Made by a program: the position numbers and the translations under genes. This document shows positions 1 to 64,000 of a stretch of 64,000 nt of DNA, piece after piece. How positions within the stretch are numbered: the stretch's first letter is position 1; each line of letters begins with the position of its first letter. Origin of the DNA: Elusimicrobiota bacterium (GTDB taxonomy: Bacteria; Elusimicrobiota; Elusimicrobia; FEN-1173). The stretch covers positions 619,133-683,132 of the forward strand of contig JADJJR010000001.1 in NCBI GenBank assembly GCA_016706425.1, written 5' to 3'. The notes below the pieces were generated by a model. It searched no databases, was not told the origin of the DNA, and worked only from the letters and a program-made list of their open reading frames with translations.

Positions 1-8
1 GTGCCGCA

Positions 9-1424
9 ATGAGGTTCCTTTTGGTTTTGGCGGTGATCGGGACGCCCGGGTTTCTGCGGGCGCAAGAGGACTTGGCGGGGCCGATGGTGTCGACGTCGCC
101 TTACTCGGACGTGGAGGGCGCCGCTCTCGAGGGGCCCAACGAGGACGTGGTTATCGTGGCCGCGCCGCCGCCGCGGCCCGCCTGGATGAGCAAAGCGGAG
201 GGCCTGATGGCCGAGGGCGCGGCGGCCCAGGCGGAAGGGGACCCGCGCGCCGCGCGGCGGGCCTACGCCCGCGCCCTTAAATTGTTCGCCGACAAGGCGG
301 ACGACGCCTCCGTGCTGGACGCGCGACACCGCATCGCGTCCCTTTGGGCGATTCCCAACCCGGATTCCGCCGCGGGGGCGGACGCCGCCGCGGAACCCAC
401 GACGACCATCGTCCCGACCTTTCTCGGCGGGCCCGGGCCGGAGGGCGGCCCCCACAATTACCAGTTCGTGGTCTCCCCCGAAGACCCCTTGGTCCAAAAG
501 TACGTGGCGTTGTACACCGGTCCGCTCAAGGAGCGCACCCAGGCCGCCCTCGATCGCATGGCGGTCCACCAGGAAATGATTCTCAAGACCCTGCGGGCGG
601 AGGGCCTTCCTGAGGAGCTTTTGTACTTGCCCATCGTCGAGAGCGAATACCAACCCTTCGCGGTGTCCCGCGCGGGCGCGGTGGGAATGTGGCAGTTCAT
701 GCCGACGACGGCCCGTTACGCGGGTCTCAAAGTGAACTATTGGATCGACGAGCGCCGCGACCCCGTCAAATCCACGCGGGCGGCCGTCAAGGTTTTGAAA
801 AGCTTGTTCGAGTGGTTCGACGCCTGGTCCCTGGCCCTGGCCGCCTACAACCGGGGCATGTACGGTATCCAGCGGGATTTGGAGTTCACCCGATCGACCG
901 ATTTCAACGCGTTGTCGAAGCGTCAGGGCCTGCCCAAAGAAACGGAACACTATGTTCCCAAAATGATGGCGATGGCGATCATCGCGCGGGATTTCGCCTC
1001 CCACGGTTTTCGCCCCCCCGACCCCCGCCGCCGGCCGGCGCCCGACGAAGTCATTTTGGAAAAGCCGTTGGACCTGAAAGTGGCGGCGGGCGCGGCCAAG
1101 ACCACCGAAGACATTCTGCGGGAATTGAACCCGTCGGTGCGCCTCTGGTGCACGCCCCAGAACGAGAGCGAATTTGTTTTCCGCGTGCCCGCCGGGACCA
1201 AGGGCCGTTTCTTGGAGGCGCTCGCCCAAATCAAAGACTGGACCCCGTCCCCGGGCGTCGTGCGGTACAAAGTGCAGAGGGGGGACGTGCTCGGGCGCAT
1301 CGCCCTCAAATACCGCACCACCGCCTCCGCCATCCAACGCGACAACAAGATCACGAACCCCAACCGGGTCCGCCCCGGGCAGGTGCTGGTCATCCGCCCC
1401 GGCCGCGGGTTCAAGGGCGATTGA
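9..1424 (+). CDS. Lytic murein transglycosylase (SLT domain) with C-terminal LysM domain, MltD-like
   Basis: Signal peptide MRFLLVLAVIGTPGFLRA. SLT motifs ESEYQPFAVSRAGAVGMWQFMPTTARY and AYNRG. C-terminal LysM (YKVQRGDVLGRIALKY...VRPGQVLVI). Confidence 0.75.
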   Translation: MRFLLVLAVIGTPGFLRAQEDLAGPMVSTSPYSDVEGAALEGPNEDVVIVAAPPPRPAWMSKAEGLMAEGAAAQAEGDPRAARRAYARALKLFADKADDASVLDARHRIASLWAIPNPDSAAGADAAAEPTTTIVPTFLGGPGPEGGPHNYQFVVSPEDPLVQKYVALYTGPLKERTQAALDRMAVHQEMILKTLRAEGLPEELLYLPIVESEYQPFAVSRAGAVGMWQFMPTTARYAGLKVNYWIDERRDPVKSTRAAVKVLKSLFEWFDAWSLALAAYNRGMYGIQRDLEFTRSTDFNALSKRQGLPKETEHYVPKMMAMAIIARDFASHGFRPPDPRRRPAPDEVILEKPLDLKVAAGAAKTTEDILRELNPSVRLWCTPQNESEFVFRVPAGTKGRFLEALAQIKDWTPSPGVVRYKVQRGDVLGRIALKYRTTASAIQRDNKITNPNRVRPGQVLVIRPGRGFKGD

Positions 1425-2812
1425 TGGACGAGATCCGGTTCGGCACCGACGGTTGGCGCGGCCGAATCGCGTCGGAGTTCTCCTTCCGCAACGTCCGCCG
1501 CGCGGCCGACGCCTTGGCGCGGGTGTTGCCGCCGCGGTCGCGCGTGGCCCTGGGGGGGGACCATCGCTTTTTGTCGGAGGAGTTCGCCCTTTCGGCGGCG
1601 AATGTGTTGGCGGCCCGGGGACACCGTCCCATCCTGGCGGACGGGCCCACCACGAGCCCCGCGCTCTCCTTTGCCTTGAAGGGATTGCGGGCCGCCGCGG
1701 GGGTGATGATCACCGCGAGTCACAACCCGCCCGTGGACAACGGGTTTAAAATCAAAATTCCGCCGGGCCGATCCGCCCCGCCGGAATGGACCGCGCGCCT
1801 GGAAAACGCTTTGACCCCCGAGGACCCGATCGCCCCCCCGGGGCCCATTGAGCGGTTTCCCATCCTGGACGCCTACGCCACGGGACTTCTGGCCCGCCGC
1901 GACCCGACGTTGTGGAGGGGGAAAAAATTTCCCGTGGTGGTGGACGCCATGCACGGCTCGGGCGGGCGGGTGTGGGCGCGTCTGTTCGCGGCGATGCGGT
2001 GGCCGGGGACCCTCTTGCGGGACAACCGGGATCCGCTCTTCGGCGGAACGCCGCCGGAACCGATTGAAAAGAACTTGGCCCCCCTCATCGAGGCCGTGCG
2101 CGCGCGCAAGGCGGCCCTGGGTCTCGCTCTTGACGGGGACGCCGACCGGTTGGGGGTGGTCGACGAGACGGGGACGTATTTGCCCCCGCACACGGTGTTC
2201 CCTTTGCTCCTTCAGCATTTGACCGAAAACCGCCGGCTCAAGGGCGCCGTTGTCCAGGCGGTGTCGTTGGGGTACGTTTCCGAACGCCTCGCCCGGGCGA
2301 AAGGCTTGCCCTGGGGGGAGGTGCCCGTCGGGTTCAAGCACGTGGCCGACGTCATGGGAAAAAAGCGGGTCCTGTTGGGCGGCGAAGAATCCGGGGGCTA
2401 CGGCGTGGGCCTCTGGACCCCCGAGCGGGATGGGGTTTTGATGGGACTCCTGCTGATGGAATTGGTCACCGCCGCCGGACGCCCCCTTTCGGTGTTGGTG
2501 CGCGAACTGGCCGCCGCCCACGGCGCATCGTCCTTTCAGCGCGCGGACACGCCGCTGCGCGCGCCGGTCGCCGACAAGAACCTTTGGACGGAGGCGGTGT
2601 CCAAGCGCGTGCCGGAGAAATTCGCGGGCCGTGTCGTGAAAGAGCGACGGACTTTGGACGGGTTGAAAGTCGTCTTCGACGACGCGTCCTGGGTTTTGTT
2701 GCGGCCCAGCGGCACGGAGCCCCTGTTGCGCGTTTACGCCGAGACCCCGGATTCCGCCCGGACCGCCCAGTTGGTGGCCAAGGCCCAGGAGTGGGCCGCG
2801 GTGCGCGCGTGA
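1424..2812 (+). CDS. Phosphoglucomutase/phosphomannomutase family (alpha-D-phosphohexomutase)
   Basis: GTDGWRG and TASHNPP active-site motifs. ATG overlaps the upstream stop (TGATG). The 689..2812 ORF in the track is an unsupported N-terminal extension. Confidence 0.8.
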   Translation: MDEIRFGTDGWRGRIASEFSFRNVRRAADALARVLPPRSRVALGGDHRFLSEEFALSAANVLAARGHRPILADGPTTSPALSFALKGLRAAAGVMITASHNPPVDNGFKIKIPPGRSAPPEWTARLENALTPEDPIAPPGPIERFPILDAYATGLLARRDPTLWRGKKFPVVVDAMHGSGGRVWARLFAAMRWPGTLLRDNRDPLFGGTPPEPIEKNLAPLIEAVRARKAALGLALDGDADRLGVVDETGTYLPPHTVFPLLLQHLTENRRLKGAVVQAVSLGYVSERLARAKGLPWGEVPVGFKHVADVMGKKRVLLGGEESGGYGVGLWTPERDGVLMGLLLMELVTAAGRPLSVLVRELAAAHGASSFQRADTPLRAPVADKNLWTEAVSKRVPEKFAGRVVKERRTLDGLKVVFDDASWVLLRPSGTEPLLRVYAETPDSARTAQLVAKAQEWAAVRA

Positions 2813-3022
2813 GGCTTCGACGGAAATTCGACAGGAACGGCCGATTTGATGCAAGCGAACACCGCGTTTTTCTGACGTGGAAGGGCTTGCTTATTAAAGG
2901 TTTCAGCTTATACTAATAGAAGATGCGGACGGACCGCGACCGTTGGGAGGACGGCCGCGCGGGCCCCTTGACCGAGGAGAAGGTTCAATGAATCATCGAG
3001 CGGGAAAGAAAGGGAGGACGCG

Positions 3023-4420
3023 GTGTCCCTAGTGGAACCCCAACCTCTCTTTTTGTCGTCTTCGGGCCGGGGTCGCGGGGCCCACGCTCTGGCCATTCTC
3101 GCCGGGCCGGCCGGCCTTCCGCTGTTCTCCATCCTGCTTTTGTGGGCGATGATCCGGTCGCCTTTCCCCGCCGTGCACCTCTACCCGTTGTTCGTCGTGT
3201 TGTCGCTCGGCCTTTACCTGCTCGCCGGTCTCGGTTGGGCTTTCGGGGCGACGCTCGTGGCCACGGCTGTCGGGTTCGTGGGCTTCTTTTTTTCATCGGA
3301 AACGTGGGCCCGACCGATGTACGCCCTGGGCGCGGGCCTCGTGTGGGGGATTTTCTGGGTGCTCGCCCGGTTCGACCGCAAGCGGCACCTGTCGTGGAAC
3401 CGGTTCCACGAAGAATGGGACGGGTTGGAACTGGAATTGTCCCGGTTGAACGCCGACCTGGAATCCTCCCGTTCAATCATCGAGGACAACCGCGCCCGGA
3501 TCAACGCCTTCGACCGGCTTCAACTGTTCACCGATGATCTCATCGGTCCTTACCACCGCGACGAGTTGTTGCAGCGCGCCCAGGCGGGTCTGGGCACCAT
3601 GTTCCCCAAAGGCCGCGTCACCCTGCACCTTTTTCCCAAGCCCGACGCGCCCGACCCGTCCGACGATTGGGGGATGAAGGTGTTGCAGTGGGGCCAACCC
3701 CGTCTGCTGGCCTCGCGGACGTCGACCACCCCGAGTTGGGAACCCGGTCTTTTCATCTGCCTGCCGGTCAAGGGGCGGGAGAGTTTTCTGGGGTGGATCG
3801 GGATTGAATCCAAATCGACGGAAACCCCCCTGCGCATTCACGACCTGCGGCTGGCGTCCATCGCGGCCGACCTGATCTCGCTCGCCCTCGGGAACACGGA
3901 AAAATACAGCCAGACCGAGGCCCTCGCCATTTCCGACGAGCTCACCGGCATCTACACCCGGGGGTATTTCAACGAGCGCCTGCAGGAGGAATTCGGCAAG
4001 GCGCGCCACAACAGCCGGCCCTTCGCCCTGGTGCTCCTGGACATCGACCACTTCAAAAAAGTCAACGACGCGCACGGCCACCACATGGGCGACGAGGTCC
4101 TGCGCTGGCTGGCGCGGCTGGTGACGGCGCAGGCCCGGGAAACCGATTTCGTCGCCCGCTACGGGGGCGAGGAGTTCGTCATCATCATGCCCGCGGCCCG
4201 GGGCACCGACGCCCTGCGGTTCACCCAACGCCTCATCAAGACCATCGCCGGCACGCCCTTCCGATGGGGGCAGAAGAAAATCAAGATCACCGTGTCGGCC
4301 GGGGTGTCGAGTTTGAAAGACGAAGTGCCCTCGGAAGAGGAATTGCTGCGACGGGCCGACGAGGCCCTCTACGCCGCCAAGAACGCGGGCCGCAACCGGG
4401 TGTGCGCCTATGCGGATTGA
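3023..4420 (+). CDS. Membrane-anchored GGDEF diguanylate cyclase
   Basis: GTG start with a GGGAGG SD 5 nt upstream. N-terminal TM helices. GGDEF domain (LTGIYTRGYFNERL...RYGGEEFVIIM). Confidence 0.7.
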   Translation: MSLVEPQPLFLSSSGRGRGAHALAILAGPAGLPLFSILLLWAMIRSPFPAVHLYPLFVVLSLGLYLLAGLGWAFGATLVATAVGFVGFFFSSETWARPMYALGAGLVWGIFWVLARFDRKRHLSWNRFHEEWDGLELELSRLNADLESSRSIIEDNRARINAFDRLQLFTDDLIGPYHRDELLQRAQAGLGTMFPKGRVTLHLFPKPDAPDPSDDWGMKVLQWGQPRLLASRTSTTPSWEPGLFICLPVKGRESFLGWIGIESKSTETPLRIHDLRLASIAADLISLALGNTEKYSQTEALAISDELTGIYTRGYFNERLQEEFGKARHNSRPFALVLLDIDHFKKVNDAHGHHMGDEVLRWLARLVTAQARETDFVARYGGEEFVIIMPAARGTDALRFTQRLIKTIAGTPFRWGQKKIKITVSAGVSSLKDEVPSEEELLRRADEALYAAKNAGRNRVCAYAD

Positions 4421-5756
4421 CATCGGGTTGACGCACGCGTTGTTGTTCTGGGGCACGGTGCCCGTGCTGTGGGGGTGCGTGCTGTACCGGGACGCGCGGT
4501 GTTTTTTCGTCGCCGGGGTGTTCAGCTTTTTGGCCGTGATGCACGCCTCGCTGGGCGGCGGGGGCGCGGTGGACCTGGCGATCCATTTGGCGGCCTACGG
4601 GGCGGGCGTGCTGGTCCCCCTCTTTTTCCGCCGGGCGCAGACCCAAATCGAACGCGAGTTTTCCCGTCGGCGCACGGCCCTCCTGGACCAGCGCGCCAAA
4701 GCCGCGCAACGGCACGAAGCCGTGCTGAAAGAAAAGAACGCCCTGCAGGACGACTTGGAGCGGTTGCAGAACCGCTTTGCCCTGGTTCAAGTGATGGCCA
4801 CCAAGCTCGAAGCGGGGGAAATCCTGCAAACGCTGGGCCACATGTGGAAGAAACGGACCGGGGTGAAGGGCTGCCTCATCCTGCGCAAGCAGCTCAACGG
4901 CAATTGGAGCACCGCGTTCACCGACGGGCATTTCAACGCGCAGGACTGGGTGCGGGTGCTCGCCTCTTACCCGTCGATCGCCCGTTCGCGCAACATCCGG
5001 CGCTACACCGGCTCCAGCCGCCAGCTGGTGCTCCCCGGGCAGCCGTTCGGATCGACGTGCCTGCTCGTGCCGTTCAACTGGGACAAGGACATCCTCGCCA
5101 TGGGCATCGTGGAGGTGGAGCCGCAGCGCCTCCAGGACTCGACGGAAGGATTCAACATCGAGCGGAAATTGGTGTCGATCGGCTTGCGCCGGGCCGATCT
5201 TTACGATTTAATGACGGAGCGCAGCCGCTTCGACGCCCTGACGGGGGCTTTCCTCCGGCGGAGCCTCACGGAGCGGCTGGAAGACGCCCTGCGCAAGAGC
5301 CACCGGTACAACACGCCGATGTTCTTCGCGCTCATGGACATCGACCACTTTAAAACCCTGAACGATCGCTGGGGCCATCTGGTGGGGGACAAGGTATTGA
5401 TCCACCTGGCCCACGTCATTCGACGGCTCGCGCACCCGGGCATCACGCTGGGGCGCTTCGGCGGCGACGAGTTCGCTTTGATCTTGGAAATGGAGACCGT
5501 GACGGAAGTGTTCACCTGGTTCGAACGTTTGCGGCAGGCGGTGGCCGAATCCCCCCTGCGCGATCGGGAAGCGATGATTCGGTACACCCTGAGCGCGGGG
5601 GTCAGCGCCTACATGCCCGACCGGCCCCCGCTGTCGGAGCTGATGGCCCAGGCGGACCACGCCCTCTACCAAGCCAAGAAAATGGGCCGCGACCGGGTGG
5701 TGCTGTGGAAAGCGCCGGGCAGTCCCTCGTCCAGCCGGAAAACCGTGAGCGTCTGA
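4410..5756 (+). CDS. Membrane-anchored GGDEF diguanylate cyclase with coiled-coil
   Basis: TM N-terminus, coiled-coil segment, GGDEF domain (LTGAFLRRSL...RFGGDEFALIL). Overlaps the upstream GGDEF gene by 11 nt. Confidence 0.7.
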   Translation: MRIDIGLTHALLFWGTVPVLWGCVLYRDARCFFVAGVFSFLAVMHASLGGGGAVDLAIHLAAYGAGVLVPLFFRRAQTQIEREFSRRRTALLDQRAKAAQRHEAVLKEKNALQDDLERLQNRFALVQVMATKLEAGEILQTLGHMWKKRTGVKGCLILRKQLNGNWSTAFTDGHFNAQDWVRVLASYPSIARSRNIRRYTGSSRQLVLPGQPFGSTCLLVPFNWDKDILAMGIVEVEPQRLQDSTEGFNIERKLVSIGLRRADLYDLMTERSRFDALTGAFLRRSLTERLEDALRKSHRYNTPMFFALMDIDHFKTLNDRWGHLVGDKVLIHLAHVIRRLAHPGITLGRFGGDEFALILEMETVTEVFTWFERLRQAVAESPLRDREAMIRYTLSAGVSAYMPDRPPLSELMAQADHALYQAKKMGRDRVVLWKAPGSPSSSRKTVSV

Positions 5757-5760
5757 TCCC

Positions 5761-6873
5761 ATGTCCCGCGTCGTCCTTCAAAACGTGTCGAAGTGGTACG
5801 GCCTCGTTCCCGCGCTCGAAAACGTGAGCCTCGAGGTGGAGGACCGGGAGTTGTTCGTGCTCGTCGGTCCCTCCGGGTGCGGCAAGACGTCCTTGTTGCG
5901 CCTCATCGCGGGCCTCGACGACGTGACCGAGGGAAAAATCCAGATCGATAAACGCGTCGTCAACCACGACCCGCCCAAGGCGCGGAACGTGGCCATGGTT
6001 TTCCAAAACTACGCCCTTTACCCGCACATGACCGTCCTGGACAACATGGCCTTCGGTCTGCGCATGCGGGGTTACTCCGAGGAGGAGATCCAGACGCGCG
6101 TCCGCCAGGCGGCGGAAATGCTGGAGCTCCTGCCCCTCCTCAACCGCAAGCCCAACGAAATTTCCGGCGGCCAGCGCCAGCGGGTGGCCGTGGGGCGCGC
6201 CATCGTGCGCAAGCCGCGGGTGTTCCTCTTCGACGAGCCTTTCAGCAACCTGGACGCCAAAATGCGCGTGGAAACGCGCGGGGAACTTTTGCGGCTCCAC
6301 CAGCGGCTGCAGACCACCATGATCTACGTGACCCACGACCAAGTGGAGGCCATGACCCTGGGCGACCGCATCGCCGTCCTCAAGGACGGCGCGATCCAGC
6401 AGGTGGGAAAGCCGCTGGAGCTTTATCGGCGGCCGAAGAACCGGTTCGTCGCCGAGTTCATCGGCAGCCCCTCCATGAATTTTTTCAACGTGACGATCCT
6501 CGACCGGGGGGACAGCCTGTGGTTGGACCAGGGCCATTTTCAATTGAAGTTGCCGCCGCGGTTTCGACGGGCGGGCGGTTTGAAGGACGGCATGGAGGCC
6601 CTGCTGGGCGTGCGTCCGGAGGACATCCACGACCGGCTTTTCCAAACCGGGGCCGTGACCGAGGGAAACACGGTCATCGCCATCGTCCAGTTGGTCGAGC
6701 CGGTGGGCGCGGAGACCCACGTCCACCTGGAGGCCGGTGGAACGCGCTTCTTGGCGCGGGTCCACGCGGACAACCCCCTCGAAATGAACCAGCCCATGGA
6801 ACTCGTTTTCGACCTCGACAAAATCCACATCTTCACGCGCAACGGCAAGGAACGCCTCGCCCCCGAACCATGA
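5761..6873 (+). CDS. ABC transporter ATP-binding protein, MalK/UgpC-type (orphan; no permease or SBP adjacent)
   Basis: Walker A GPSGCGKTS, signature ISGGQRQRVAVGRA, Walker B VFLFDEPFSNLD. C-terminal MalK-like regulatory domain. Confidence 0.8.
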   Translation: MSRVVLQNVSKWYGLVPALENVSLEVEDRELFVLVGPSGCGKTSLLRLIAGLDDVTEGKIQIDKRVVNHDPPKARNVAMVFQNYALYPHMTVLDNMAFGLRMRGYSEEEIQTRVRQAAEMLELLPLLNRKPNEISGGQRQRVAVGRAIVRKPRVFLFDEPFSNLDAKMRVETRGELLRLHQRLQTTMIYVTHDQVEAMTLGDRIAVLKDGAIQQVGKPLELYRRPKNRFVAEFIGSPSMNFFNVTILDRGDSLWLDQGHFQLKLPPRFRRAGGLKDGMEALLGVRPEDIHDRLFQTGAVTEGNTVIAIVQLVEPVGAETHVHLEAGGTRFLARVHADNPLEMNQPMELVFDLDKIHIFTRNGKERLAPEP

Positions 6874-7655
6874 AGAGACGGGTCTTTGCCGTGGCCGCGT
6901 GGAACACGGCGCGGATTCGGTTCTTGGCGGTCGCCGGCCTTCTCTTGTTTGAATGCGCGCTCCCCCGCACCGTCGCCGCCGCGACAAAGCCCCGCGTTTG
7001 GGCGCGTGTCCCCGAAGGCATGGTGGAATACAACAAAGAAGAAATTTTCGTTCCCGCGTTCTCCATCGCGACCGACGCGTGGGTGGAGAATCCCGACGAC
7101 CCCCCCTGCCCGGTCCCGACCGTTGCCCAATACCTCCGGGCCGCCCGGCATGCGGCCATTCGGCCGAGCGACGCTTTTGAATTCCTTCAAACGCCCCCCG
7201 AAGACGCGTGCACCTGGAACCGGGAGGTGTTGGAGGCCGAGGGGATCGACGGACACGTTTATTTCGCGGGCCTGGGCGCCCACCGACCCCGGGAACTGGA
7301 GTTTACCGCCGGGGGGGCGGCGGCCCGGGACTCCGTTTCCAAAATCCATTCAAACATCTACAGTTTCTGGGGCGAAGAGTACAAGCCGTCACCGCGGAAA
7401 CGGCGTTGCGTGGACAACGGGACCGGCGCGTTTATCCCTGCGGTTGTCACCGGGGACGGCGCCGAGCTGAAAACCCGGCGGGACGACGCCTCCCGAACAA
7501 AAATGACGATCCCCCCGGGTTCCCAAGTCGGCGTCATCCACAGGGAGGGGGAATGGGTTTTCATCGAGGCCGCCGGGGTCCACCCCTGCCAACCCGACCC
7601 GGCGTGGACGACGTTCAAAGATTTCGGTTGGATTCATCGGGCCCTTTTGAAATAG
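6870..7655 (+). CDS. Secreted hypothetical protein, Cys-containing, C-terminal SH3b-like segment
   Basis: ATG overlaps the ABC ATPase stop (ATGA). Signal peptide MKRRVFAVAAWNTARIRFLAVAGLLLFECA. No recognisable catalytic motif. Confidence 0.5.
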   Translation: MKRRVFAVAAWNTARIRFLAVAGLLLFECALPRTVAAATKPRVWARVPEGMVEYNKEEIFVPAFSIATDAWVENPDDPPCPVPTVAQYLRAARHAAIRPSDAFEFLQTPPEDACTWNREVLEAEGIDGHVYFAGLGAHRPRELEFTAGGAAARDSVSKIHSNIYSFWGEEYKPSPRKRRCVDNGTGAFIPAVVTGDGAELKTRRDDASRTKMTIPPGSQVGVIHREGEWVFIEAAGVHPCQPDPAWTTFKDFGWIHRALLK

Positions 7656-7746
7656 GACCCGGCGGGGCTCGCCGACCCCCGAAAGGCCGGGCAAGGGAGA
7701 GGTGAAGTTGACCGGGGCCGTCGAAAAAAGCGATAATTGTGTTTCA

Positions 7747-7832
7747 GCCGGGGTGGCGAAATTGGCAGACGCGCGAGACTCAAAATCTCGAGTGGCTTAG
7801 GCTACGTGGGGGTTCAAGTCCCCCCTCCGGCA
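7747..7832 (+). tRNA. tRNA-Leu (anticodon CAA), long variable arm
   Basis: Acceptor GCCGGGG/CTCCGGC (one G-U). Anticodon stem CGAGA/TCTCG with loop CTCAAAA. T-arm GGGGG TTCAAGT CCCCC. Discriminator A. 86 nt. Confidence 0.85.
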
Positions 7833-7888
7833 GATTTGAAGACTCTTTCCCCGATGGCGAGGGGGAGGGACTTGAACGGCAATCCGCG
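7815..7888. repeat. 74-bp direct repeat copy 1; overlaps the 3' 18 nt of tRNA-Leu
   Basis: Identical except for 1 nt to 7992..8065. The unit contains the tRNA T-arm/acceptor 3' end followed by a convergent tRNA-3'-end-like motif (tggcgagggggagggacttgaac). Confidence 0.7.
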
Positions 7889-7991
7889 CCGAGCGAAGAG
7901 CGAGGAAAAGGGCCCGCCGGGCGGGCCCGGCAGCGGATCGACAGGCCTGGAGGGACCGCGGCGGGCGGGGGAAAGCCGCGGACCCGGAAGG

Positions 7992-8065
7992 CAAGTCCCC
8001 CCTCCGGCAGATTTGAAGACTCTTTCCCCGATGGCGAGGGGGAGGGACTTGAACGGCGATCCGCG
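7992..8065. repeat. 74-bp direct repeat copy 2 (partial tRNA-Leu 3' end duplication, att-like)
   Basis: 73/74 identity to 7815..7888. No complete tRNA upstream of this copy. Confidence 0.7.
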
Positions 8066-8082
8066 TTGACCCGCACAACACC

Positions 8083-8775
8083 GTGTTTTTGACCATGACC
8101 GACCCTTCACCCACCGACGGCCACCGTGCCCGGCTTCGCGATCGCTGGCATCGCGCCGGGTCCAAAGGCTTTGCCGATCACGAGTTGCTTGAACTGTTGC
8201 TCACCTATGTGTTCCGACGCACCGATACCAAACCGCTGGCCAAACGCCTGCTGGAGCGCTTTCACGGCCTCAAGGGCGTTTTGGACGCCACCCCCGAGCA
8301 AATTGAAGAGGTGGCGGGCGCGGGGCCGCGCGCGGCCGAGTTCGTGTCCCTGCTTCGGGGTGCGATGGAGCGTTATTTCGAAACGGACGTGCGCCGCACG
8401 GATCTTTTGAACACCCCCGAGGCGGTGGTCGCCTACTGCCGGGCCGCCCTGGAAGGCCTTCCCCACGAGGTCTTCGACGTGATTTACCTGACCGCCAAAA
8501 ACCGGGTCTTGAGCCGGGAACGCCTGGCTGAAGGCACTATCGACCAGGCGGCCGTGTACCCGCGTAAAGTCGTCACCCGCGCCCTCGCGGCCAACGCGGC
8601 CGGGTTGGTGTTCGTGCACAACCACCCCTCCGGCGATCCCGAGCCCTCGCCGGACGACCGCCGGTTGACGCAACGCCTGAGGGACGCCGCCCAATTGGTC
8701 GGCATTCCCGTCCTGGATCACATCATCGTCGGCAACGGACGCCACGTGAGTTTCCGCGAGAAGGGCCTGCTCTGA
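8083..8775 (+). CDS. radC: RadC-like JAB-domain protein (UPF0758)
   Basis: HhH-like N-terminus (ELLELLLTY...), JAMM motif [14 protein letters not shown]. Confidence 0.8.
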
Positions 8776-8801
8776 CCCCCCGCGCCCGCTGGTGGGGCGC
8801 C

Positions 8802-9155
8802 GTGGCGTTGTGGTGCGCCCTCATCTTCTCCCTTTCCTCCGTTCCCGACCGCCGCACCGAGGCGGCGCCTCTGCCCGAAACTCTGTCCCGCAAGGCCGCG
8901 CATCTGGTGGAATACGGCGTGCTGGCTTTCCTCGTCTTGCGGGCCCTGGCCGCCGGCGGCGCGGGGCGAAAAAAAGCCCTCCTGGGGGCGTTCCTCTTCG
9001 CCGTCGTTTTCGCCGCGTCCGACGAATGGCACCAGACCTTTGTGCCCGGCCGCTACGGCAAAGTCCGCGACGTCGCGCTGGACGCCCTGGGCGCCGCCTT
9101 GGCCCTTTCCGTTTATGCCCGACGGTCGTCCTTGTTCCCCCGGGAGGGAAAGTGA
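8802..9155 (+). CDS. VanZ-like family membrane protein
   Basis: About 4 TM segments; conserved DEWHQ motif typical of VanZ. GTG start; the true start may lie further upstream. Confidence 0.55.
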
Positions 9156-9562
9156 AAGCGTTCACCGATTACCTGTGGTTCAACACCGAAAAAAGAACCG
9201 ACGTCGTCAACATCACCGAGGATCTCGCCGCGCGGGTGGAGAAAAGCGGCGTGCGGGAGGGGTTCTGTCTCGTGTCGGCCATGCACATCACCGCGGCCAT
9301 TTGGGTCAACGACGAGGAAGCGGGATTGAAAAAAGACGTGATGGTCTGGTTGGAAAAGCTCGCGCCCCGGGGGGACTACCTTCACCACCAAACGGGGGAA
9401 GACAACGCGGACGCCCATTTGAAGAGGACCCTGGTCGGGCATCAAGCCCTGCTCCCCATCACCGGGGGCCGGCTCGACCTGGGCCCCTGGGAACAGGTGT
9501 TTTACATGGAGTTCGACGGCCAACGGCGCAAGCGCGTGGTCGTCAAAGTGATGGGGGAATGA
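9152..9562 (+). CDS. YjbQ/UPF0047 family protein (secondary thiamine-phosphate synthase-like)
   Basis: GTG overlaps the VanZ stop (GTGA). Motifs [12 protein letters not shown] and [19 protein letters not shown] match the YjbQ family. Confidence 0.7.
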
Positions 9563-9617
9563 CCCCCGTTCGCCCCCCGGCCCGGCGGTTTTCCGTCGGA
9601 AATGGTACAATGCGACC

Positions 9618-10337
9618 ATGAACGACCGGCCGGAAGACGCTTTCAAACGGATCAATTTCCAGAAGCCCTGGGAGGAAAAGGACTGGGAGCGGTACTTCGA
9701 CGCCCAGGACCGCCTCGCCCGGGGCCGTCGCGTCGACGCGGGCCCCGCCCGCGCGGGGATCGACCCGTCCCTGGCCTTCGGCCGGGTCCTGCGCCGTTTC
9801 GGCATGGATCCGGACAACCCCGACGTGCCGCCCCAACCCTTCGCCTACAGTCGGCTGGAACCTTCCGAAGAACCCTTGAACCTGCCGGGCATCAAATTCT
9901 GGCAACCCGGGGCCGACCAAGAGACCCTGCCCATCTATTGCCAGGCGAAATGCTACGCCTGGCGCGCCGCCTGGTTGGTGGAAAGCCGGTTCCCCGGCCT
10001 GTTTCACCGCGTTTACCGAAGCCCGTCGCACCGGTCCTTCCAGAAAGCGATGGAAAACTTTTTGCGGGAAGTCCCCGACGTGCCCCGGCAGATCGCCGCG
10101 GGCCACCGCCTGGGTTACGACCCCCACGGGGTGAAGGGCAACATCGTGCGCTGCCGCCGGGCTCTCGAAACGGCGGACCGGTTGGTGGGAATCCTGTCGC
10201 GCGTGTCCCGGCGACGCCTGCCGACGGCCGAATACGAAAAAATTTGGCGGGACACGACCCGGTTGCGGACCGCCCTGATCGATTGGATCGACCTCCTGCG
10301 CGCGCGCTTCGCCGGGCCGGGCGGACGGCGCGCGTGA
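9618..10337 (+). CDS. Hypothetical protein
   Basis: 239-aa ORF with coding-like composition. 4-nt overlap (GTGA) with downstream rmuC. No recognisable motifs. Confidence 0.45.
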   Translation: MNDRPEDAFKRINFQKPWEEKDWERYFDAQDRLARGRRVDAGPARAGIDPSLAFGRVLRRFGMDPDNPDVPPQPFAYSRLEPSEEPLNLPGIKFWQPGADQETLPIYCQAKCYAWRAAWLVESRFPGLFHRVYRSPSHRSFQKAMENFLREVPDVPRQIAAGHRLGYDPHGVKGNIVRCRRALETADRLVGILSRVSRRRLPTAEYEKIWRDTTRLRTALIDWIDLLRARFAGPGGRRA

Positions 10338-11425
10338 CCCCCGCCCTGGCCGCCGCGGTCGGCGCCTTGGCCGCGGCCTTGGTCGCGGTCGCGGTCTGGG
10401 CGCTGTGGGCCCGTCGCGGCGACCCGCCGGCCCTGGCGCTGCTGCGACAGCAAATCGACCTGCTCCGTCAACAATCCAGCGAAGCCGACCAGCACCACGC
10501 CCGCACCCTGGGCGAAACGCTGTCGCGCCTCGGGTCCGAGGTGAACCGCCAATTGGAGGCCGTTTCGCGGCAGGTCTTGGAAAGCCAAAAAACGGTCGGC
10601 GACCGTTTGGACAACGCGGCCCGGGTGGTGGGGGACGTGCAAAAAAATCTCGGGGCCTTGAGCGAGGCCAGCGAAAAGATTTTCGAAGTGGGCAAAGACA
10701 TCGCCGGGCTCCAAAACATCCTGCGCGCGCCCAAATTGCGCGGGGGGTTGGGGGAATTTTTCCTGGCCGATTTGTTGGGCCAGATCCTGCCCCCCGAGCA
10801 CGTGTCGTTCCAACACGCCTTCCGCTCCCGGGAAACCGTCGACGCCGTGGTCCGCGTCGGCGGGCGCCTCGTGCCGGTGGACGCGAAGTTCCCCCTGGAG
10901 AATTTCCGTAAAATGCTGGAGGCTTCCTCGGACGACGAGCGGGCGGCCCAGCGCCGCAAATTCGGCCAGGACGTGCGCAAGCACATCGACGCCATCGCCA
11001 CCAAATACATTCTCCCCGACGAAGGCACCTACGACTTCGCCCTGATGTACATCCCGGCCGAAAACGTCTATTACGAAAGCATCATCAAGGACGACGCCGA
11101 CGGCGCCTTGCTTGAATACGCCCTGAAGCGCCGGGTGGTGCCGGTTTCCCCCGGGAGCTTCTACGCTTACCTGCAGGCCATCGTCCTCGGCCTGCGCGGC
11201 TTCCAGATCGAGGAAAACGCCCGCCGCATCATGGAAGACCTGGCCCGCCTGCGCGGGGATTTTGCCCGGTTCGCCGAGGATTTCGACACCCTCGGCAAGC
11301 ATTTGGCCAACGCCAAAACCAAGCACGACGACGCCGGCCGGCGGTTGGAACGTTTTCAAGACAAACTGGAAAACGTCCACGAACCGGCCGCGGACCCCCT
11401 CCTCCCCCCCAAAACCGCTGTCTAA
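10334..11425 (+). CDS. rmuC: DNA recombination protein RmuC
   Basis: N-terminal TM helix plus long coiled coil. C-terminal RmuC nuclease-like region (KYILPDEGTYDFALMYIPAENVYYE...VVPVSPGSFYAYLQ). Confidence 0.8.
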   Translation: MTPALAAAVGALAAALVAVAVWALWARRGDPPALALLRQQIDLLRQQSSEADQHHARTLGETLSRLGSEVNRQLEAVSRQVLESQKTVGDRLDNAARVVGDVQKNLGALSEASEKIFEVGKDIAGLQNILRAPKLRGGLGEFFLADLLGQILPPEHVSFQHAFRSRETVDAVVRVGGRLVPVDAKFPLENFRKMLEASSDDERAAQRRKFGQDVRKHIDAIATKYILPDEGTYDFALMYIPAENVYYESIIKDDADGALLEYALKRRVVPVSPGSFYAYLQAIVLGLRGFQIEENARRIMEDLARLRGDFARFAEDFDTLGKHLANAKTKHDDAGRRLERFQDKLENVHEPAADPLLPPKTAV

Positions 11426-11542
11426 CCCCGTTGGTCATTTTGATGCAACCTCTTTACTAAAAGGCGTTGACCCGCTTTTCAACTTGGGGCAGACTTAACA
11501 AAAGGGGTCAATGACCCGTTCGTCCGTTGTTAGGGGGGCACC

Positions 11543-14500
11543 ATGTTCGAAATGAATCGCCGCGCCAAAACATCGTTTTTTATTTTGTTGTCGGTTCTCG
11601 TGGCCGGGGCCGCGGGAGCCCTGGAATCGGCGGGGCACGGGTTGGGATTGCGCCCCCCGACTCCCGAGCAACGGGATTGGGAAAAGAAGAACATGATCGT
11701 GGCCCGTTCCGTTCGATTGAACGCTCGGGGCCTGGCCCGCGTGAACGCCCACCGCGCGGCGATGGGGCTCTCGACCCTGGGCGCCGCCGCGGCCAATATG
11801 GCCCCCCTGGGGGAAGAGGTCACGGGGGTTGTGGAGGAGGATTGGACCGGGGATTCCGTGGTTTCGGCCGCCGCGTCGGCCGCCGCCCTGCCGCGCTCCG
11901 TCGACAACAGCACCCTCAAATATTTCCCGCCGATCCGCAGCCAGGGCGGCATCGGGTCCTGCGCCCAATGGGCGGGGATGTATTATTGCTTCACCCACAT
12001 GGCGGCCATGTTGCGCGACCAGGACGCGAAGGCCGGCGGCGACACGCTCCGCTTTTCCCCCAAGTACACCTACAATTTGGTGAACGGCGGCTCCGATTTG
12101 GGGTCCTGGTACACCGACGGATGGAACGTCGCCAAAAAGCACGGGGCCGCCACCTGGGCCGCGTGGCCTTACGATTCCAACTTCCGCGCCTGGCCGCTGA
12201 CCGCGGCGATCTGGCGCAACGCCCTCGCCCACAAAACCGACACGACGGGCTGGGTGAGCGCCATCGACACAACCGCCGGGCTGGACCAGTTGAAAACGAT
12301 GTTGGTCAACGGCTACGTCTTGGCGTTGGCGACCTACGTGAACTCCTGGCAATTTAAGACGGCGGGCGACGACCCCGCCACGACGGCCGACAACGCTTTT
12401 GTCGGCAAGGCCGTGGCCCACTGGGTGAACGGCACGGCGGGCGCCCACGCCATGACCATCGTCGGTTACAACGACGACATCTGGGTCGACATCAACAGCA
12501 ACGGCACCGTCGAGGCCGGGGAAAAAGGCGCCCTGCGCATCGCCAACTCCTGGGGCACCGGATACCGGGAAGCGGGTTTCACGTGGCTGGCCTACGATTC
12601 GTTGAAAACCGTGTCGGGGGTGACGGGGGCGCCCTCGGCGGGGCGCCGGCAATCCATTTGGAGCGCCCAGGTGGCCTGGGTCCTGCCCAAGGCCAGTTAC
12701 ACGCCCAAAGCCCTGGCCCAATTCACCCTCAACAGCGCCACGCGCAACCAACTGTACGTGAGCCTGGGGATTTCGGACACCGGCCAGACCGCCCCGACGA
12801 CTCTTTGGACGCCGAACACGCTCCTGTATTTCGCGGGCGGGCCGTACGCCTTCGACGGCACGACGACGGCGGTCGACGGAACATTTGTCCTTGATTTCAC
12901 CGACTTGGCGCCGGCCTACGGCGTGCCCAAACGGTACTACCTGCGCGTCAGCGACAGCACGACGGGCGGGCCCGTGAACGTCAACGCCTTCAAATGGATC
13001 AACGCCCCGGACAACGCCGAGGTGGTCCGCGCCGGCCTGCCGGCGGCGCTGGACGGTCAAACGGGGACCTACGACGTCATCGCGACGGTTTCCACCGGCG
13101 GCGGGGGCACGCCCCCGACCCTGTCCGACATCACCGACCGCTCGATCGCCGAGGACGGCACCACCGGGGCCCTCTCCTTCACGGTGGGAGACGCCGAAAG
13201 CCCGGCTTCCGATTTGTCCGTGACCGCGGCGTCCAACAACGCGACGCTTTTGCCGGCCGGGTCTCTGGCGGTGGGCGGCACGGGCGCCGCGCGGACATTG
13301 ACGGTGACGCCGGCCGCGAACCAATTTGGGACGGCGACGATCACCGTCACCGTGACGGACCCCTCGGCCCGAACCGCCCAGGACACCTTCGTCCTCACGG
13401 TCAATGCCGTCAACGACCGGCCGGTGGCGAGCCCGCAGTCTCTGGTCGCCACGCAAGGGGTCGGCAAGGCCTTCGTTTTGAGCGGCACGGACGTGGAGAA
13501 CTCGCCCCTGTCCTACGCCGTCACGGGGGGGCCCGCCCAGGGGACGCTGACGGGCGCCGCGCCCAATTTGACGTACACGCCGGGCGCGGCTTACACCGGG
13601 GCGGACGCGGTTTACTTCACCGTCTCGGACGGCGCCTTGACGAGCGCCGTTTCGACGGTGTCGTTCACGGTCATTCCGCCGGACGCCACGCCCCCCTCGG
13701 TGTCCTTCACCGCCCCGGCCGACGGGGCCACCGTCAGCGGGACCGTCGCCGTCACGGCGACGGCCGCGGACGCCAACGGCGTGAGCCGGGTGGTCTTCTT
13801 TGTGAACGGGGTGTCGGCGTCCACGGACACCACGGCCCCTTATCGGTTCGATTGGGACACCACACGCGATCCCGTCGGCCTGACCGCTTTGGGAGCCTTG
13901 GCTTTTGATTTGGCGGGCAACTCGGCCCTCGCCACCCGCCAAGTCACGGTGGGGGAAGGCGGCGGCGGTTTCTTTGTGACGCCGACGGCGCTGTCTTTTG
14001 AAGGGGTTCAAGGATCGACCAATCCGCCGCCGTCGCCCGTGTCGGTGTCGGTGACGGGCGGCCAACCGATCGGCGGCGGCGGGTGGACGGCATCTCCCTC
14101 GGTGACCTGGCTGGCCGTGAGCCCGTCCTCCGGCACGGGGTCGGGGGTCTTTTCCGTTTCCGCCAACCTCGGGGGGTTGGGGGTGGGCACCCACAACGGG
14201 TCGGTGATTGTTTCCGACGGGATGACCGGCGGCCAGTCCGTGGCCGTGACGCTGATCGTGATCGCCTCCAACGACGTGATGCCGCCCACGGTGCCCACCG
14301 GTTTGTCCGGCGTGTTGACCGGGACAACCACCGTCGCCCTGTCCTGGAACGCTTCCACCGACATCGGCGGGACGGGCCTCTTCGGTTATCGCGTTTACCG
14401 CAACGACGCTTTGTTGGCGGAGCCCACCGGACGCACCCTTTCGGACACGGCGGTCGTCCGGGGCGGCCGCTACCGCTACCAGGTGTCGGCCTTGGACCGG

Positions 14501-14848
14501 GCGGGGAACGAGTCCGCCCGGAGCGCGGCCGTCGTCGTTGATGTGCCGGCGGCGCCCGTGGTGGAAGTTTTCGGGTTTCCGAACCCGGCGGTGGACGGGG
14601 CCGCTCCCACGATCCGGGCCGTCCTGGGAACGGTGGACTCATTTGAAATCGCCGTCTACGACACCGCGGGCCGCCTGGTCCACACCGACCGCCGCGCCGG
14701 TCCTCCCAACGGCCAGGTCGGGGGTCTGGCCTTTTACGATTACGTCTGGTCGGGGGACATCCCCAGTGGTCTCTACCGCGTGGTGGTCACGGGCCACGGC
14801 GCCGGGGGGACCGTGCGGGTCAAAACCCAGGTGACGATCGTTCGATGA
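11543..14848 (+). CDS. Secreted papain-like (C1) cysteine peptidase with cadherin/Ig-like repeats, FN3 domain and T9SS/FlgD-like C-terminal sorting domain
   Basis: Signal peptide. C1 motifs SQGGIGSCAQWA (Gln/Cys), GAHAMTIVGYND (His), ANSWGTGYREAGF (Asn-Ser-Trp). Repeated VNDRP... and Ig-like units. FN3 (ALSWNASTD...YRYQVSALDRAGNES). C-terminus FGFPNP...GLYRVVV...VKTQVTIVR. Confidence 0.8.
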   Translation: MFEMNRRAKTSFFILLSVLVAGAAGALESAGHGLGLRPPTPEQRDWEKKNMIVARSVRLNARGLARVNAHRAAMGLSTLGAAAANMAPLGEEVTGVVEEDWTGDSVVSAAASAAALPRSVDNSTLKYFPPIRSQGGIGSCAQWAGMYYCFTHMAAMLRDQDAKAGGDTLRFSPKYTYNLVNGGSDLGSWYTDGWNVAKKHGAATWAAWPYDSNFRAWPLTAAIWRNALAHKTDTTGWVSAIDTTAGLDQLKTMLVNGYVLALATYVNSWQFKTAGDDPATTADNAFVGKAVAHWVNGTAGAHAMTIVGYNDDIWVDINSNGTVEAGEKGALRIANSWGTGYREAGFTWLAYDSLKTVSGVTGAPSAGRRQSIWSAQVAWVLPKASYTPKALAQFTLNSATRNQLYVSLGISDTGQTAPTTLWTPNTLLYFAGGPYAFDGTTTAVDGTFVLDFTDLAPAYGVPKRYYLRVSDSTTGGPVNVNAFKWINAPDNAEVVRAGLPAALDGQTGTYDVIATVSTGGGGTPPTLSDITDRSIAEDGTTGALSFTVGDAESPASDLSVTAASNNATLLPAGSLAVGGTGAARTLTVTPAANQFGTATITVTVTDPSARTAQDTFVLTVNAVNDRPVASPQSLVATQGVGKAFVLSGTDVENSPLSYAVTGGPAQGTLTGAAPNLTYTPGAAYTGADAVYFTVSDGALTSAVSTVSFTVIPPDATPPSVSFTAPADGATVSGTVAVTATAADANGVSRVVFFVNGVSASTDTTAPYRFDWDTTRDPVGLTALGALAFDLAGNSALATRQVTVGEGGGGFFVTPTALSFEGVQGSTNPPPSPVSVSVTGGQPIGGGGWTASPSVTWLAVSPSSGTGSGVFSVSANLGGLGVGTHNGSVIVSDGMTGGQSVAVTLIVIASNDVMPPTVPTGLSGVLTGTTTVALSWNASTDIGGTGLFGYRVYRNDALLAEPTGRTLSDTAVVRGGRYRYQVSALDRAGNESARSAAVVVDVPAAPVVEVFGFPNPAVDGAAPTIRAVLGTVDSFEIAVYDTAGRLVHTDRRAGPPNGQVGGLAFYDYVWSGDIPSGLYRVVVTGHGAGGTVRVKTQVTIVR

Positions 14849-15963
14849 GACTCTGGCCCGCGGCGCTTCTCTCGAGCCTCTCGGTGGGGCTCGCGGCCGT
14901 CGAGCCGGGGGCGCCGTTTTTGGCGGTGCCCCCCTCCGCCCGGGTGGAGGCCACGGGAGGCCTTTGGGCGTTCGCCGGGGGGATGGAAACCCTGTCCGTC
15001 AACCCCGCCCTTTTGGGCGTGGACAAAAGTCCCTGGCAATTTTATTCCAGCGCCGGGCAATGGGGCGAGGACGTGCAAACGGCCCACGCGGCGCTCGGGC
15101 GCGCGCACGCGCGAAGGCCCTGGGGCGTGGCGGTGACGCACCTGCGCAGCGACGGCGGCGGGGCGCGGGACGCCCTGGGCGGCGGGTCCGGCGCTTCCGT
15201 GGGTGTCCAGGACACGGCCTTGAGCGTGGGCGCAGCGCGCTCGCCGAACGGCCGCTTCGCCTTCGGGGCGGCGGCCAAGGTGTTTCAATCCAAATTGGGT
15301 TCCTACCGAAGCGACCCCGGGTGGGCGGTGGATCTGGGGGCGGCCTGGCGGGGCGACGCCGTGACGGCCGGCTTCGCCTGGCGAAACGCCGGGCCCGGCG
15401 TGCGTTTCGTCCGCCAGCGGGACCCCCTGCCCCAAACCGTCGACGCGCAACTCGCGTGGCGGCGCGGTCCCGTGACGTTGGCCGCGGGCGGACAATGGGA
15501 CGTGCCGCGTCGAGAATCCCGGATTTTGGCCGGCGGGGAGGCCCAGCTCGGCGCGCTCTCTTTTCGCGGCGGCTACGCGGTCTTGGAAGGGGATTCGTCC
15601 GACACGGAAGGTTTTGAGCGGGCCTCCCTCGGGTTCGGCCTGGCTTTGCCCAATCGGCTTCAGTTGGATTACGCCCTGCGCCCCGGGGGGGACGCTTTCG
15701 GCGCGTTCCACCGCCTGGCGCTGACCTGGACCTGGGGGGAGAAGAAGCCCAAGAAACCGACGGCGCCGGCGGCCCGTCCGTCCAGCGTTTTCAAAAAAGC
15801 GCCGGTCAAACAGGCCCCTAAAACCGTTCCGACGCCACCGAAGGTCGCCCCAAAAGCCGCTCCTGAAAAAAAGGCAAAGCCGGCGGCCAAGGAAAAGCCG
15901 GTCGCGCCCGAAAAGCCCAAACGCCCCCGCATCGGCGAGGGCGGGTACCGATTGGGCGGTTGA
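14845..15963 (+). CDS. Putative outer-membrane beta-barrel protein coupled to the upstream CTD cargo (PorP/SprF- or PorV-like partner?), Lys/Pro-rich C-terminal tail
   Basis: ATG overlaps the cargo stop (ATGA). Signal peptide. Alternating aromatic/Gly beta-strand-like pattern. N-terminal motif shared with the partial ORF at 63508. C-terminal KKPKKPTAPAARP...PEKKAKPAAKEKP tail. Confidence 0.45.
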   Translation: MRLWPAALLSSLSVGLAAVEPGAPFLAVPPSARVEATGGLWAFAGGMETLSVNPALLGVDKSPWQFYSSAGQWGEDVQTAHAALGRAHARRPWGVAVTHLRSDGGGARDALGGGSGASVGVQDTALSVGAARSPNGRFAFGAAAKVFQSKLGSYRSDPGWAVDLGAAWRGDAVTAGFAWRNAGPGVRFVRQRDPLPQTVDAQLAWRRGPVTLAAGGQWDVPRRESRILAGGEAQLGALSFRGGYAVLEGDSSDTEGFERASLGFGLALPNRLQLDYALRPGGDAFGAFHRLALTWTWGEKKPKKPTAPAARPSSVFKKAPVKQAPKTVPTPPKVAPKAAPEKKAKPAAKEKPVAPEKPKRPRIGEGGYRLGG

Positions 15964-16021
15964 GAGTGGCGCCGAATCGATTCCACCGCCCGCGCACATC
16001 CCTGACCCCGAGGACGACACC

Positions 16022-17637
16022 ATGAGCCTTCCTTCCGAGTTGATGAACGAAATGACCGCGGCGCTGGGCCCCGACAACGCGGTCTGGGCGCCCGCCGCCG
16101 TTGAAGAGCGCACGCGTTCCTGCCTGCCCCAGAGCCACATTCCCGACGGGGTGGTGACCCCCCGCACGCTGGAGGAGGTGCGCGCGGTTTTGGCCGCGGC
16201 GCGCAAACACAACGTGCCGGTCTGGACCATCAGCACGGGAAAAAACTGGGGCTACGGGGAAAAGGCGGCCCCCTACGCCGGCGGCCTGACAATGGAATTG
16301 TCGCGCATGAACCGAATTCTGGAGGTGAACGAAAGGTTGGGGTACGCCGTGATCGAGCCCGGCGTGACCTACGCGCAGTTGCACGACCATCTGCGGGTCC
16401 ACGCGCCCTCGCTGTGGACGGATTCGTCGGGAAGCACCAAGGACGCGAGCGTGATCGGCAACGCGCTGGACAAGGGCCGGGGGTTGACGCCCTACGCCGA
16501 CCACTTCGGCGCGCTCTGCGGCCTGGAGGTGGTGTTGGCCGATGGGCGCGTGGTGCGCACGGGCGGCGGGCCCGACAACAACCGGTGTTGGACCTGTACA
16601 AATGGGGCGTGGGCCCCTACCTGGACGGCCTCTTCGCCCAATCCAACCTGGGGGTGGTGGTGAAGGCCGGGGTGTGGCTCATGCCGGCCCCCGAGCGCTA
16701 CGATTTCATGGCCTTCGAGTACACCGCGGGGGCGGACCGTTTTCCGGCGTTCATCGAGGATTTCCGGTCGCTGATCTTCCAGAACGCCATCCGCTCGCGG
16801 CCGCACCTGGCCAACGATTTCGCGATGCTGTGCATCGTGTCCCAATACCCGCACGACTTGGCCGCGGGGCAACGCACGCTGTCCCCGGAGGCCATGGCGG
16901 CCTGGCGGAAAAAGTTCGGGGTGTCCGCCTGGACGTTCGGCTGCGGGGTTTACGGGAGCCGCGGGGAGGTCGCCCACCAGAAAAAACGCATTAAGAAAAC
17001 CTTCGCCCGCTACGGGGTGACGCGTTTCATCGGGTCCTACGTGAATCAAGGCCGGTGGGGGCGCCTTTACCGATGGGCGGTGCACACGGGCATGCGCTGG
17101 ATGGGAAAATCCCCCGAATTGATTGAGGCGATCTGGCCGGCGATCAACCTGTTTCGTGGCGTTCCCACGGACCAATACGCCAAGCAGGTGTATTTCAAGC
17201 ATTACGACCGGAAGCCGACGGACACCATCGACCCGGCGCGGGACGGGTGCGGTTTCATTTGGATCGGCCCCGTGGTGCCCTTCACGGGGGAAGACGCGGC
17301 CCGGGCCATGGACCTCGCCCGCCCGGTCTTTGCGAAGCACGGGTTCGACGTGTTCATCGAACTGATCGTGGAAAGCCCCCGGGCGTTGATCGCGCTGTTT
17401 GGCGTTTTTTACGACAAGAAAAGCGCGGAGGAACGCGCGCGCGGCGCGGCCTGGTACAAGGACATGCGGGAGGCCTTTTTGGACGCGGGGTACCCGCCCT
17501 ACCGCGTGGGCACCGGCAGCCAGCCCGGCGCCTTCGATCGGACGCCCGTGTTGCGGGACGTCGTCCATCGGATAAAAAAGAGCCTCGACCCCGACAACAT
17601 CCTGGCTCCCGGCCGCTACGGCACACCCCCTCGCTGA
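16022..17637 (+). pseudogene. FAD-binding oxidoreductase (PCMH-type FAD domain, vanillyl-alcohol oxidase/4-cresol dehydrogenase family) split by a frameshift near 16565-16575
   Basis: N-terminal half in frame 2 (16022..16663, PCMH FAD-binding domain). C-terminal half in frame 1 (ORF from 16414 to 17637). The junction ...TGGGPDNN / ...VLDLYKWGVGPYLDG lies at a GGG/CCC run. Confidence 0.6.
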
Positions 17638-17656
17638 ATGGACGGTGGTCGGGAGC

Positions 17657-18154
17657 TTAGAAGCGGGACCAGGTTGTTCCCCGGCTGTCGCGGTGGGTGC
17701 AGTTGATGAAAAATCGGCCGCCGGTGTACGGGGGATTTGTAGGGAAAAGGCGGTAGCCAAAACCGCCCGTATCAAGCATGCCCGCGGGAAAATAGCTAAG
17801 GGGTTGCGCCCCGATGTAAGATACGAAACTCAACGGGTCGGTCGAGTCGTGAGGGAGGGTCCGAACTGAAATGGGGGTCATGTTGTAACCCCCGCTGATG
17901 GGTGAAAGGTATTTGCCGACGAGATGGGTTGGGTGGCTTGGGTAAAACCCTTCGGTGTCGGCGTAGTACAAACCGAGCGCAGAACGATAGGTTCCCAGGA
18001 GGGCGAGGTTTTTTGCTTCCCGGGCCCGAACCAGCATATCGCCGAATTTGGGAATGGCGATGGCCGCCAATAGGCCGAGGATGGCCACGACGAGCATCAG
18101 CTCAATCAAGGTGAACCCCGGGGGCGGGTATCGATGGGAAAGTTTTCGCCTCAC
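17657..18154 (-). CDS. Type IV pilin / pseudopilin (prepilin N-terminal cleavage-methylation domain)
   Basis: [13 protein letters not shown]|[22 protein letters not shown]: leader ending in Gly, Phe+1, Glu+5, hydrophobic helix. No other pilus genes nearby. Confidence 0.75.
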
Positions 18155-18198
18155 CTATAATTGTGCACCGCCCCGCGGGTGAATTCAAGGATAAGGAT

Positions 18199-18226
18199 TT
18201 GACTTTTCCCAACGATTTGATACAAT
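18199..18226 (+). promoter_or_regulatory. Near-consensus sigma70 promoter (TTGACT-N16-TACAAT)
   Basis: TTGACT at 18199-18204, TACAAT at 18221-18226, in an AT-rich intergenic region ~240 bp upstream of the giant ORF. Confidence 0.45.
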
Positions 18227-18265
18227 CAAGAAAGCACACAGTCGTGCGAAAGCAATGACAACGAC

Positions 18266-18303
18266 GTCCCACTCGGCCTCGGGCCCGGTGGGACTTTTTA
18301 TTT
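18266..18303 (+). terminator. Intrinsic terminator-like hairpin (GTCCCAC...GTGGGAC + TTTTTATTT) between the promoter and the giant ORF
   Basis: 7-bp GC-rich stem with 15-nt loop followed by a U-run on the + strand only. Confidence 0.4.
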
Positions 18304-18469
18304 AGGCCGAAAGGCCGGGGGGAGGACGGGAGGCCTCCCCCCACACCCCGCTCCCGCGGATGTCACCGCCGGGGCCGGGCCGCCGCGGCGGCCCAACGAC
18401 GAAGGCGTCTTGCGCGTGAAACCGCGCGGGACGCCTTTTTTGCTTTGTGGGGCAACAAAGGAGACGGAC

Positions 18470-21400
18470 ATGAAGACTTCGCTTGCGCAACGCTGGATCG
18501 CGTCGGTCACCACCGGCGCCTACCTTTTTACCGTGATCGGGGCGGCTCCGGTCGAGGCGTCTTTCTGGGAGGACCGCGCCCGTGCCCGCCGTTCGGACGC
18601 CGCGCCGTCGGGGCCCGGCCCTCTGTTGGCCCAACGGCCCGCCGCGCTTCGCGTTTCCTGGACCCCGGTGGGGTCCGCCGCGCTGTCGGCACCCGTGCCG
18701 CGTCCCGAACCGTCGGTGCCCGGCTGGGCCCGCGCGGCGGTCTCGCGCCACGGCGAGGTCCGAAACCTTTGGGAAGGCCCGGCCCGGGGCCCGCGGGTGT
18801 TCCTCCTGCTGGACGCCCACGACGTCGTTTCCGCCCAGCGCAACATCGCCGGGTTCCTCGCTCAATTCTCGTCCACGGCCCGCCCCGTGATCGGGGTCGA
18901 GGGGACCTCCGGCGCCTTCGCCTTCGACCGATACCGCGACCTCCTTGCCCCGGCGGACCAACGCGCCTTGGCGGAGCATTTGCTTAAAAAAGGCTTTTTG
19001 AACGGCGTCGAGTTGTTCGCCTTGACGGCCGAAACCGCTCCCGCCCTGTGGGGGGTGGAAGACCCGGCGCTCTACGACGCCCACGTGCGCGCCTACCGGG
19101 CGTCTTTGCCGGTGAGCGACAAAACCCGCGCCGCCCTGGCGCGGCTGAAAACCGATTCCCAAGAAGCGGCGGACCGGCTGTTTTCGCCGGAACTCCGCGC
19201 CCTGGACAAGGAAATCGCCGCCCGTCACGAAGACCGGAGCGACGCCGCCCGTTACGCCGCCGTTTTGGCCGAGGCCCTGGGGGACGCGGCGGGCCCGCAG
19301 ACCCGTCGTTTCCTGTCCGCCAAACGCCTGGAGGAGGGATTCGCCTTCCCCGATGTTGAGCAAGCGCGGGCCGCTTTCATCGAGCGGGTCTCCCCGCGCC
19401 TGTCGCCTTTTGAAACCCAACACTTGGTGCGCCTCACGGCGGAGTTCCGGGCGGGGGGCCTCTCGGGCCGCGACTACTACGCCCGCCTGGAGGAAACCGC
19501 CGCTTCCAAGGGCGTGCCCGTTTCGGCGTACCCGCCGTTCCAAAAATACATCCGCTACGTCGCCGCCGCCGAGGCGGTGGATCCGACGGCGCTCCTGGAG
19601 GAGTGGGACGTTTCCGAAGACCGCGCTTACGCCCGACGCTCCCGTCCGTCGGAGCGGCCGTTGATCGAATGGATTCAAGACCTGCGCCTGGCCGAACGCG
19701 CGGTGACCCACGCGCTGACGCCCGTCGAATGGGAGCGGGTCCGCGCGCGCCGCGCGCGGTGGGGGGATTGGGTTGAACGGGCGACCGCGTTGGGGGCGCC
19801 GGTCGACGCCGCGACGGATTTGCGATCGACACTGCCCGTTTTTGAATCCTTTTGCGAGGCGGCCGACGCGCGGAACGCGGCTCTTTTGGACAACGCGCTC
19901 GCCGCGGCCGAACGGCGCGGGGCGCGCGACGTTGTGCTGGTGACCGGGGGGTTTCACGCCCCGGCTTTGCGGCGGTTGTTGGAGGTCAAGGGCCTTTCCC
20001 ACGCCGTCGTGGCCCCCTTCGTCACGGAAGTGCCGGAAGACGGCACCGGGTACCTGCAGGCCTTCGCGTCGACCCGCACGCCTCTTGAACGGCTGTTGTT
20101 GGGCGACCGGCTTTTCATGAACCCCCCTTCGGCCACGTCCGTCGCCGTCCAGGACCCGGCGTCTCCCTTTCACGCCGCCGCCAAGGCCCTGGATCGCGCC
20201 GCGTTGGTTTACAGCGTGCCGTTGGTTCGCGGCGCGGATCTCAACGGTTTCATCGCCAAGGGCGGATGGAAGGCCACCGCGGCGTGGGACGCGACCGGGG
20301 ACCGGCGCACCGTCGAAATTCGCTTCGCCGGTTCCGCCCAGTCGGTGATGGTCGCCTCGCCCCGGGACGGGGCCGCCGCCAGCGGGGAGGGACTCGCCCG
20401 TTCGGTGGAAGAGACCGGCGCGCGGGTCGTGGAGACGGACACCGTCGGCGGCGTTCCCTACGCTCTGGGCGGCAAGACATTGGTCCGGGCGATTCCAGAA
20501 TGGATCGCGGGGGCGGCGTTCTTGATGTGGTGGGGGGCGGCGTCCTTGGCGCCGCCGGCGCTCTTGTGGGGTTTGGGGGCGGGGGCCATCGCCGGCGGCC
20601 TCATGTTGCGGGGCATGATCCTCGGCGCGGCGTTCCTGCACGGGGCCGGACACGCGGCCGCGGCGCGGACCGAAGGAGGAGCTTCCTTCCGCGGTTCCTT
20701 GGCCGCCTACGCGCGGTCCCTGGGCTGGACCGGTCTGGTGCCCTTCGCCCCGGTGTTCCTGCCCGGCCTTTCCCCGGAAAAAGAGGCGCCCAAAATGGAC
20801 ATCGGTCCCATGGCCGACGGTGCGGCGCGCCGGGTGGCCCTGGCCGGGCCCTTGGCCAACCTGACCGCCGTTGGGCTGGTGGCGCCCTTCCTGTCGCTCA
20901 CAGGGACTTTGGGACTGACCGACCTGGTTTTGGCGGCTTTCGCGGGGATCAACCTGTGGACGGCCCTCGCGTCGGTGTCGGATCTCCGCACGGCGCTCTC
21001 CGGCGTGGGCCGCGTGCTGGCCTGCGGGGTGGTGGGCGTGGTGTACGGCGGTCCCAACCCAAAATCCGAAACCCTGCCGGAGGGCGTGCAACGCTTGATG
21101 GATGGGGCCGTCCTGCGCACGCTCCACCGCGGCGGCCAGTCGGGGGGTGTGGCGGCGGTGGCGGTGCGGGAAAACGGCCACGCGGAGTTTTCGTTCTTTG
21201 TTGAAAAAACCGCCAAGGAGCGGGACCGCCGCGCGCGCCTGGGGGCGCTGATGCGCGCGGGCATGGCCCGCCTCGCGGCCCGCGCCCAAAAGGCGGGGTT
21301 CGGCGGCCTGCGGCGCCTGGTGGTGATCGGTCACACGCGCTACGGAACCAACCTGGCCCAGCCCGTGGCCGTCAACGCCCACCCCCACACCAGCGCGGGG

Positions 21401-24400
21401 GAAACCGACACGGTCCTTTACATCGGGGACGGAAAACGCGACGCCAAGTACGAGCGGCCCTGGGAACGGCCCGTCGACGCCCCGACGGTGAAATCCGTCG
21501 CCCTGCCGCGGGGCGTGGCCATCGCCCACAACGGCGACGACAACGCCACGGTCCTGTTCCGCCGGGGCGATCGGAAGGTCGAGCTCTCGAACGAGGACGA
21601 CGCCCGCCTGAGCGAGCGGATGACGGGACACCAAAACCCCGCTCAGGGCGACTCGCCCCAAATCGCCACCCGGTTCGACCGCTGGATCACCCAAGGGTCG
21701 GTGCGCGCGTCCCTGCGGTTGGCCCTGCTGAACACGTCCTTGGAATCCTTGCCCGGGGAGGACCTGTCCGCCGAAGAGGTCCTGGCCCGCGCGCCCACGC
21801 CGGCCACGCTGGACGGGCTGATGCAGGCCAAGACCTTTCAGGGATTTGCCGCCGAGTTGGAGGCGCTCCACCGCCGGCACCCGGCCGCGACGCATGGGGA
21901 GGCGTTGTTCGCCGCCGCCGGCGCCCGGGGGGTGTCGGACGAAGCGGTCTGGGATCTGGAGGACGCCGTGCCGTTCGTCGGAGGATCCGACATCGAAAAA
22001 CTTCGGAACACCCTGGCCGACCAATCGCGGGCGGTGTTTAAAATCTTGCCCTGGTTCGCCGCGCTGGAGGGGGCGGACCAGGCGCGCGCCGCGCGGCGCT
22101 TCGCCGACCTGTATTTAAAATTTTTCTTCACCGGCGATCTCCGTCGGGCGGGCGTCCATCTGTTGCGGCGGGCGGACCCGACGTCCACTTTCGGCGTGAT
22201 GGCGGGCACGCTGTTGGAGGGGGAAAGCGCCGTTTGGTTGCGCCAGCGTCAGCCCTTCTACCTGTGGATGTCGACGGACGGGCTCAGCGTGGCCGGCAGC
22301 AGCGAGGCCAAGGCCTTTTTGGGCGCGCGCGCGGGGGAAAGCCCGTTCCGCCATCGCCTGACGTTGAAGAACGGGGAGGTCGCGACCCTGCGGGGAACCC
22401 GGCTCGTCATCGACCACGTGGAGCGGGGGCGGGTGGCGTCCTACGACCTGTCCCGCCCGGCCGAGGCGTTCGCCGACGCGCGGTGGTTGGATTTGGAAAC
22501 CAGCCCCCACGTCACCGCCTCCACGTCGGAAGCCGTGCCCGCGGAAAAGCGCGTGCGGGACGACACGGAAACCATTCCCTGGGTCAACGCGAAACTGGCC
22601 GAGGATTTCGCCGATCCGAAATCCAACAACAGCCGCTCGGCGGACGCCCTCGTGGGTTTGCTCGCCGACCGGTTGGCCAAACGGAAATCCGCGGGCGGCG
22701 GGATCGACCTGGTGATCGTGGGCACGGAAAAGAGCTTTGACGCGGCCTCGGCCCACGCCCGAATCCTGGAAAAAATATCCAGCCTCGCCGGTCGGCGGCT
22801 CAACGTCCGCGTGGTGTACGGCGCGGAATTCACCCGGGAGGATTTGGTTCAAATGCGGGACGAAGGCTTTGGCGCCGACACGGTCGTCCTGGGCCTGACC
22901 AGTTCGGGCCAGACGGCGAACACCTTTTACGCGCTCGAAGGGCTCCACGCCGCCTGGCGCGGCCTGCGGGAAAAAGCCGGTCTTCCCGACGACGCGACGC
23001 CCCCCCATTTCCTGGTGTCGGCGGACATCGACAACCCCTACACGGAGGAAGTGCTCGGGCAGGGGCTCGGCGCCGGGGATCCCTTCAAAGCCCGGAATTT
23101 CGTGACGTTTCCCGCCCTCGATCCCTTCCACCCGGCGGAGGCGGCGACGGTCACCCACAAGGCCACGGAGCGGCTGCTGAAGGAAGTGTCGGCGCGCTTC
23201 GCGGCGGCGTTGGCCGCCAAGAGCCGGCGTTGGGCCGGCGGGGGCCTGCCGGGACACATCCCGGGGTCCATCCGCCGCATGGTGGACAACGGCGATGAAC
23301 TGGACCGCCGGATCACCGGGTTGGACGCCGACGGCAACCCCCACCGCCACCTGCGGCGCACCGGGGAGACCAACGACATTCCCGACCAGATCGGCGCCGG
23401 GGCCGATCGGCTGAGCCAAGCCTTTTTAGAATCCCTCTGGGCGACGGGCGCCACGGCCCTCTTCATCGCGGTGACCCTGTTGTTCCACGCGACGCCGGCG
23501 AGCGTTCTCCTGAGCGGGTTCCCCAACGGGGCCTACCTGTTCGCCGACGGGGTGCCGCTGTTGGCGGCCGGCGTGGGGCTGTTGACCGTCGCCGTCGCGG
23601 CGTGGAAAACCCGCGCCTGGCGATGGCACGGTTTGTTCGCCGCCTTGGGGGGCGTGGCGGTCTTCGGGGCGGGTCTTTTCGCCGGGGAATCCCTGGTGTT
23701 GGCTCTCGACGCGGCGGGCCGCGCGGCGGGTTGGGGCGCCCTGGGCACGGGGTGGGGCTCCTTGCCCCTGGGTTTGGACGTCTCCCCGGTCAACTTGGTG
23801 AACGCGTTCACCTACATTTTCTTTTTCTTCGGATTCACCCTGGCCTTGAGAAAATACCAGGGACGTCCGTTGTGGGACCGGTTGGGCGGCCGCGTTTTGG
23901 TCTTGGCGGACGCCCAGCATTCCATCGCGCGTTTGAGCGCCGCCCGTTGGCGCCGCATGCTCAGCCACCGGTTCGGCTGGATGGGGCTCAATTCGATCAA
24001 TGAGTCGTCCCTCGGACGGTTGACCCACGAGGAGGCGCTCAATTCCAACGTGCGGGGCAACATTTACCTGCAGGGGGAGGCCCGCCACGCCGAGGGGCCG
24101 ACCCTGATGAATTACAAGCAATTGGGCGGCAGCCCCAACGGACCCGGCCGGGTGTGGCGCATGGGGATCGGGCACAAGCCGCGCGCCCAGGCCAGCGCCG
24201 CCTATTCGGAGGGCTACATCTCCCTCCACATGAAGAGCGACGACGTCGCCGGGTCGGACCCGGACCTGGCGGTGTTGCAGGACCTGGTGCAGGACGGCCC
24301 GGCCCGCGACACCGCGGGAATGGTCCTGTCGTTGGAAGTGGCGGAGCGCATGGCGGGCATTCGCCCCTTGAACTTCGTGGTGGGCATGACCTCCAGCGAA

Positions 24401-26035
24401 GCCAAGACGTCCACCACGCAACAGCCCTTCGCCCCGCTCTCGGAGGGAGAGGTCCGGGCGGTGTTCGGCTTGACCCCGCGCCTGGAGCCCCGGGCGGCGA
24501 CGGCCGAAATCCTTCCCGACCCCCTGCCGGAGGTCGGACCGTCCGTGGGAACGCCCGCGGCGGCCCCGGCGCGCAAGTCGTCCCCGCCGCGCCCGACGGA
24601 CGTGGAAGTCCCCCCGTCGCCTTCAGACACCGCGCCCCGCGTTGCGGGTTGGGTGTGGCGCTGGACGCGGATGGCCGCCCTGGCGCTCGTGGTCGTGATC
24701 CTGTCGTCCAGCGGGGAACGGGTCCTCTCTTCCGCGCGAAACGCCCTGGACCGCCCCGCGCCGGCGGTCGTCGGTTCGTTGGTGGGAGCCGAAACGGTGC
24801 AAAAAAGCGTCCCGGCCGGTGTCCAAAACGTCGCCCCGCCGGTCGTGGTTTTGGAAGCCGCCGTTCCCCTCACGACGCGGGTGTGGTATCACGCGAAGGG
24901 GACGGGCGAACTGAAATTGAAAAAGGGGATGATCCCCGCCGGGACGGCCTTGACAGTGATTCGACGCAATCCGGAGAAAACCCTGGTGCGCGTGCGGGCC
25001 CAAACCCCCGGCGCCCGCGCGGTTTGGGTCCGCGCGGCGGAGTTCGATCGGGGCACCCGGGTTCGCACCGAAGCGGCGCCCGTGACGTCCTTTAACCCCC
25101 CAAACATTCCGCTGTCGCAACAGGCGGTGCCCCTGGACGCCGCCGGCGCCCCGTGGCTGGCGCCCGTGGTGCCCGTCTTGTCGATGGTGGGCCGTCGCCG
25201 CGCGGCCCAGAACAAAACGCCCGGCGCCCTCCTGCGGCGACGGCTCCTGGGCGGCGCGCGCGCCTGGAGCGTCGCCGACCGTCCCTGGGCCGAAGCCCTG
25301 GCGGGGTATTTGGAAAAACCCACCGACACCGACTGGGCCGAGCAGGCCCTGCGGACGGCGCTCGCCTACGGCGCTCTGGGGGGGGCGCGTTGGGGCGCCG
25401 ACCGGGGGTGGCAAAACGACTTCCGGGAAACCCGCTCCATCTTGAAAGGGGCGGCGCTCTCCCCGCGCGAAGGGCGCGCCTTGACGACCTTGGCCCGGCG
25501 CGCCGCGGCCTGGACCCGCGGGGGGTCCCCAACCGCCTTTTCCGACGGGGCCGTCGCGGTCCTGGACTTGACCGAAGCGGAAAAAGAAACCCATCTGTGG
25601 CACCATTGGGCGGCGGCCGCGGAACGAACCGCCCGGGGCGAGCCCGCGCCCGTGTTGGTGGCCCGCTCCGAACGCCAACGGGAACGCCTGGAGGCCGCCT
25701 GGGCGGCCTGGCGCGGCGAGGCGCCCCCCGCCGGGGCGTGGGTGTATTTGGACGTCCTGGACGGTCGGACCGTGACGCGGGGGACCGATGGCTTGCCCGC
25801 GACGGTGCGGCTGGGCGGGGTGCTCAAGGCCGCCGGGGTGAACCCGGACCGGCTGTCCGCGGTGGACGTGGTGTCGGGGGTGGGCGGCGCCCACGCCTGG
25901 GACCGATCCGACCTTCCCGCGAACGTGGTCGTGCGGATGATCATCGGCCTTTTGCGCGAACTGACCCTCACGGCGGTTTTGGACGAGGCGCAAAACGCGT
26001 TGCGCTCGGCCCGCGCGGCCCTGACCGCGGCCTGA
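18470..26035 (+). CDS. Giant (2,521 aa) multidomain membrane protein with embedded GlmS-like class-II glutamine amidotransferase + SIS module
   Basis: ATG 18470 with AAAGGAG SD. Uninterrupted 7.5-kb ORF; the antisense ORF is R/G/P-rich junk. Signal/TM N-terminus. Tiki/TraB-like GxxH-like motifs (FLLLDAHDV, VLVTGGFHAP; tentative). TM blocks. Internal Ntn motif LACGVVGVVYGG and LHRGGQSGGVAAV (GATase-II). SIS-like VLGLTSSGQTANTFYALE. SH3-like C-terminal part. Confidence 0.6.
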   Translation: MKTSLAQRWIASVTTGAYLFTVIGAAPVEASFWEDRARARRSDAAPSGPGPLLAQRPAALRVSWTPVGSAALSAPVPRPEPSVPGWARAAVSRHGEVRNLWEGPARGPRVFLLLDAHDVVSAQRNIAGFLAQFSSTARPVIGVEGTSGAFAFDRYRDLLAPADQRALAEHLLKKGFLNGVELFALTAETAPALWGVEDPALYDAHVRAYRASLPVSDKTRAALARLKTDSQEAADRLFSPELRALDKEIAARHEDRSDAARYAAVLAEALGDAAGPQTRRFLSAKRLEEGFAFPDVEQARAAFIERVSPRLSPFETQHLVRLTAEFRAGGLSGRDYYARLEETAASKGVPVSAYPPFQKYIRYVAAAEAVDPTALLEEWDVSEDRAYARRSRPSERPLIEWIQDLRLAERAVTHALTPVEWERVRARRARWGDWVERATALGAPVDAATDLRSTLPVFESFCEAADARNAALLDNALAAAERRGARDVVLVTGGFHAPALRRLLEVKGLSHAVVAPFVTEVPEDGTGYLQAFASTRTPLERLLLGDRLFMNPPSATSVAVQDPASPFHAAAKALDRAALVYSVPLVRGADLNGFIAKGGWKATAAWDATGDRRTVEIRFAGSAQSVMVASPRDGAAASGEGLARSVEETGARVVETDTVGGVPYALGGKTLVRAIPEWIAGAAFLMWWGAASLAPPALLWGLGAGAIAGGLMLRGMILGAAFLHGAGHAAAARTEGGASFRGSLAAYARSLGWTGLVPFAPVFLPGLSPEKEAPKMDIGPMADGAARRVALAGPLANLTAVGLVAPFLSLTGTLGLTDLVLAAFAGINLWTALASVSDLRTALSGVGRVLACGVVGVVYGGPNPKSETLPEGVQRLMDGAVLRTLHRGGQSGGVAAVAVRENGHAEFSFFVEKTAKERDRRARLGALMRAGMARLAARAQKAGFGGLRRLVVIGHTRYGTNLAQPVAVNAHPHTSAGETDTVLYIGDGKRDAKYERPWERPVDAPTVKSVALPRGVAIAHNGDDNATVLFRRGDRKVELSNEDDARLSERMTGHQNPAQGDSPQIATRFDRWITQGSVRASLRLALLNTSLESLPGEDLSAEEVLARAPTPATLDGLMQAKTFQGFAAELEALHRRHPAATHGEALFAAAGARGVSDEAVWDLEDAVPFVGGSDIEKLRNTLADQSRAVFKILPWFAALEGADQARAARRFADLYLKFFFTGDLRRAGVHLLRRADPTSTFGVMAGTLLEGESAVWLRQRQPFYLWMSTDGLSVAGSSEAKAFLGARAGESPFRHRLTLKNGEVATLRGTRLVIDHVERGRVASYDLSRPAEAFADARWLDLETSPHVTASTSEAVPAEKRVRDDTETIPWVNAKLAEDFADPKSNNSRSADALVGLLADRLAKRKSAGGGIDLVIVGTEKSFDAASAHARILEKISSLAGRRLNVRVVYGAEFTREDLVQMRDEGFGADTVVLGLTSSGQTANTFYALEGLHAAWRGLREKAGLPDDATPPHFLVSADIDNPYTEEVLGQGLGAGDPFKARNFVTFPALDPFHPAEAATVTHKATERLLKEVSARFAAALAAKSRRWAGGGLPGHIPGSIRRMVDNGDELDRRITGLDADGNPHRHLRRTGETNDIPDQIGAGADRLSQAFLESLWATGATALFIAVTLLFHATPASVLLSGFPNGAYLFADGVPLLAAGVGLLTVAVAAWKTRAWRWHGLFAALGGVAVFGAGLFAGESLVLALDAAGRAAGWGALGTGWGSLPLGLDVSPVNLVNAFTYIFFFFGFTLALRKYQGRPLWDRLGGRVLVLADAQHSIARLSAARWRRMLSHRFGWMGLNSINESSLGRLTHEEALNSNVRGNIYLQGEARHAEGPTLMNYKQLGGSPNGPGRVWRMGIGHKPRAQASAAYSEGYISLHMKSDDVAGSDPDLAVLQDLVQDGPARDTAGMVLSLEVAERMAGIRPLNFVVGMTSSEAKTSTTQQPFAPLSEGEVRAVFGLTPRLEPRAATAEILPDPLPEVGPSVGTPAAAPARKSSPPRPTDVEVPPSPSDTAPRVAGWVWRWTRMAALALVVVILSSSGERVLSSARNALDRPAPAVVGSLVGAETVQKSVPAGVQNVAPPVVVLEAAVPLTTRVWYHAKGTGELKLKKGMIPAGTALTVIRRNPEKTLVRVRAQTPGARAVWVRAAEFDRGTRVRTEAAPVTSFNPPNIPLSQQAVPLDAAGAPWLAPVVPVLSMVGRRRAAQNKTPGALLRRRLLGGARAWSVADRPWAEALAGYLEKPTDTDWAEQALRTALAYGALGGARWGADRGWQNDFRETRSILKGAALSPREGRALTTLARRAAAWTRGGSPTAFSDGAVAVLDLTEAEKETHLWHHWAAAAERTARGEPAPVLVARSERQRERLEAAWAAWRGEAPPAGAWVYLDVLDGRTVTRGTDGLPATVRLGGVLKAAGVNPDRLSAVDVVSGVGGAHAWDRSDLPANVVVRMIIGLLRELTLTAVLDEAQNALRSARAALTAA

Positions 26036-26111
26036 TTCCCGAAACCCGGGGCCGCCCCCGCTCGCGCGGGGAACCCGGTTTGTGGAAGGTTTCCGACGGT
26101 GCTATAATATT

Positions 26112-26648
26112 GGTATGAGCGCCGCGCCCAAGCCTTTGCCCCTCCTGTTGCCGATCCGCAAGTACGGCGACCCGGTGTTGGTCCGCCCCGCCAAGCCCGT
26201 GGCGGCCGTGGACGACGACATTCGCCGGTTGATCCCGGTCATGTTCCGCACCATGTACGCCGAGCCGGGCATCGGGTTGGCGGCGCCGCAGGTGGGTGTT
26301 TCCCTGCGCCTCATGGTGGTGGACGTGGCCCCCGACGGGAAAAGCCAACCCCTCGTCCTGATCAACCCCGTGGTCGAAAAGAAAAAAGGCCGGATCCGCT
26401 CCGAGGAGGGGTGCCTTTCCTTTCCGGGCATTCAGGTCACCGTGCCCCGGGCGGCCTGGGTGCGGGTGTCCGCCGTGGACGAAAAGGGCGCGCCCGTGGT
26501 CGTCGAAGGCGAGGGGCTTCTTTCCCGTTGCCTCCAGCACGAAATGGACCATCTCGACGGGGTCGTGATGATCGACCATCTTTCCCTCGCCAAACGCCTC
26601 AAGGTCCTTTGGGAAATCCGCAAACGAAAAAAAGCCGGTCTTTGGTAA
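26112..26648 (+). CDS. def: Peptide deformylase
   Basis: Motifs GIGLAAPQVG, EGCLSFPG, HEMDHLDG. Confidence 0.9.
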   Translation, partial: GMSAAPKPLPLLLPIRKYGDPVLVRPAKPVAAVDDDIRRLIPVMFRTMYAEPGIGLAAPQVGVSLRLMVVDVAPDGKSQPLVLINPVVEKKKGRIRSEEGCLSFPGIQVTVPRAAWVRVSAVDEKGAPVVVEGEGLLSRCLQHEMDHLDGVVMIDHLSLAKRLKVLWEIRKRKKAGLW

Positions 26649-26655
26649 TTCCCCC

Positions 26656-27588
26656 GTGCTGAACACCGTCTTTTTTGGAACGCCCCCCATCGCGGTGCCG
26701 TTCTTGGAGCGGCTGGCGTCCCTCACCCGCGTGCGCGGGGTGGTCACGGCCCCGGACCGGCCCGTCGGGCGCGGTTACGCCCTGACGCCCCCGGCGGTCA
26801 AAACCGCCGCGCAAAAACTCGGCCTGTCCGTCCTTCAACCAACGTCCCCCAAAGAACTGGACTTGGCGGCGGCCTTCGGCCCCCTGGACGTGGGCGTCGT
26901 CGTCGCCTACGGGTATCTCCTCCCGCCCGCGGTTTTCAACGCGCCGACACACGGGCTGGTCAACGCGCACTTTTCCCTGGTTCCCAAATTCCGCGGCGCG
27001 GGACCCATTCAATGGGCTCTCATTCGCGGGGAAACCGAGACCGGCGTGAGTCTGTTTCGCATCGAAAAAGGCCTCGACACGGGGCCGGTGTTCCTGCAAA
27101 AAACCGTGCCGATCCGGCCGGAGGACAACGCGGCGACTTTAAGGGAGCGGTTGACCGCCGAGGGCGTCGAACTTTTGGGGGACTTCGTCCGTAAGATAGG
27201 TTCGAGTTCCTGGGAGCCGTCCCCGCAGATCGGGGAATGGACGGAGGCGCCGCTTCTTAAGAAAGAGGATGGCCGCGTTTTTTGGGACCGCCATTCCGCC
27301 CGGGAGATTCTCAATCTGGTGCGGGGCACCTACGAATGGCCGGGCGCCACGGCGCGGATCCAGGGCGCGCGTCTCAAAATCCGCGCCGGCGAGGCCCGGG
27401 CCCACGGCAATGGCCGCCCAGGGGAAATCGTCGCCGTCGAGAAAGGGCGGGGTTTTTTGGTAAAATGCGTTTCCGACAGCCTGCTCGTGACCCGGGTCCA
27501 ACCCGAGGGAAAACGCGAGATGGACGCCGAGAGCTATTGGAACGGCGCCCGGCTGGCGGTCGGACATCGATTTGAACAGGAGGCATAA
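26656..27588 (+). CDS. fmt: Methionyl-tRNA formyltransferase
   Basis: GTG start 8 nt after the def stop. Formyltransferase N-domain (HFSLVPKFRGAGPIQWALI) and C-terminal domain. Confidence 0.9.
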   Translation: MLNTVFFGTPPIAVPFLERLASLTRVRGVVTAPDRPVGRGYALTPPAVKTAAQKLGLSVLQPTSPKELDLAAAFGPLDVGVVVAYGYLLPPAVFNAPTHGLVNAHFSLVPKFRGAGPIQWALIRGETETGVSLFRIEKGLDTGPVFLQKTVPIRPEDNAATLRERLTAEGVELLGDFVRKIGSSSWEPSPQIGEWTEAPLLKKEDGRVFWDRHSAREILNLVRGTYEWPGATARIQGARLKIRAGEARAHGNGRPGEIVAVEKGRGFLVKCVSDSLLVTRVQPEGKREMDAESYWNGARLAVGHRFEQEA

Positions 27589-27591
27589 CCC

Positions 27592-28479
27592 ATGGCAATG
27601 ATGAAGCGCGTGTTCCTCTTTATGGCGGTGAACCTGTTGGTCGTGGTCACCCTCTCCATCGTTTTGAACCTGTTGGGCGTGCGCGGGTACATGACGGCGC
27701 ACGGCATCGATTACGGCGCTTTGATGGTCTTCTGCCTCGTGTGGGGCATGGGCGGGGCTTTCATTTCCCTGCTTTTGTCCCGGGTGATGGCGAAGTGGAC
27801 CATGCGCGTCCAGGTCATCGACCCCGCGTCGGCCTCGGGGGAAGCGGCCTGGCTCGTCCAGACCGTGCACAACCTGGCCACGGTCGCCGGGCTGCCCGCG
27901 ATGCCCGAGGTGGGCGTTTACGAAAGCCCCGAGGTCAACGCCTTCGCCACGGGCCCCACGCGGTCCCGCGCCCTGGTCGCCGTTTCCTCGGGTCTTCTGC
28001 GCTCCATGGACCGGAGCCAAGTGGAGGGGGTGCTGGGCCACGAAATCGCCCACGTCGCCAACGGCGACATGGTCACCATGACCTTGGTCCAAGGGGTCAT
28101 CAACGCTTTTGTCATGTTCCTGGCCCGGGTCATCGCCTTCGCCGTGAGCCAGCAGGTGAAGGAAGAATCCCGCCGTTCGATTCAATTCATGGTCACGATT
28201 CTGCTGGAAATCGTGTTCAGCCTTCTGGGCATGCTGGTGGTCGCCGGGTTCTCCCGCTGGCGCGAGTTCCGCGCCGACGCGGGGGGCGGTCGCCTGGCCG
28301 GCCGGGAAAAGATGATCGCGGCCCTGCAGGCGCTTCAACGCAACGTCGCCGCCGTCGACAACCGCCAGGCGGCCATCGCGACCTTAAAAATTTCGGGTCG
28401 GCGCGGTTTCCTGGCGCTTTTGTCGACGCACCCGCCCCTCGAAGAGCGCATCGAGCGTCTTCGCCAGGCGAGTTTGTAA
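27592..28479 (+). CDS. htpX: Zinc metalloprotease HtpX (M48)
   Basis: AGGAGG SD. TM helices. HEIAHVANGD zinc motif. Confidence 0.85.
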   Translation: MAMMKRVFLFMAVNLLVVVTLSIVLNLLGVRGYMTAHGIDYGALMVFCLVWGMGGAFISLLLSRVMAKWTMRVQVIDPASASGEAAWLVQTVHNLATVAGLPAMPEVGVYESPEVNAFATGPTRSRALVAVSSGLLRSMDRSQVEGVLGHEIAHVANGDMVTMTLVQGVINAFVMFLARVIAFAVSQQVKEESRRSIQFMVTILLEIVFSLLGMLVVAGFSRWREFRADAGGGRLAGREKMIAALQALQRNVAAVDNRQAAIATLKISGRRGFLALLSTHPPLEERIERLRQASL

Positions 28480-28509
28480 CCCCCCGCCGTTTCCCGGGCG
28501 CGTCGCACC

Positions 28510-29595
28510 GTGAAAAACCTGTTGGACGTGCCGTTCGCCGAATGGGGCCTCGCCCTGGAACTCGGCGACAAGGACGCCTACCGCGCCCGTCAGATCCTCA
28601 CGGCCGTTTTCCAACGGCGCGTCAAATCCTTCCCCGAGATGACCGACCTCCCCCAGGCCCTGCGCGACCGCCTGGCGGGGTCCTTTCGTCTCCGTTCGCT
28701 CACGCTGGTCCGGCGGGAGATTTCCGCCGCGGACGGGACCTCCCGACTTTTTTTTGAAGCCCCCGACGGGGGTTCGTTTTCGGCCGTTCTTTTGCCGAGC
28801 CGTCCCGGCGAGGACGACGAAGCCGACCCCACGGAGGCGGGGGCCAAGGGCCGGTCGGCCCGGACGGGGCTGTGCCTCTCCACCCAGGTGGGCTGCGCCT
28901 GGGGGTGCGTGTTTTGCGCCTCGGGACGCGTGCCCTTTGAAAGGGACCTGACGCCCGCCGAAATCCTCGAGCAGGTGTTCGTGGCGGAAGAGGTCCTGGG
29001 CGGTCGGCTGTCGAGCCTGGTCTTCATGGGTATGGGCGAGCCGCTGGCCAACTTCGATAATCTATTGACCGCCCTCCAGGCCCTGCGGTCGCCGCTGGGG
29101 TTCCATTTCGGGGCGCGCCACGTGACCGTATCGACAACCGGCCTCGCGCCCCAAATCGTCAAGTTGGCCGAACTCGCCCCCAAGGTCAACCTCGCCATCA
29201 GCCTGCACGCGGCCGATGATGAAACGCGCCGCCGCGTCATGCCGAAATCCGCCCGCTGGACCATCAAGGAGCTGTTGCACGCGGCCTGGGAGTACCAGCG
29301 GATCACGGGCGGGGTGCGGGTCACCTTCGAATACATCGTCATCAAGGGCGTCAACGATTCCGTGCGGGAAGCCCAAAGGCTTTCCAACATGCTCCGGGGG
29401 AAAAAAGCCTGGGTGAACCTTATCGCCTACAACCCCGTGCCCGGCCTGCCCTACGAACGGCCCTCGGAGGAAACCGTGGCGGGCATTGCCAAGATCCTGA
29501 AAGACCGCGGTCTCTTCGTCCACCTGCGCAAACCCCAGGGCGTCGACATCACCGCCGGGTGCGGCCAGTTGGGCGCGCCGCAAATGATAAAATAG
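28510..29595 (+). CDS. rlmN: 23S rRNA/tRNA (adenine-C2)-methyltransferase RlmN (radical SAM)
   Basis: CxxxCxxC-type cluster (CAWGCVFCASG); conserved RlmN N-terminal HhH region and C-terminal GCGQL. Confidence 0.9.
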   Translation: MKNLLDVPFAEWGLALELGDKDAYRARQILTAVFQRRVKSFPEMTDLPQALRDRLAGSFRLRSLTLVRREISAADGTSRLFFEAPDGGSFSAVLLPSRPGEDDEADPTEAGAKGRSARTGLCLSTQVGCAWGCVFCASGRVPFERDLTPAEILEQVFVAEEVLGGRLSSLVFMGMGEPLANFDNLLTALQALRSPLGFHFGARHVTVSTTGLAPQIVKLAELAPKVNLAISLHAADDETRRRVMPKSARWTIKELLHAAWEYQRITGGVRVTFEYIVIKGVNDSVREAQRLSNMLRGKKAWVNLIAYNPVPGLPYERPSEETVAGIAKILKDRGLFVHLRKPQGVDITAGCGQLGAPQMIK

Positions 29596-29623
29596 CCCAC
29601 TCTTTTCGAGGAGAAATCCGTCC

Positions 29624-30634
29624 ATGACCCCCAACGACATTGATCCCGTCAACGACACCCCCGGCGTGTGGCCCCTGTCCGCCCTGCGGCGGCGTTCCTG
29701 GGGGATGTGGGGGGGGCTGTTCGTCATCGCGCTTTTGGCCACACTTTTCTCCCTCCATTGGGTGATGAGCGCGCTTCTTCATTCCCGCAAAGTCGTTCAA
29801 GTGCCCGACCTGACGGGGAAAACCCTCGAGCAGGCTCTCGACCTTTTGGCTCCCCTCAACCTGTCCCTGTCCAAGGAAGGCATTCAGTTCGACGAGAAGT
29901 TCCAACCCGGCGCCATTGTGCGGCAGGCGCCGCCGGCGGGCCTGCGCGTGCGCGAATGGAAGATCGTCCGCGTCACCCTTTCTTCCGGCGGGCAGATCCT
30001 CTACGTGCCCGACACCGCGGGCGCGACGCTGACCGAGGCCCAGAACCGCCTGCGGACGGCCGGCTTGTCCCTGGGCGCCGTCAGCCAGGTTTACTCCAAC
30101 AAATTTGAGACCGGCTTGGTGATGGCGCAGAACCCCGATGCCGGGACCCTTTCCCATCCCGGCGCGATGGTGGACCTCACCGTCTCCAAGGGCGGGCCCC
30201 CGGCGGGAACCGTTTTGATGCCGGATTTCGTCAATAAACCCTATTCCCTGGCCCGCCAGTGGGCCGAGGACCAATCCTTGACGCCCGCGGTGCAGGAAAC
30301 GCTCACCGAAGACGCCCTGCCGGGGCTCGTGCTGAAGCAGAACCCCGGCCCGGACACCCCGGTGGGCGACGGCGCGGAGGTCCGGTTCGTGGTCTCCAAG
30401 TCCGACAGAAAAAACTCCAAAGACGTGACCCTGATCCGCTACAACGTGCCCGAAGGGACGGACCGCGTCCGGGTGCGCATCGTTTTGCGCGACGACGCCG
30501 GGGAGCGGGAGATCTTTTCGGACGAACAGAGCGCCGGCGCCCGGGTCGAGGTGCCGGTGTCGGTGGACGGACCGGCCCGCGCCCGGATTTTCGTGAACGG
30601 CGTCCTCGTCGAGGAGCGCCCCCTCGGCCGATGA
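29624..30634 (+). CDS. Membrane-anchored PASTA-repeat protein (no kinase or transpeptidase domain)
   Basis: Short cytoplasmic N-terminus, one TM, then three PASTA-like repeats (VPDLTGKTLEQA..., VPDTAGATLTEAQNRL..., MPDFVNKPYSLA...) plus a C-terminal domain. Sits between rlmN and rpe, where pknB usually lies. Confidence 0.7.
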   Translation: MTPNDIDPVNDTPGVWPLSALRRRSWGMWGGLFVIALLATLFSLHWVMSALLHSRKVVQVPDLTGKTLEQALDLLAPLNLSLSKEGIQFDEKFQPGAIVRQAPPAGLRVREWKIVRVTLSSGGQILYVPDTAGATLTEAQNRLRTAGLSLGAVSQVYSNKFETGLVMAQNPDAGTLSHPGAMVDLTVSKGGPPAGTVLMPDFVNKPYSLARQWAEDQSLTPAVQETLTEDALPGLVLKQNPGPDTPVGDGAEVRFVVSKSDRKNSKDVTLIRYNVPEGTDRVRVRIVLRDDAGEREIFSDEQSAGARVEVPVSVDGPARARIFVNGVLVEERPLGR

Positions 30635-31317
30635 GCCCGCGCCTCGCCATCGCGCCCTCCATCCTGTCGGCGGATTTCGCCCGCCTGGCCGAGGAGGTGC
30701 GCCGGGTTGAAAAAGCGGGCGCCGATTGGCTTCACGTGGACGTCATGGACGGCCACTTCGTCCCCAACCTCACCATCGGCCCCGTGGTCGTGCACTGGCT
30801 GAAAAAGTGCACCCGCCTCAAGCTCGACTGCCACCTGATGATTGAAAGCCCCGAGAAATTCATCCCCGCTTTCGCCAAGGCGGGGGCCTGGAACATCACC
30901 GTCCACGCCGAGGCCTGTCGGAAACCCAAAGACACGCTCCGCTTGATCCGGCGGCACGGTTGCACGGCGGGGCTTTCCCTGCGGCCCAAGACCCCCATCC
31001 AAAAATTGGCTCCCTATCTGAACGATGTGGCCTTGGTGTTGGTCATGACGGTGGAACCGGGCTTCGGCGGGCAGTCCTTTATGCCCGACATGATGCCCAA
31101 AGTCGCGTGGCTGAAAGAAAAATTCGCCCGCCGGGCCCCCGCCCGCCGCCCCTGGATCGAGGTGGACGGCGGCATCAACGCCGAGACCGCCGCCACGGCG
31201 GCGCGGTTCGGCGCCGAGGCGCTGGTGGCCGGCAACGCGATCTTCGGCGCCCCCAACCCGGCCGTCGCCCTGCGGGGCCTCCGCCGGGCGGCCCGCGCCC
31301 CCGCTCCGTTGATGTGA
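30631..31317 (+). CDS. rpe: Ribulose-phosphate 3-epimerase
   Basis: ATG overlaps the PASTA gene stop (ATGA). Motifs HVDVMDGHFVPN, DCHLMI, VMTVEPGFGGQ. Confidence 0.9.
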   Translation: MSPRLAIAPSILSADFARLAEEVRRVEKAGADWLHVDVMDGHFVPNLTIGPVVVHWLKKCTRLKLDCHLMIESPEKFIPAFAKAGAWNITVHAEACRKPKDTLRLIRRHGCTAGLSLRPKTPIQKLAPYLNDVALVLVMTVEPGFGGQSFMPDMMPKVAWLKEKFARRAPARRPWIEVDGGINAETAATAARFGAEALVAGNAIFGAPNPAVALRGLRRAARAPAPLM

Positions 31318-31431
31318 GCCGGACCGGCCGCGAACCGCGCCGCGTCGAATCATTCCCACTCATTCCACCAAGAACTTTTGCGCCGCCCCGGTGTCCCACC
31401 GGTGCGGCTAATTTATTTTGAGAGGACCCCC

Positions 31432-34400
31432 ATGAAAAAAACCCTTTGGCTGTTCGTTCTGTTGGCGGTGACGCGGTCGGCCCACGCCGTTGCGGTCGAC
31501 CGCGCCGGGGCGGAGGCGGCGTTGGCCCGGGGGGACTACGCCCAAGCGCTCACGGACTTTTCCGCGCTTGTCCTGCGGCCGGCCGTGGATGAAAACGTGG
31601 GCCAGGATTTTAAAAATGTCCTGCAATGCCTGGAACGATTGAATCGGTCCGGGGACATCGATTCTTTCCGGGACAAGGCGATCGGGGCGCACCCCGGCAA
31701 CTGGCGGCTGGCGGTGGCGGCCGCCGACAGCCTGCGGGAGACCCCTTCTTTTGGACACATGATCGATGGCCAATTCCACCGGGGTTACCCCCGGGTGTGG
31801 AATGTCCGCCTGGTGGACGCGGGCGAGCGGGACCGGGCGCGGGCGCTGGCTTGGTTGGAGAAGGCCCTGGACGCCGCCGAAAAAGAAACCCGCCCGGTCG
31901 CGGGCGATTTTTACCGGGCCCTGGCCGACACGCTTTATTCGCGGCGGGAGGGGGCGGGGGCCTGGCGGTTGGGCGCCTTGACCTCGACCACGGAATGGCC
32001 TGACTATGATGATTACGGCGGCGGGACGAGCGCCGCGGGCGCCCCAGTGGACCGGGCGGGTCAACCGGTGTTTCATCGCGCGCCGAGCGGATGGGCGACG
32101 GCGCGCTCGGACGGGGAGCGCTGGCGCTGGGCGTTGGCGGCCTGGGCCCGCGCCGACGCCGCCCGCGCCCCCGAAAGCCGGCGGCGGTACGCCGATTTTC
32201 TCTCCCAACAGTTCGGGGTCGAGACCCTGCAATCTTTCGGCTGGTTTTGGGGACGTGTGACCGACGACGAATCGACGGCGGCGGCCCTGTGGTCGCTGGA
32301 CGGGTTGGGGGAAGACGAGACCCTGGCCCGGTTGGCCACGGGGGTCAAGCGATTTAAATTGCCGCCGGAACACAACTTCATCGCGATCTACAAGTCCCTG
32401 GAGGGTTTCCGGGAACTGGCCCAAATCTTCGAGAACCGCCGCCAATACGAACGCGCCGCCCATTATTGGCGGCTGTCGATGGGGGCCGCCGCCGAGGTCC
32501 CCGCCCCCGACGCCCCGCCCACCCACGACGAAGCCCGTGAACACCTCCGTCAGATCCTCGGCCGGTGGGGAACGTTCGCGGACGAGGAAGCGCCCGCCGG
32601 GCGTCCGACGTCGGTGGCCTTTCGGTTCCGCAACGCGACCTCCGTGCGTTTTGAGGCGCACGCCTTGAACGTGAACCGCCTGATCACCGACGTGAAGGCC
32701 TATTTGCGTTCGGATCCCGGCGACTGGGACTGGTCGAAGATGAGCCTGAACGACATCGGCCAGCGGATCGTCTGGGAGGGGCAAGAGAAATACCGGGGAC
32801 GGCGGGTGGCCTCTTGGACGGTGCCGCTCACGCCCCGCCCCGGGCATTTCGACCGGCGCGTCACGGTGCCCCTGCCGTTTAAGGACAACGGGGCATTCCT
32901 TATCACCGCGCGCGTGGAGGGCGGCAACACGAGCCACCTCGTGGTTTGGCGCGACGAACTCGCCCTGGTTCAAAAGCCCGTCGGGGACGGCGATTTTTAT
33001 TTTGTCGCGGACGCGGCGACCGGCCGGCCCGTTTCGGGGGCGGTCTTGGATTTCTTCGGCTTCCGCAACGAATACATCGATTCCCGCGTCGGTCGCCCGC
33101 GCATGAAAACCCACGCGCGGGGTTTTTCCCGGACGGTCGATCAAAACGGCGGCGCGACGGTGGGCGCGGCGGATCTGGGACGGGACCATCAATGGTTGGT
33201 GGAGGCCCGGGACGCCCGGGGGCGGCGCGCGTTTTTGGGGTTTCAACATTATTGGTTCCGGTCCCGGTGGGAAGGCGAACCCGCCCGGGCGGCGGCGTTC
33301 CTGATCTCCGACCGGCCGGTCTACCGCCCCGAGCAAGTCGTCCGTTTCCGCGCCTGGGCGGACCGCGCCGCCCACGACCGGACCGGCCCTTCGCCCTTCG
33401 CGGGGGCGGCTTTTTCCGTCACGATTTACGACCCCCAGGGTAAAAAAGTGTTTGAACGGTCCGTCGCCGCGGACGCGCGGGGCGGTTTTGACGGGGAATT
33501 TCCCTTGCCGGCGGACGCCGCCTTGGGAGCCTATTCGTTGCGGGCCCTGGGGCCCGCCCAGGGGTTTTTGTCTTTCCGCGTCGAGGAATACAAGAAGCCG
33601 GAATTTGAAGTGACGGTTTCGGCGCCGACGGAGCCGTTGCGCCTGGGCGACGCCGCCGTGGTCAAAATCGCCGCCCGGTATTACTTCGGCGCGCCGGTGA
33701 CCGAAGGGAAAGTGAAGTTCAAGGTCCTGCGCACGAGCGAGGACGGACGCTGGTACCCGTCGGGGCCCTGGGATTGGCTGTACGGGAACGGTTACGGTTG
33801 GTTGGGCACGGAGGCGACCTGGTGGCCCGGCTGGGCGCGCTGGGGATGTTGGCGCCCCCGCCCCCTGTGGTTTCCCGTCGACCGCACCCCGCCCGAGATC
33901 GTGGCCGAAGGCGAGGCGTTTTTGGAAAAAGACGGCACGCTGTCCGTGCCCATCGACACGGCCCTGGCAAAGGCCCTGCACCCCGACCGGGACCACCGCT
34001 ACGAAATCACCGCCGAAGTGACGGACAAGTCCCGGCGGACGATCGCGGGGCGGGGGGCGATGGTGGCCACGCGGCAACCGTTTCGCGCCACGGCCTGGAC
34101 GGACCGCGGGTTTTACCGCACGGGGGAACCGGCGCGGGTGTCCTTCGCGGCGGTGACCCCGGGCGGGGCGCCCCTGGTCGGGGCGTCCGTGCGGGCGGTG
34201 TTGCACCGGTTGGTCCCCCGGGGAGCGGCCGCGCCGACGGAAGAGCGGCTCGAGGCCTGGGCGCTTCGGACCAACGCCGAGGGGCGGGGGGCGGTCTCCC
34301 TCAAGGCCCTGCGCGCCGGGCAATACCGTTTGAGCGTGACGATCACGGACGGCCGGGACCGGGACGTGGAGACCGCGGCGCTGTTCACGGCCCGCGGCGA

Positions 34401-37400
34401 CGGCGATCCGGGGAATGATTTTCGGTTCAACGACTTGGAAATCCTGCTGGACCGGCGCACCCACGCGCCGGGGGAGACGGCCCGGCTCCTGATCAACACC
34501 GCCCAACCCGGGGGCGCTGTGCTGCTCTTCGTCCGTCCGGTCAACGGGGTCTACCAACGACCGGAGCTGGTCCGGTTGGACGGTCGAAGCGGGCTGCGTG
34601 AGGTGCCGCTGGCCGCGGCCGACAGCCCGAACATTTTCGTGGAAGCGGTGGCCGTGCGGGACGGGCGGGTGTTCTCAGAAATTCGGGAAATCCTTTTGCC
34701 GCCCGAAAGCCGCGCCTTGAACGTGGAGGTGAAGCCGGTCGCCTCGACGGTGAAACCCGGCGAGACGGCGAAAGCCCGGGTGCGGCTGACGGACGCCGCG
34801 GGCCGGCCCGTGCGCGGGTCGCTCACCCTGGCGGTCTACGACAAGAGCGTGGAATACATTTCCGGCGGCTCCAACGTGGCCGACATTCGGGAGTTCTTCT
34901 GGAAGTGGCGCCGGTCCCACACGCCGGGCGGGCGCTCGGCCTTCGACCGGTGGGACCGGTCGTTTCCTTTGAAGGACCGTCCCGGCATGGGGCCCCTGGG
35001 GGTGTTCGGCGCGGCGGCCCAGGACGAATTCCAGGGATTGGACAAGGATCGTTTGCGGGAGGGGGGGGTCGCGGGAGGGGCGGCTTTGCGCAAGGCCGCG
35101 GCCCCCGCGGCGACGCGGAGCGGTGTTTCCTCGGCCAACGCGGTGGCGGACGCCGCCGCGCCGGAGGAGGAATCGAGGGCCGTCTCTCCGGGCGTTGAAC
35201 CGACGGTGCGCAGTCGGTTCGCCGACACGGCCCTGTGGGTCGGCCGCGTCGACACGGACGCCCGGGGCGAATCCACGGTGTCTTTCAAAGCCCCCGACAA
35301 CCTGACGACGTGGAAGACCCGCGCCTGGGCGGTGAGCGACGGGGCGCGGGTGGGCGAGGGGACGGCGGAGATCGTCACCGCGAAAAAATTGTTGGTCCGC
35401 CTGCAGACCCCCCGCTTCTTGGTTCAAAAGGACGAGGCGGTTCTGAGCGCCAACGTGCACAATTATTTATCGTCTCGAAAAGACGTGCGGGTGTCGCTGG
35501 TTTTGGAGGGGGACACCCTCGCATTGTTGGACGGCGGCGACCGCACGGTGTCGATCCCGCCCCAGGGCGAAGCCCGGGTGGATTGGCGCGTGCGGGCCCT
35601 TCGCCCCGGGCCGACGACGGCGCGCGCGAAAGCCGTGACGGACGAGGAATCGGACGCGGTCGAAATCCGTTTCCCGGCGCGGGTCCACGGCATGACGAAA
35701 ATCGAATCCTTCGGCGGGTCCCAGCGGCCCGAGGCGACGGCGTCGTCCTGGACCTTTCGCGTGCCGGCGGAGCGCCGACCGGAAGCCTCTCGGTTGGAGA
35801 TCCGCGTTTCCCCGAGCCTGGCCCTCGCCATGGTGGACGCCCTGCCCTATTTGGCCGACTACCCCTACGGGTGCACGGAGCAGACGCTGAACCGGTTCCT
35901 GCCCACCGTCATCACCCAGGGGGCGTTGCGGCGGCTCGGGATTTCCCTCGCCGACGTGCGGGAAAAACGGACGAACCTGAACGCCCAGGAGGCCGGGGAC
36001 CCGGCCCGCCGGGCCCGCCGTTGGGGGGGCGAGGAAGAACCGTTCCGGAACCCGGTGTTCGACGAGAAAAAAGTCGCCGACATGGCGGCCACGGGTTTGA
36101 AGCGATTGACCGCCATGCAACTTTCCGACGGCGGGTGGGGGTGGTTCAGCGGTTCGCGCGAGGAATCCTCGCCCCACACCACGGCGGTCGTGGTGGACGG
36201 CTTGTTGACCGCCCGGGGGGCGGGACTGAAGGTGCCCGCCGATGTCCTGGGCCGGGGCGTGGCCTGGTTGGCGCGTTACCAAGAGGGCGAGGGGGAGCGC
36301 CTGCGTCGCGGGGACGCGAAAAAAAGCGACGGCAAGGAGGCGGCCGACGAATTGGACGCCTTGGTATACCGGATTCTCGTGGACGCCGGGCGCGAAAGCG
36401 CCGTCTTGCGCGGGTATCTGTGGCGGGACCGTTTAAAAATCAGCCTCTACGCCCAGGGGCTACTGGGCCAGGCGCTTCACCGGGCGGGGCGAGCGGAGGA
36501 GAGCGCCCAGCTGCGTCGCCATCTGGCCCAGTACGTGGTCCGGGACGACGAGAACGAGACCGCCCATCTGCGCATGGACAACGCCCATTATTGGTGGCGT
36601 TGGTACGGCAGTGAAACCGAGGCCCACGCCGCGGTGTTGCGGTTTTTCCTGGCCGAGAACCCCCGGGACCCGGTGATCCCCCGCTTGGTGAAATACCTGC
36701 TCAACAACCGTCGGCACGGGACCTACTGGAACTCCACCCGCGACACGGCGCTGATTGTGGAGGCCTTCGCGGAGGTGTTGGCGGCCACCGGCGAGGACCG
36801 GCCGGATTACACCCTGACCGTGGCCGTGGACGGCCGGACCGTGAAAACCGTGGTCATCAGCCCGGCCAATCTCTTCACCTTTGAGAACCGGGTGGTCCTG
36901 GCGGGGGAGGACCTGTCCACCGGGACGCACACGGTGAGTCTCGTCAAAGCGGGTCGGGGCGCCCTTTATTGGAACGCCACCCTGGAAAACTTCACGATGG
37001 AGGATCCCCTGACCCGCGCGGGTTTGGAGATCAAGGTCGACCGGGCCTATTACAAACTTCGCGACGCCGGCGCGAGCGTCGCCGCCGTCGACGCGCGCGG
37101 CGGGCCCGTGGACCAACGGGTGGAGAAGAAGTCCCGCGTTCCATTGACGGACGGCGAGGAAATCAAGACCGGCGACGTGGTCCTGGTGGAATTGTCCGTG
37201 GAGTCCAAAAACGACTACGAATACATTCTGGTCGAGGACCGGAAACCGGCGGGGTTCGAACCCGTGGCCCTGCGCAGCGGGGAAAGCGGCGGACCGTACA
37301 TGGAGTTGCGCGATGAGCGGGTCGGGTTTTTCTTCCGGGCCCTGGGACGCGGACGGGTGAGCGTTTCCTACGAACTGCGGGCGGAGACCCCGGGCCGCTT

Positions 37401-37488
37401 CAGCGCGTTGCCCGCCCGGGCCCTGGGCATGTACGCCCCCGAATTGGCCGCCAACAGCGACGAGTTCAAGACGCGGGTGGCGGACTGA
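31432..37488 (+). CDS. Alpha-2-macroglobulin family protein (bacterial A2M, thioester-containing)
   Basis: Signal peptide MKKTLWLFVLLAVTRSAHA. MG-domain repeats. Thioester-like YPYGCTEQTLNRF (CxEQ). About 2,018 aa. Confidence 0.8.
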   Translation: MKKTLWLFVLLAVTRSAHAVAVDRAGAEAALARGDYAQALTDFSALVLRPAVDENVGQDFKNVLQCLERLNRSGDIDSFRDKAIGAHPGNWRLAVAAADSLRETPSFGHMIDGQFHRGYPRVWNVRLVDAGERDRARALAWLEKALDAAEKETRPVAGDFYRALADTLYSRREGAGAWRLGALTSTTEWPDYDDYGGGTSAAGAPVDRAGQPVFHRAPSGWATARSDGERWRWALAAWARADAARAPESRRRYADFLSQQFGVETLQSFGWFWGRVTDDESTAAALWSLDGLGEDETLARLATGVKRFKLPPEHNFIAIYKSLEGFRELAQIFENRRQYERAAHYWRLSMGAAAEVPAPDAPPTHDEAREHLRQILGRWGTFADEEAPAGRPTSVAFRFRNATSVRFEAHALNVNRLITDVKAYLRSDPGDWDWSKMSLNDIGQRIVWEGQEKYRGRRVASWTVPLTPRPGHFDRRVTVPLPFKDNGAFLITARVEGGNTSHLVVWRDELALVQKPVGDGDFYFVADAATGRPVSGAVLDFFGFRNEYIDSRVGRPRMKTHARGFSRTVDQNGGATVGAADLGRDHQWLVEARDARGRRAFLGFQHYWFRSRWEGEPARAAAFLISDRPVYRPEQVVRFRAWADRAAHDRTGPSPFAGAAFSVTIYDPQGKKVFERSVAADARGGFDGEFPLPADAALGAYSLRALGPAQGFLSFRVEEYKKPEFEVTVSAPTEPLRLGDAAVVKIAARYYFGAPVTEGKVKFKVLRTSEDGRWYPSGPWDWLYGNGYGWLGTEATWWPGWARWGCWRPRPLWFPVDRTPPEIVAEGEAFLEKDGTLSVPIDTALAKALHPDRDHRYEITAEVTDKSRRTIAGRGAMVATRQPFRATAWTDRGFYRTGEPARVSFAAVTPGGAPLVGASVRAVLHRLVPRGAAAPTEERLEAWALRTNAEGRGAVSLKALRAGQYRLSVTITDGRDRDVETAALFTARGDGDPGNDFRFNDLEILLDRRTHAPGETARLLINTAQPGGAVLLFVRPVNGVYQRPELVRLDGRSGLREVPLAAADSPNIFVEAVAVRDGRVFSEIREILLPPESRALNVEVKPVASTVKPGETAKARVRLTDAAGRPVRGSLTLAVYDKSVEYISGGSNVADIREFFWKWRRSHTPGGRSAFDRWDRSFPLKDRPGMGPLGVFGAAAQDEFQGLDKDRLREGGVAGGAALRKAAAPAATRSGVSSANAVADAAAPEEESRAVSPGVEPTVRSRFADTALWVGRVDTDARGESTVSFKAPDNLTTWKTRAWAVSDGARVGEGTAEIVTAKKLLVRLQTPRFLVQKDEAVLSANVHNYLSSRKDVRVSLVLEGDTLALLDGGDRTVSIPPQGEARVDWRVRALRPGPTTARAKAVTDEESDAVEIRFPARVHGMTKIESFGGSQRPEATASSWTFRVPAERRPEASRLEIRVSPSLALAMVDALPYLADYPYGCTEQTLNRFLPTVITQGALRRLGISLADVREKRTNLNAQEAGDPARRARRWGGEEEPFRNPVFDEKKVADMAATGLKRLTAMQLSDGGWGWFSGSREESSPHTTAVVVDGLLTARGAGLKVPADVLGRGVAWLARYQEGEGERLRRGDAKKSDGKEAADELDALVYRILVDAGRESAVLRGYLWRDRLKISLYAQGLLGQALHRAGRAEESAQLRRHLAQYVVRDDENETAHLRMDNAHYWWRWYGSETEAHAAVLRFFLAENPRDPVIPRLVKYLLNNRRHGTYWNSTRDTALIVEAFAEVLAATGEDRPDYTLTVAVDGRTVKTVVISPANLFTFENRVVLAGEDLSTGTHTVSLVKAGRGALYWNATLENFTMEDPLTRAGLEIKVDRAYYKLRDAGASVAAVDARGGPVDQRVEKKSRVPLTDGEEIKTGDVVLVELSVESKNDYEYILVEDRKPAGFEPVALRSGESGGPYMELRDERVGFFFRALGRGRVSVSYELRAETPGRFSALPARALGMYAPELAANSDEFKTRVAD

Positions 37489-37822
37489 GGTAAAGGGCTT
37501 TGTACTCCCGCAGGGCCGCGGCCAGGTCCGTGTAAGCGTTTTCGAAATCGACCAACAGTTGATCGTCGGGCGTGGGCCCGGCGGCCTTGAGTGTGTCGAG
37601 CTGCCGCCGGAGCACGAGCAGGCGCTCCTGGAGCCCGTCCAAGGCGATGGCGACGCGGGTGGGGTTGTGGCGGCTGTCCGCTTTCGCCTTCTCTTTAAGC
37701 CCGTTGATTTCCGCGGCGCGCGCTTCCACGCGCAGGACCAGCGCCTCCAGATCCACCGCGGGGGGCGCGGCTTTTCCGCAGGCCACCAGCCCCGCCGCCA
37801 GACAAACCGCGAACCTTTTCAT
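37466..37822 (-). CDS. Hypothetical lipoprotein (coiled-coil)
   Basis: MKRFAVCLAAGLVACG lipobox. Convergent 23-nt overlap with the A2M 3' end. Confidence 0.4.
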   Translation of the reverse strand: MKRFAVCLAAGLVACGKAAPPAVDLEALVLRVEARAAEINGLKEKAKADSRHNPTRVAIALDGLQERLLVLRRQLDTLKAAGPTPDDQLLVDFENAYTDLAAALREYKALYLSPPPAS

Positions 37823-37869
37823 GCCCCCATGATACTTGACGCGGTCCCCCTGTTCCATATACTATACAT

Positions 37870-38565
37870 TTGTATATGTTTAAAAACGACTGGATCACCG
37901 ATCAAATCCTCCGCGCCGCCGGGGAACTGGAGCGCGCCGGCGGCACGGTCCGCGCTTTCCAACGGACGGTGGCGGAGCGTCTGTCCGACCAGCCCCTGAC
38001 CGCCTGGGAACTGGCTTTCTGGACCCGGGGCGTCCGCCGGGGGCTCATCGCCTTGAACAGCCATTGGTTTCGGTTGGGTTCGGGCCGGCGGTCCTCGTTC
38101 GGTTTTTTCGTCCGGAACGAGGCCGGGCTCACGGTCGGCCTGCGACGGGAATCCCTGACGCAAGCCGCCGTGTACGCCGCGTTGATCACCCACTACGGCT
38201 ACCCGCGCGCCCGAACTCGCTTCGAATCGGAATTTTTGGACGTGGCCCTGCGGGACGAACGCGGCGCGGTGTCCCTTTACGCGGAAACCAAAGCTTCCGA
38301 CCGGGTGTTGGAAAAATTGGCGGTGGATCTGTCGACGGGTTATCACGACGGCCTCCCCCCGTTGGTTTTGGCCGAGGGCCAAAAACCTCCCGACGCCCAC
38401 CAAAAGGCAGCGCACATTTTGCGGACCCGGCCGGACCATTTTTGGGCGGTCTCTCCGAATCGGCGGCTGGCGTTCGCCGTTCGTTACGTCGGCCGCGGTT
38501 TCGGTTTGTCGCCGGTGGAGGACATCCCGATGTCCGCGCGGATGGATTTGTTTTCGATGGCCTGA
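37870..38565 (+). CDS. Hypothetical protein
   Basis: 231-aa ORF immediately downstream of an AT-rich promoter-like island (tatactatacatttgtatatgtttaaaaac). Confidence 0.45.
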   Translation: MYMFKNDWITDQILRAAGELERAGGTVRAFQRTVAERLSDQPLTAWELAFWTRGVRRGLIALNSHWFRLGSGRRSSFGFFVRNEAGLTVGLRRESLTQAAVYAALITHYGYPRARTRFESEFLDVALRDERGAVSLYAETKASDRVLEKLAVDLSTGYHDGLPPLVLAEGQKPPDAHQKAAHILRTRPDHFWAVSPNRRLAFAVRYVGRGFGLSPVEDIPMSARMDLFSMA

Positions 38566-38572
38566 GGGTTTT

Positions 38573-39961
38573 TTAGAAAATCGAGACCCGCGCGTGGAGC
38601 TCCCGCGCGAGCCGTTCCAAATCTTCGGCGGCCTTGAGGGTTTCCTGGGCCCCCGCGGAGGTGTCGCGGGCTTTTTCGGACACCGTGGACGCGTTGGACA
38701 GGATCTCCACGTTTTTTTCCGCGGCGGTTTCCACCAGCGCTTTGATGTTGTCGGTGCCCGTGGCCTGTTGCTGGACGGCCGCGGCGATGTTTTCCTGGGC
38801 GCTCGAAATCTGGCGCATCACGGCGGCCACCTCGTTCACCGCGGCCACGGCGGTTTTGATGTCGGTTTGAATGGCGTGCACGCGGGGACGGACATCTTCG
38901 GCGGCGCGGGCTGTTTCACTCGCCAGCTCTTTGACCTCTTTGGCCACGACGGAGAAGCCGTGGCCGGCCTCCCCGGCGCGGGCGGCCTCGATGGTGGCGT
39001 TCAGGGACAGCAAATTCGTTTGCCCCGCGATCTTGGTGATGGATTTGATCAGCGCTTCGATTTCCGAGCTGGCGCGGTCCAAACGCGCGATGGAGGCGTT
39101 GGTTTGGTCCATAAAGCGGACGGCGTCCTGGGCCACGGTGAGCGCCATCCGCGCCTGGTCCAGGACGGAGCGGAGACCGTCGTTGATCTGGGTGGTTTGA
39201 ACAAGGATGGTCTTTCCGGTTTGGGTTGCGTTGTCCGTCCCCCGGGAGGAGGCCGCGGCGAGGTCCGATGTCTCGGCGGCAAAGGAGGCCATGTCGCGGC
39301 TCAATCGGCCCAGATGTTCCGACGCCCCCGACAATTGCGTGGCGGTTTGGGCCACCGGACGCACGATTTGGCGGCGCAACACCCACAAAAGCCCCCCCCA
39401 CATGGCGAACATCAGCGCCAACGTCAGGAAAAACGAAATAATCGCCAAACGCCGGACGATGCCTTGGACACGCGCCAGAGAATACCCCAATCGCACTTCC
39501 CCGATGGGCTGGTCATCCTTGAGGAGAGGAAAGCGAATTTCCCGCGCCGGCCGGCCGTTCGCCCGTACGTTCCATTGCTCGCGGGCATCGAAAGGGGGCA
39601 GGGGGGCGTTGGGGTGAATGTCCAAAGGGATCTTGCCAAAAACATGGGATTCAACAAGCGTCTTTTCCGGTGTTCGGATTTGGATGTAAACCAAATCGCG
39701 TTGCGAGAGCGTGTCGATGGAGAAATCGCGAAAAAGGTCCAACACCTCGGCCGGGGCGTCGTTGATGTTGTCCACCAAAGTCGACGCGTTTTTCAGCGTG
39801 CTTTCGAACGAATCAACCAGGGAGGCGATGCGGGGGTAAAACTCCCGACCGATCAAATGATCGAAAACACGCGCGTTGAGAATGGACAAAACGACGGCCG
39901 CGGCCAAAAAAACGGCGGCCAGGGCCCGGGACCCGGCGAAACGGTCGAGGGTTGTTTTCAT
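38573..39961 (-). CDS. Methyl-accepting chemotaxis protein
   Basis: TM1, ~170-aa periplasmic domain, TM2, HAMP, and MCP signalling domain (highly conserved [33 protein letters not shown]). Confidence 0.85.
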
Positions 39962-40443
39962 CGGATCACCAAAACGACGGCGAGGCCCGGCCAGGGTTCG
40001 CCCTTTTTATTGAGCGCATCGCGCGCCGGCACCACGGCCACGGCGTTGGGGGTCCGGCGCACCCAGTCCAGGAGATCGGCGGAGGATTGCATTTGGATCG
40101 GGGGCTGAAGGCCATCGGAAAACACCTTTTTCAGCCAGTGGGATTTAAACGCCGATTCGTTGGTGTCCAAAATCGTTGCGTAAAATGTGGCGAGGGCTTC
40201 TTTGTCCTGGGTGGTGGCCGGGAGGGCTTTTTGGCCACCGAGGCGGCGTGTGTCGCCCAGAAAAAGGGCGCGCAGGGAAGAGATCGGCAGAGGCCGGGGG
40301 AAGGGATTGTCGGCGTTAACGACCACCGCGATGCCCCCGGTTTTTGTGATTTCCACCCCATGGGCGACGGCGACGGCCAAACCGCCGGCCGCCCAGGCGG
40401 TCAGAACGAAGGCCTGAAATCGTCGAGATCCCACGTGGAGCAT
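39958..40443 (-). CDS. Periplasmic PBP-like (PstS/phosphate-binding-like half-domain) protein
   Basis: Signal peptide. [27 protein letters not shown] resembles the PBP_like_2 motif. Stop overlaps the MCP start (ATGA). Confidence 0.45.
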
Positions 40444-40446
40444 GGA

Positions 40447-41520
40447 TCAGAACCCGGCCCCCACGGTCAGGTAAAGCCGGTTGTAACTGCTGTCCTTGGC
40501 GGGGTCTTCGGCGGCGATGCGGTCCACCTGCAGTTTGAAATTGACCCCGTAAAAATCATCGGGATTCAGATTGTATCGAAGGCCGGCGCCGGTGACGCGC
40601 GTTCGGTCCTGCCCGGCGTCGCGGTTGGGCTCGAGCATTTCATGGCGCAAAAAGGGAATGATCCGGTCGTTGAGGGAATAGCCGACGAGGGCGTAGAACG
40701 CCTCTTGCCGCAGGGGGCCGCGGGTCCCGTTGCCGTATTCGCTCAACAGAATCCAGGGGCCCCATTGGGTGTCGAGCGAGAGGGCGTGGGTGCGGTTCTC
40801 CTGAACATCGGCGGATACCGTGTCGGTGCTGGTCGTGTCCTGGTAGCCGGAATACGTCACATTCAGTTTTTGAAAACCGGGCGCTTTCAACAACATTCCC
40901 AGTCGCGCGCCGAGACCTTTGTTGTTGTTGTCGTCCGTGTGTTGGGAAAGTTGGGTTCGACCGTTGGAGACGTAAAAATCGCTCTCGAAATTTTTCCACC
41001 GTCCGCGGGCCCAAACACCCACGGCGTACCGGGAAAACAGGTGGCAGTCCAACCGCGGTTCCGCGCCGCGGGCATAAAATGTGTCCCGCCCCGGCAAGCG
41101 AGCTGTCAAAAAGGTCGAGTCGGCGTATTGGGCGGTGTTCCAAAGACCGAACGGGGTGGCGAACTTCCCGAATCGAACTTCCAAGGCGTCCGTGAGGTCG
41201 TATTTGAGATAAGCGTCATTCACCGTAAACTCACCCGTGGATCGGTTGTCCAGGGAGCGTCCTCCCGAATTGGTGACGGCGACTTCAAGGAACGTGCCGT
41301 GCTCGTAAACCAGTTGGCTGTAGAGCGTGGCGCGGTCGGTGATTTCCGCTTGGGTGATCATCGAGAGGGCGTAGGCATCGAACGACGAGTTGCTGGAGGG
41401 CCGGGAGTCGTCGCTGAAAGACGAATTGAAATAGCCGTTCCATTTTATTTCGGCGGCGACAACCTGGGGGGAAACCCCTGACAGCATTCCAAGAATGGAA
41501 AGGCAGAGGAGTTTTTTCAT
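40447..41520 (-). CDS. Outer-membrane porin-like beta-barrel protein
   Basis: Signal peptide MKKLLCLSILGMLSGVSPQVVAA. Alternating beta-strand pattern. C-terminal ...YLTVGAGF ending in Phe. Confidence 0.55.
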   Translation of the reverse strand: MKKLLCLSILGMLSGVSPQVVAAEIKWNGYFNSSFSDDSRPSSNSSFDAYALSMITQAEITDRATLYSQLVYEHGTFLEVAVTNSGGRSLDNRSTGEFTVNDAYLKYDLTDALEVRFGKFATPFGLWNTAQYADSTFLTARLPGRDTFYARGAEPRLDCHLFSRYAVGVWARGRWKNFESDFYVSNGRTQLSQHTDDNNNKGLGARLGMLLKAPGFQKLNVTYSGYQDTTSTDTVSADVQENRTHALSLDTQWGPWILLSEYGNGTRGPLRQEAFYALVGYSLNDRIIPFLRHEMLEPNRDAGQDRTRVTGAGLRYNLNPDDFYGVNFKLQVDRIAAEDPAKDSSYNRLYLTVGAGF

Positions 41521-41784
41521 GTCGGGCCTCGGTGTCCAGTGTTCCGTCTTGGGGTGGTCTCCAGCGGTCTTTTATATGTACACCGAGGTTGGGGAAAGCG
41601 CAAGGGTCGAAACGAGGGGGAAAATGGCGGAGAGGGAGGGATTTGCCCCTCCGAAAAAGTTCCTTTCCGGCTCCCGGGACTTTTTCGGGGGGGGCCGTTT
41701 TCCTGGCGGGCCCACGTGGTGGGTCCTTTTCCTCCCGTGAGGTCGGCGGAAAAAGGCGTTCAAGTCCCTCTTTGAATTGAAAAA

Positions 41785-41871
41785 CGGAAGGGGAGGGATT
41801 TGAACCCTCGAGGATCTTGCGACCCTACGCGATTTCCAGTCGCGCCGATTCAGCCGCTCTCGCACCCTTCC
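41785..41871 (-). tRNA. tRNA-Ser (anticodon GGA), long variable arm
   Basis: The reverse complement reads GGAAGGG...CCCTTCC acceptor stem, anticodon loop CTGGAAA, T-arm GAGGG TTCAAAT CCCTC, discriminator G. CCA is not encoded. Confidence 0.8.
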
Positions 41872-41923
41872 AAAAATTCGAGGACGGTCATTCTATCTTT
41901 TCGAGGAGGAAACGCCAATCGCC

Positions 41924-43159
41924 ATGGGACGGATCGTCCTGCACATCGACATGAACGCGTTCTTCGCCTCCGTGGAGCAGCGGGACCGCCCCGCGCTGTC
42001 CGGTCGGCCCGTGGCCGTGGTGGGGGGCGCCGGGCGTCGGGGGCTGGTGTTGACGGCGTCCTACGAGGCGCGCGCCTTCGGTGTCAAGACCGGGCTGCGC
42101 CTTTTTGAGGCGCGGTTGCTTTGTCCCTCCTTGATCGCGGTGCCGGGACGGCACGAGGCCTACAGCGCGGCGTCGCGGGCCCTGTGGCCGTTCTTGACGG
42201 TTTTGACCGACCGGGTGGAAATGTGTTCCGTGGACGAAGCCTATTTGGACATCACGGATCCCCGCCGGGGCGCGGACTGGGATTGGGCGCGGGAGCAAGC
42301 CCGGCTTTTGCAAAAACGGATCGAGGACACCCTCCGCCTGCCCTGCTCCGTGGGGGTCGCCCCCAACAAGCTGTTGGCCAAATTGGCCTCCGAAATTAAA
42401 AAACCCCGGGGTCTCACCGTGGTCCTTCCGGCGTCGGTGGGCCCCCTGCTGGCGCGGACCCCCGTGGAGGCCCTGTGCGGGATCGGCAAAAAAACCGCCC
42501 GGACCCTGGCCGGCCTGGGCCTACGCACCTGCGCCGACCTGGGGAACGCCGACGAAGAACTTCTGCGGACCCGCTTTGGCGTGTGGGGCCACGAACTCCG
42601 CCGCATGGGCCGGGGGGAAGACGACGCGCCCGTGGCGCGGATGGACGCCGAAACGACGGTTAAATCCGTCGGCCACTCCGTGACCTTTCCCGAAGACACG
42701 GCGGATCCCGAGCGCCTGTTGGCTTATCTCCTGTGGCTGTCGGAAAAGGTCGGGGTCCGCCTGCGCCGCCAGGGCCAACGGGGGCGGGAGGTCGTGGTGA
42801 CGCTTCGGTCCTCGGATTTCGTCACCCGGTCCGTCCACCGCACCCTGGACCGCGCTGTCCACAACGACATGGACATCTACGCCGTCGCGCGGGGGTTGTT
42901 GGGGGAATTCCTGCCGTTGCGGCGGCCCGTGCGGTTGGCGGGGGTGTCCGTGGGGCGTCTAACCGGGGATCCGGTCCAGCGGGATTTCTTCACCGACACC
43001 GAAAAACCCGATCGCCTGAACGCCGCCCTGGATCGGCTCCGCGCCCGCTTCGGCAAGGGAGTCGTCTCCCGGGCGCGGGCGGTGGTGGCCCGAAAAGCAA
43101 ATGAGGTAAAATCGCCGGGCCCCCATGAACCGTCTGAAAACCCTTTTCGGCGTCCTTAA
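41924..43159 (+). CDS. dinB: DNA polymerase IV (Y-family)
   Basis: GAGGAGG SD. N-terminal IVLHIDMNAFFASVEQ...CSVDEAYLDIT catalytic motifs. Confidence 0.85.
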   Translation: MGRIVLHIDMNAFFASVEQRDRPALSGRPVAVVGGAGRRGLVLTASYEARAFGVKTGLRLFEARLLCPSLIAVPGRHEAYSAASRALWPFLTVLTDRVEMCSVDEAYLDITDPRRGADWDWAREQARLLQKRIEDTLRLPCSVGVAPNKLLAKLASEIKKPRGLTVVLPASVGPLLARTPVEALCGIGKKTARTLAGLGLRTCADLGNADEELLRTRFGVWGHELRRMGRGEDDAPVARMDAETTVKSVGHSVTFPEDTADPERLLAYLLWLSEKVGVRLRRQGQRGREVVVTLRSSDFVTRSVHRTLDRAVHNDMDIYAVARGLLGEFLPLRRPVRLAGVSVGRLTGDPVQRDFFTDTEKPDRLNAALDRLRARFGKGVVSRARAVVARKANEVKSPGPHEPSENPFRRP

Positions 43160-44204
43160 GCACTATTCCAACCTCGTTTTTTTCATCGTGGGTTTCCTGT
43201 TCGACGCGGTCACCTTGGTCCGCATCGATTCCCTGTTGGACCTTTCCCTCCACGCCGTTTATCTGGCCCTCATCACCGGGCTCATTTTGGAAAACGAGCG
43301 GCGGGGGTCCCGGCCCGTCACGTCGACCGGTTGGATCGCGCGGCTTTGGCGCTACGAATCCGAACTGTTGCACTTTTGTTACGGGGGCCTCCTCAGCGCC
43401 TTCGTGGTGCTCTATTTTAAAAGCACCTCCGTTTCACGGTCCTTGTTCTTCTTCGTCCCCACGGTGCTCCTCATGGTCGCCAACGAGATGCCCCAGGTCC
43501 GCCGGGTCGGGCACCGCCTGCGGCTGGGCCTTTACGCGTTTTGTCAATTGTCGTTCATGAACTACCTGGTGCCCATCGCCCTGGGCGTCATGGGCGGGGC
43601 CGTCTTCCTGTTATCGGTTTTGTTGGCGGGGGTGTTGACGGGAGGACTGGTGTGGGCCGTGCACCGCCTCCACCCGTCCCGTACCCGGGTGTCCCTGGCG
43701 GCGGCGCCGACGTTGGTGTTCGCCGTGGTGATCGGAAGTTATTTTTTAAAGTGGATCCCGCCCGTGCCCCTGTCGCTGCAATTCGCGGGCATCTTCCACG
43801 GGGTCGAACGCGTCGGAAAGAATTACCAACTCGCCTATTGGCGGCGCATCCCCGGCAATTGGTTCCATCGGGAGGACCGGCGGTTCCTTTACCGCGAAGG
43901 GGACCGCGTCCATTTTTTCGTGCGGGTGTTCGGCCCCCGCCGCTTCCGCCACGCCCTGGGGTTGGTTTGGGAACATCGCGATCCCGCGTCGGGACGATGG
44001 AACAAAACCGACCGCGTCCCGTTGGAAGTCCGCGGCGGCCGGGCCGCGGGGTACCGGGGGTGGGCCGCCAAGGCGAATTACGCCCCGGGCCGCTGGCGGG
44101 TGAGCGTGGTGACGGAGGACGACCGCTCCTTGGGCGGCGTCAACTTCACGGTCGCGCCCGACCCGAGCGCCGAACCCCGGGTCGTAAAAATCCGGCGGAT
44201 GTGA
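43125..44204 (+). CDS. Integral membrane protein with C-terminal soluble domain (DUF2914-like)
   Basis: Several TM helices, then a beta-rich C-terminal domain (GRWRVSVVTEDDRSLGGVNFTV). Overlaps the dinB 3' end by 35 nt. Confidence 0.45.
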   Translation: MNRLKTLFGVLKHYSNLVFFIVGFLFDAVTLVRIDSLLDLSLHAVYLALITGLILENERRGSRPVTSTGWIARLWRYESELLHFCYGGLLSAFVVLYFKSTSVSRSLFFFVPTVLLMVANEMPQVRRVGHRLRLGLYAFCQLSFMNYLVPIALGVMGGAVFLLSVLLAGVLTGGLVWAVHRLHPSRTRVSLAAAPTLVFAVVIGSYFLKWIPPVPLSLQFAGIFHGVERVGKNYQLAYWRRIPGNWFHREDRRFLYREGDRVHFFVRVFGPRRFRHALGLVWEHRDPASGRWNKTDRVPLEVRGGRAAGYRGWAAKANYAPGRWRVSVVTEDDRSLGGVNFTVAPDPSAEPRVVKIRRM

Positions 44205-45307
44205 TGCGCGTCTGGACCGGTTTTGAGGGACGGTGGCGGTTCTACGAGGGCGCCGAGGCGGTGATCGAGGCGGCGTCTCCCACGCACGTGGCCCGCGCCT
44301 TTGAGCGGATGGAAGAGGCCCTGGCCCGGGGCCGCCACCTGGCGGGGTTCTTCTCTTTCGAGGCGGGGTACGCCCTCGACCCCGCCCTGTCGCTTAACCG
44401 CCCGGTGGATTTTCCCTTGCTGCGCGTGGGCGTGTTCGGCCCGCCGCGGCCGGAGCGGCCCGTCGGCGCCGGCCCCGCGCCCCGGTTGGGGGATTTTCGA
44501 TTGAACATCGAACGCCCCGATTACGACCGCCGCATCGCCGCCATCCGGGACCTCATCGCGCGCGGGGACGTCTACCAAATCACCTATTGCATTAAAAACA
44601 CATTCACCGCGACGGGCGACTCCCGCGTCCTCTTCGCCACCCTCCTGGACGAACAGCCCGTGCCTTACCCGGCCTTGATCGAGTGCGACGACGCCCACAT
44701 CCTTTCGCTGTCGCCGGAGCTGTTTTTAAAGAAAACAAAAGACCGGCTCCTTTCCAAACCCATGAAAGGCACCTGGGTCCGGGGCCGAACACCCTGGGCC
44801 GACCTGCTCGCGCGGTTCCGGCTCAAATTCGATTCCAAAAACCGCGCCGAGAACGTGATGATCGCCGATCTTCTGCGCAACGACCTGGGCCGCGTGGGCG
44901 ACCGGGTGCGGGCGCCCAGGCTGTTCGAGGTCACGGGCTACCGCACGCTCTATCAAATGACGTCGACGGTGACGGCCCGGGTGCCCCCGGCGTTGGATTT
45001 GCGGTCGTTCTTCGCGGCCATCTTCCCCTCGGGGTCCGTGACGGGCGCGCCCAAGATCCGCGCCATGCAAATCCTGCGAAACCTGGAGCCCGAGGACCGC
45101 CGCGTCTACACCGGCGCCATCGGTTACGTCACGCCGGAGCGGGATTTCTTTTTCAACATTCCCATCCGCACCCTCCTGTTGCGCGGGGGGCGCGGCGAAA
45201 TGGGCATCGGCGGCGGCATCGTGTGGGACTCCACCCCCGACGGGGAGTGGGCCGAAGGGTTGCTGAAGTCGCGCTTTTTAAGGGACTCCCGCTGCGCGGG
45301 GGCTTGA
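44204..45307 (+). CDS. pabB: Chorismate-binding enzyme, short PabB/TrpE-type (aminodeoxychorismate/anthranilate synthase component I-like)
   Basis: Motifs GDVYQITY, SLSPELFL, FPSGSVTGAPKIRAMQI, YTGAIGY, GGGIVWDS. No pabA/trpG or pabC adjacent. Confidence 0.7.
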   Translation: MRVWTGFEGRWRFYEGAEAVIEAASPTHVARAFERMEEALARGRHLAGFFSFEAGYALDPALSLNRPVDFPLLRVGVFGPPRPERPVGAGPAPRLGDFRLNIERPDYDRRIAAIRDLIARGDVYQITYCIKNTFTATGDSRVLFATLLDEQPVPYPALIECDDAHILSLSPELFLKKTKDRLLSKPMKGTWVRGRTPWADLLARFRLKFDSKNRAENVMIADLLRNDLGRVGDRVRAPRLFEVTGYRTLYQMTSTVTARVPPALDLRSFFAAIFPSGSVTGAPKIRAMQILRNLEPEDRRVYTGAIGYVTPERDFFFNIPIRTLLLRGGRGEMGIGGGIVWDSTPDGEWAEGLLKSRFLRDSRCAGA

Positions 45308-45318
45308 CGCGCCGCCCC

Positions 45319-45358
45319 GGGCCCGCCCTCCCCAAGGGGAGGGCGGGCCCTTTTTTTT
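45319..45358 (+). terminator. Rho-independent terminator (GGGCCCGCCCTCCCC-AA-GGGGAGGGCGGGCCC + T8)
   Basis: Perfect 15-bp GC stem with a 2-nt loop and a TTTTTTTT run, directly after the pabB stop. Confidence 0.7.
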
Positions 45359-46244
45359 ATTGGGCGCCGTAAACCGCCGCGAAGGATTTCGCGAACTCCT
45401 CGATGGAGGTCGGCGTGGTCGTCTCCACCGAGCGGGGCTGTGTGGGCTTGAGGGCTCCCTCGTTGAAGGCTTTGTACATCTCGTTGAAGAGCGCGGCCAC
45501 GTCGGGGGAGAGGCCCATGTTCACCATGGCGTTGAAGGCGTCCGGGTAGGGAAATTGCACGTAGGGCAGGTCGGGCTTGCCGATGGCGGCGCCAAGCGCG
45601 CGGGTGACCTCGGCCAGGGAGAGGTCCCGGGGACCGTGCAGTTCCAGCACCTCCCGCTCGCGGAAATCCCCCGCGGCCAAGGCCCGGGCGGCCCTTTGGG
45701 CGATGTCCCGGGTGGCGATCATGGGGATCTTGATGTTCGGGGCGATGGGGCTGCCGTTGATCCCCTGGGCCTTGATGAGCCCCAGGCCGAAGAAGGCGTT
45801 TTCCATGAAGTAGCCGGGGCGGAGGTGCAGGCGATCGACGCTTTCCAGGGCGTCCAATCGTTTTTCGTGGTCGTAAAGGCCCTTGATGGGTCCGGTGCCG
45901 TCGGGCAGGTGGGCGCCCAGGCTCGAGAGGTTGACCACTTTTTTGACCCCGGCGGCGCGCACGCCGTCGACATAGGCGCGGCTGACTTGGTTGTAATAGG
46001 CGCGAAAGTCCGGCGCGTTGTAGCGCGGGGGGATCAACAAAAAGACCGCGGACGCGCCCCGAAAGGCCTCCGCGATCGCCGCCCCGTCCGTGAGGTCCAC
46101 GACGCGGGTTTCCGCGCCTTTTTGCGCCAGGGGCGCAAGCTTTTTGGCATCGCGGGCGAGCGCCCGCACTTTCTGACCTTGCTTTAAAAGTTCCTCCACC
46201 AACGCGTGCCCGATTTGGCCTGTGGCCGCTGTGACGACGATCAT
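45357..46244 (-). CDS. NmrA-like NAD(P)H-binding protein (SDR superfamily)
   Basis: Rossmann motif MIVVTAATGQIGHALVEEL. NmrA-like C-terminal region. GGAGG SD. Confidence 0.7.
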   Translation of the reverse strand: MIVVTAATGQIGHALVEELLKQGQKVRALARDAKKLAPLAQKGAETRVVDLTDGAAIAEAFRGASAVFLLIPPRYNAPDFRAYYNQVSRAYVDGVRAAGVKKVVNLSSLGAHLPDGTGPIKGLYDHEKRLDALESVDRLHLRPGYFMENAFFGLGLIKAQGINGSPIAPNIKIPMIATRDIAQRAARALAAGDFREREVLELHGPRDLSLAEVTRALGAAIGKPDLPYVQFPYPDAFNAMVNMGLSPDVAALFNEMYKAFNEGALKPTQPRSVETTTPTSIEEFAKSFAAVYGAQ

Positions 46245-46382
46245 GGGAAACCTCCGAGACATTGGGAATCCGGCGGGGAGGGCCGGTGGCGCGTCCCCGC
46301 GCGTACTTTCGCCCAAAAGCGAAAGGACCCCAAACCGCGCGGAGGCTTATTATATGGAACGTCGGTGAGTTGGAAAAGTTCC

Positions 46383-46885
46383 CTAAACGGAGGCGTGCAC
46401 TTCGACGCGGTTGCGGCCGAGGTCCTTGGCGCGGTAGAGGGCGCGGTCGGCGAAGGTCAACAGGTGCTCCAGATTTTCTCCCGCCACCGATCGGCTCGCG
46501 ATGCCGAAGCTGGCGGTGACGGTCAGGGAGCGGCCCTCGGCCTCGATGGGGGTCGCGGCCACGGCGTGGCGCAGGCGCTCGACCACCTCGCGGGCCGCTT
46601 CGGGGAGGTGTCGGGCAGAAGAACGGCGAATTCCTCGCCGCCGTAGCGACCCACCACGTCGGTCAAACGCAGGCCGTTTTTGAGACGTCGGGCGACCTCT
46701 TTCAACACGATGTCCCCGACCCCGTGGCCGTGGGTGTCGTTCACTTTCTTGAAATGGTCGATGTCGGCCATGACCACGGCCACGCCCCCGGGGCCGGGCC
46801 CGCGGCGGCGGGCGTTTTCCCGTTCCGCCAGAAAGAAGAACTGCCGCCGGTTGAAAAGGCCCGTCAATTCGTCCGTGATGGCCAA
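46383..46885. repeat. ~500-bp near-identical 3' segment shared by the three tandem GGDEF paralogs (copy 1)
   Basis: Nucleotide-identical to 47926..48424 and 49446..49937 apart from homopolymer lengths and a few substitutions near the stop codons. The N-terminal parts diverge. Confidence 0.7.
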
Positions 46886-47930
46886 AGCCTGGACTTCTTC
46901 CAAGAGTCCCACCGATTCAAGGGCCGCTCGCGCTTGTGAAGCACAGGTTGCCGCCAAGTCCCGTTGGGCGACGCTGAAACGGCGCAACCCCCGCTTGGCC
47001 AACCACAAAACGCCCTGCACCCCTTTTTTTGACATCAGCGGCACAGCCAATACGGCGTGGGACCGCAGGCTCTCGGGGTCGGCGGGTTTCCTTCGCGAGG
47101 GATCCCAGGCGAAGGGCCGCCCCACGGCCAGGGCGGCCGCGACCGAAGACAGACCCACCGCCTCGTGGATGCCGTTTCTTCGGGACAGGGCGCCTTGCCC
47201 GTCCACCCACATCCCGCCGGTGGTCGGCCCCATCCACTGGATGGACCATTGGGCGCTTTCTGTCATGAGCGCCGTGAAACGGCCGAAGGTCATCCCAACG
47301 CCCTGGGGGGTCCTTTGTCCAAACATGGCGGCGCTGTACACGCGCATGTGCTGCAAGCGGGTGAATGATCGGATCCGGTTGGCTAGGAGGAGGAGCGCGA
47401 CCGTGGCGGTGGCGATGAGGATGAAGATGTCGTCCACCAACAACTCGAAAGGCGTCTTTTGTCCGATCACCAGCCACCACGCGAGAATCAAGGCCGCGCC
47501 GGTCCCCGCGAACCAACGAAAGGACAACATCACCGTGGCGGTGCCGATGATCGTCAATCCGAGCCAAATCGTGAACAGCTGCGCGCTGGCCAATTCCGTT
47601 TCAGTGCCCAAGAGGAAGGCGGAGACAAGGATGTCCGTTCCCGTCAATAAGGCGAGTGTGGCACTGAGCGATTCGGGTGGGAGTCGCCCGAGTCGTTCGG
47701 GGCGGGCGAAAAATCCAAATAAGGCGAAAAAAACAATCAGCGCGGGGTCAATAAAGAGCATTTCCCGAAGCAAGGGACCTAAGTAATAAGGGATGTTTAA
47801 AATAAATTGGACCGTGAACAAAGCCGACAAACACAGTGCTCCGCGACGGGCGTCCGCCACCACCGTGGCCCGGCGGGACTTCCGGTAAATCGACAATCGG
47901 TCAATGGGGGCGTCACCGCGGGGGATCATG
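46383..47930 (-). pseudogene. Tandem GGDEF paralog copy 1 (multi-TM sensor + GGDEF), frameshifted in a G4 homopolymer
   Basis: N-terminus MIPRGDAPIDRL... Multi-pass membrane domain. GGDEF domain in the 843-aa ORF up to GGEEFAVLLPDTSP; the remaining C-terminus is in a different frame (ORF 46383..46586). G-run 46602-46605 is 4 nt, versus 5 nt in copy 2. Confidence 0.6.
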
Positions 47931-49449
47931 GGGCATGAACTTCGACGCGGTTGCGGCCGAGGTCTTTGGCGCGGTAGAGGGCGCGGTCGGCGAAGGTCAA
48001 CAGGTGCTCCAGATTTTCTCCCGCCACCGATCGGCTCGCGATGCCGAAGCTGGCGGTGACGGTCAGGGAGCGGCCCTCGGCCTCGATGGGGGTCGCGGCC
48101 ACGGCGTGGCGCAGGCGCTCGACCACCTCGCGGGCCGCTTCGGGGGAGGTGTCGGGCAGAAGAACGGCGAATTCCTCGCCGCCGTAGCGACCCACCACGT
48201 CGGTCAAACGCAGGCCGTTTTTGAGACGTCGGGCGACCTCTTTCAACACGATGTCCCCGACCCCGTGGCCGTGGGTGTCGTTCACTTTCTTGAAATGGTC
48301 GATGTCGGCCATGACCACGGCCACGCCCCCGGGGCCGGGCCCGCGGCGGCGGGCGTTTTCCCGTTCCGCCAGAAAGAAGAACTGCCGCCGGTTGAAAAGG
48401 CCCGTCAATTCGTCCGTGATGGCCAGGGACTTGACCTCGTCCAGCAGGGCCACGGCGTTCAACGCCGCCCGGGCCTGGGTGGCGCAAATTTCCGCCAAAT
48501 CCCATTGCGCCACCGTGTGTTGCCGAAATCCGTGCCGCGCCAGCCAAAGGACGGCCCGCGCGCCTTGGGCGCCCATCAACGGGACGCCCAGCACCCCGCG
48601 GGCTTGACGGGGGCCCGTGTCGAACAAACGTCGGTGAACGGGGTCCCAAACAAAAGGCCTCGCCGTTTCGGTCGCGCCGGGGGGGAGGGCGCGCGCGGCG
48701 CCGTCCAGGCCGGGGAGCGCCGCCAGACCGCCGGGCCCTTCCGTCCAACATTTTCCCTCCAAGGGGGGAAACCACTCCACCGCCCATCGGGGACTGTCGG
48801 TCAACAAGGCGGTGAATCGGCCGAAAGCCATCGCCACGCCCAGCGGGGTCCGCTGCCCAAGCAAGGCGGCGCTGTAGGCGCGCATGCGTTGCAGGCGGGC
48901 AAACCCCCGCGCCCGGTTGGCGAGCAAGACCAGGGCGACGGCCCCGGCGGCGATGAGGATAAAAGCTTCGTCCGGAATGTTTTCGAGGGGGGCCCGGCGG
49001 CCGACCAACACCCCCCAAACGGCCCCCAACGCGAGGACCGTCCCCGCGAACCACCGCAGGGACAACATCACCGTGGCGGTGCCGATGATGGTCAGGCCCA
49101 GGTACGCCGTGTACAGGACATCCGCTCCGACGAAAAAAGCCGCCGTGAGAATGTTGGCGCCGGTCAATAAACCCAAGGCGGCGCCCAGCGCGTCCCCGGG
49201 GATCCGACCCAAACGACCCGGTTGCGCGAAAGCCCCCACGGCCGCGAAGAAAACGATCAAGGCGGCGTCAAAAATCAACATCGGGGTTCGCGCGGGCGGT
49301 TGAAAATCAAACGCGTTGAAAACGAAAAAACCGCCAAAAAGGAAGGTCAGACACCAAGCCATCCGCCGGCCGTCTTCGATCACCGCGGCGTGGCGGGATT
49401 TCTCATAGACGGCGAAGGCGTCGGGCAGGGGGTCAATCCGGGGATTCAT
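47926..49449 (-). CDS. Tandem GGDEF paralog copy 2, intact (multi-TM sensor + GGDEF diguanylate cyclase)
   Basis: 507 aa. 7-8 TM N-terminal domain. ITDELTGLFNRRQFF...RYGGEEFAVLL GGDEF. Stop overlaps the copy-1 start (ATGA). Confidence 0.75.
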   Translation of the reverse strand: MNPRIDPLPDAFAVYEKSRHAAVIEDGRRMAWCLTFLFGGFFVFNAFDFQPPARTPMLIFDAALIVFFAAVGAFAQPGRLGRIPGDALGAALGLLTGANILTAAFFVGADVLYTAYLGLTIIGTATVMLSLRWFAGTVLALGAVWGVLVGRRAPLENIPDEAFILIAAGAVALVLLANRARGFARLQRMRAYSAALLGQRTPLGVAMAFGRFTALLTDSPRWAVEWFPPLEGKCWTEGPGGLAALPGLDGAARALPPGATETARPFVWDPVHRRLFDTGPRQARGVLGVPLMGAQGARAVLWLARHGFRQHTVAQWDLAEICATQARAALNAVALLDEVKSLAITDELTGLFNRRQFFFLAERENARRRGPGPGGVAVVMADIDHFKKVNDTHGHGVGDIVLKEVARRLKNGLRLTDVVGRYGGEEFAVLLPDTSPEAAREVVERLRHAVAATPIEAEGRSLTVTASFGIASRSVAGENLEHLLTFADRALYRAKDLGRNRVEVHAP

Positions 49450-50992
49450 GGGCGTGCACTTCGACGCGGTTGCGGCCGAGGTCCTTGGCGCGGTAGAGGG
49501 CGCGGTCGGCGAAGGTCAACAGGTGCTCCAGATTTTCTCCCGCCACCGATCGGCTCGCGATGCCGAAGCTGGCGGTGACGGTCAGGAGCGGCCCTCGGCC
49601 TCGATGGGGGTCGCGGCCACGGCGTGGCGCAGGCGCTCGACCACCTCGCGGGCCGCTTCGGGGGGAGGTGTCGGGCAGAAGAACGGCGAATTCCTCGCCG
49701 CCGTAGCGACCCACCACGTCGGTCAAACGCAGGCCGTTTTTGAGACGTCGGGCGACCTCTTTCAACACGATGTCCCCGACCCCGTGGCCGTGGGTGTCGT
49801 TCACTTTCTTGAAATGGTCGATGTCGGCCATGACCACGGCCACGCCCCCGGGGCCGGGCCCGCGGCGGCGGGCGTTTTCCCGTTCCGCCAGAAAGAAGAA
49901 CTGCCGCCGGTTGAAAAGGCCCGTCAATTCGTCCGTGGTCGCCATTTGTTGGACTTCCCCCAGCAGGGCGACCGCTTCAAAGGCCGCGCGCGCCTGGGCG
50001 ACGCAGGTTTCCGCCATGTCGCGTTCCGTCACGCCGAAACCGCGGTGGCCCCTTTTGGCGAGCCACAAGACCCCCAACACCGACCCCTTGGACAGGAGGG
50101 GAAGGGCCAGCGCGCCCGGCGCCCCCGCCGTAAAGCGTCGCCAACCTCCGTCAGGAATTTCCGCGGGGGGGAAACCCCAAAAAAAGGGTCGTCCCGCGGC
50201 GAGCGCGGCGTCAAAGCCGGGCGCGCGTTCCGTGTGGGCCCGCCGCAGGGCGTCGTTGCGGGACAGCGCGCCTTTTCCGTCGACCCAGGCGAGCGGGGCC
50301 CCCTCCGCCACCCATTGAACGGACCACGCCGCCGCCCCGGTGAGCGGGCCGGCCGTGCGCCCGAGGGCGAGGGCGACATCGTTCGCCGATCGTTGGCGCA
50401 ACAGCAACGCCGCGAAGGAGCGGATGCGCTGCAAACGGGTGAAAGATAGGATGCGGTTGAACAGCAAAACATAGGCGATGCCGATCACGGTGGCGAACAC
50501 GAAGGCGTCATCGAGCCAGCCGTCCCCCGAAGGAAACCAAAGGACAACCCCCAGCCAGGCGCCCCCGAGGACCAGCGTGGCGATCGTCATCCAGAAGGCG
50601 GAGAGGAGAACGGCGGCGATGCCGATCAACGTCAGGCCCAAGTAGGCCGTGAACAGCAGATCGGACTTTAAGAGCGTCGCGGCCGTGAGGATGTTGAGCC
50701 CGGCCAGCGTCCCGAGCAGGGCGCCCCAGGCGTTGGCGCGCGAGCGGATGATGCGTCCCGCCCCGGCGGCCGCCCCCACAAAACCGTAAAAAACGATCAG
50801 CGCTCCGTCGAAGGCGAGCATCCCCCCCCGGTGCGCGGGCGGAAAGGTCAGCGCGTCGAAGGTGAAAAGTCCGACGTAAAGCGCCGCCAGGCAAAAAGCC
50901 ATCTTGCGCACGTCTTCCAGCACCGCCCCCTGGAGGGACCGGTGGTAGGCCACGGCGTGGTCGTCCCACGACAGCAAGGATCGTTTCTTCAT
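49433..50992 (-). CDS. Tandem GGDEF paralog copy 3 (intact ORF but with +1/-1 compensating indels giving a 24-aa out-of-frame patch)
   Basis: 519 aa. G-run 49660-49665 is 6 nt, and G-run 49585-49586 is 2 nt (versus 5 and 3 in copy 2). The patch RSGPRGGRAPAPRRGRDPHRGRGP replaces EAAREVVERLRHAVAATPIEAEGRS. Confidence 0.65.
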   Translation of the reverse strand: MKKRSLLSWDDHAVAYHRSLQGAVLEDVRKMAFCLAALYVGLFTFDALTFPPAHRGGMLAFDGALIVFYGFVGAAAGAGRIIRSRANAWGALLGTLAGLNILTAATLLKSDLLFTAYLGLTLIGIAAVLLSAFWMTIATLVLGGAWLGVVLWFPSGDGWLDDAFVFATVIGIAYVLLFNRILSFTRLQRIRSFAALLLRQRSANDVALALGRTAGPLTGAAAWSVQWVAEGAPLAWVDGKGALSRNDALRRAHTERAPGFDAALAAGRPFFWGFPPAEIPDGGWRRFTAGAPGALALPLLSKGSVLGVLWLAKRGHRGFGVTERDMAETCVAQARAAFEAVALLGEVQQMATTDELTGLFNRRQFFFLAERENARRRGPGPGGVAVVMADIDHFKKVNDTHGHGVGDIVLKEVARRLKNGLRLTDVVGRYGGEEFAVLLPDTSPRSGPRGGRAPAPRRGRDPHRGRGPLLTVTASFGIASRSVAGENLEHLLTFADRALYRAKDLGRNRVEVHAHESPD

Positions 50993-51056
50993 CGGTGGGG
51001 CGCGCGCGGCGCCCCTTTAAGAATGGGCCGGAAAAGAGCCGAACTCAATGGTTTTC

Positions 51057-51443
51057 TTAGAGGTAAAAATCCGCGGGGGCGAAGGCGTTGGGGATGTGTT
51101 CGCAGGCGCCGTTTCGCACCGCGACGACGTCGAAACGGAGCGGCCGTCCGATCCGGTTGTTGTCCTTGAGGTACGCCAAGGCGGCCTGGGCGACGCGGCG
51201 CTGTTTGGCGGGGGTGACGGTTGCGGCGGCCGCGCCGAAACGGTCCGACGATCGTTCGCGCACTTCCACGAAGACCAACGTGCCGCGGTCCTCCATCACC
51301 AAATCCACCTCGCCGGCGCGGGTGGCGGCGTTGGCCGCGCGAAAAACGAAACCGCGGGATTCGAGGAAGGAGCGGGCGAGCGTTTCGGCCCGTCGGCCCT
51401 GGGCCTGCCGGGGGGAGAGGAGACCTTTAAACGGGTTCAGCAA
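51057..51443 (-). CDS. yraN: YraN family (UPF0102) endonuclease
   Basis: Conserved EVDLVMEDRGTLVFVEVRER core. Confidence 0.75.
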   Translation of the reverse strand: MLNPFKGLLSPRQAQGRRAETLARSFLESRGFVFRAANAATRAGEVDLVMEDRGTLVFVEVRERSSDRFGAAAATVTPAKQRRVAQAALAYLKDNNRIGRPLRFDVVAVRNGACEHIPNAFAPADFYL

Positions 51444-52076
51444 TCCGGTCGAACAGCCCGGGGGACAGGCACTCCCGCACGGGCGCGTAGCTTTTGCGAT
51501 GGATGGGCGAGGGTCCGAACCGACGAAGGGCTTCGGCGTGTTCCGCCGTGCCGTAGCCTTTGTTGGCGGCGAAATCGTAATGGGGGTATTCCCGGTGGGC
51601 GCGGGCCATCCAGCGGTCGCGCGTGACCTTGGCGAGCACGCTCGCGGCGGCCACGCTGGCGCTTTTCCCGTCGCCGCCGATCACGGCCTCCTGGAGCCGC
51701 GCCGGCAGCTGAGGCACTTTTTTGTTGCCGTCGATTAAAATCAGGGAGGGCTCCACGCCGAGCGCGCGCACCGCCTGCGCCATGGCCAGAAACGTGGCCT
51801 GGAGGATGTTCCGTTCATCGATGATCTCGGGGGGACCAACTGCACCGCGTGGAACAAGGCGTCGCCGCGGATGCGGTCGAAGAGGGACTCGCGGGTTTTT
51901 TCGGAAAGTTTCTTGCTGTCGTTCAATTCCGGCCAACGGGTTTCGGGCCGCAAAATGACCGCCGCGGCCGCCACGGGTCCGGCCCAGGGGCCGCGGCCCG
52001 CCTCGTCGACGCCCGCCAAAACAAAAAAGCCTTTTTCGCGCCAGGCGTGATCGAAGGCGTAGAGGGCTTCCCGCAT
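51427..52076 (-). pseudogene. rnhB: Ribonuclease HII, interrupted by a frameshift in a G6/C6 homopolymer (51829-51834)
   Basis: N-terminal half (ORF 51741..52076: [16 protein letters not shown]). C-terminal half (ORF 51427..51936: [19 protein letters not shown]...DFAANKGYGT). The two are joined only by a frameshift at ctcggggggacc. Confidence 0.7.
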
Positions 52077-52157
52077 GGCAAAAGCCTATGAATTATCCCC
52101 CGGGAAAGCAAACGCCCGACGCCGGTTTTCGGCGTCGGGCGTCGGTTCGGGAAACGG

Positions 52158-52553
52158 TTATTTCGCGGCGACGGCTTCGGGCGCGGGGGCGGCCTTGGCG
52201 GTCGGCGTGTTGAGGCTTTCGTCTTCGATGCGGGCGGCCTTGCCGGAGAGGTCGCGCAGGTAATACAACCGCGCGCGCCGCACCTTGCCGGAGCGCAACA
52301 CCTTGATGCTCGATAGGCGCGGGGTGTGGAGGGGGAACGTCCTCTCGATGCCGATGCCGAAGGAGATTTTGCGCACCGTGAAGGTGGCGCCGATGCCGTG
52401 CCCGCGTTTGCGGATCACGACGCCTTCGAAGGCCTGCACGCGCTTCGATTCGCCCTCGATGATTTCCACGTCGAGGCGCACCACATCGCCCACGCGGAAG
52501 TCGGTGACTTTTTTCAGGAAAGACGATTCAACTTTTTCGAGAATGGAGTTCAT
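52158..52553 (-). CDS. rplS: 50S ribosomal protein L19
   Basis: [31 protein letters not shown]...; conserved L19. The 241-aa ORF in the track is an upstream extension. Confidence 0.9.
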
Positions 52554-52570
52554 AACACGCACCTTGTTTT

Positions 52571-53299
52571 TTATTTCATCAAATCCGGACGCTTGTTCTT
52601 CGTCGCGCGTTGCGACGCGTCGTGCCGCCAGCGCGCGATGGCCTTGTGGTCGCCGCCCAAAAGGACGTCGGGGGTTTTGCGTCCCCGCCAGACCGCCGGC
52701 CGCGTGAAGTGCGGGCAATCCAGCCGCCCCGCCCACCCGGCCGCGAAGGAGTCCTGCTCGAGGGACGCCGCTTCCTTCACCACCCCCGGCACCTGCCGGG
52801 CCACGGCGTCCACCACCACCAGGGCCGGAATCTCGCCGCCGGTCAAAACCACGTCGCCGACCGAAATCTCCCGGTCCACCCAATCCAAAATCCGTTCGTC
52901 CACGCCTTCGTAATGCCCGCAGAGGAGCACCAGGCGTTTCTTCGTCGCCAGTTCGTTGGCGAGGACCTGCGTCAATCGTTCGCCCTGGGGCGACAGGTAG
53001 ATCACCAGGGGGCGCTGGGGGCTTTTCTTGGCGCCGAGGCCCCGCCGGGGCGATCCGGCCCCCACCGTTTTCAGGGCCCGAAAAATAGGTTCCGCCTTCA
53101 TCACCATGCCGGGTCCGCCGCCGTAGGGGCGGTCGTCCGCGGTGCGGTGCTTGTCGTCGGCGTGGTCGCGGATGTCGGTGACCCGCCAGTCCACGAGGCC
53201 TTTGGCCCGGGCTTTTCCGATAAGGCTTTCGGCGAGGACCCCCTCGAACATCCGGGGGAACAGCGTTAAAAGATCAAAAAAAAGCGGCTTACTCTTCAC
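52571..53299 (-). CDS. trmD: tRNA (guanine37-N1)-methyltransferase
   Basis: Motifs [35 protein letters not shown]. Confidence 0.9.
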
Positions 53300-53525
53300 G
53301 CAGGCGGATGTCGATGCGTTCCCCTTCGTTGGCGAAGACGACGCTGGTCAAGATCCGCAGGGAATCGATGGTTTTGCCCCGGCGGCCGATCACTTTGCCG
53401 CGGTCGGCCGGGTCGACGTTCAGCTCGACGGTCCGTTCGGTGTCGATCCAACGGGCCTCGACGCGTTCCGGTTTGTCCACCAATTGCTTGACGATGGACA
53501 TCACCAGTTCGACCGGCGAGGCCAT
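53289..53525 (-). CDS. KH-domain RNA-binding protein (YlqC/UPF0109-like)
   Basis: KH GxxG motif VIGRRGKTIDSLR. Occupies the position between rpsP and trmD (no rimM). Confidence 0.7.
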   Translation of the reverse strand: MASPVELVMSIVKQLVDKPERVEARWIDTERTVELNVDPADRGKVIGRRGKTIDSLRILTSVVFANEGERIDIRLREE

Positions 53526-53534
53526 GACGAAAAG

Positions 53535-53789
53535 TTAGTTGGCGGCCGGCTTCAACGCGCCCGCCGTTTTCAGGACGGTGCGCAGGGTGTCGGACGTCTG
53601 GGCGCCCTTGGACAACCAGAAGTTGAGGCGCTCGGTGTTGACGGTGACTTTGTTGGTCTTTTCCTTCGGGTGATAGTGACCCAAAATCTCGAGACCGGCG
53701 GCGTCGCGGGCCTTTCGGCTGTCGATGGCGACAATGCGGAAATGAGGCGTCTTCGGGCGCCCCACCCGCTGCATGCGTAAGCGAACCAT
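53535..53789 (-). CDS. rpsP: 30S ribosomal protein S16
   Basis: MVRLRMQRVGRPKTPHFRIVAIDSR... canonical S16. Confidence 0.9.
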   Translation of the reverse strand: MVRLRMQRVGRPKTPHFRIVAIDSRKARDAAGLEILGHYHPKEKTNKVTVNTERLNFWLSKGAQTSDTLRTVLKTAGALKPAAN

Positions 53790-53877
53790 GGGAATATTCC
53801 TCTCAGTTAAATTCGGGGTATTCTACTTCAGGACGGAAGGGCCTGTCAAGCCAAATCCCTCAAAAAATCGTAAATTT

Positions 53878-54039
53878 ACCCGGGCAATTCAGTTGCGCGC
53901 GAGGACCGAGATGAAAAAGACAAGCCTTTTTACAAAGCAAAAAAGTGAGGGCGTAGCTGGGACTACGCAGGAATTTTTTTGCGAAGAAAAAAGAGTTGGA
54001 TTTTTCATCGAATCCCGCGGGCAACTGAATTGCCCGGGT
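53878..54039. repeat. AT-rich 162-bp element bounded by perfect 19-bp inverted repeats (ACCCGGGCAATTCAGTTGC) in the rpsP-ppc divergent intergenic region
   Basis: IR arms at 53878-53896 and 54021-54039. The interior is AT-rich, unlike the ~70 % GC surroundings, and contains internal hairpins (gcaaaaaag...ttttttgc). Confidence 0.5.
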
Positions 54040-54049
54040 TAACGCCTTC

Positions 54050-56761
54050 ATGGACGCCCAACTCAAAGACAGCGTGCGGGTTTTGACCACCGGGCTCGGC
54101 CGGGTGATTCGCGAACAGCAGGGCGACCTCTTTTTTAGCAAACTGGAGAGGTTGCGCCAACTGGCCAAGGCCGCCCGGGTCCGGCCGGGGGCCGTCGCCC
54201 GCCGGAACCTGCGCCGGTGGGTCGACACCCTCACCCCCCGGGAGGCCGAAACCCTGGCCCGGGCGTTCACCTTGTATTTCCAGCTCGTCAATTTGGCGGA
54301 GGAACAGCACCGCCTTGAGCGCCTGCGCGCCCGGGAACGGGAGGGCCAGGCGCCGCCCCTCTCCGTGGAAAGGGCCCTGGGGGATCTCCGCCGGGCCGGC
54401 GTCTCGCCCGCGCGCCTCGCCCGGGCCGTCGGGGAGCTTCGCCTCGAGCCCGTTTTCACGGCGCACCCCACCGAAGCCAAACGCCGCGTCGTCCTCCGCC
54501 ACCTGCTGCGCCTCGGGTCGTTGTGGGAGCAGTGCCGCCGGGCCGATTTAACCCCCGCCGAGGCCCGCCGGGCCGAGGACAACGTGTTGGAGGCCCTGGA
54601 GGCCCTTTGGCAGACCCGGCAGGTGCGCGAACGGCGCGTGACGGTCGAGGACGAGGTGCGGAACGTGCTTTTCTTTTTGGCGGGCACGGTGCCCCAGGCC
54701 GTCGCCGAGTTTTCTTCCCATGTGGCCGCCGCCTTGGAACGCCACGCCCCGGGGGCGGTCCCGCCGGCCGGCCTTTTGACCTTCGGCACCTGGGTCGGGG
54801 GCGACCGGGACGGCAACCCCGCCGTGACGCCGGAGTCCTCGCGCTGGGCGCTGGCCGAACAACGGCGGACGGTGATCGAATTTTATTTGAAGGCCGTGGA
54901 CGGCTTGCAATGGCACCTGACCGGTTCCAGCACGGCCGCCCCCGTGGATCCGGCGGTCAAGCGGTCCCTCGACAAAGACCGCCGCGAACTGCCCGAACTG
55001 GCCGAGCGGATGCGCTCCTGGGAGGAAGGCGAATATTACCGCGCCAAGCTGTGGGCGATTGAGGCCCGTCTCCGTCGTTCTCTGGGGGGAACCCCGGGGG
55101 GGTATGCCGACGGGGCCGCCTTCGCCGATGAGTTGGCCCGCCTGCGGGCGAGCCTCGCCGGGCGACGGGGGACCCGCATGGCCCGGGGCGGGCTCGTGAC
55201 GTTGGAGCGCCAGGCCCGGGTGTTCGGGTTCCATTTGGCGCGCATGGATTTCCGCCAGCACAGCGGCCGCGTGCGGGCCGCCGCCGAGGCCATCCTCGGT
55301 CGGGCGCCGACGGCCGCCGAATGGCCGGAGGTGTTGAAAGCCGGCGGGCCCCGGGCCATCCCCCGGTCCGCCGCCGATTACCTCGCCCTGCGCGAGATGG
55401 AAACCCTCGCCGCTCTCCAGGGCGAGTTCGGCGCCGCCGCGGCCGACCACTACATCATTTCCATGACCCACGCGGCGGAAGACCTGTGGGCCGCGCTCTT
55501 CCTCGCCCGCCGGGCGGGTCTGGTGGAGGTTCGCCGCGGCCGTTGGCGGTCGACGGTGGACTTTGTTCCGCTTTTTGAAACCATCGAAGACCTGGCCCAC
55601 GCGCCCGCGCTCATGGGCGCCCTCTGGCGGCACCCTGTTTACCGGCAGATTCTGGCCTCCCGGAGGGGCGTCCAGGAAATCATGCTCGGCTACTCGGATT
55701 CGAACAAGGACGCCGGTTACGTGGCCGCCAATTTCCAGCTGTACCGGTCTCAGCGGGCCCTGGTCCGGGCCGCCGAATCGGCGGGGGTGCGCCTGCGGTT
55801 TTTCCACGGCAAGGGCGGCACCATCGACCGGGGCGGCGGGCCCGCCCACCGGGCCATCCTGGCCGCGCCCGAATCGGTGCCCGGCGGCGCCCTGCGCATC
55901 ACCGAACAGGGCGAGGTGATCGCCTACAAATACGGCCGACCGGCGATTGCCCGTCGGAACTTTGAGCAAATGGCGAGCGCGGTGTTGACCGCGCGGTTGG
56001 CACCCCCGGGCGCGGACCTGCCGGAGGACCGCCGCGCGGCCTACGAGGCCGCCCTGGCCGAAATCGCCGTGGCCTCGGCCCGCCAGTACCGGGCCCTGGT
56101 GCGCGACACGCCGGGTTTCGTCGATTATTTCAACCAGGCCACGCCCATCGACCTGATCGAGAAAATCGAGATCGCCAGCCGTCCGGTGTTCCGGCGGACC
56201 AAGCCCAAGGCCGAAGGCACCCCTCTTTCCGAGATGCGGGCCATCCCCTGGGTGTTCGCCTGGACGCAGTCGCGCCATTTGCTCCCGGCCTGGTACGGGG
56301 CGGGCGCGGGGCTTGACGGTTATTTGAAGGGCCGGGGCGCGGCGGGGAAGGCGCTCTTGGTCGAGATGTACGCCCGCTGGCCCTATTTTGCGGCCTTGGT
56401 CGACAATTTGGAAATGTCCCTGGCCAAGGCCGACCTGGGCGTGGCCGAAACCAGCGCCGCCCTGGTCAAGGACCCGGTTTTGCGTCGGACGATGTGGGGG
56501 CTCATCAAAGGGGAATACCAGCGCACGGTCGCCGCTCTCCGGACCATCACGGGCCACGCGGCGCCCCTGGAAAAGGCCCCCGTGCTGCGGGAATCCATCG
56601 CGCTCCGCAACCCCTACGTGGACTCTTTGAGCGCCCTGCAAAACCGGTTCCTGAAGGTCTGGCGGGACGAAACCCGCCCCGCCCGCGACCGCGAGGCCGC
56701 CCTGGCCGTGCTGTTGGTCACCCTCAACGGCATCGCGGCCGGGATGAAAAGCACAGGTTAA
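54050..56761 (+). CDS. ppc: Phosphoenolpyruvate carboxylase
   Basis: Motifs VFTAHPTE, GYSDSNKDAG, FHGKGGTIDRGGGP; 903 aa. Confidence 0.9.
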   Translation: MDAQLKDSVRVLTTGLGRVIREQQGDLFFSKLERLRQLAKAARVRPGAVARRNLRRWVDTLTPREAETLARAFTLYFQLVNLAEEQHRLERLRAREREGQAPPLSVERALGDLRRAGVSPARLARAVGELRLEPVFTAHPTEAKRRVVLRHLLRLGSLWEQCRRADLTPAEARRAEDNVLEALEALWQTRQVRERRVTVEDEVRNVLFFLAGTVPQAVAEFSSHVAAALERHAPGAVPPAGLLTFGTWVGGDRDGNPAVTPESSRWALAEQRRTVIEFYLKAVDGLQWHLTGSSTAAPVDPAVKRSLDKDRRELPELAERMRSWEEGEYYRAKLWAIEARLRRSLGGTPGGYADGAAFADELARLRASLAGRRGTRMARGGLVTLERQARVFGFHLARMDFRQHSGRVRAAAEAILGRAPTAAEWPEVLKAGGPRAIPRSAADYLALREMETLAALQGEFGAAAADHYIISMTHAAEDLWAALFLARRAGLVEVRRGRWRSTVDFVPLFETIEDLAHAPALMGALWRHPVYRQILASRRGVQEIMLGYSDSNKDAGYVAANFQLYRSQRALVRAAESAGVRLRFFHGKGGTIDRGGGPAHRAILAAPESVPGGALRITEQGEVIAYKYGRPAIARRNFEQMASAVLTARLAPPGADLPEDRRAAYEAALAEIAVASARQYRALVRDTPGFVDYFNQATPIDLIEKIEIASRPVFRRTKPKAEGTPLSEMRAIPWVFAWTQSRHLLPAWYGAGAGLDGYLKGRGAAGKALLVEMYARWPYFAALVDNLEMSLAKADLGVAETSAALVKDPVLRRTMWGLIKGEYQRTVAALRTITGHAAPLEKAPVLRESIALRNPYVDSLSALQNRFLKVWRDETRPARDREAALAVLLVTLNGIAAGMKSTG

Positions 56762-56794
56762 TAAGCCTTTTCTACATCCCCATCTCAAATTATA

Positions 56795-56823
56795 TTGACA
56801 ATAGTCAATACTTAATTTATAAT
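56795..56823 (+). promoter_or_regulatory. Consensus sigma70 promoter TTGACA-N17-TATAAT with overlapping palindrome TTGACAATAGTCAA (putative operator)
   Basis: TTGACA at 56795-56800, TATAAT at 56818-56823, 27 nt upstream of the antitoxin start. GGAGG SD before the ATG at 56850. Confidence 0.55.
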
Positions 56824-56849
56824 GGTTTTGGGGACGACGAGGAGGCTCT

Positions 56850-57224
56850 ATGAATACACTTTTGGCCGGGGATCGCGTGCCGGCGGCGGAAGCCCGCCGG
56901 CGGATCAACATGATCGTTCTTGAAATCGACGCCAAAGGGACGGATCTGGCCCGGGGCCTCAATATCAACGACGCCCAACTCAACCGCATGCGCCACAAAA
57001 AGACGGGATTTTACCGACAGGAAACCCTTCGCCCCATCAACCGGCTTCAGGAAATCTTGGACCTGGCCGAAAAGATTTTGACCCGCCCGGGGCTCCGCAA
57101 ATGGTTCATGACCCCGACCCCGAAACTGAACGATTTGCCGCCTTTGATGTGCCTTCGGACCGACAAGGAGGCGGAGAAAGTGAAATCCCTCCTGATGGCC
57201 CTGGGGCACGGTTTTCCTGCGTGA
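56850..57224 (+). CDS. Xre-family/DUF2384-type antitoxin (ParS/MbcA-like)
   Basis: C-terminal W...P...L..LPP...L.T....E.V..LL.AL..G pattern (RKWFMTPTPKLNDLPPLMCLRTDKEAEKVKSLLMALGHG) typical of RES-partner antitoxins. Stop overlaps the toxin start. Confidence 0.55.
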   Translation: MNTLLAGDRVPAAEARRRINMIVLEIDAKGTDLARGLNINDAQLNRMRHKKTGFYRQETLRPINRLQEILDLAEKILTRPGLRKWFMTPTPKLNDLPPLMCLRTDKEAEKVKSLLMALGHGFPA

Positions 57225-57730
57225 ATCTGGCCGCCGTCCAAACCCTTCTTCCCGGTGTCGCGTGCCCCCACAAAGCCTACTATCGCGTGGTGAGCAAGGG
57301 GTTCGCCTCCGGCATTGACGACATCGGGCCTTCGTTCCTCGTTGGTTGGCGGTACAATCCGAAGCACGAGTTCGGTGTCCTGTATCTGTCGGTCAGCCCG
57401 GAGTGTTGCGCCCTGGAGCGGGGGCGGCAGTTCGGCGGGGGGGCCGAAGTGTTTCGACCCTTCGTGACGGGGCGGTTCAAGGTCGACGTTCGACGCTGTT
57501 TGGACGTGACCCACAAGGACGTCCTGCGGGCGCTCGAAATCAATCGGGAGGACCTGCTGGCGGGCGACGATTACTCTTTGCCCCAATCCATCGCCCGGGA
57601 AGCCCGCCGGGTGGGGTTTGAGGCCGTTATTGCCCCTTCCGCCGCCAGCGACCGCTGCCAAAATTTGGTTGTTTTCAAGGACAAATTGACCCCGCCTTCT
57701 TATTGCCTTCTTGACACGCTGGTTGATTGA
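57221..57730 (+). CDS. RES-domain toxin (ParT/MbcT-like NAD+-targeting toxin)
   Basis: GTG overlaps the antitoxin stop (GTGA). Conserved R (VGWRYNP), E (...SPECCALE), S (IAPSAASD) spacing characteristic of the RES domain. Confidence 0.65.
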   Translation: MNLAAVQTLLPGVACPHKAYYRVVSKGFASGIDDIGPSFLVGWRYNPKHEFGVLYLSVSPECCALERGRQFGGGAEVFRPFVTGRFKVDVRRCLDVTHKDVLRALEINREDLLAGDDYSLPQSIAREARRVGFEAVIAPSAASDRCQNLVVFKDKLTPPSYCLLDTLVD

Positions 57731-57878
57731 AAGGGTTTTTCCACCACCAAGTCCTCTGACCGACACAGGTCGTTTGACGGGTTTCCCCCGGTTTTGGTAA
57801 ACTGACCCGGGTCCGCAAACCGTTGGGACCCCACCCTCCGCCCCCTCCGGGCGGCTAAATAAGCTAGGTAAACCCCGC

Positions 57879-61882
<4,004 letters not shown>

Positions 61883-61886
<4 letters not shown>

Positions 61887-63511
61887 AAAAAGCGCTGGCG
61901 GTGTTGTTGATGATGGCGGCGGGCGGCCTACGCGCGGCGGTCACCACCGAACAGGTGACCACGGTCTCGGCGGTATCGTCCACCACGTTCATGGGCACGA
62001 ACGTCGCCCTCGATAGCCTCAACACCGTTCACGTGACTTATTACGATCCGGCGAGCCAGCGGCTGCGTTACACCAAACTGGTGAACGGGCAAACCACCTG
62101 GTCGGCGCCGATCAACGTCATCGACCAAACCGTGTCGCCCCGGAGCGACATGAAGTTGAGCGGCAACACCCCCCACGTGGTTTTCTATGAAATCGACGCC
62201 ACGGGGTCCCGGGCCGGGGTCAAACACACCCAACTGAACGGGTCGACGTTTCAGTCGCCCACCACCATCCAAAGCTTTGTCTCCACGATCACCTATGTGT
62301 CCCTGGCCGTCGCCTCCAACGGTCAACCCCGCGTGGCCTTCAACAACACCGTCAGCTCGGCCACGGTCTACGCCGCCTACAGCGGCACGGTCTGGAGCAC
62401 CCACACGGTGCACATCAGTTCTTACCCCACGGCGGTGGCGTTGGATTTGGCCTCCGACGACACCCCCCGGCTGGCCTTCCTGACGGGGGGGGACTCCCTG
62501 GGCCTGCCCGATGACCGATTGGGGTATTTCGCTGTCGGTGGCTCCACGCCGACGGTGAAGGGGTGGTGGCCCGTGGACTGGGCGACCGCCCCGCCGTCGG
62601 GCTTGGCTTTGGCGGTGGACGACAACAACCAATCGCACATTTTCGACAGCTACACGTCGGGCGGTTCCCCGTGGATCGAGTATTACCTCGCCTCGAGCAC
62701 CGGCGGGTTTTTGAATTACGAACCGGTCGGCGGCGGAAGCGAATTTCTGGACGCCGCGGTGAACAGTCTGGAACGTCCCACGGTGGTTTATTTGTCCACC
62801 GCACCGGGGTTTTCAAGGGCGGCGTGGAACGGCACGGGGTGGGAATATTCGGTTCTGGACGGCTCCGCCGCCGTGGCGGGGGTCGGCCCCAGCGTGGTTT
62901 ACAACCGGTTCGATCATTTCCTGGCCACCTATTACACCACCGCCCCCGCGGCGGCGGTTCATCTCCAAACCGACGCGAACCGAGGCTTGACCCTGGGCGG
63001 CACGGTCCAGGATTTCGCCGCGGCGGCCATCCCCGGCGCGGTCGTCCAATTGGCGGGGAGCATTGCCACCGGCAACCTCCCGGCGGGAACGGGTTCCTAC
63101 TCCCAATTGAACCTGTGGGAGGGGGGCTACACCGTGACGCCCTCCGCGGCCGGGTACGCCTATGTCCCCGCGAGTCAATCCTTTGCCTCGTTTCAGGCCA
63201 CCAACACCACCGTGAATTTCGTGGGCGGGCCCGTGAACATTGACGTGGCCGACAATTTGTTTGATCCGTCCAAGGGCGAGATCATGACGGTGAATTATTC
63301 CGTCCTGCCCGGGGCGGTGTTGGTACGGGTTTACACCCTACGGGGCGTGCCGGTCAAAACCCTGGTGGACGGTTCCCACGCCGCCGGCGCCTTCAGCACG
63401 ACCTGGGACGGCCGCAACGACGCCGGGGAAATCGTCGCGAGCGGAATCTATTTGATCCGGATCGAAGCGGACCGGCTGAACAAAATTTTGAAAGCGGCGG
63501 TGGTTAAATGA
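61883..63511 (+). CDS. Secreted beta-rich protein with T9SS/FlgD-like C-terminal sorting domain
   Basis: GTG overlaps the carA stop (GTGA). Signal peptide. C-terminus NLFDPSKGE...[13 protein letters not shown]...GIYLIRIEA...KILKAAVVK resembles Por_Secre_tail / FlgD-Ig-like. Confidence 0.6.
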
Positions 63512-64000
63512 AACGCGCGCGTCGAGCCGGGATTCTCTTGATCGCCGGGGCGATCCCCTGGGCCCTCCGGGCCGTGGACTCGCGCACCGGCGGTTTGACC
63601 CTGTTGGAGACCGCCGACGCCCGCGCCACCGCCCTGGGCGAAGCCGCGACCGCCCTGACGGGGGATTTGAGCGGGGTGGCCTACAACCCGGCCGCCCTGA
63701 CGACGATGGAATTTTCCCAGTTCTTGTCCCAATTTGAAACCTCCCCCGGCGAGGTGCGCACGGGGCTCCTGGCCGGCGGGTGGACCAATCAGCGGGTGGG
63801 TCTGGCCGCGTCGGTCGCCTACCTCGACGCCGGCACCATCGACATCGTGCCCACTCTGGGGCCGTCGGTCACCCGCCGCGCCCAGCAGGATTTCGTGGGG
63901 TCCCTGTCGGCGGGCGCGGCCCTGGCCGAGGGGTTCCGCGTGGGTGTCACGGGAAAATTCCTGACCTCCCGCCTGGCGGAGGAAGCTTCGGCCACCGCGG
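63508..64000 (+). CDS. Putative outer-membrane protein, paralog of 14845..15963 (partial; runs off the window)
   Basis: ATG overlaps the upstream stop (ATGA). N-terminal motif LLETADARATALGEAATALTGDLSGVAYNPAALT parallels LAVPPSARVEATGGLWAFAGGMETLSVNPALLG. Confidence 0.45.
   Translation, partial: MKRARRAGILLIAGAIPWALRAVDSRTGGLTLLETADARATALGEAATALTGDLSGVAYNPAALTTMEFSQFLSQFETSPGEVRTGLLAGGWTNQRVGLAASVAYLDAGTIDIVPTLGPSVTRRAQQDFVGSLSAGAALAEGFRVGVTGKFLTSRLAEEASATA

Follow-up and report, generated by a model that had tools for sequence, protein, structure and literature searches.

Adjacent genes for a putative type IX-like cargo protease and a predicted PorV/PorQ-family barrel in Elusimicrobia

Described cargos and their barrels

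[quoted passage not shown] The type A CTD is a compact Ig-like 3+4 beta-sandwich (PMC11285876). In Porphyromonas gingivalis, the type A-like CTD protein PorZ is held at the surface because a dedicated barrel of the PorV family, PorQ, keeps hold of its uncleaved CTD; protection of CTDs by "cognate PorV-like barrels" has also been suggested (PMC10202324). T9SS genes are stated to be absent outside the FCB phyla (PMC11285876, PMC4793230), and TXSScan found no T9SS outside Bacteroidetes (PMC4793230). Current models reserve dedicated linked barrels for type-B cargos, assign type A cargos to PorV and confine T9SS to the FCB group; in Elusimicrobia, type IX secretion has so far not been described.

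The gene pair and its candidate protease

We analysed a 64,000-nucleotide stretch of Elusimicrobiota DNA (the window), in which a gene for a predicted secreted multidomain protein (cargo 1) is followed by a gene for a predicted barrel (partner 1); a second such pair lies at the window end (Table 1). For cargo 1, much of the preliminary description held up: both open reading frames (ORFs), the downstream start inside the cargo stop codon, the secreted papain-type protease with its Gln/Cys, His and Asn-Ser-Trp motifs, and the Ig/cadherin/FN3 repeats were all recovered.

Table 1. Features of the two gene pairs, in positions of the window.
Feature	Position	Strand	Details
Cargo gene 1	11543..14848	+	1101 aa; putative secreted C1 protease, Ig-like repeats and CTD; ORF call, Pfam/NCBIfam domains
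Sec signal peptide, cargo 1	11543..11620	+	residues 1-26, ...AGA/LES; predicted by eye from the sequence
Papain-family (C1) peptidase domain, cargo 1	11888..12601	+	residues 116-353; Q134, C140, H302, N335, W337
Two cadherin-like/Big_9 ("tandem-95") repeats, cargo 1	13115..13672	+	~residues 525-710
Big_7 bacterial Ig domain, cargo 1	13694..13867	+	residues 718-775; Pfam PF17957, 1e-19, 71 bits
BACON-like Ig domain, cargo 1	13973..14233	+	residues 811-897; sub-threshold (Pfam BACON_2 20 bits, cut-off 25)
FN3-like domain, cargo 1	14234..14542	+	residues 898-1000; match to NCBIfam CbhB positions 784-885, 9e-18
CTD, cargo 1	14561..14845	+	residues 1007-1101 (95 aa); FGFPNP...SGLYRVVV...VKTQVTIVR
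Shine-Dalgarno-like AGGTGA	14829..14834	+	within the cargo 1 coding end, 10 nt before the partner 1 ATG
ATGA stop/start overlap, cargo 1/partner 1	14845..14848	+	read from the sequence
Partner gene 1	14845..15963	+	372 aa; predicted PorV/PorQ-family outer-membrane barrel and basic Pro-rich tail
Signal peptide, partner 1	14845..14898	+	residues 1-18, ...GLAA/VEPG; predicted from the sequence
N-terminal helical segment and beta-barrel, partner 1	14902..15741	+	residues 20-299; AF2 model
Lys/Pro/Ala-rich tail, partner 1	15742..15960	+	residues 300-372; predicted disordered
Cargo gene 2	61883..63511	+	542 aa; N-terminal repeat domain, CarboxypepD_reg-like domain, FlgD_ig-type CTD
CTD, cargo 2	63224..63508	+	last 95 residues
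Partner gene 2	63508..64000	+	164 codons up to the window end, which truncates the gene; full length in the genome 324 aa

NCBI assembly GCA_016702405.1 has a gene identical to cargo gene 1, and both genes are conserved in other assemblies (47-89% identity) and carry a strong coding signature (GC3 of cargo 1, 0.87). The signal peptide of cargo 1 reads as a basic n-region, a hydrophobic core and an AxA site. Within the protease domain, Q134 and C140 lie in SQGGIGSCAQWA, H302 in GAHAMTIVGYND and N335-S-W337 in ANSWG, and these motifs are invariant among orthologues, one of them just 47% identical. Pfam model PF00112 scored 16.1 bits with the whole protein and 20.6 with the isolated domain (cut-off 20.7); with its score at the threshold, cargo 1 is very divergent from C1 peptidases. 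The orthologue of 47% identity and the same architecture (locus L030) scored 28.2 bits, and a C1-domain profile of four orthologues (A8), searched against the PDB, matched cathepsin K at 1.8e-5, the papain family making up 62 of its 63 matches with E < 1. Aligned in this way, Q134 and C140 fall on the QG-CGSC motif, N335-S-W337 on NSWG, and H302 on HG/HA..IVGY, which is the catalytic-His motif in ervatamin C and procerain B. The Gln-Cys-His-Asn set is shared in register with cathepsin K and the plant enzymes ervatamin, procerain and caricain of the papain family (MEROPS C1), from which cargo 1 differs by 2 extra residues between Cys and Trp and by ~17 between His and Asn.

The repeats of cargo 1 matched Pfam Big_9 (1.3e-13) and Cadherin_5 (4.9e-10), most strongly over residues 623-710, and an NCBIfam tandem-95 repeat at residues 572-632; the FN3 assignment extends to the L030 orthologue, which clears the Pfam fn3 cut-off (25.4 against 25). 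In gingipains, which are displayed by T9SS, a cysteine protease precedes Ig-like domains and a CTD. The layout of cargo 1 appears analogous, although gingipains are of another family, C25. From its sequence, cargo 1 is a candidate cell-surface cysteine protease.

At the junction, the ATG of partner 1 (14845-14847) overlaps the TGA of cargo 1 (14846-14848), and translation of the two genes is coupled. The second pair of the window and five further loci (L005, L012, L016, L022 and L030) share this -4 overlap; across the modules, most junctions measure -14 to +9 nt and four are wider, ~52 to 126 nt.

Families of the C-terminal domain and the barrel

The C-terminal domain of cargo 1 had been proposed to be a T9SS sorting domain, and its best matches included TIGR04183 (18.8 bits, cut-off 23), Por_Secre_tail PF18962 (16.1 bits, cut-off 27), both below cut-off, and the CTDs at the C-termini of PorZ and PorU. 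Sibling CTDs of the same module family exceeded the TIGR04183 cut-off (24.8 at L007, 30 at L020 and 38 at L033), and close relatives bear the NCBI name [quoted passage not shown]. In a profile search, the PorU C-terminal CTD (6ZA2) was matched at 7e-3 and FlgD at 1.7e-4, the FlgD Ig domain thus being slightly better. AF2 modelled the CTD as a beta-sandwich of seven main strands (pLDDT 88.5), so that it combines the extreme C-terminal position and the compact Ig-like 3+4 sandwich of type A CTDs; the fold itself is generic, and Foldseek returned generic Ig-like folds without singling out T9SS CTDs. The CTD ended on the final residue in 16/16 modules analysed. The type-B model TIGR04131 had no match in the cargo at E <= 0.1 or in isolated CTDs at E <= 10, and CHU_C gave weak, sub-threshold matches with some sibling CTDs. 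Judged by family models (TIGR04183, Por_Secre_tail and FlgD_ig), the CTD of cargo 1 is type A-like, not type B.

Partner 1 scored 70.3-71.6 bits on NCBIfam PorV_fam (NF033709; cut-off 90, E 2e-19 to 8e-20) and matched PorQ at 7e-14, while its Pfam scan, where the PorV/PorQ family is PF19572, gave no match. Tested against the aligned relatives of partner 1, NF033709 matched 50/50 (best 3.7e-58) and PorQ 50/50; other Elusimicrobia partners scored 155.8 and 90.4 bits on PorV_fam, both over the cut-off, and matches of the family to the FadL/Toluene_X models were marginal. The AF2 model of partner 1 (overall pLDDT 77.5) has ~14-15 strands after short N-terminal helices, with block-mean pLDDT over residues 20-299 mostly 80-96 and dips of 56-63 near residues 100-120 and 250-260, and describes a FadL-like outer-membrane barrel with the N-terminal segment inside. 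The two best Foldseek matches of this model were the PorV chains 6H3I_F (E 6.6e-11, TM 0.60/0.65) and 8GL6_F, from structures which taken together hold PorV in the SprA complex without and with bound RemA CTD; FadL and TodX came next. The outer-membrane beta-barrel and the Lys/Pro-rich tail of the preliminary description are consistent with this model and with the composition of residues 300-372 (23% Lys, 22% Pro, 16% Ala; block-mean pLDDT 33-63).

The helical segment carries an N53-P54-A55 motif. Invariant residues, in partner 1 numbering, are N53, P54, G141, D163, G165, G183, P196 and G263 in a 40-member alignment (A2) and N53, G141, G165, G183, P196, G230 and G263 in a 50-member one (A1). 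Basic Pro-rich tails were also found in the nearest relatives; more distant ones have a SPOR, OmpA, TPR-like or LysM-like C-terminal extension in place of it. By analogy with these extensions and with FadL/PorV-family topology, the tail of partner 1 is probably periplasmic. The PorP/SprF models (TIGR03519/PF11751) had no match at E <= 0.1 in cargo or partner, nor at E <= 10 in isolated CTDs, and partner 1 is, by family models and predicted structure, a probable member of the PorV/PorQ (FadL-like) family and not of PorP/SprF.

The closest structural match of partner 1 is PorV of Flavobacterium johnsoniae SprA-PorV (6H3I/8GL6), and the partners resemble PorV in belonging to the same FadL-like barrel family and in accompanying type A-like CTD cargos; by contrast, each Elusimicrobia cargo gene has its own barrel gene, identity is just 14-17% and partner 1 has the 73-aa Lys/Pro-rich tail. 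With PorZ-PorQ they share scores on the PorQ model and CTDs that line up with the C-terminal end of the PorZ model, but every score falls far short of the equivalog cut-offs for PorQ and PorZ, the passengers do not resemble PorZ, and there are many pairs per genome with adjacent, often overlapping genes. With FadL, TodX and spirochaetal UPF0164, partner 1 shares the overall barrel fold and the N-terminal NPA motif, and some of its relatives carry Pfam UPF0164 or Toluene_X matches; those proteins, by contrast, import small molecules of hydrophobic nature and have no paired CTD protein.

Recurrence and possible function of the pair

The architecture recurs at the window end, as previously proposed: cargo 2, with a CTD, and a PorV-like ORF share an ATGA overlap between carA and carB. 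The isolated CTD of cargo 2 scored 37.6 bits on FlgD_ig (cut-off 27) and 18.5 on TIGR04183 (below 23), and full-length partner 2 (L013:14027-15001) reached 104.6 bits on PorV_fam, above the cut-off of 90. In a profile scan of all window ORFs >= 50 aa, exactly two had a CTD and two were PorV-like, each barrel directly downstream of a CTD gene. Since all of them are paired, and given the coding signature and conservation, the pairing in the window is more than chance. Beyond the window, the pair was found at 15 further independent loci, 10 of them in named Elusimicrobia metagenome-assembled genomes (MAGs); several pairs occur per Elusimicrobia genome. A motif scan of species-representative genomes placed a CTD gene directly upstream of the barrel at 11/14 evaluable loci, with four more pairs from metagenomes (L007, L015, L016 and L017), and 15 of the 16 true hits of the scan were in Elusimicrobia/Elusimicrobiota MAGs, the other being labelled just "bacterium". 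Partner 1 matches a protein from an "Elusimicrobia bacterium" MAG at 100% identity, and the host thus lies outside the FCB superphylum. The passengers of the paired cargos are unrelated (C1 protease, TIG, Kelch, NHL, Big_7 and OmpL47-type), the CTD being the sole common element. Sequence identities of the CTDs and of the barrels vary together (Mantel r = 0.80, reached in 0/2000 permutations; r = 0.66 without near-orthologues), which could in part stem from shared species phylogeny. Adjacency and co-divergence indirectly support CTD binding by the partner barrels.

We favour, at roughly 60%, a two-gene module of a type IX-like sorting pathway, a cargo plus its cognate barrel, in which each cargo has a PorV/PorQ-like shuttle or anchor. 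Sec would export both proteins, and the partner would enter the outer membrane as a barrel of the FadL/PorV type, with a Lys/Pro-rich tail that stays in the periplasm and possibly reaches the peptidoglycan. The CTD would be recognised by its own dedicated barrel rather than by a single shared PorV; the barrel would collect the cargo during outer-membrane crossing and retain it on the surface through the uncleaved CTD, on the model of PorQ-PorZ and of SprF-like barrels with type-B adhesins. Such retention is documented for PorZ-PorQ and would hold for the Elusimicrobia pairs by analogy. The overlapping stop and start would give roughly equimolar synthesis of cargo and barrel, which is more in keeping with a stoichiometric anchor than with a shuttle that is recycled. 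To pass the outer membrane, the cargo would still require a large translocon, either SprA-like or of another kind, with its gene elsewhere in the genome. Counting against the module reading are the sub-cut-off scores of cargo 1 CTD (18.8 against 23) and partner 1 (70-72 against 90), as well as the absence of core genes from the DNA searched, the FCB limit in the literature, the FlgD score and the generic fold of the CTD.

No T9SS core gene (SprA/Sov, PorK/L/M/N, PorU, PorZ, PorT, PorW or PorE) was found in the 64-kb window and ~7 kb beyond, and 10 envelope-type ORFs in the flanks of other modules likewise included none. This raises the question of whether Elusimicrobia without SprA, PorKLMN and PorU might use the pair without a canonical T9SS, the CTD for example docking on or in the barrel and the passenger surfacing with the help of BAM/TAM or another channel; such a stand-alone surface-display module, from which T9SS cargo recognition may perhaps have evolved, seems unlikely to us. 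Rather unlikely, too, is the wider proposal that Elusimicrobiota lack the SprA/PorKLMN machine and that the pair is self-sufficient, modular outer-membrane display, a simpler relative or a forerunner of T9SS or the feeder of a novel translocon, with each barrel specific to its own CTD. Core genes were missing near all of the ~17 modules examined, the modules are dispersed among housekeeping genes (one within purA-carA-...-carB), T9SS is reported absent outside the FCB phyla, and the tight 1:1 coupling, together with co-divergence, speaks for a self-contained unit. However, the core-gene search covered just ~3% of the source genome (contig remainder ~2.4 Mb), and absence from the flanks says little, as core genes of Bacteroidota are equally unlinked to cargo genes. 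Furthermore, to judge from known family structures, a plugged barrel of FadL/PorV size offers no passage to a multidomain protein of 1,100 aa in its folded state, and the NCBI label of T9SS type A sorting-domain protein on many Elusimicrobia proteins fits a divergent full system.

It is quite improbable that the genes are unrelated neighbours, with the partner an ordinary channel of the FadL type whose substrates are hydrophobic or small, the CTD a generic Ig/FlgD-like module, and their adjacency due to co-regulation, e.g. uptake of products freed by a surface enzyme. FadL and TodX are the second-best structural matches, N53-P54-A55 resembles the hatch motif of the family (the matched structures include a FadL hatch mutant, P34A), FlgD scores well with the CTD profile while Foldseek returns generic Ig folds alone, and some family members (L010, L025 and Gemmatimonadaceae L043) are not beside a CTD gene. 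Yet the pairing survives changes of passenger (protease, Kelch, NHL, TIG, Big_7) that have no common importable product, the only constant is a terminal CTD, always at the extreme C-terminus, that co-diverges with the barrel, and by sequence models the barrel falls within PorV/PorQ, its FadL/Toluene_X matches being marginal. The type-B cargo with a PorP/SprF-like partner of the preliminary description is very improbable: cargo-then-barrel order and tight linkage resemble the type-B CTD/SprF-like pairs of F. johnsoniae such as SprB/SprF (PMC12618676), in which the cargo gene also adjoins its cognate barrel gene, but family scans contradict this identity, with no type-B CTD or PorP/SprF match at E <= 0.1, CHU_C matches that are weak and confined to some siblings, a CTD that fits type A models and a barrel that fits PorV/PorQ models and PorV structure.

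What is new under the module reading is that genes for type A-like CTD proteins systematically come with a PorV/PorQ-family barrel gene of their own, and that such a pair recurs across the phylum Elusimicrobia. Should the core machine turn out to be missing, the pair would point to a new route of outer-membrane display. If the pairs are cognate, T9SS-type sorting would reach beyond its accepted range, and the pairs would form a natural library for CTD recognition by PorV-type barrels because their sequences co-vary pairwise. Moreover, the candidate protease of cargo 1 bears on the feeding of uncultured wastewater and groundwater Elusimicrobia.

The cargo-barrel gene pair and its neighbourhood

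The window has a high GC content (62-72%), and those of its stretches that were compared gave a 100% match to the 2.52-Mb contig JADJDY010000001.1 of the 'Elusimicrobia bacterium' metagenome-assembled genome (MAG) GCA_016702405.1. The ATG of the first barrel gene (partner 1) overlaps the TGA of the protease gene (cargo 1) as ATGA, with AGGTGA 10 nt 5' of the partner start, confirming the basic observation of the preliminary description, a gene for a secreted cargo overlapping a downstream barrel gene. By sequence, each of the two N-termini looks like a Sec signal peptide. Within the operon the protease domain is best conserved, at 87-89% identity; in the same genomes the partner reaches 68-84%.

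Features of the window and domains of cargo 1 (window positions unless residues are stated)
Feature	Position	Strand	Description
Cargo gene 1	11543..14848	+	ORF, 1,101 aa
Two Big_9/cadherin-like repeats, cargo 1	about residues 525-710		Pfam and NCBIfam
Big_7, cargo 1	residues 718-775		Pfam/NCBIfam scan
BACON-like domain, cargo 1	residues 811-897		Pfam/NCBIfam scan
FN3-like domain, cargo 1	residues 898-1000		Pfam/NCBIfam scan
Partner gene 1	14845..15963	+	ORF, 372 aa
FAD-linked oxidase	16022-17637	+	split gene
Type IV pilin/pseudopilin-like gene	17657-18154	-	N-terminal methylation motif
Large neighbour	18410-26035	+	2,541 aa
Bacterial alpha-2-macroglobulin	31378-37488	+	2,036 aa
GGDEF genes near window start	3023-5756	+	two genes
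GGDEF genes in tandem	46383-50993	-	three genes
Cassette between ppc and thyX	56850-57730	+	two genes
Cargo gene 2	61883..63511	+	542 aa; FlgD_ig-type C-terminal domain, above threshold
Partner gene 2	63508..window end		PorV-like ORF; ATGA overlap with cargo gene 2

Whole cargo 1 matched Pfam Peptidase_C1 weakly (E = 0.012) and its isolated protease domain scored 20.6 bits vs a cut-off of 20.7, while the matches in PDB were each insignificant singly, yet almost all of the papain family. The C1 protease assignment gained firmness through an orthologue in another Elusimicrobiota MAG (L030), which is 47% identical, shares the 1,101-aa architecture and exceeds the Pfam thresholds (Peptidase_C1 28.2 bits, fn3 25.4 bits). 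Furthermore, a protease profile of four orthologues detected cathepsin K in PDB (1.8e-5), the papain family making up 62 of the 63 sequences at E < 1, and Q134, C140, H302, N335 and W337 of cargo 1 were in register and conserved. Thus the papain-like domain proposed at first inspection was borne out, as were the Ig/cadherin/FN3 repeats, through Pfam and NCBIfam matches. The same region encodes an alpha-2-macroglobulin (MG2, bait region, A2M, TED-like, bMG10), a protease-trapping protein.

A 1-nt deletion near 16591 (GG-ACC in the window, GGAACC in another assembly) divides the gene of the FAD-linked oxidase into two ORFs that overlap; in four related assemblies the gene is unbroken (538-552 aa). 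The split probably reflects either a homopolymer error of the assembly or recent pseudogene formation. The pilin-like gene is kept directly 3' of the oxidase in some relatives; among other conspecific assemblies it is shorter, missing or called differently. The large neighbour, which has several hydrophobic segments, a weak GlmS-type amidotransferase match (residues 872-999) and no Pfam family, adjoins the module in all relatives (2,511-2,521 aa there). Moreover, the window is unusually dense in c-di-GMP signalling genes, two of the three tandem GGDEF diguanylate cyclases carrying GAF domains. The ppc-thyX cassette encodes a 124-aa protein and then a 169-aa RES-domain protein with a 4-nt overlap, and looks like a RES-type toxin-antitoxin pair.

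The putative sorting domain and the predicted barrel

The last 95 residues of cargo 1, its C-terminal domain (CTD), scored under the cut-offs of TIGR04183 (18.8 vs 23), Por_Secre_tail (16.1 vs 27) and FlgD_ig (13.8); no model of Pfam or NCBIfam scored better than these three, and the domain also aligned to the C-terminal ends of the PorZ model and the T9SS-dependent M6-like model. Homologous CTDs from modules of the same kind exceeded the TIGR04183 cut-off (L007, 24.8; L020, 30; L033, 38 bits). A six-sequence CTD profile matched in PDB FlgD Ig domains (1.7e-4), the C-terminal CTD of PorU (7e-3; 6ZA2 residues 1061-1153 of 1156) and, weakly, a 75-residue 'Endonuclease I' chain (8GLK_D) and the C-terminal end of PorZ (5M11). 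CTD relatives in databases are largely Elusimicrobia fragments, several carrying PF18962 and several named by NCBI 'T9SS type A sorting domain-containing protein'. The AF2 model is a seven-strand-type β-sandwich (pLDDT 88.5), for which Foldseek yielded generic Ig-like folds only, a comparison that therefore has no discriminating power. NCBIfam scans of cargo 1 and of isolated CTDs gave no type-B signal. In three cargos with Kelch/NHL propellers from other Elusimicrobia (L022:3871-6105(-), L033:3957-5273(-), L038:5869-7998(-)), a ZU5 domain directly precedes the CTD; since ZU5 domains are often autoproteolytic, this hints that self-cleavage could free the passenger from an anchored CTD.

Partner 1 had no match in Pfam; in NCBIfam it matched the PorV/PorQ family (2e-19; 70 bits, cut-off 90) and PorQ (7e-14). 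An exhaustive search returned 980 cluster representatives at E <= 1e-3, and each of 50 aligned relatives matched both the PorV/PorQ family model and that of PorQ, with the PorV model matched by 39. The barrel predicted for the partner was recovered in the AF2 model, in which short helices precede a confident barrel and a disordered tail, and its best two PDB matches by Foldseek were PorV from F. johnsoniae SprA complexes (6H3I_F, E 6.6e-11, TM 0.60/0.65; 8GL6_F), followed by FadL and TodX. The N53-P54-A55 and QRDPLP motifs are conserved among its closest relatives. The tail comprises 73 residues (23% Lys, 22% Pro), and the relatives carry comparable basic Pro-rich tails or in their place SPOR (P0012), OmpA (P0183) or TPR (P0164, P0165) domains in precomputed Pfam annotation, or extensions read from sequence as TPR-like (P0105, P0116) or LysM-like (P0159). 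This argues for a periplasmic C-terminus of partner 1, which may contact peptidoglycan, and suggests that PorV-family barrels are generally linked to the cell wall.

Thus the preliminary description was right in kind in proposing a T9SS-type cargo with an outer-membrane barrel, the CTD scoring best on T9SS models and the partner on PorV/PorQ models and PorV structures. The putative sorting tail is type A-like, the type A models fitting best (below cut-off) and sibling domains passing TIGR04183; the type-B cargo with a PorP/SprF-like partner was wrong in detail, the type-B model being without a match and the data describing a type A-like CTD with a PorV/PorQ-family barrel.

Conservation of the pairing in Elusimicrobia

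The announced recurrence of this architecture at the window end was found as a second CTD/PorV-like pair with ATGA, whose partner is 324 aa at full length in the genome and exceeds the PorV-family cut-off (104.6 bits). The gene order is purA-carA-cargo2-partner2-carB (59482-64000 and L013:10001-18319), with 4-nt overlaps joining the first four genes and 6 nt between partner 2 and carB. The carA-carB interval is an odd site for surface-protein genes, and this position suggests that the pair may be constitutively co-expressed with nucleotide biosynthesis.

Partner homologues of about 30% identity in metagenomes (L007, L015, L016, L017) also lie directly 3' of large CTD proteins. Scanning species-representative genomes for the back-translated motif GPGxx[FY]xxQ[RT]DPLP yielded 24 matches, 16 of them with a PorV-like ORF. 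Of these 16, 15 belong to Elusimicrobia or Elusimicrobiota MAGs, one of which contributes four; the remaining eight matches, in unrelated phyla and without such an ORF, served as chance control. A CTD-bearing ORF lay directly upstream on the same strand for 11 of 14 evaluable barrels, the exceptions being L025 (upstream gene without CTD), the second barrel of L022 and L039 (order reversed). Most junctions span -14 to +9 nt, with wider gaps of about 52 to 126 nt at another four. The passengers are wholly different (C1 protease, TIG arrays, Kelch and NHL propellers, Big_7 arrays, OmpL47-type domains), the CTD being the sole constant. CTD-CTD and barrel-barrel identities correlated over 16 pairs (Mantel r = 0.80, reached by none of 2000 permutations; r = 0.66 without near-orthologues), which is consistent with joint duplication and divergence of cargo and barrel, with shared phylogeny contributing. 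A Gemmatimonadaceae gene of the PorV/PorQ family, in contrast, is solitary, lying amid housekeeping genes.

In L039 the 1,108-aa protein matches the PorZ CTD at its C-terminus (5e-12); L028 (793-7998 (+), one Elusimicrobia MAG) has the same reversed order, a PorV-like gene preceding a signal-peptide protein of >2,400 aa with β-propeller and OmpL47-type domains. At L010:72-6948 a lone PorV-like gene lies 3' of an ABC operon (ABC_tran, ABC2_membrane, ABC_transp_aux, DUF4340) resembling the gliding-associated GldA/GldF/GldG module.

A possible secretion route

T9SS genes are reported absent outside FCB phyla (PMC11285876; PMC4793230), and our literature search returned no paper connecting Elusimicrobia with T9SS, PorV or gliding and no description of cargos systematically coupled to barrels in any phylum outside FCB; individual proteins are already labelled by automated annotation. 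No T9SS core genes were found in the window and ~7 kb beyond (about 3% of the genome), nor any T9SS-related match among 10 signal-peptide ORFs flanking other modules. The window genes are housekeeping ones (MltD-like, GlmM-like, GGDEF, Fmt, HtpX, RlmN, a PASTA-domain protein with a PknB-family match, alpha-2-macroglobulin, PEP carboxylase, ThyX, PurA, CarA/B). The large neighbour, of SprA size, was discarded as a candidate, having TM-helix-like stretches (read from sequence), the weak GlmS-type match and no SprA signal.

We favour a canonical but divergent T9SS behind the Elusimicrobia pairs (probability about 0.6); a use of the CTD-cargo/PorV-like pair independent of T9SS appears improbable. 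A FadL-size plugged barrel is unable to pass a folded 1,100-aa protein, therefore a translocon would have to exist elsewhere; the cargo would cross the outer membrane through this separately encoded translocon. Two-partner secretion or an autotransporter was ruled out, as Pfam and NCBIfam scans detected no Omp85/POTRA or autotransporter domain.

In Bacteroidota, the PorV shuttle recognises all type A CTDs, and the shuttles for type-B cargos are PorP/SprF-like proteins whose genes are linked to those of the cargos (PMC12618676). PorZ retains its CTD and remains attached to PorQ, and it has been proposed that PorV-like barrels, as cognate partners, shield CTDs against cleavage (PMC10202324). As in type-B systems, the Elusimicrobia modules pair one barrel gene with one cargo gene, but they join a type A-like CTD with a PorV/PorQ-family barrel. 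Given this combination, we propose that each barrel collects its own cargo as a cognate partner and anchors it at the cell surface; stop/start coupling would keep cargo and barrel about equimolar.

Follow-up and report, generated by a model that had tools for sequence, protein, structure and literature searches.

Three consecutive GGDEF genes, arranged head-to-tail on the minus strand, share identical 3΄ ends and carry G tracts whose lengths differ from copy to copy, which raises two questions: how these ends became identical, and whether the tract differences reflect switching of c-di-GMP synthases, gene decay or errors of the assembly. The genes lie in a 64 000-nt stretch of DNA (hereafter the window) from the MAG JADJJR (Ejby_MAXAC.192), an Elusimicrobiota genome from activated sludge (order F11, family FEN-1173, MiDAS midas_s_595), which serves as species representative for dRep cluster 221_1 (Singleton et al. 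2021, PMC8012365). The locus is bordered by yraN (UPF0102) on one side and by an NmrA-like gene on the other, and its three genes are as follows:

49433..50992, minus strand: copy 3 (g1-type), TM + GAF-like + GGDEF; 519 aa as assembled; GGDEF match at E=2e-38 and a weak GAF_2 match
47926..49449, minus strand: copy 2, intact GGDEF gene of 507 aa; GGDEF match at E=1e-44
46383..47929, minus strand: copy 1, in two pieces, 46523-47929 (468 aa) and a C-terminal remnant at 46383-46586

TM, GAF-like and GGDEF regions are combined in each gene; 4–6 TM helices are predicted per protein, and the GAF-like match is weak. The GGDEF assignment follows from a Pfam PF00990 match at E=1e-44 over profile positions 1–161, and the two pieces of copy 1 carry profile positions 1–93 and 95–161. 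The GGEEF active-site motif and an RLTD (RxxD) I-site are present, and RLTDVVGRYGGEEF is found in all three repaired proteins. On these features the three genes are predicted diguanylate cyclases, which would synthesize c-di-GMP. They resemble membrane-bound GGDEF diguanylate cyclases with N-terminal sensors in their full-length Pfam GGDEF domain, GGEEF motif, RxxD I-site, N-terminal TM helices and GAF-like region, but differ in that their TM module belongs to no Pfam family. The stop codon of copy 2 overlaps the start codon of copy 1 (ATGA), and the start of copy 2 overlaps the 3΄ end of copy 3 by 17 nt. The three tandem genes are translationally coupled, each encoding a predicted membrane-bound sensor diguanylate cyclase. 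Full-length relatives, down to ~36% identity, were found mainly on metagenome contigs, and the named ones are Elusimicrobia MAGs only. When genome contigs were searched with the copy-2 protein, only generic GGDEF proteins from unrelated phyla appeared among the matches listed.

We aligned the DNA of the three copies and delimited a shared block of 480 nt, the core of which is free of substitutions:

49458..49937, minus strand: block in copy 3, 480 nt, with one +1 and one –1 change; probable donor type
47939..48418, minus strand: block in copy 2, 480 nt, with 3 substitutions near its 3΄ end
46399..46877, minus strand: block in copy 1, whole GGDEF domain, 479 nt owing to a deletion at site A

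The 3 substitutions are the total for the block; all are in copy 2, within the last ~35 nt, where they mark the edge of the conversion tract. In the JGI contig L044 there are hints that the tract may extend further. In 90-nt sliding windows, identity jumped from 67–69% to 99–100% between adjacent windows, and the parts upstream of the block are 52–60% identical between copies. The first-pass annotation had described three tandem minus-strand TM + GGDEF genes with diverged N-terminal parts and ~500-bp identical 3΄ ends; the open reading frames, the profile matches, the upstream identity and the 480-nt block without core substitutions agree with that description. However, it had taken the block for the C-terminal half of the GGDEF domain, and the block in fact covers the entire Pfam domain (residues 343–501 of copy 2, with the block starting at about residue 345).

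Perfect identity within a block, seen in assemblies that all come from one pipeline, could also arise if the three copies or their identical ends were an artefact of assembly duplication or consensus, in which one domain was smeared over three diverged ones; an assembly duplication had been mentioned as a possibility in the first-pass annotation. Yet the three-copy structure is common to all 11 independent nanopore assemblies (11/11), and the N-terminal parts, far from identical, have separate orthologues in sister species. Furthermore, contigs from other samples (L029, L032, L045) stop 39–125 nt inside the block, and contigs from other projects and assemblers (SPAdes-/MEGAHIT-style names, Logan, JGI) either break in the block or cross it as collapsed paths. 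Because contigs built from short reads of independent samples end or collapse at the block edges, as expected for an exact repeat longer than k, we consider the repeat to be real, and the probability of a duplication or consensus artefact to be practically negligible.

The origin of the block can be examined in three sister species (B, C and D), in which synteny is kept with 2, 2 and 3 genes, respectively. Within these species, the GGDEF domains of the paralogs are only 66–80% identical, and homogenization is absent. The N-terminal part of copy 1 is 89.6% identical to D_g2, equal to the divergence of the flanks (89.5–96.5%), whereas its block reaches no more than 77% against that gene; all three blocks are instead nearest to the g1-type domain (D_g1, 86–87%; B_g1, 84%). 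The locus thus displays both a sharp-edged tract of near-identity and a tract phylogeny that is discordant with the flanks, as gene conversion would leave. These comparisons support the view that the block has probably been homogenized by recent gene conversion and that its identity is real and not an artefact. Gene conversion or recent homogenization had already been proposed from the window, and it is borne out by the sister species, which add a direction: a copy-3-type domain appears to have overwritten those that copies 2 and 1 originally had. Non-reciprocal recombination would have copied the 480-nt GGDEF stretch from the copy-3 lineage into these two genes and, as an outcome, three different sensor modules would now drive one identical catalytic domain.

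The tufA/tufB genes and the rRNA operons are examples of gene conversion and concerted evolution in bacteria. As in those tandem or duplicated genes, the conversion described here combines a sharp tract of 100% identity with flanks of 52–60% and a discordant phylogeny; it differs in that the tract corresponds to one complete domain of multidomain sensors and in that the direction of transfer can be inferred. It is a tidy, if modest, case of directional, domain-precise conversion among tandem sensor cyclases of an uncultured Elusimicrobiota bacterium, absent from three sister species, in which a catalytic module would undergo concerted evolution beneath diverging sensor modules.

Within this block, two tracts differ in length between the copies of the window:

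46602..46605: site A in copy 1, G4 on the plus strand
48142..48146: site A in copy 2, G5
49660..49665: site A in copy 3, G6
46526..46528: site B in copy 1, 3 nt
48066..48068: site B in copy 2, 3 nt
49585..49586: site B in copy 3, G2

These coordinates confirm the tract lengths (4/5/6 and 3/3/2), the frameshift of copy 1 and the intactness of copy 2 that had been read from the window before. Copy 1 is split because its run at site A is shorter by 1 nt. In copy 3, a +1/–1 pair, 78 nt apart, produces an out-of-frame patch between 49586 and 49665 (PRSGPRGGRAPAPRRGRDPHRGRGPL); the existence of this compensated patch had been recognized correctly, and its size is about 25 residues and not 24. A scan of coding potential found it to be the only such patch in the window. 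Several abutting coding segments (VanZ/UPF0047, a 239-aa protein/RmuC, an Xre-like antitoxin/RES, purA/carA and def/fmt) were considered as frameshifts and rejected as such, being separate genes.

We compared these lengths with those in other assemblies. Of the 11 nanopore assemblies, 7 have C5 (coding strand) at site A of copy 1, and the reading is in frame in the versions from Logan, ENA and JGI. At site A of copy 2, four other nanopore MAGs (L037–L040) have 4 nt or fewer. Site A of copy 3 is 6 nt long in the window and JADJQJ, 5 nt in most assemblies and 4 nt in JADKJA; site B of the same copy is G2 in the window and JADKJA and 3 nt in the remaining scorable assemblies. An intact copy 3 (P0138, 519 aa) was found on 9 contigs, the version in the window being P0142 (MBK7544663.1); an intact copy 1 (P0132, 515 aa) was found on 5 NCBI contigs and one Logan contig; and the exact copy-2 product was found on 5 contigs, copy 2 itself being frameshifted in other nanopore MAGs. 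The true product of copy 3 is most likely the intact P0138. Judging from the sister assemblies, the true tracts are most likely 5/5/5 and 3/3/3, with genes intact at 519, 507 and 515 aa.

The probable source of the discrepancies becomes apparent when the window is compared with a sister MAG of the same strain, JADJDY. Over window positions 4845–64000 (~59 kb), the two assemblies are distinguished by a single substitution and by 4 homopolymer indels of one base each; apart from that substitution, same-strain assemblies therefore disagree by homopolymer indels only. The 4 indels are the three GGDEF indels and one frameshift in rnhB, and all four affected genes are intact in JADJDY, where the tracts read 5/5/5 and 3/3/3. 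The rnhB site lies outside the repeat and serves as a control:

51829..51834: rnhB control site, G6 run that frameshifts rnhB (RNase HII)

The frameshift splits the RNase_HII profile into positions 1–54 and 75–198 and is unique to the window; wherever else the site is covered, SPAdes-style contigs included, the run has 7 nt and the gene is intact at 216 aa.

The window was assembled from Nanopore R9.4.1 reads with CANU and polished with Racon, two rounds of Medaka (r941_flip213) and one round of Racon with minimap2-mapped Illumina reads (PMC8012365); error-prone long reads were thus assembled and then polished with short reads by alignment. Consensus errors of R9.4.1 data are homopolymer indels that cause frameshifts (PMC9262707). 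Because each Illumina read is given one alignment, such polishing cannot fix homopolymer errors inside repeats, and the Polypolish paper describes the same failure, places Racon with the polishers that depend on alignments and reports new errors from it in all 100 error-free test genomes (PMC8812927). In an exact repeat of three copies, short reads would align preferentially to a copy that is already correct; errors in the remaining copies would thus stay uncorrected, and Racon could add new ones. The case of Wick & Holt 2022 resembles ours in its R9.4.1 reads, in Racon polishing with one alignment per read and in single-base homopolymer indels within a repeat, but differs in that ours is a MAG and not an isolate and is known at the assembly level (PMC8812927).

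If polishing fails inside repeats, indels should follow the repeat. We aligned the 11 nanopore assemblies over 6.9 kb and counted indel events, leaving out the partial JGI contig L044, which was compared pairwise. There were 27 events within the three blocks and 2 outside, i.e. 1.66 versus 0.034 per kb, an enrichment of ~49-fold (binomial P = 1e-16; Fisher P = 2e-18), so that errors are enriched in the exact repeat compared with unique sequence. The unique sequence holds 57 runs of at least 5 nt, 21 of them of 6–7 nt, and the blocks hold no run longer than 5 nt. Since the blocks are enriched although the longer runs lie in unique sequence, indels track repeat status and not run length. They strike at least eight different sites (two C5 runs, C3, A5, G4 and others) in all three copies, copy 2 included, and comprise 23 deletions and 4 insertions. 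The pattern of broken genes differs from MAG to MAG; copy 1, for example, is broken at five different sites across MAGs of near-identical strains and is intact in three.

We therefore regard a two-layered reading as very probable, in which real gene conversion of the GGDEF block is overlaid by tract differences that would represent residual homopolymer errors of Nanopore R9.4.1 sequencing; this reading draws on comparisons between assemblies. Homopolymer errors amplified by repeat collapse had been one of the proposals of the first-pass annotation: JADJDY and the enrichment of indels in the block favour the error, but not the collapse, given that long reads resolve all three copies. It had also proposed that reads with uniform G5/G3 in all copies would point to pure sequencing error, and at the assembly level this is what JADJDY and all Logan, ENA and JGI assemblies contain.

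The Logan and JGI contigs were compared by assembly source. In P0137, P0144, P0145, P0123, P0129 and L044, which come from Logan, ENA and JGI, the sequence is LLPDTSPEAAREVVERLRHAVAATPIEAEGRSLTVTASFG in frame, and no frameshifted version occurred in any Logan, ENA or JGI assembly examined. In most short-read assemblies the block is present as a collapsed path, in which the N-terminal part of one copy is joined to the tail of another, so these versions give a consensus of three copies rather than copy-resolved lengths. However, copy 1 is intact over its full length in one Logan contig (P0137), both the N-terminal part and the tail being those of copy 1. A search of a metagenome contig collection with patterns across site A and the GGEEF region gave no match; the JGI contig L044 holds the sequence, so the collection searched evidently lacks these samples.

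The alternative initially entertained was slipped-strand ON/OFF switching of c-di-GMP synthases, with tracts that change length in vivo so that subsets of the cyclases are expressed. Poly-G/C tracts of Neisseria, Haemophilus and Campylobacter are phase-variable contingency loci driven by homopolymer slippage, and known contingency tracts are usually 7–8 nt or more in length. The present tracts share with those loci their position in coding G/C runs and changes of length that alter the reading frame. In favour of switching, the copies do not all have the same tract lengths, nor do MAGs of different treatment plants; four of the 11 MAGs have C4 in copy 1; and the +1 of copy 3 is accompanied by a –1 close by, which brings the sequence back into frame. 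However, with 4–6 nt at site A and 2–3 nt at site B, the runs are well below typical contingency lengths, and their variation is neither specific to one tract nor scales with tract length: at least eight short runs vary, only in the repeat, and the 21 runs of 6–7 nt in unique sequence hardly vary, with 2 events among the 11 assemblies. The variation is confined to nanopore assemblies, its excess of deletions fits the undercalling of R9.4.1, two assemblies of the same strain are separated by 4 indels and 1 substitution in 59 kb, and an unrelated housekeeping gene, rnhB, bears the same type of indel in the window only. Moreover, a Pro/Arg/Gly-rich patch of ~25 residues in the catalytic domain would not rescue function, and the restored frame of copy 3 cannot therefore be a selected compensation. 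The confinement of indels to the repeat, the shortness of the tracts and the in-frame sister assemblies together make true slipped-strand variation very unlikely indeed.

Slightly more probable, and still quite improbable, is the possibility that the frameshifts of copy 1, copy 3 or both are fixed mutations that made these genes pseudogenes in the Ejby strain, and that short reads from the intact copy led to over-correction of the seemingly intact sister assemblies. Polishing with multi-mapping short reads could average 6/5/4 to 5/5/5, the sum being 15 in both states, and C4 is present in copy 1 of several MAGs. Against this, five break sites in copy 1, which is intact in three MAGs, would require many independent pseudogenizations with no accompanying substitutions; the intact copy 1 of P0137 would have to be explained; and the absence of inter-copy substitutions in the block is unlike relaxed selection, with ongoing conversion also expected to mend frameshifts.

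The reading of residual sequencing error is preferred for the recurrent C4 as well. This length at site A of copy 1 recurs in four of the 11 nanopore MAGs, from four plants; this recurrence, like that of the 6/5/4 pattern in the window and JADJQJ, is more than purely random error predicts. Since the same site is affected in copies 2 and 3 at similar rates (4–5/11 and 3/11), we attribute it to what would be a systematic miscall specific to the site. These rates and the breakage of copy 1 at five sites led us to reject a real C4 allele as the main interpretation. There is little likelihood, intermediate between those of fixed pseudogenes and of slipped-strand switching, that selection or frequent ongoing conversion keeps one GGDEF domain on three sensors and that minority tract variants such as C4 in copy 1 are real alleles of a conversion-coupled ON/OFF system. 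If this were true, the homogenization would be more than a neutral event, conversion would both generate and erase tract-length alleles, and the shared GGDEF domain might be explained by paralogs that form mixed dimers and integrate signals.

If the tract differences are errors, as we consider far more probable, the species-representative MAG has spurious frameshifts in rnhB and in two of its three cyclase genes, and these would mislead annotators and the mining of phase-variable loci. After polishing with Racon or Pilon, the exact repeats of an R9.4.1 MAG should accordingly still be regarded as unpolished sequence.

Two further observations concern the pattern of lengths in the window. The +1/–1 pair of copy 3, with its spacing of 78 nt, is somewhat unlikely as two independent random errors, and the 6/5/4 pattern at site A of copies 3/2/1 recurs in two assemblies, the window and JADJQJ.

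The three GGDEF genes lie head to tail on the minus strand, as seen in the ORF list, the repeat finder output and a three-way DNA alignment, and share a near-identical block (block positions in + strand coordinates):

49433-50992, minus strand, copy 3, 519 aa
47926-49449, minus strand, copy 2, 507 aa
46383-47929, minus strand, copy 1, split into 46523-47929 and 46383-46586
49458-49937, shared block of copy 3
47939-48418, shared block of copy 2
46399-46877, shared block of copy 1

Because consecutive genes overlap (17 nt between copies 3 and 2, ATGA between copies 2 and 1), the arrangement suggests a single operon with translational coupling. Pfam matched GGDEF over its full length in copies 2 and 3; in copy 1 the match is divided, with profile positions 1-93 on one piece and 95-161 on the other. 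GAF matches upstream of GGDEF were weak. A hydropathy scan found 4-6 TM-like segments per protein, and all three proteins contain RLTDVVGRYGGEEF, which comprises an RxxD I-site and a GGEEF active site. A fourth GGDEF gene in the window (4410-5756, plus strand, 448 aa) does not carry the shared block.

The block spans 480 nt, with no substitutions in its core and three in total, all in copy 2 and within the last ~35 nt; upstream of it the copies are 52-60% identical. Two short G/C runs inside the block differ in length between copies 1, 2 and 3: 4/5/6 at site A and 3/3/2 at site B. The ORFs, repeats and alignment thus bear out the first-pass annotation, which described three tandem minus-strand GGDEF genes with identical ends and unequal tracts. 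It had, however, taken the block for the C-terminal half of GGDEF; in copy 2 the block starts near residue 345 and the Pfam domain at 343, and the block is therefore the entire catalytic domain. In a coding-potential scan, copy 3 showed the single strong internal out-of-frame patch among the called genes of the 64-kb window, and its patched protein is identical to GenBank MBK7544663.1.

We located sister assemblies by an exact-product look-up of copy 2, and aligned 13.5 kb of the window to the same-strain assembly GCA_016702405.1 (JADJDY). The two differed by no substitutions and by four single-base homopolymer indels: in rnhB (6 in the window versus 7 in JADJDY), copy-3 site A (6 versus 5), copy-3 site B (2 versus 3) and copy-1 site A (4 versus 5). 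All four cause frameshifts in the window, and three of the four fall within the 1.44 kb of repeated block; in JADJDY rnhB and copies 3, 2 and 1 are intact (216, 519, 507 and 515 aa, respectively). Widening the comparison to window positions 4845-64000 (59.2 kb) added one substitution only, giving an indel to substitution ratio of 4:1 between these two same-strain assemblies.

In the window, the rnhB gene (RNase HII; minus strand, 51427-52085), which lies 850 bp upstream of the triplet, is broken into two frames that carry profile positions 1-54 and 75-198 of the Pfam RNase HII family. The break falls at a coding-strand C6 run (51829-51834), a length found in the window alone; every other covering assembly, including the SPAdes-style ERZ22157947 NODE_895 and JAHZTR, has C7 and an intact 216-aa gene. 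Here a housekeeping gene carries an assembly error confined to the window.

We then aligned 11 nanopore assemblies spanning the triplet over window positions 45300-52200. Each MAG had its own breakage of the triplet gene calls, and the flanking genes were intact almost everywhere.

Gene-call patterns in nanopore assemblies (aa, copies 3/2/1)
519/506/468+82
519/461+58/468+82
519/506/408+108
518/414+66/515
490+37/290+129+93/515

There were 27 indel events within the three blocks versus 2 outside (1.66 versus 0.034 per kb, ~49-fold), 23 of the 27 being deletions and 4 insertions. They affected at least eight homopolymer sites (site A, a second C5 [GACCCCCAT], site B, an A5, a G4 and others) in all three copies; copy-2 site A was shortened in four MAGs. 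The longest runs in the blocks are 5 nt. In the unique 5.46 kb, 57 runs reach 5 nt or more, 13 of them being 6 nt and 8 of them 7 nt long, and these had only 2 events in the 11 assemblies (Fisher P = 2e-18, binomial P = 1e-16). Length variation tracks repeat status, whereas biological slippage would track run length. Site A was wrong in 3/11, 4-5/11 and 4/11 assemblies for copies 3, 2 and 1, respectively, roughly a third each; this pattern fits a context-specific systematic miscall, which would account for the recurrence of C4 in copy 1 in MAGs from several plants. Near window positions 44041-44044, a 1-nt homopolymer insertion in JADJZV fuses DUF2914 and pabB into a 727-aa ORF, another assembly-specific indel of this MAG set.

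Assemblies from other projects also covered the locus. Three contigs (L029, L032 and L045) end 39-125 nt inside the block. Others run through it as collapsed paths, which represent a consensus of copies: JGI sequences L044, P0123 and P0129 combine the copy-2 N-part (the copy-specific region upstream of the block), the block and the copy-1 tail; Logan P0144 joins the copy-3 N-part to the copy-1 tail, ENA P0145 joins it to the copy-2 tail, and Logan P0137 is a full-length copy 1. Because the block breaks or collapses de Bruijn graphs, the repeat is real. All of the joined sequences, and the full-length copy 1 of Logan P0137, are in frame through PEAAREVVERLRHAVAATPIEAEGRSLTVTASFG, with L044 reading 5/5/3 at the three sites; no frameshift variants were seen outside the nanopore MAGs among the Logan, ENA and JGI versions, which are mostly collapsed-copy consensus. 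L044 (JGI 3300056831, Ga0558120_01525, positions 1-1072) is also a copy-2/copy-1 mosaic just upstream of the block. Repeat collapse by the assembler could explain both the joined copies and this mosaic; alternatively, they could be real deletion variants produced by unequal crossover, or conversion tracts that extend further in other strains.

Singleton et al. 2021 (PMC8012365) include the sister accessions in their supplementary MAG table and classify them as Elusimicrobiota; Elusimicrobia; o__F11; f__FEN-1173 (MiDAS midas_s_595, dRep cluster 221_1). JADJJR, the MAG that contains the window, is Ejby_18-Q3-R6-50_MAXAC.192, the species representative of that cluster, with coverage of 66.8x (nanopore) and 24.7x (Illumina), and was assembled with CANU on Nanopore reads, followed by Racon, two rounds of Medaka (r941_flip213) and one of Racon with minimap2-mapped Illumina reads (PMC8012365). 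Consensus errors of R9.4.1 data are homopolymer indels, which cause frameshifts unless polished (PMC9262707). When each read receives one alignment, reads prefer an error-free repeat instance and leave faulty instances uncovered; such errors are beyond repair by alignment-based polishers, Racon among them, and in a test on 100 error-free genomes Racon added errors to every one (Polypolish, PMC8812927). The block errors are exactly the failure mode described there: R9.4.1 homopolymer errors would escape one-alignment-per-read Illumina polishing because they lie inside an exact repeat, and errors introduced by Racon can account for the insertions.

The first-pass annotation had offered two readings of the tracts. 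ON/OFF phase variation is not supported, as the indels follow repeat status rather than run length and the sequences in other assemblies are in frame; homopolymer error is supported by the intact JADJDY genes and by the excess of indels in the blocks. With the observation itself confirmed, these sequence comparisons make it very probable, with little doubt left, that the identity of the blocks reflects gene conversion and that the tract differences are residual nanopore errors. Most likely, all three genes are truly intact and encode predicted sensor diguanylate cyclases whose catalytic domains are identical, and the artefact chiefly concerns users of the representative MAG JADJJR.

Three sister species (B, C and D), found by homology search and context look-ups, share the synteny rpsP, KH, trmD, rplS, rnhB, yraN, GGDEF genes, NmrA-like and pabB, with two, two and three GGDEF genes, respectively, all intact. 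In codon-based comparisons, housekeeping flanks of the window species and D were 89.5-96.5% identical. The N-parts of copy 1 and D_g2 were 89.6% identical, and these genes are therefore orthologous, whereas their blocks shared 77%; for copy 2 and B_g2 the values were 77% (N-part) and 72% (block). All three window-species blocks were nearest to the g1-type domain, the lineage of copy 3 (D_g1 86-87%, B_g1 84%), and paralog domains within B, C and D were 66-80% identical. Because this affinity is discordant with N-part orthology, copies 2 and 1 appear to have lost their native domains to GGDEF sequence of the copy-3 lineage. These identities support the proposed conversion or recent homogenisation and add a direction to it. 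The conversion would postdate the split from D and seems recent, its core still being without substitutions. As non-reciprocal recombination between paralogs in tandem it is a textbook case, its tract coinciding with the domain, and a neat yet ordinary instance of concerted evolution.

Copy 1, the third gene of the window array, is orthologous to the second gene of species D (contig L131), and copy 2, the second gene, matches the last gene of B and C. Gene order thus varies among the species, and so does copy number (2, 2, 3 and 3 in B, C, D and the window species); the array is undergoing rearrangement or gain and loss of members.

Elsewhere in the window, a FAD_binding_4 oxidase gene (16004-17604, plus strand) is split into 213 and 342 aa at ~16585-16591 by a 1-nt deletion (TTGGAACCTG to TTGGACCTG) that is not in a long homopolymer. 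The window shares this split with JADJDY, JADKBI and a Logan contig (ERR14653854); more divergent strains have an intact gene (536-552 aa). The break resembles a true strain-specific frameshift or pseudogene more than it does a sequencing error. Between ppc and thyX (56862-57691, plus strand) lies a pair comprising an Xre/MbcA/ParS-like antitoxin and a RES-domain toxin. Two giant plus-strand genes encode a 2,521-aa protein for which no Pfam family is recorded (18356-26032) and a 2,018-aa bacterial alpha-2-macroglobulin (MG2/A2M/bMG10; 31426-37485). In some sister MAGs the giant genes are split or fused with neighbours (e.g. 3,169 aa in JADJHG); the probable cause is either additional assembly indels or differences between strains at 17.6-18.3 kb.

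Follow-up and report, generated by a model that had tools for sequence, protein, structure and literature searches.

Two arrangements described for the T9SS come close to the gene pairs considered here. In the one, a protein with a type A, Ig-like C-terminal domain (CTD) stays bound through its uncleaved CTD to a FadL-fold barrel of the PorV/PorQ family (PMC10202324; PMC10947112), and PorQ has been reviewed as retaining a protein that bears an uncleaved CTD (PMC10202324). In the other, represented by the type B cassettes (SprB-SprF, PG1035-PorP and the Fjoh pairs), each substrate gene has a barrel gene of its own directly downstream, and the PorP/SprF-like barrel is needed for secretion of the substrate and stays bound to it as a surface anchor (PMC12618676; PMC9143113). 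In one published account, a single PorV is held to serve all type A CTDs, private PorP/SprF barrels being reserved for type B (PMC12618676). The T9SS has been reported absent outside the FCB phyla (PMC11285876), and the literature does not place the Elusimicrobiota in the FCB group. Searches of the literature on Elusimicrobia for the T9SS or for genes such as PorV, Gld and Spr returned nothing relevant.

Two cargo-barrel pairs and their passengers

The window, by which we mean the whole 64,000-nucleotide stretch of Elusimicrobiota DNA that was analysed, holds two CTD-bearing ORFs, and both are followed by a barrel gene. The features concerned are the following.

11543..14848, + strand: cargo 1, predicted exported protein of 1101 aa with a papain-like cysteine peptidase domain, several Ig-like domains and a C-terminal sorting-type domain
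14573..14845, + strand: CTD of cargo 1, its last 91 aa ('FPNPA...YDYVWSG...SGLYRVVV...VTIVR'), assigned by CTD HMM and alignment with other CTDs
14845..15963, + strand: partner 1, predicted divergent PorV/PorQ-family barrel of 372 aa, assigned by a sub-threshold NF033709 match, family HMM and full-length alignment
15745..15960, + strand: Pro/Lys/Ala-rich C-terminal tail of partner 1, about 70 aa past the last barrel strand (alignment columns 395-470)
60768..61886, + strand: carA, carbamoyl-phosphate synthase small chain, with CPSase_sm_chain and GATase domains (8886..10004 of locus L001)
61883..63511, + strand: cargo 2, predicted exported protein of 542 aa with signal peptide, seven-bladed beta-propeller, Ig-like spacer and C-terminal sorting-type domain
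61988..62974, + strand: beta-propeller passenger of cargo 2 (residues 36-364), from AlphaFold2 and Foldseek
62990..63169, + strand: CarboxypepD_reg-like Ig domain of cargo 2 (residues 370-429), from a weak match to Pfam PF13620
63251..63508, + strand: CTD of cargo 2, its last 86 aa, a FlgD_ig/T9SS type-A-like Ig sandwich
63508..64000, + strand: partner 2, predicted PorV/PorQ-family outer-membrane barrel, the first 164 of its 324 codons lying inside the window (the gene end would be 64482)

The coordinates of cargo 2 and its beta-rich, secreted character, both part of the original prediction, are borne out by the ORF and its translation and by the occurrence of the same gene in public assemblies. 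Its start codon is a GTG at 61883, which overlaps the TGA of carA in the junction sequence GTGA (61883-61886), its N-terminus is hydrophobic and signal-peptide-like, and all of its homologues are about 500-540 aa long. A scan for promoters and terminators from purA to carB gave nothing exceeding shuffled expectation. The AlphaFold2 model of residues 36-364 has about 28 strands, with pLDDT mostly 70-94, and its best Foldseek matches are the seven-bladed Photorhabdus lectins PLL2 and PHL (E = 3e-12, target TM 0.74), at 12-13% identity. The PF13620 match behind the propeller is under the cut-off (E = 4.3e-4) and falls in a stretch where the model is of low confidence. Cargo 2 was also considered as a PorZ homologue, which was rejected on sequence, the cargo-2 profile retrieving no PorZ chain from the PDB at E <= 10; its matches to the PorZ and PorU models (E = 0.002-0.004) are confined to 35-55 residues of the CTD.

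Cargo 1 carries the Pfam domains Big_7, Big_9 and Cadherin_5, together with a weak Peptidase_C1 match (E = 0.012) and papain-type motifs that were picked by eye: GSCAQWA (11954), GAHAMTIVGYND (12440) and ANSWGTGY (12542). The PorU model did not match cargo 1, and a search of PDB sequences with its N-terminal domain found no match. At a distance of 1.7 kb from this pair there is a gene for a type IV pilin-like protein. The 2541-aa ORF at 18410, in the same neighbourhood, was tried as SprA/Sov and rejected; it belongs to no Pfam family and shows no more than a weak stretch resembling a GlmS-like amidotransferase. No T9SS core component (SprA/Sov, PorK/L/M/N, PorU or PorZ) was seen among the window proteins scanned.

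The CTD of cargo 2 exceeds the cut-off of Pfam FlgD_ig (33.3 bits against 27), stays below that of TIGR04183 (15.1 bits against 23), matches the FlgD structure 3osv in the PDB (E = 1.5e-5) and forms six strands in the AlphaFold2 model. An HMM built by us for these CTDs recognises it at E = 7.5e-31 and the CTD of cargo 1 at E = 1.8e-18; the latter scores 12.9 bits on TIGR04183, again under the cut-off of 23. Cargos of related cassettes lie on both sides of that threshold, one from Elusimicrobia passing (L021, 24.5 bits) and two falling just under it (L009, 22.7; L012, 21.4). The type B model TIGR04131 matched neither cargo 1 nor cargo 2 at E <= 1. By length, position and pattern the predicted CTDs of the window are type-A-like, yet they are sub-threshold on TIGR04183. 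We note that our CTD HMM overlooked the classical YPNP-type CTDs of two loci (L034 and L037), which were recovered by reading the upstream ORFs.

The partner barrels

The N-terminus of partner 2 had been proposed to be paralogous to that of the gene starting at 14845, on the strength of three shared motifs and with a pairwise alignment as the suggested check. That alignment is not significant: a BLASTP comparison of the 164-aa fragment with the 372-aa partner yields E = 10, and one between the two full-length proteins yields E = 0.009, over a central stretch only. Reciprocal family HMMs were substituted for pairwise BLASTP, and here the partner-2 family HMM finds partner 1 at E = 3.5e-19 and the partner-1 family HMM finds the partner-2 fragment at E = 3.2e-8, while none of the other six-frame window ORFs falls below E = 0.025 against these HMMs. 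Homology thus stands and close paralogy does not, the two proteins being distant relatives at about 22% identity. By profile comparison the homology extends over the entire barrel, and the partners are two members of the large PorV/PorQ family. The three motifs fare differently: in a 15-sequence alignment (A1), R39 of 'AR' and N60, P61 and A62 of 'NPA' are invariant family columns, while G-W-x-x-x-x-V-G is unaligned between the partners, and its resemblance is probably due to chance. Alignment A1 was too diverse to serve as the query for related loci, and a narrower one (A2) was used instead.

The full-length partner 2 gene (L001 11626..12600, 324 aa) passes the PorV/PorQ model NF033709 with 104.6 bits against a cut-off of 90, over profile positions 7-324 of 326, and the 164-aa part inside the window alone scores 55.6 bits. 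The family profile matches the PorV chain 6h3i_F at E = 1.8e-30. The structure was modelled on P0001, which is 98% identical to partner 2; the AF2 model (pLDDT 82, pTM 0.78) has short N-terminal helices and is all-beta thereafter. Its best Foldseek matches are the F. johnsoniae PorV chains 8gl6_F and 6h3i_F (query TM 0.72 and 0.69), the barrels of 8gl6 and 6h3i being PorV in its RemA-CTD-bound complex and its SprA complex, respectively. FadL, TodX and CymD rank after PorV (query TM about 0.5 against 0.7, E = 1e-7 against 3e-14). As modelled, partner 2 is a FadL-type barrel with an N-terminal hatch and has PorV as its nearest structure.

Partner 1 is more divergent. On NF033709 it scores 70.3 bits (E = 2e-19), under the cut-off of 90, where homology is nonetheless clear, and the family HMM recognises it at E = 1.9e-81. 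Its C-terminal tail is kept in the relative P0037 and absent from partner 2. On the equivalog models PorV (NF033710, cut-off 250) and PorQ (NF033711, cut-off 220), partner 2 reaches only 47.2 and 60.4 bits; partner 1 reaches 51.6 bits on PorQ (E = 7e-14) and does not match PorV. By these scores the window partners are assigned to the PorV/PorQ family and are orthologues of neither PorV nor PorQ. In both of them PorQ scores above PorV, as it does in all seven cargo-adjacent barrels scanned, a set that leaves out the PorU-adjacent barrel of L025, the second tandem barrel of L024 and the extra barrel L023_2194. The PorP/SprF model PF11751 gave no match to P0001 or P0033 at E <= 0.1, and the PorP_SprF Pfam model was passed by P0027, a relative of partner 2. 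Weak Toluene_X Pfam matches occur among the barrels. The barrel profile search returned 20,658 clusters at E <= 1e-10, with canonical PorV and PorQ counted in.

Conservation of the pairing

The ATGA coupling noted in the original prediction is present in both pairs, with the ATG at 63508 overlapping the TGA at 63509-63511 and the ATG at 14845 overlapping the TGA at 14846-14848. It is retained in many relatives of both pairs. This overlap is not distinctive in this genome; in the 21.6-kb locus L001, five of the 14 junctions between co-directional genes are 4-nt overlaps.

Whether relatives keep the pair together had been put forward as a test, and they do: of 28 evaluable related loci, 27 have a CTD-ending gene immediately upstream of the barrel gene. 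The loci belong to Elusimicrobia, to one Eisenbacteria MAG, to one MAG with the label Cytophagia and to metagenome contigs without a label. In these 27 the CTD ORF overlaps the barrel gene or ends within about 75 nt of it; in L015 a family member stands alone, with no paired cargo. Relatives of partner 2 at 52-55% identity (Elusimicrobia) retain both the cargo and the carA/carB context, a relative at 37% identity retains the pair in a different context, and relatives of partner 1 at 67-88% identity retain the pair. The passengers ahead of related barrels vary (TIG, Big_13, Glucodextran_B; proteins of 791 to 1640 aa). In L012, for instance, an unrelated TIG passenger ends in a cargo-1-like CTD (38% identity) and is followed by a partner-1-family barrel. 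In L025, from Eisenbacteria, the upstream gene is PorU (535 bits, cut-off 420) and a PorV-like barrel comes next, the canonical porU-porV order. L009 has a T2SS-type ATPase gene directly upstream of its pair.

Distances between CTDs and between barrels are correlated in a mirror-tree/Mantel comparison (r = 0.83, reached in 0 of 5000 permutations). With a single pair retained for each orthologous group, the correlation vanishes (r = 0.04, 2154 of 5000), and hence we claim no co-evolution beyond common descent. One locus (L018) joins an L007-like CTD (80%) to an L008-like barrel (91%), and this mixture, together with the loss of correlation, means that strict one-to-one co-evolution of CTD and barrel is not demonstrated.

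Probable role of the barrels and comparison with known systems

We think it fairly probable that each barrel serves its own cargo as a dedicated carrier or anchor and binds the CTD of that cargo, which would be displayed on the cell surface. With the partners homologous by profile and the pairs syntenic elsewhere, the dedicated secretion or anchoring system first proposed for these cassettes gains support, and homology would make the barrel a putative CTD-binding shuttle or anchor and not a translocon. The first gene of each cassette would supply a surface protein exported by Sec; in pair 1 this protein is papain-like, a protease that also carries Ig domains, and in pair 2 it is a beta-propeller resembling lectins. 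The overlapping second gene would supply a dedicated outer-membrane barrel of the PorV/PorQ family, with a FadL fold. As homology and gene linkage suggest, the barrel would bind the C-terminal Ig-like domain of its cargo, receiving the cargo from an outer-membrane translocon presumably encoded elsewhere in the genome (SprA-like, as in the T9SS, or other), and would then retain it non-covalently on the cell surface. The stop/start overlap may couple translation and so match the amounts of cargo and barrel. By analogy with the described systems, in which PorQ holds PorZ, PorV holds PorU and SprF/PorP-like barrels hold type B CTD proteins, the cargo would sit on the surface and its barrel may be specific for it.

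An ordinary FadL-type channel for hydrophobic compounds, with the CTD gene next to it merely co-expressed, is a highly improbable reading. FadL, TodX and CymD are the next-best structures, Toluene_X is weakly matched, and the NPA hatch motif is common to FadL; in sequence and in structure alike, on the other hand, PorV is the clear best match, and linkage to a CTD gene in 27 of 28 loci with very different contexts and passengers is unexpected for a plain transporter. We know of no linkage of FadL genes to genes for CTD-bearing proteins. It is quite unlikely, too, that the cassettes carry no cargo of their own and together make up a T9SS-like attachment complex, each contributing one half, for many CTD substrates encoded elsewhere, with pair 1 as PorU-like/PorV and pair 2 as PorZ-like/PorQ. 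Such a complex would fit the canonical porU-porV order recovered in L025, the Cys/His/Asn motifs of papain type in cargo 1, and the build of cargo 2, a beta-propeller plus CTD with weak matches to the CTD ends of PorZ and PorU, whose nearest folds are sugar-binding lectins, as would suit a PorZ-like glycan carrier; the conserved housekeeping setting of pair 2 between carA and carB also suits a core component over an accessory cargo. Against it, cargo 1 has no PorU match, the PorZ/PorU resemblance of cargo 2 is limited to its CTD and extends to no PorZ chain in the PDB, and the barrels, at 47-60 bits, are far from the equivalog cut-offs. The many unrelated passengers that precede related barrels are better fitted by a cargo-by-cargo arrangement.

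The cassettes might instead be self-sufficient, exporting and displaying their cargo independently of the T9SS, either by docking or threading of the CTD with the barrel during BAM-dependent assembly or by passage through a T2SS secretin followed by capture on the barrel. We regard this as unlikely. The lack of T9SS components among the window proteins scanned and of any Elusimicrobia-T9SS link in the literature search would accord with it, as would the own barrel of nearly every CTD gene in the loci examined, the T2SS-type ATPase gene of L009 and the pilin-like gene near pair 1. A FadL-fold barrel with an N-terminal hatch, however, is too narrow for a folded propeller or protease, and the same arrangement occurs in lineages with T9SS parts (PorU in L025, YPNP-type CTDs in L034 and L037, and the MAG labelled Cytophagia, L023). 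Surface display in Elusimicrobia by no more than a CTD cargo and a private PorQ-like barrel, without SprA or PorKLMN, is a doubtful proposition in our estimate. Were it true, the interaction of PorV/PorQ with CTDs would be an older, autonomous surface-anchoring module that the T9SS of Bacteroidota later recruited, and the thousands of similar cassettes in uncultivated phyla would constitute a distinct, undescribed display system.

Under the reading that we favour, of dedicated CTD-binding barrels, the linkage suggests that private barrels of the PorV/PorQ family, serving type-A-like CTDs, are common; the Elusimicrobiota, in which they are found here, are not among the phyla credited with a T9SS. 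Confirmation would change the way in which metagenome annotation counts and interprets CTD proteins, provide a simple rule for predicting from the genome which substrates are surface-anchored and which released, and bear on the evolution of the T9SS attachment module.

Among described systems, the PorQ-PorZ and PorV-PorU pairs of the Porphyromonas gingivalis and Flavobacterium T9SS share the NCBIfam family and fold of the barrels reported here, and porU followed by porV is the gene order of our cargo-barrel pairs. The passengers here, in contrast, are unrelated to PorU and PorZ, the barrels lie far under the PorV and PorQ equivalog cut-offs, at least two pairs occur within 64 kb, the barrel family of about 300 aa has many thousands of clusters, and the host phylum is not known to have a T9SS. 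FadL and TodX channels share the FadL-type barrel, the N-terminal hatch and the NPA motif, and match less well than PorV. The one-cargo-one-barrel logic and gene order that we propose are those of the SprB-SprF-type pairs; unlike the type B cassettes, the present pairs have short CTDs (about 90 aa) of type-A-like/FlgD_ig character, and the window barrels match the PorV/PorQ models and not those of PorP/SprF, which places the pairs outside the type B cassettes.

Cargo-barrel pairs of the window

The window, whose G+C content is 66%, holds two cargo genes, each followed by a partner gene for an outer-membrane barrel of the PorV/PorQ family.

11543..14848 (+): cargo 1, 1101 aa; papain-like peptidase domain, Big_7, Big_9, C-terminal sorting-type domain (CTD)
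14845..15963 (+): partner 1, joined to cargo 1 by ATGA
61883 (GTG)..63511 (+): cargo 2, an ORF of 542 aa
63508 onward: partner 2, running past the window end

The ATGA coupling described for both pairs in the original prediction is present: the ATG at 63508 overlaps the TGA of cargo 2, and the same arrangement joins pair 1. Cargo 2 has a signal-peptide-like N-terminus and, as had been proposed, ends in a sorting-type domain. [quoted passage not shown] A structure model of cargo 2, built on a shallow alignment and confident for residues 36-364 only, shows an all-beta domain of ~28 strands there. This domain most closely resembles seven-bladed Photorhabdus lectins (E = 3e-12, target TM 0.74, 12-13% identity), with sialidase-type propellers next; since it is based on such fold matches of a model, a glycan-binding role is a structural hint only. 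In cargo 1 the Peptidase_C1 match is weak, with Cys, His and Asn motifs recognisable by eye, and the ~90-aa CTD follows the same general pattern as that of cargo 2 (TIGR04183, 12.9 bits; purpose-built CTD HMM, E = 1.8e-18).

We also note the following genes beyond pair 1.

17657..18154 (-): 1.7 kb downstream of pair 1, gene for a type IV pilin/pseudopilin-like protein that has an N-terminal methylation motif
18410..26035 (+): ORF of 2541 aa without a Pfam family at E <= 0.01
31318..37488 (+): bacterial alpha-2-macroglobulin, ~2050 aa, with MG2, A2M, bait-region, TED and bMG10 domains

The 2541-aa ORF, which shows several hydrophobic stretches by eye, adjoins pair 1 in a related locus (L010) too, at 2518 aa there. 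It is not SprA-like, its sole match being a weak one to a GlmS-like amidotransferase (residues 872-999), and SprA/Sov was rejected as its identity. SprA/Sov and PorK/L/M/N were not seen among the window proteins scanned. In another related locus, L009, the cargo-barrel pair is immediately preceded by a gene for a T2SS-type ATPase.

Family and fold of the barrels

The full partner 2 (324 aa; L001:11626-12600) is found in L001, a public 21.6-kb locus from an Elusimicrobia metagenome-assembled genome (MAG; GCA_016702405.1, JADJDY010000001.1), whose 2.52-Mb contig carries an exact copy of the cargo-2 protein. That partner 2 belongs to the PorV/PorQ family can already be recognised and is in part annotated: it passes the NCBIfam model 'PorV/PorQ family protein' (NF033709, 104.6 bits vs a cut-off of 90), on which partner 1 is sub-threshold (70 bits), and NCBI labels its close homologues accordingly, partner 1 being a 'hypothetical protein'. 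Partner 2 falls well under the equivalog cut-offs for PorQ (60 bits vs 220) and PorV (47 bits vs 250). The PorQ score exceeds the PorV score in the window partners and in the cargo-adjacent barrels scanned, setting aside the PorU-adjacent barrel of L025, the second tandem barrel of L024 and the extra barrel L023_2194. The barrel-family profile matches the solved Flavobacterium johnsoniae PorV (6h3i_F) at E = 1.8e-30. An AlphaFold2 model of P0001, 98% identical to partner 2 (pLDDT 82, pTM 0.78), is closest to PorV as solved in two complexes, that with the SprA translocon and that with the RemA CTD bound (query TM 0.72 and 0.69), FadL and TodX trailing distantly. Canonical PorV and PorQ included, 38,447 clusters match the profile at E <= 0.001; at the stricter E <= 1e-10 the number is 20,658. 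One homologue, P0002 (91% identical to partner 2), is named 'PorV/PorQ family protein [Dokdonella sp.]' in one source, which probably reflects an Elusimicrobia contig mis-binned into the MAG of a gammaproteobacterium.

The N-termini of the two partners had been called paralogous. BLASTP between them gives E = 10, and the full-length comparison aligns a central stretch only (E = 0.009); homology is nonetheless established by reciprocal searches, in which the partner-2 family HMM finds partner 1 at E = 3.5e-19 and the partner-1 family HMM matches the 164-aa fragment of partner 2 at E = 3.2e-8. In a 15-sequence alignment the partners are homologous over the entire barrel, at ~22% identity, with R39, N60-P61(-A62), G146, D168/G170, N188/G190 and L202-P203 invariant. 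By these comparisons they are members of one family but not close paralogues. Two of the three motifs originally singled out, AR and NPA, fall in invariant columns (R39, N60-P61(-A62)) and hence are hallmark hatch motifs of the family, whereas the third (G-W-x-x-x-x-V-G) does not align. A six-frame translation of the window yielded no further ORF scoring below E = 0.025 with either barrel-family HMM.

Partner 1 carries after its last barrel strand a Pro/Lys/Ala-rich tail of ~70 aa (15745..15960, +) ending PKRPRIGEGGYRLGG, which is kept in the homologue P0037 and missing in most relatives and in partner 2. Elsewhere in the family the C-terminal extension is made of TPRs instead (L021, 672 aa; L041, 673 aa), and a SPOR-domain match occurs in one member, P0044. 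About 6.5 kb beyond the window end, a 440-aa ORF (L001:18585-19907, -) matches the barrel-family HMM (E = 1.3e-9) and DUF5723, both weakly; a TPR protein precedes it and no CTD gene adjoins it.

The pair as a unit

Relatives of partner 2 at 52-55% identity keep the carA/carB context, the cargo and the ATGA overlap; one at 37% has both the cargo and the overlap amid unrelated genes. The 1101-aa cargo is kept by partner-1 relatives at 67-88% identity, and a 30% relative is preceded by a 1640-aa TIG-domain protein with a CTD like that of cargo 1. Further loci came from scans of a genome collection and a metagenome collection, plus three picks from a representative library, and upstream ORFs were inspected in every locus found. 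The expected synteny is borne out: of the 28 loci that could be evaluated, 27 have a CTD-ending gene immediately before the barrel gene, L015 being the only stand-alone barrel, and junctions are 4-nt overlaps in about half, the rest lying at most about 75 nt apart. Because the loci were picked by similarity to partner 2 and include some orthologous duplicates, this linkage speaks for this barrel subfamily and not for all PorV relatives.

The claim of a dedicated pairing is weakened in several respects. Both window CTDs and partner 1 lie under curated cut-offs. ATGA overlaps are commonplace in this genome (5 of 14 junctions in L001). The overall correlation between CTD distances and barrel distances (r = 0.83) arises only through orthologous groups, dropping to 0.04 once these are accounted for. 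Finally, L018 mixes lineages, its cargo CTD being 80% identical to that of L007 and its barrel 91% identical to that of L008, which points to recombination where the cargo and barrel genes meet or close by, inside the carA/carB orthologous group.

We note that purA, carA, cargo 2, partner 2 and carB form a tight head-to-tail series (59482..64000, on to L001:7600-15918), so that the pair splits carA from carB. Neighbouring genes overlap by 4 nt at purA/carA, carA/cargo 2 (GTGA at 61883-61886) and cargo 2/partner 2, and 6 nt separate partner 2 from carB; this stretch shows no excess of terminators. Other Elusimicrobia (L007, L008, L018, L019) share this gene order. Cassettes also occur in series: PorU, barrel and a second CTD protein of 1104 aa (L025:1520-9781); CTD protein, barrel, a weakly related 513-aa ORF and another CTD protein (L026, L035); and CTD protein, barrel and another CTD protein (L030). 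Tandem barrels are found in L029 and L024.

Proposed role and known T9SS pairs

Beyond the observed homology, fold and cargo-barrel linkage, we infer that the barrel probably binds the CTD of the protein encoded just before it, as a private carrier or anchor, and that translational coupling would supply both in matched amounts; the surface location of the cargo, the specificity of the pairing and the way the cargo crosses the outer membrane belong to the same inference. The finding is real, and its original reading as a dedicated secretion or anchoring system is essentially right, with binding and specificity as the conjectural part. That the barrel is an ordinary FadL-type transporter is unlikely, because of its linkage statistics with CTD genes and its closer match to PorV. 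Elusimicrobiota sits directly under Pseudomonadati, outside the FCB group (NCBI taxonomy). As T9SS genes are reported absent outside FCB phyla (PMC11285876) and a literature search found no paper linking T9SS to Elusimicrobia, both an unrecognised T9SS in Elusimicrobiota and a CTD-barrel module used there independently of T9SS are live alternatives.

In Bacteroidota, PorU and PorZ retain their CTDs and stay bound to PorV and PorQ, respectively (PMC10202324). The window pairs could be the halves of such an attachment complex, pair 1 PorU/PorV-like and pair 2 PorZ/PorQ-like; in favour are the predicted cysteine protease of cargo 1, the lectin-like propeller of the cargo-2 model and the housekeeping genes around pair 2. 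However, the cargos lack any similarity to PorU or PorZ beyond the CTD, and related cassettes carry varied passengers. By comparison, in L025 (an Eisenbacteria MAG) the gene upstream of the barrel is a bona fide PorU sortase (535 bits vs a cut-off of 420) and the barrel is the most PorV-like of those scanned, identifying a canonical porU-porV pair.

The private carrier or anchor proposed here has precedents. Substrates with a type B CTD have their genes just upstream of those for cognate PorP/SprF-like barrels, which are required for their secretion and then remain attached as anchors (PMC12618676; PMC9143113). Both type B CTDs and PorU/PorV already show the one-cargo-one-barrel logic; what would be new is the pairing of type-A-like CTD proteins with private PorQ-like barrels, in a cassette that is tightly coupled and widespread and is present here in Elusimicrobiota.
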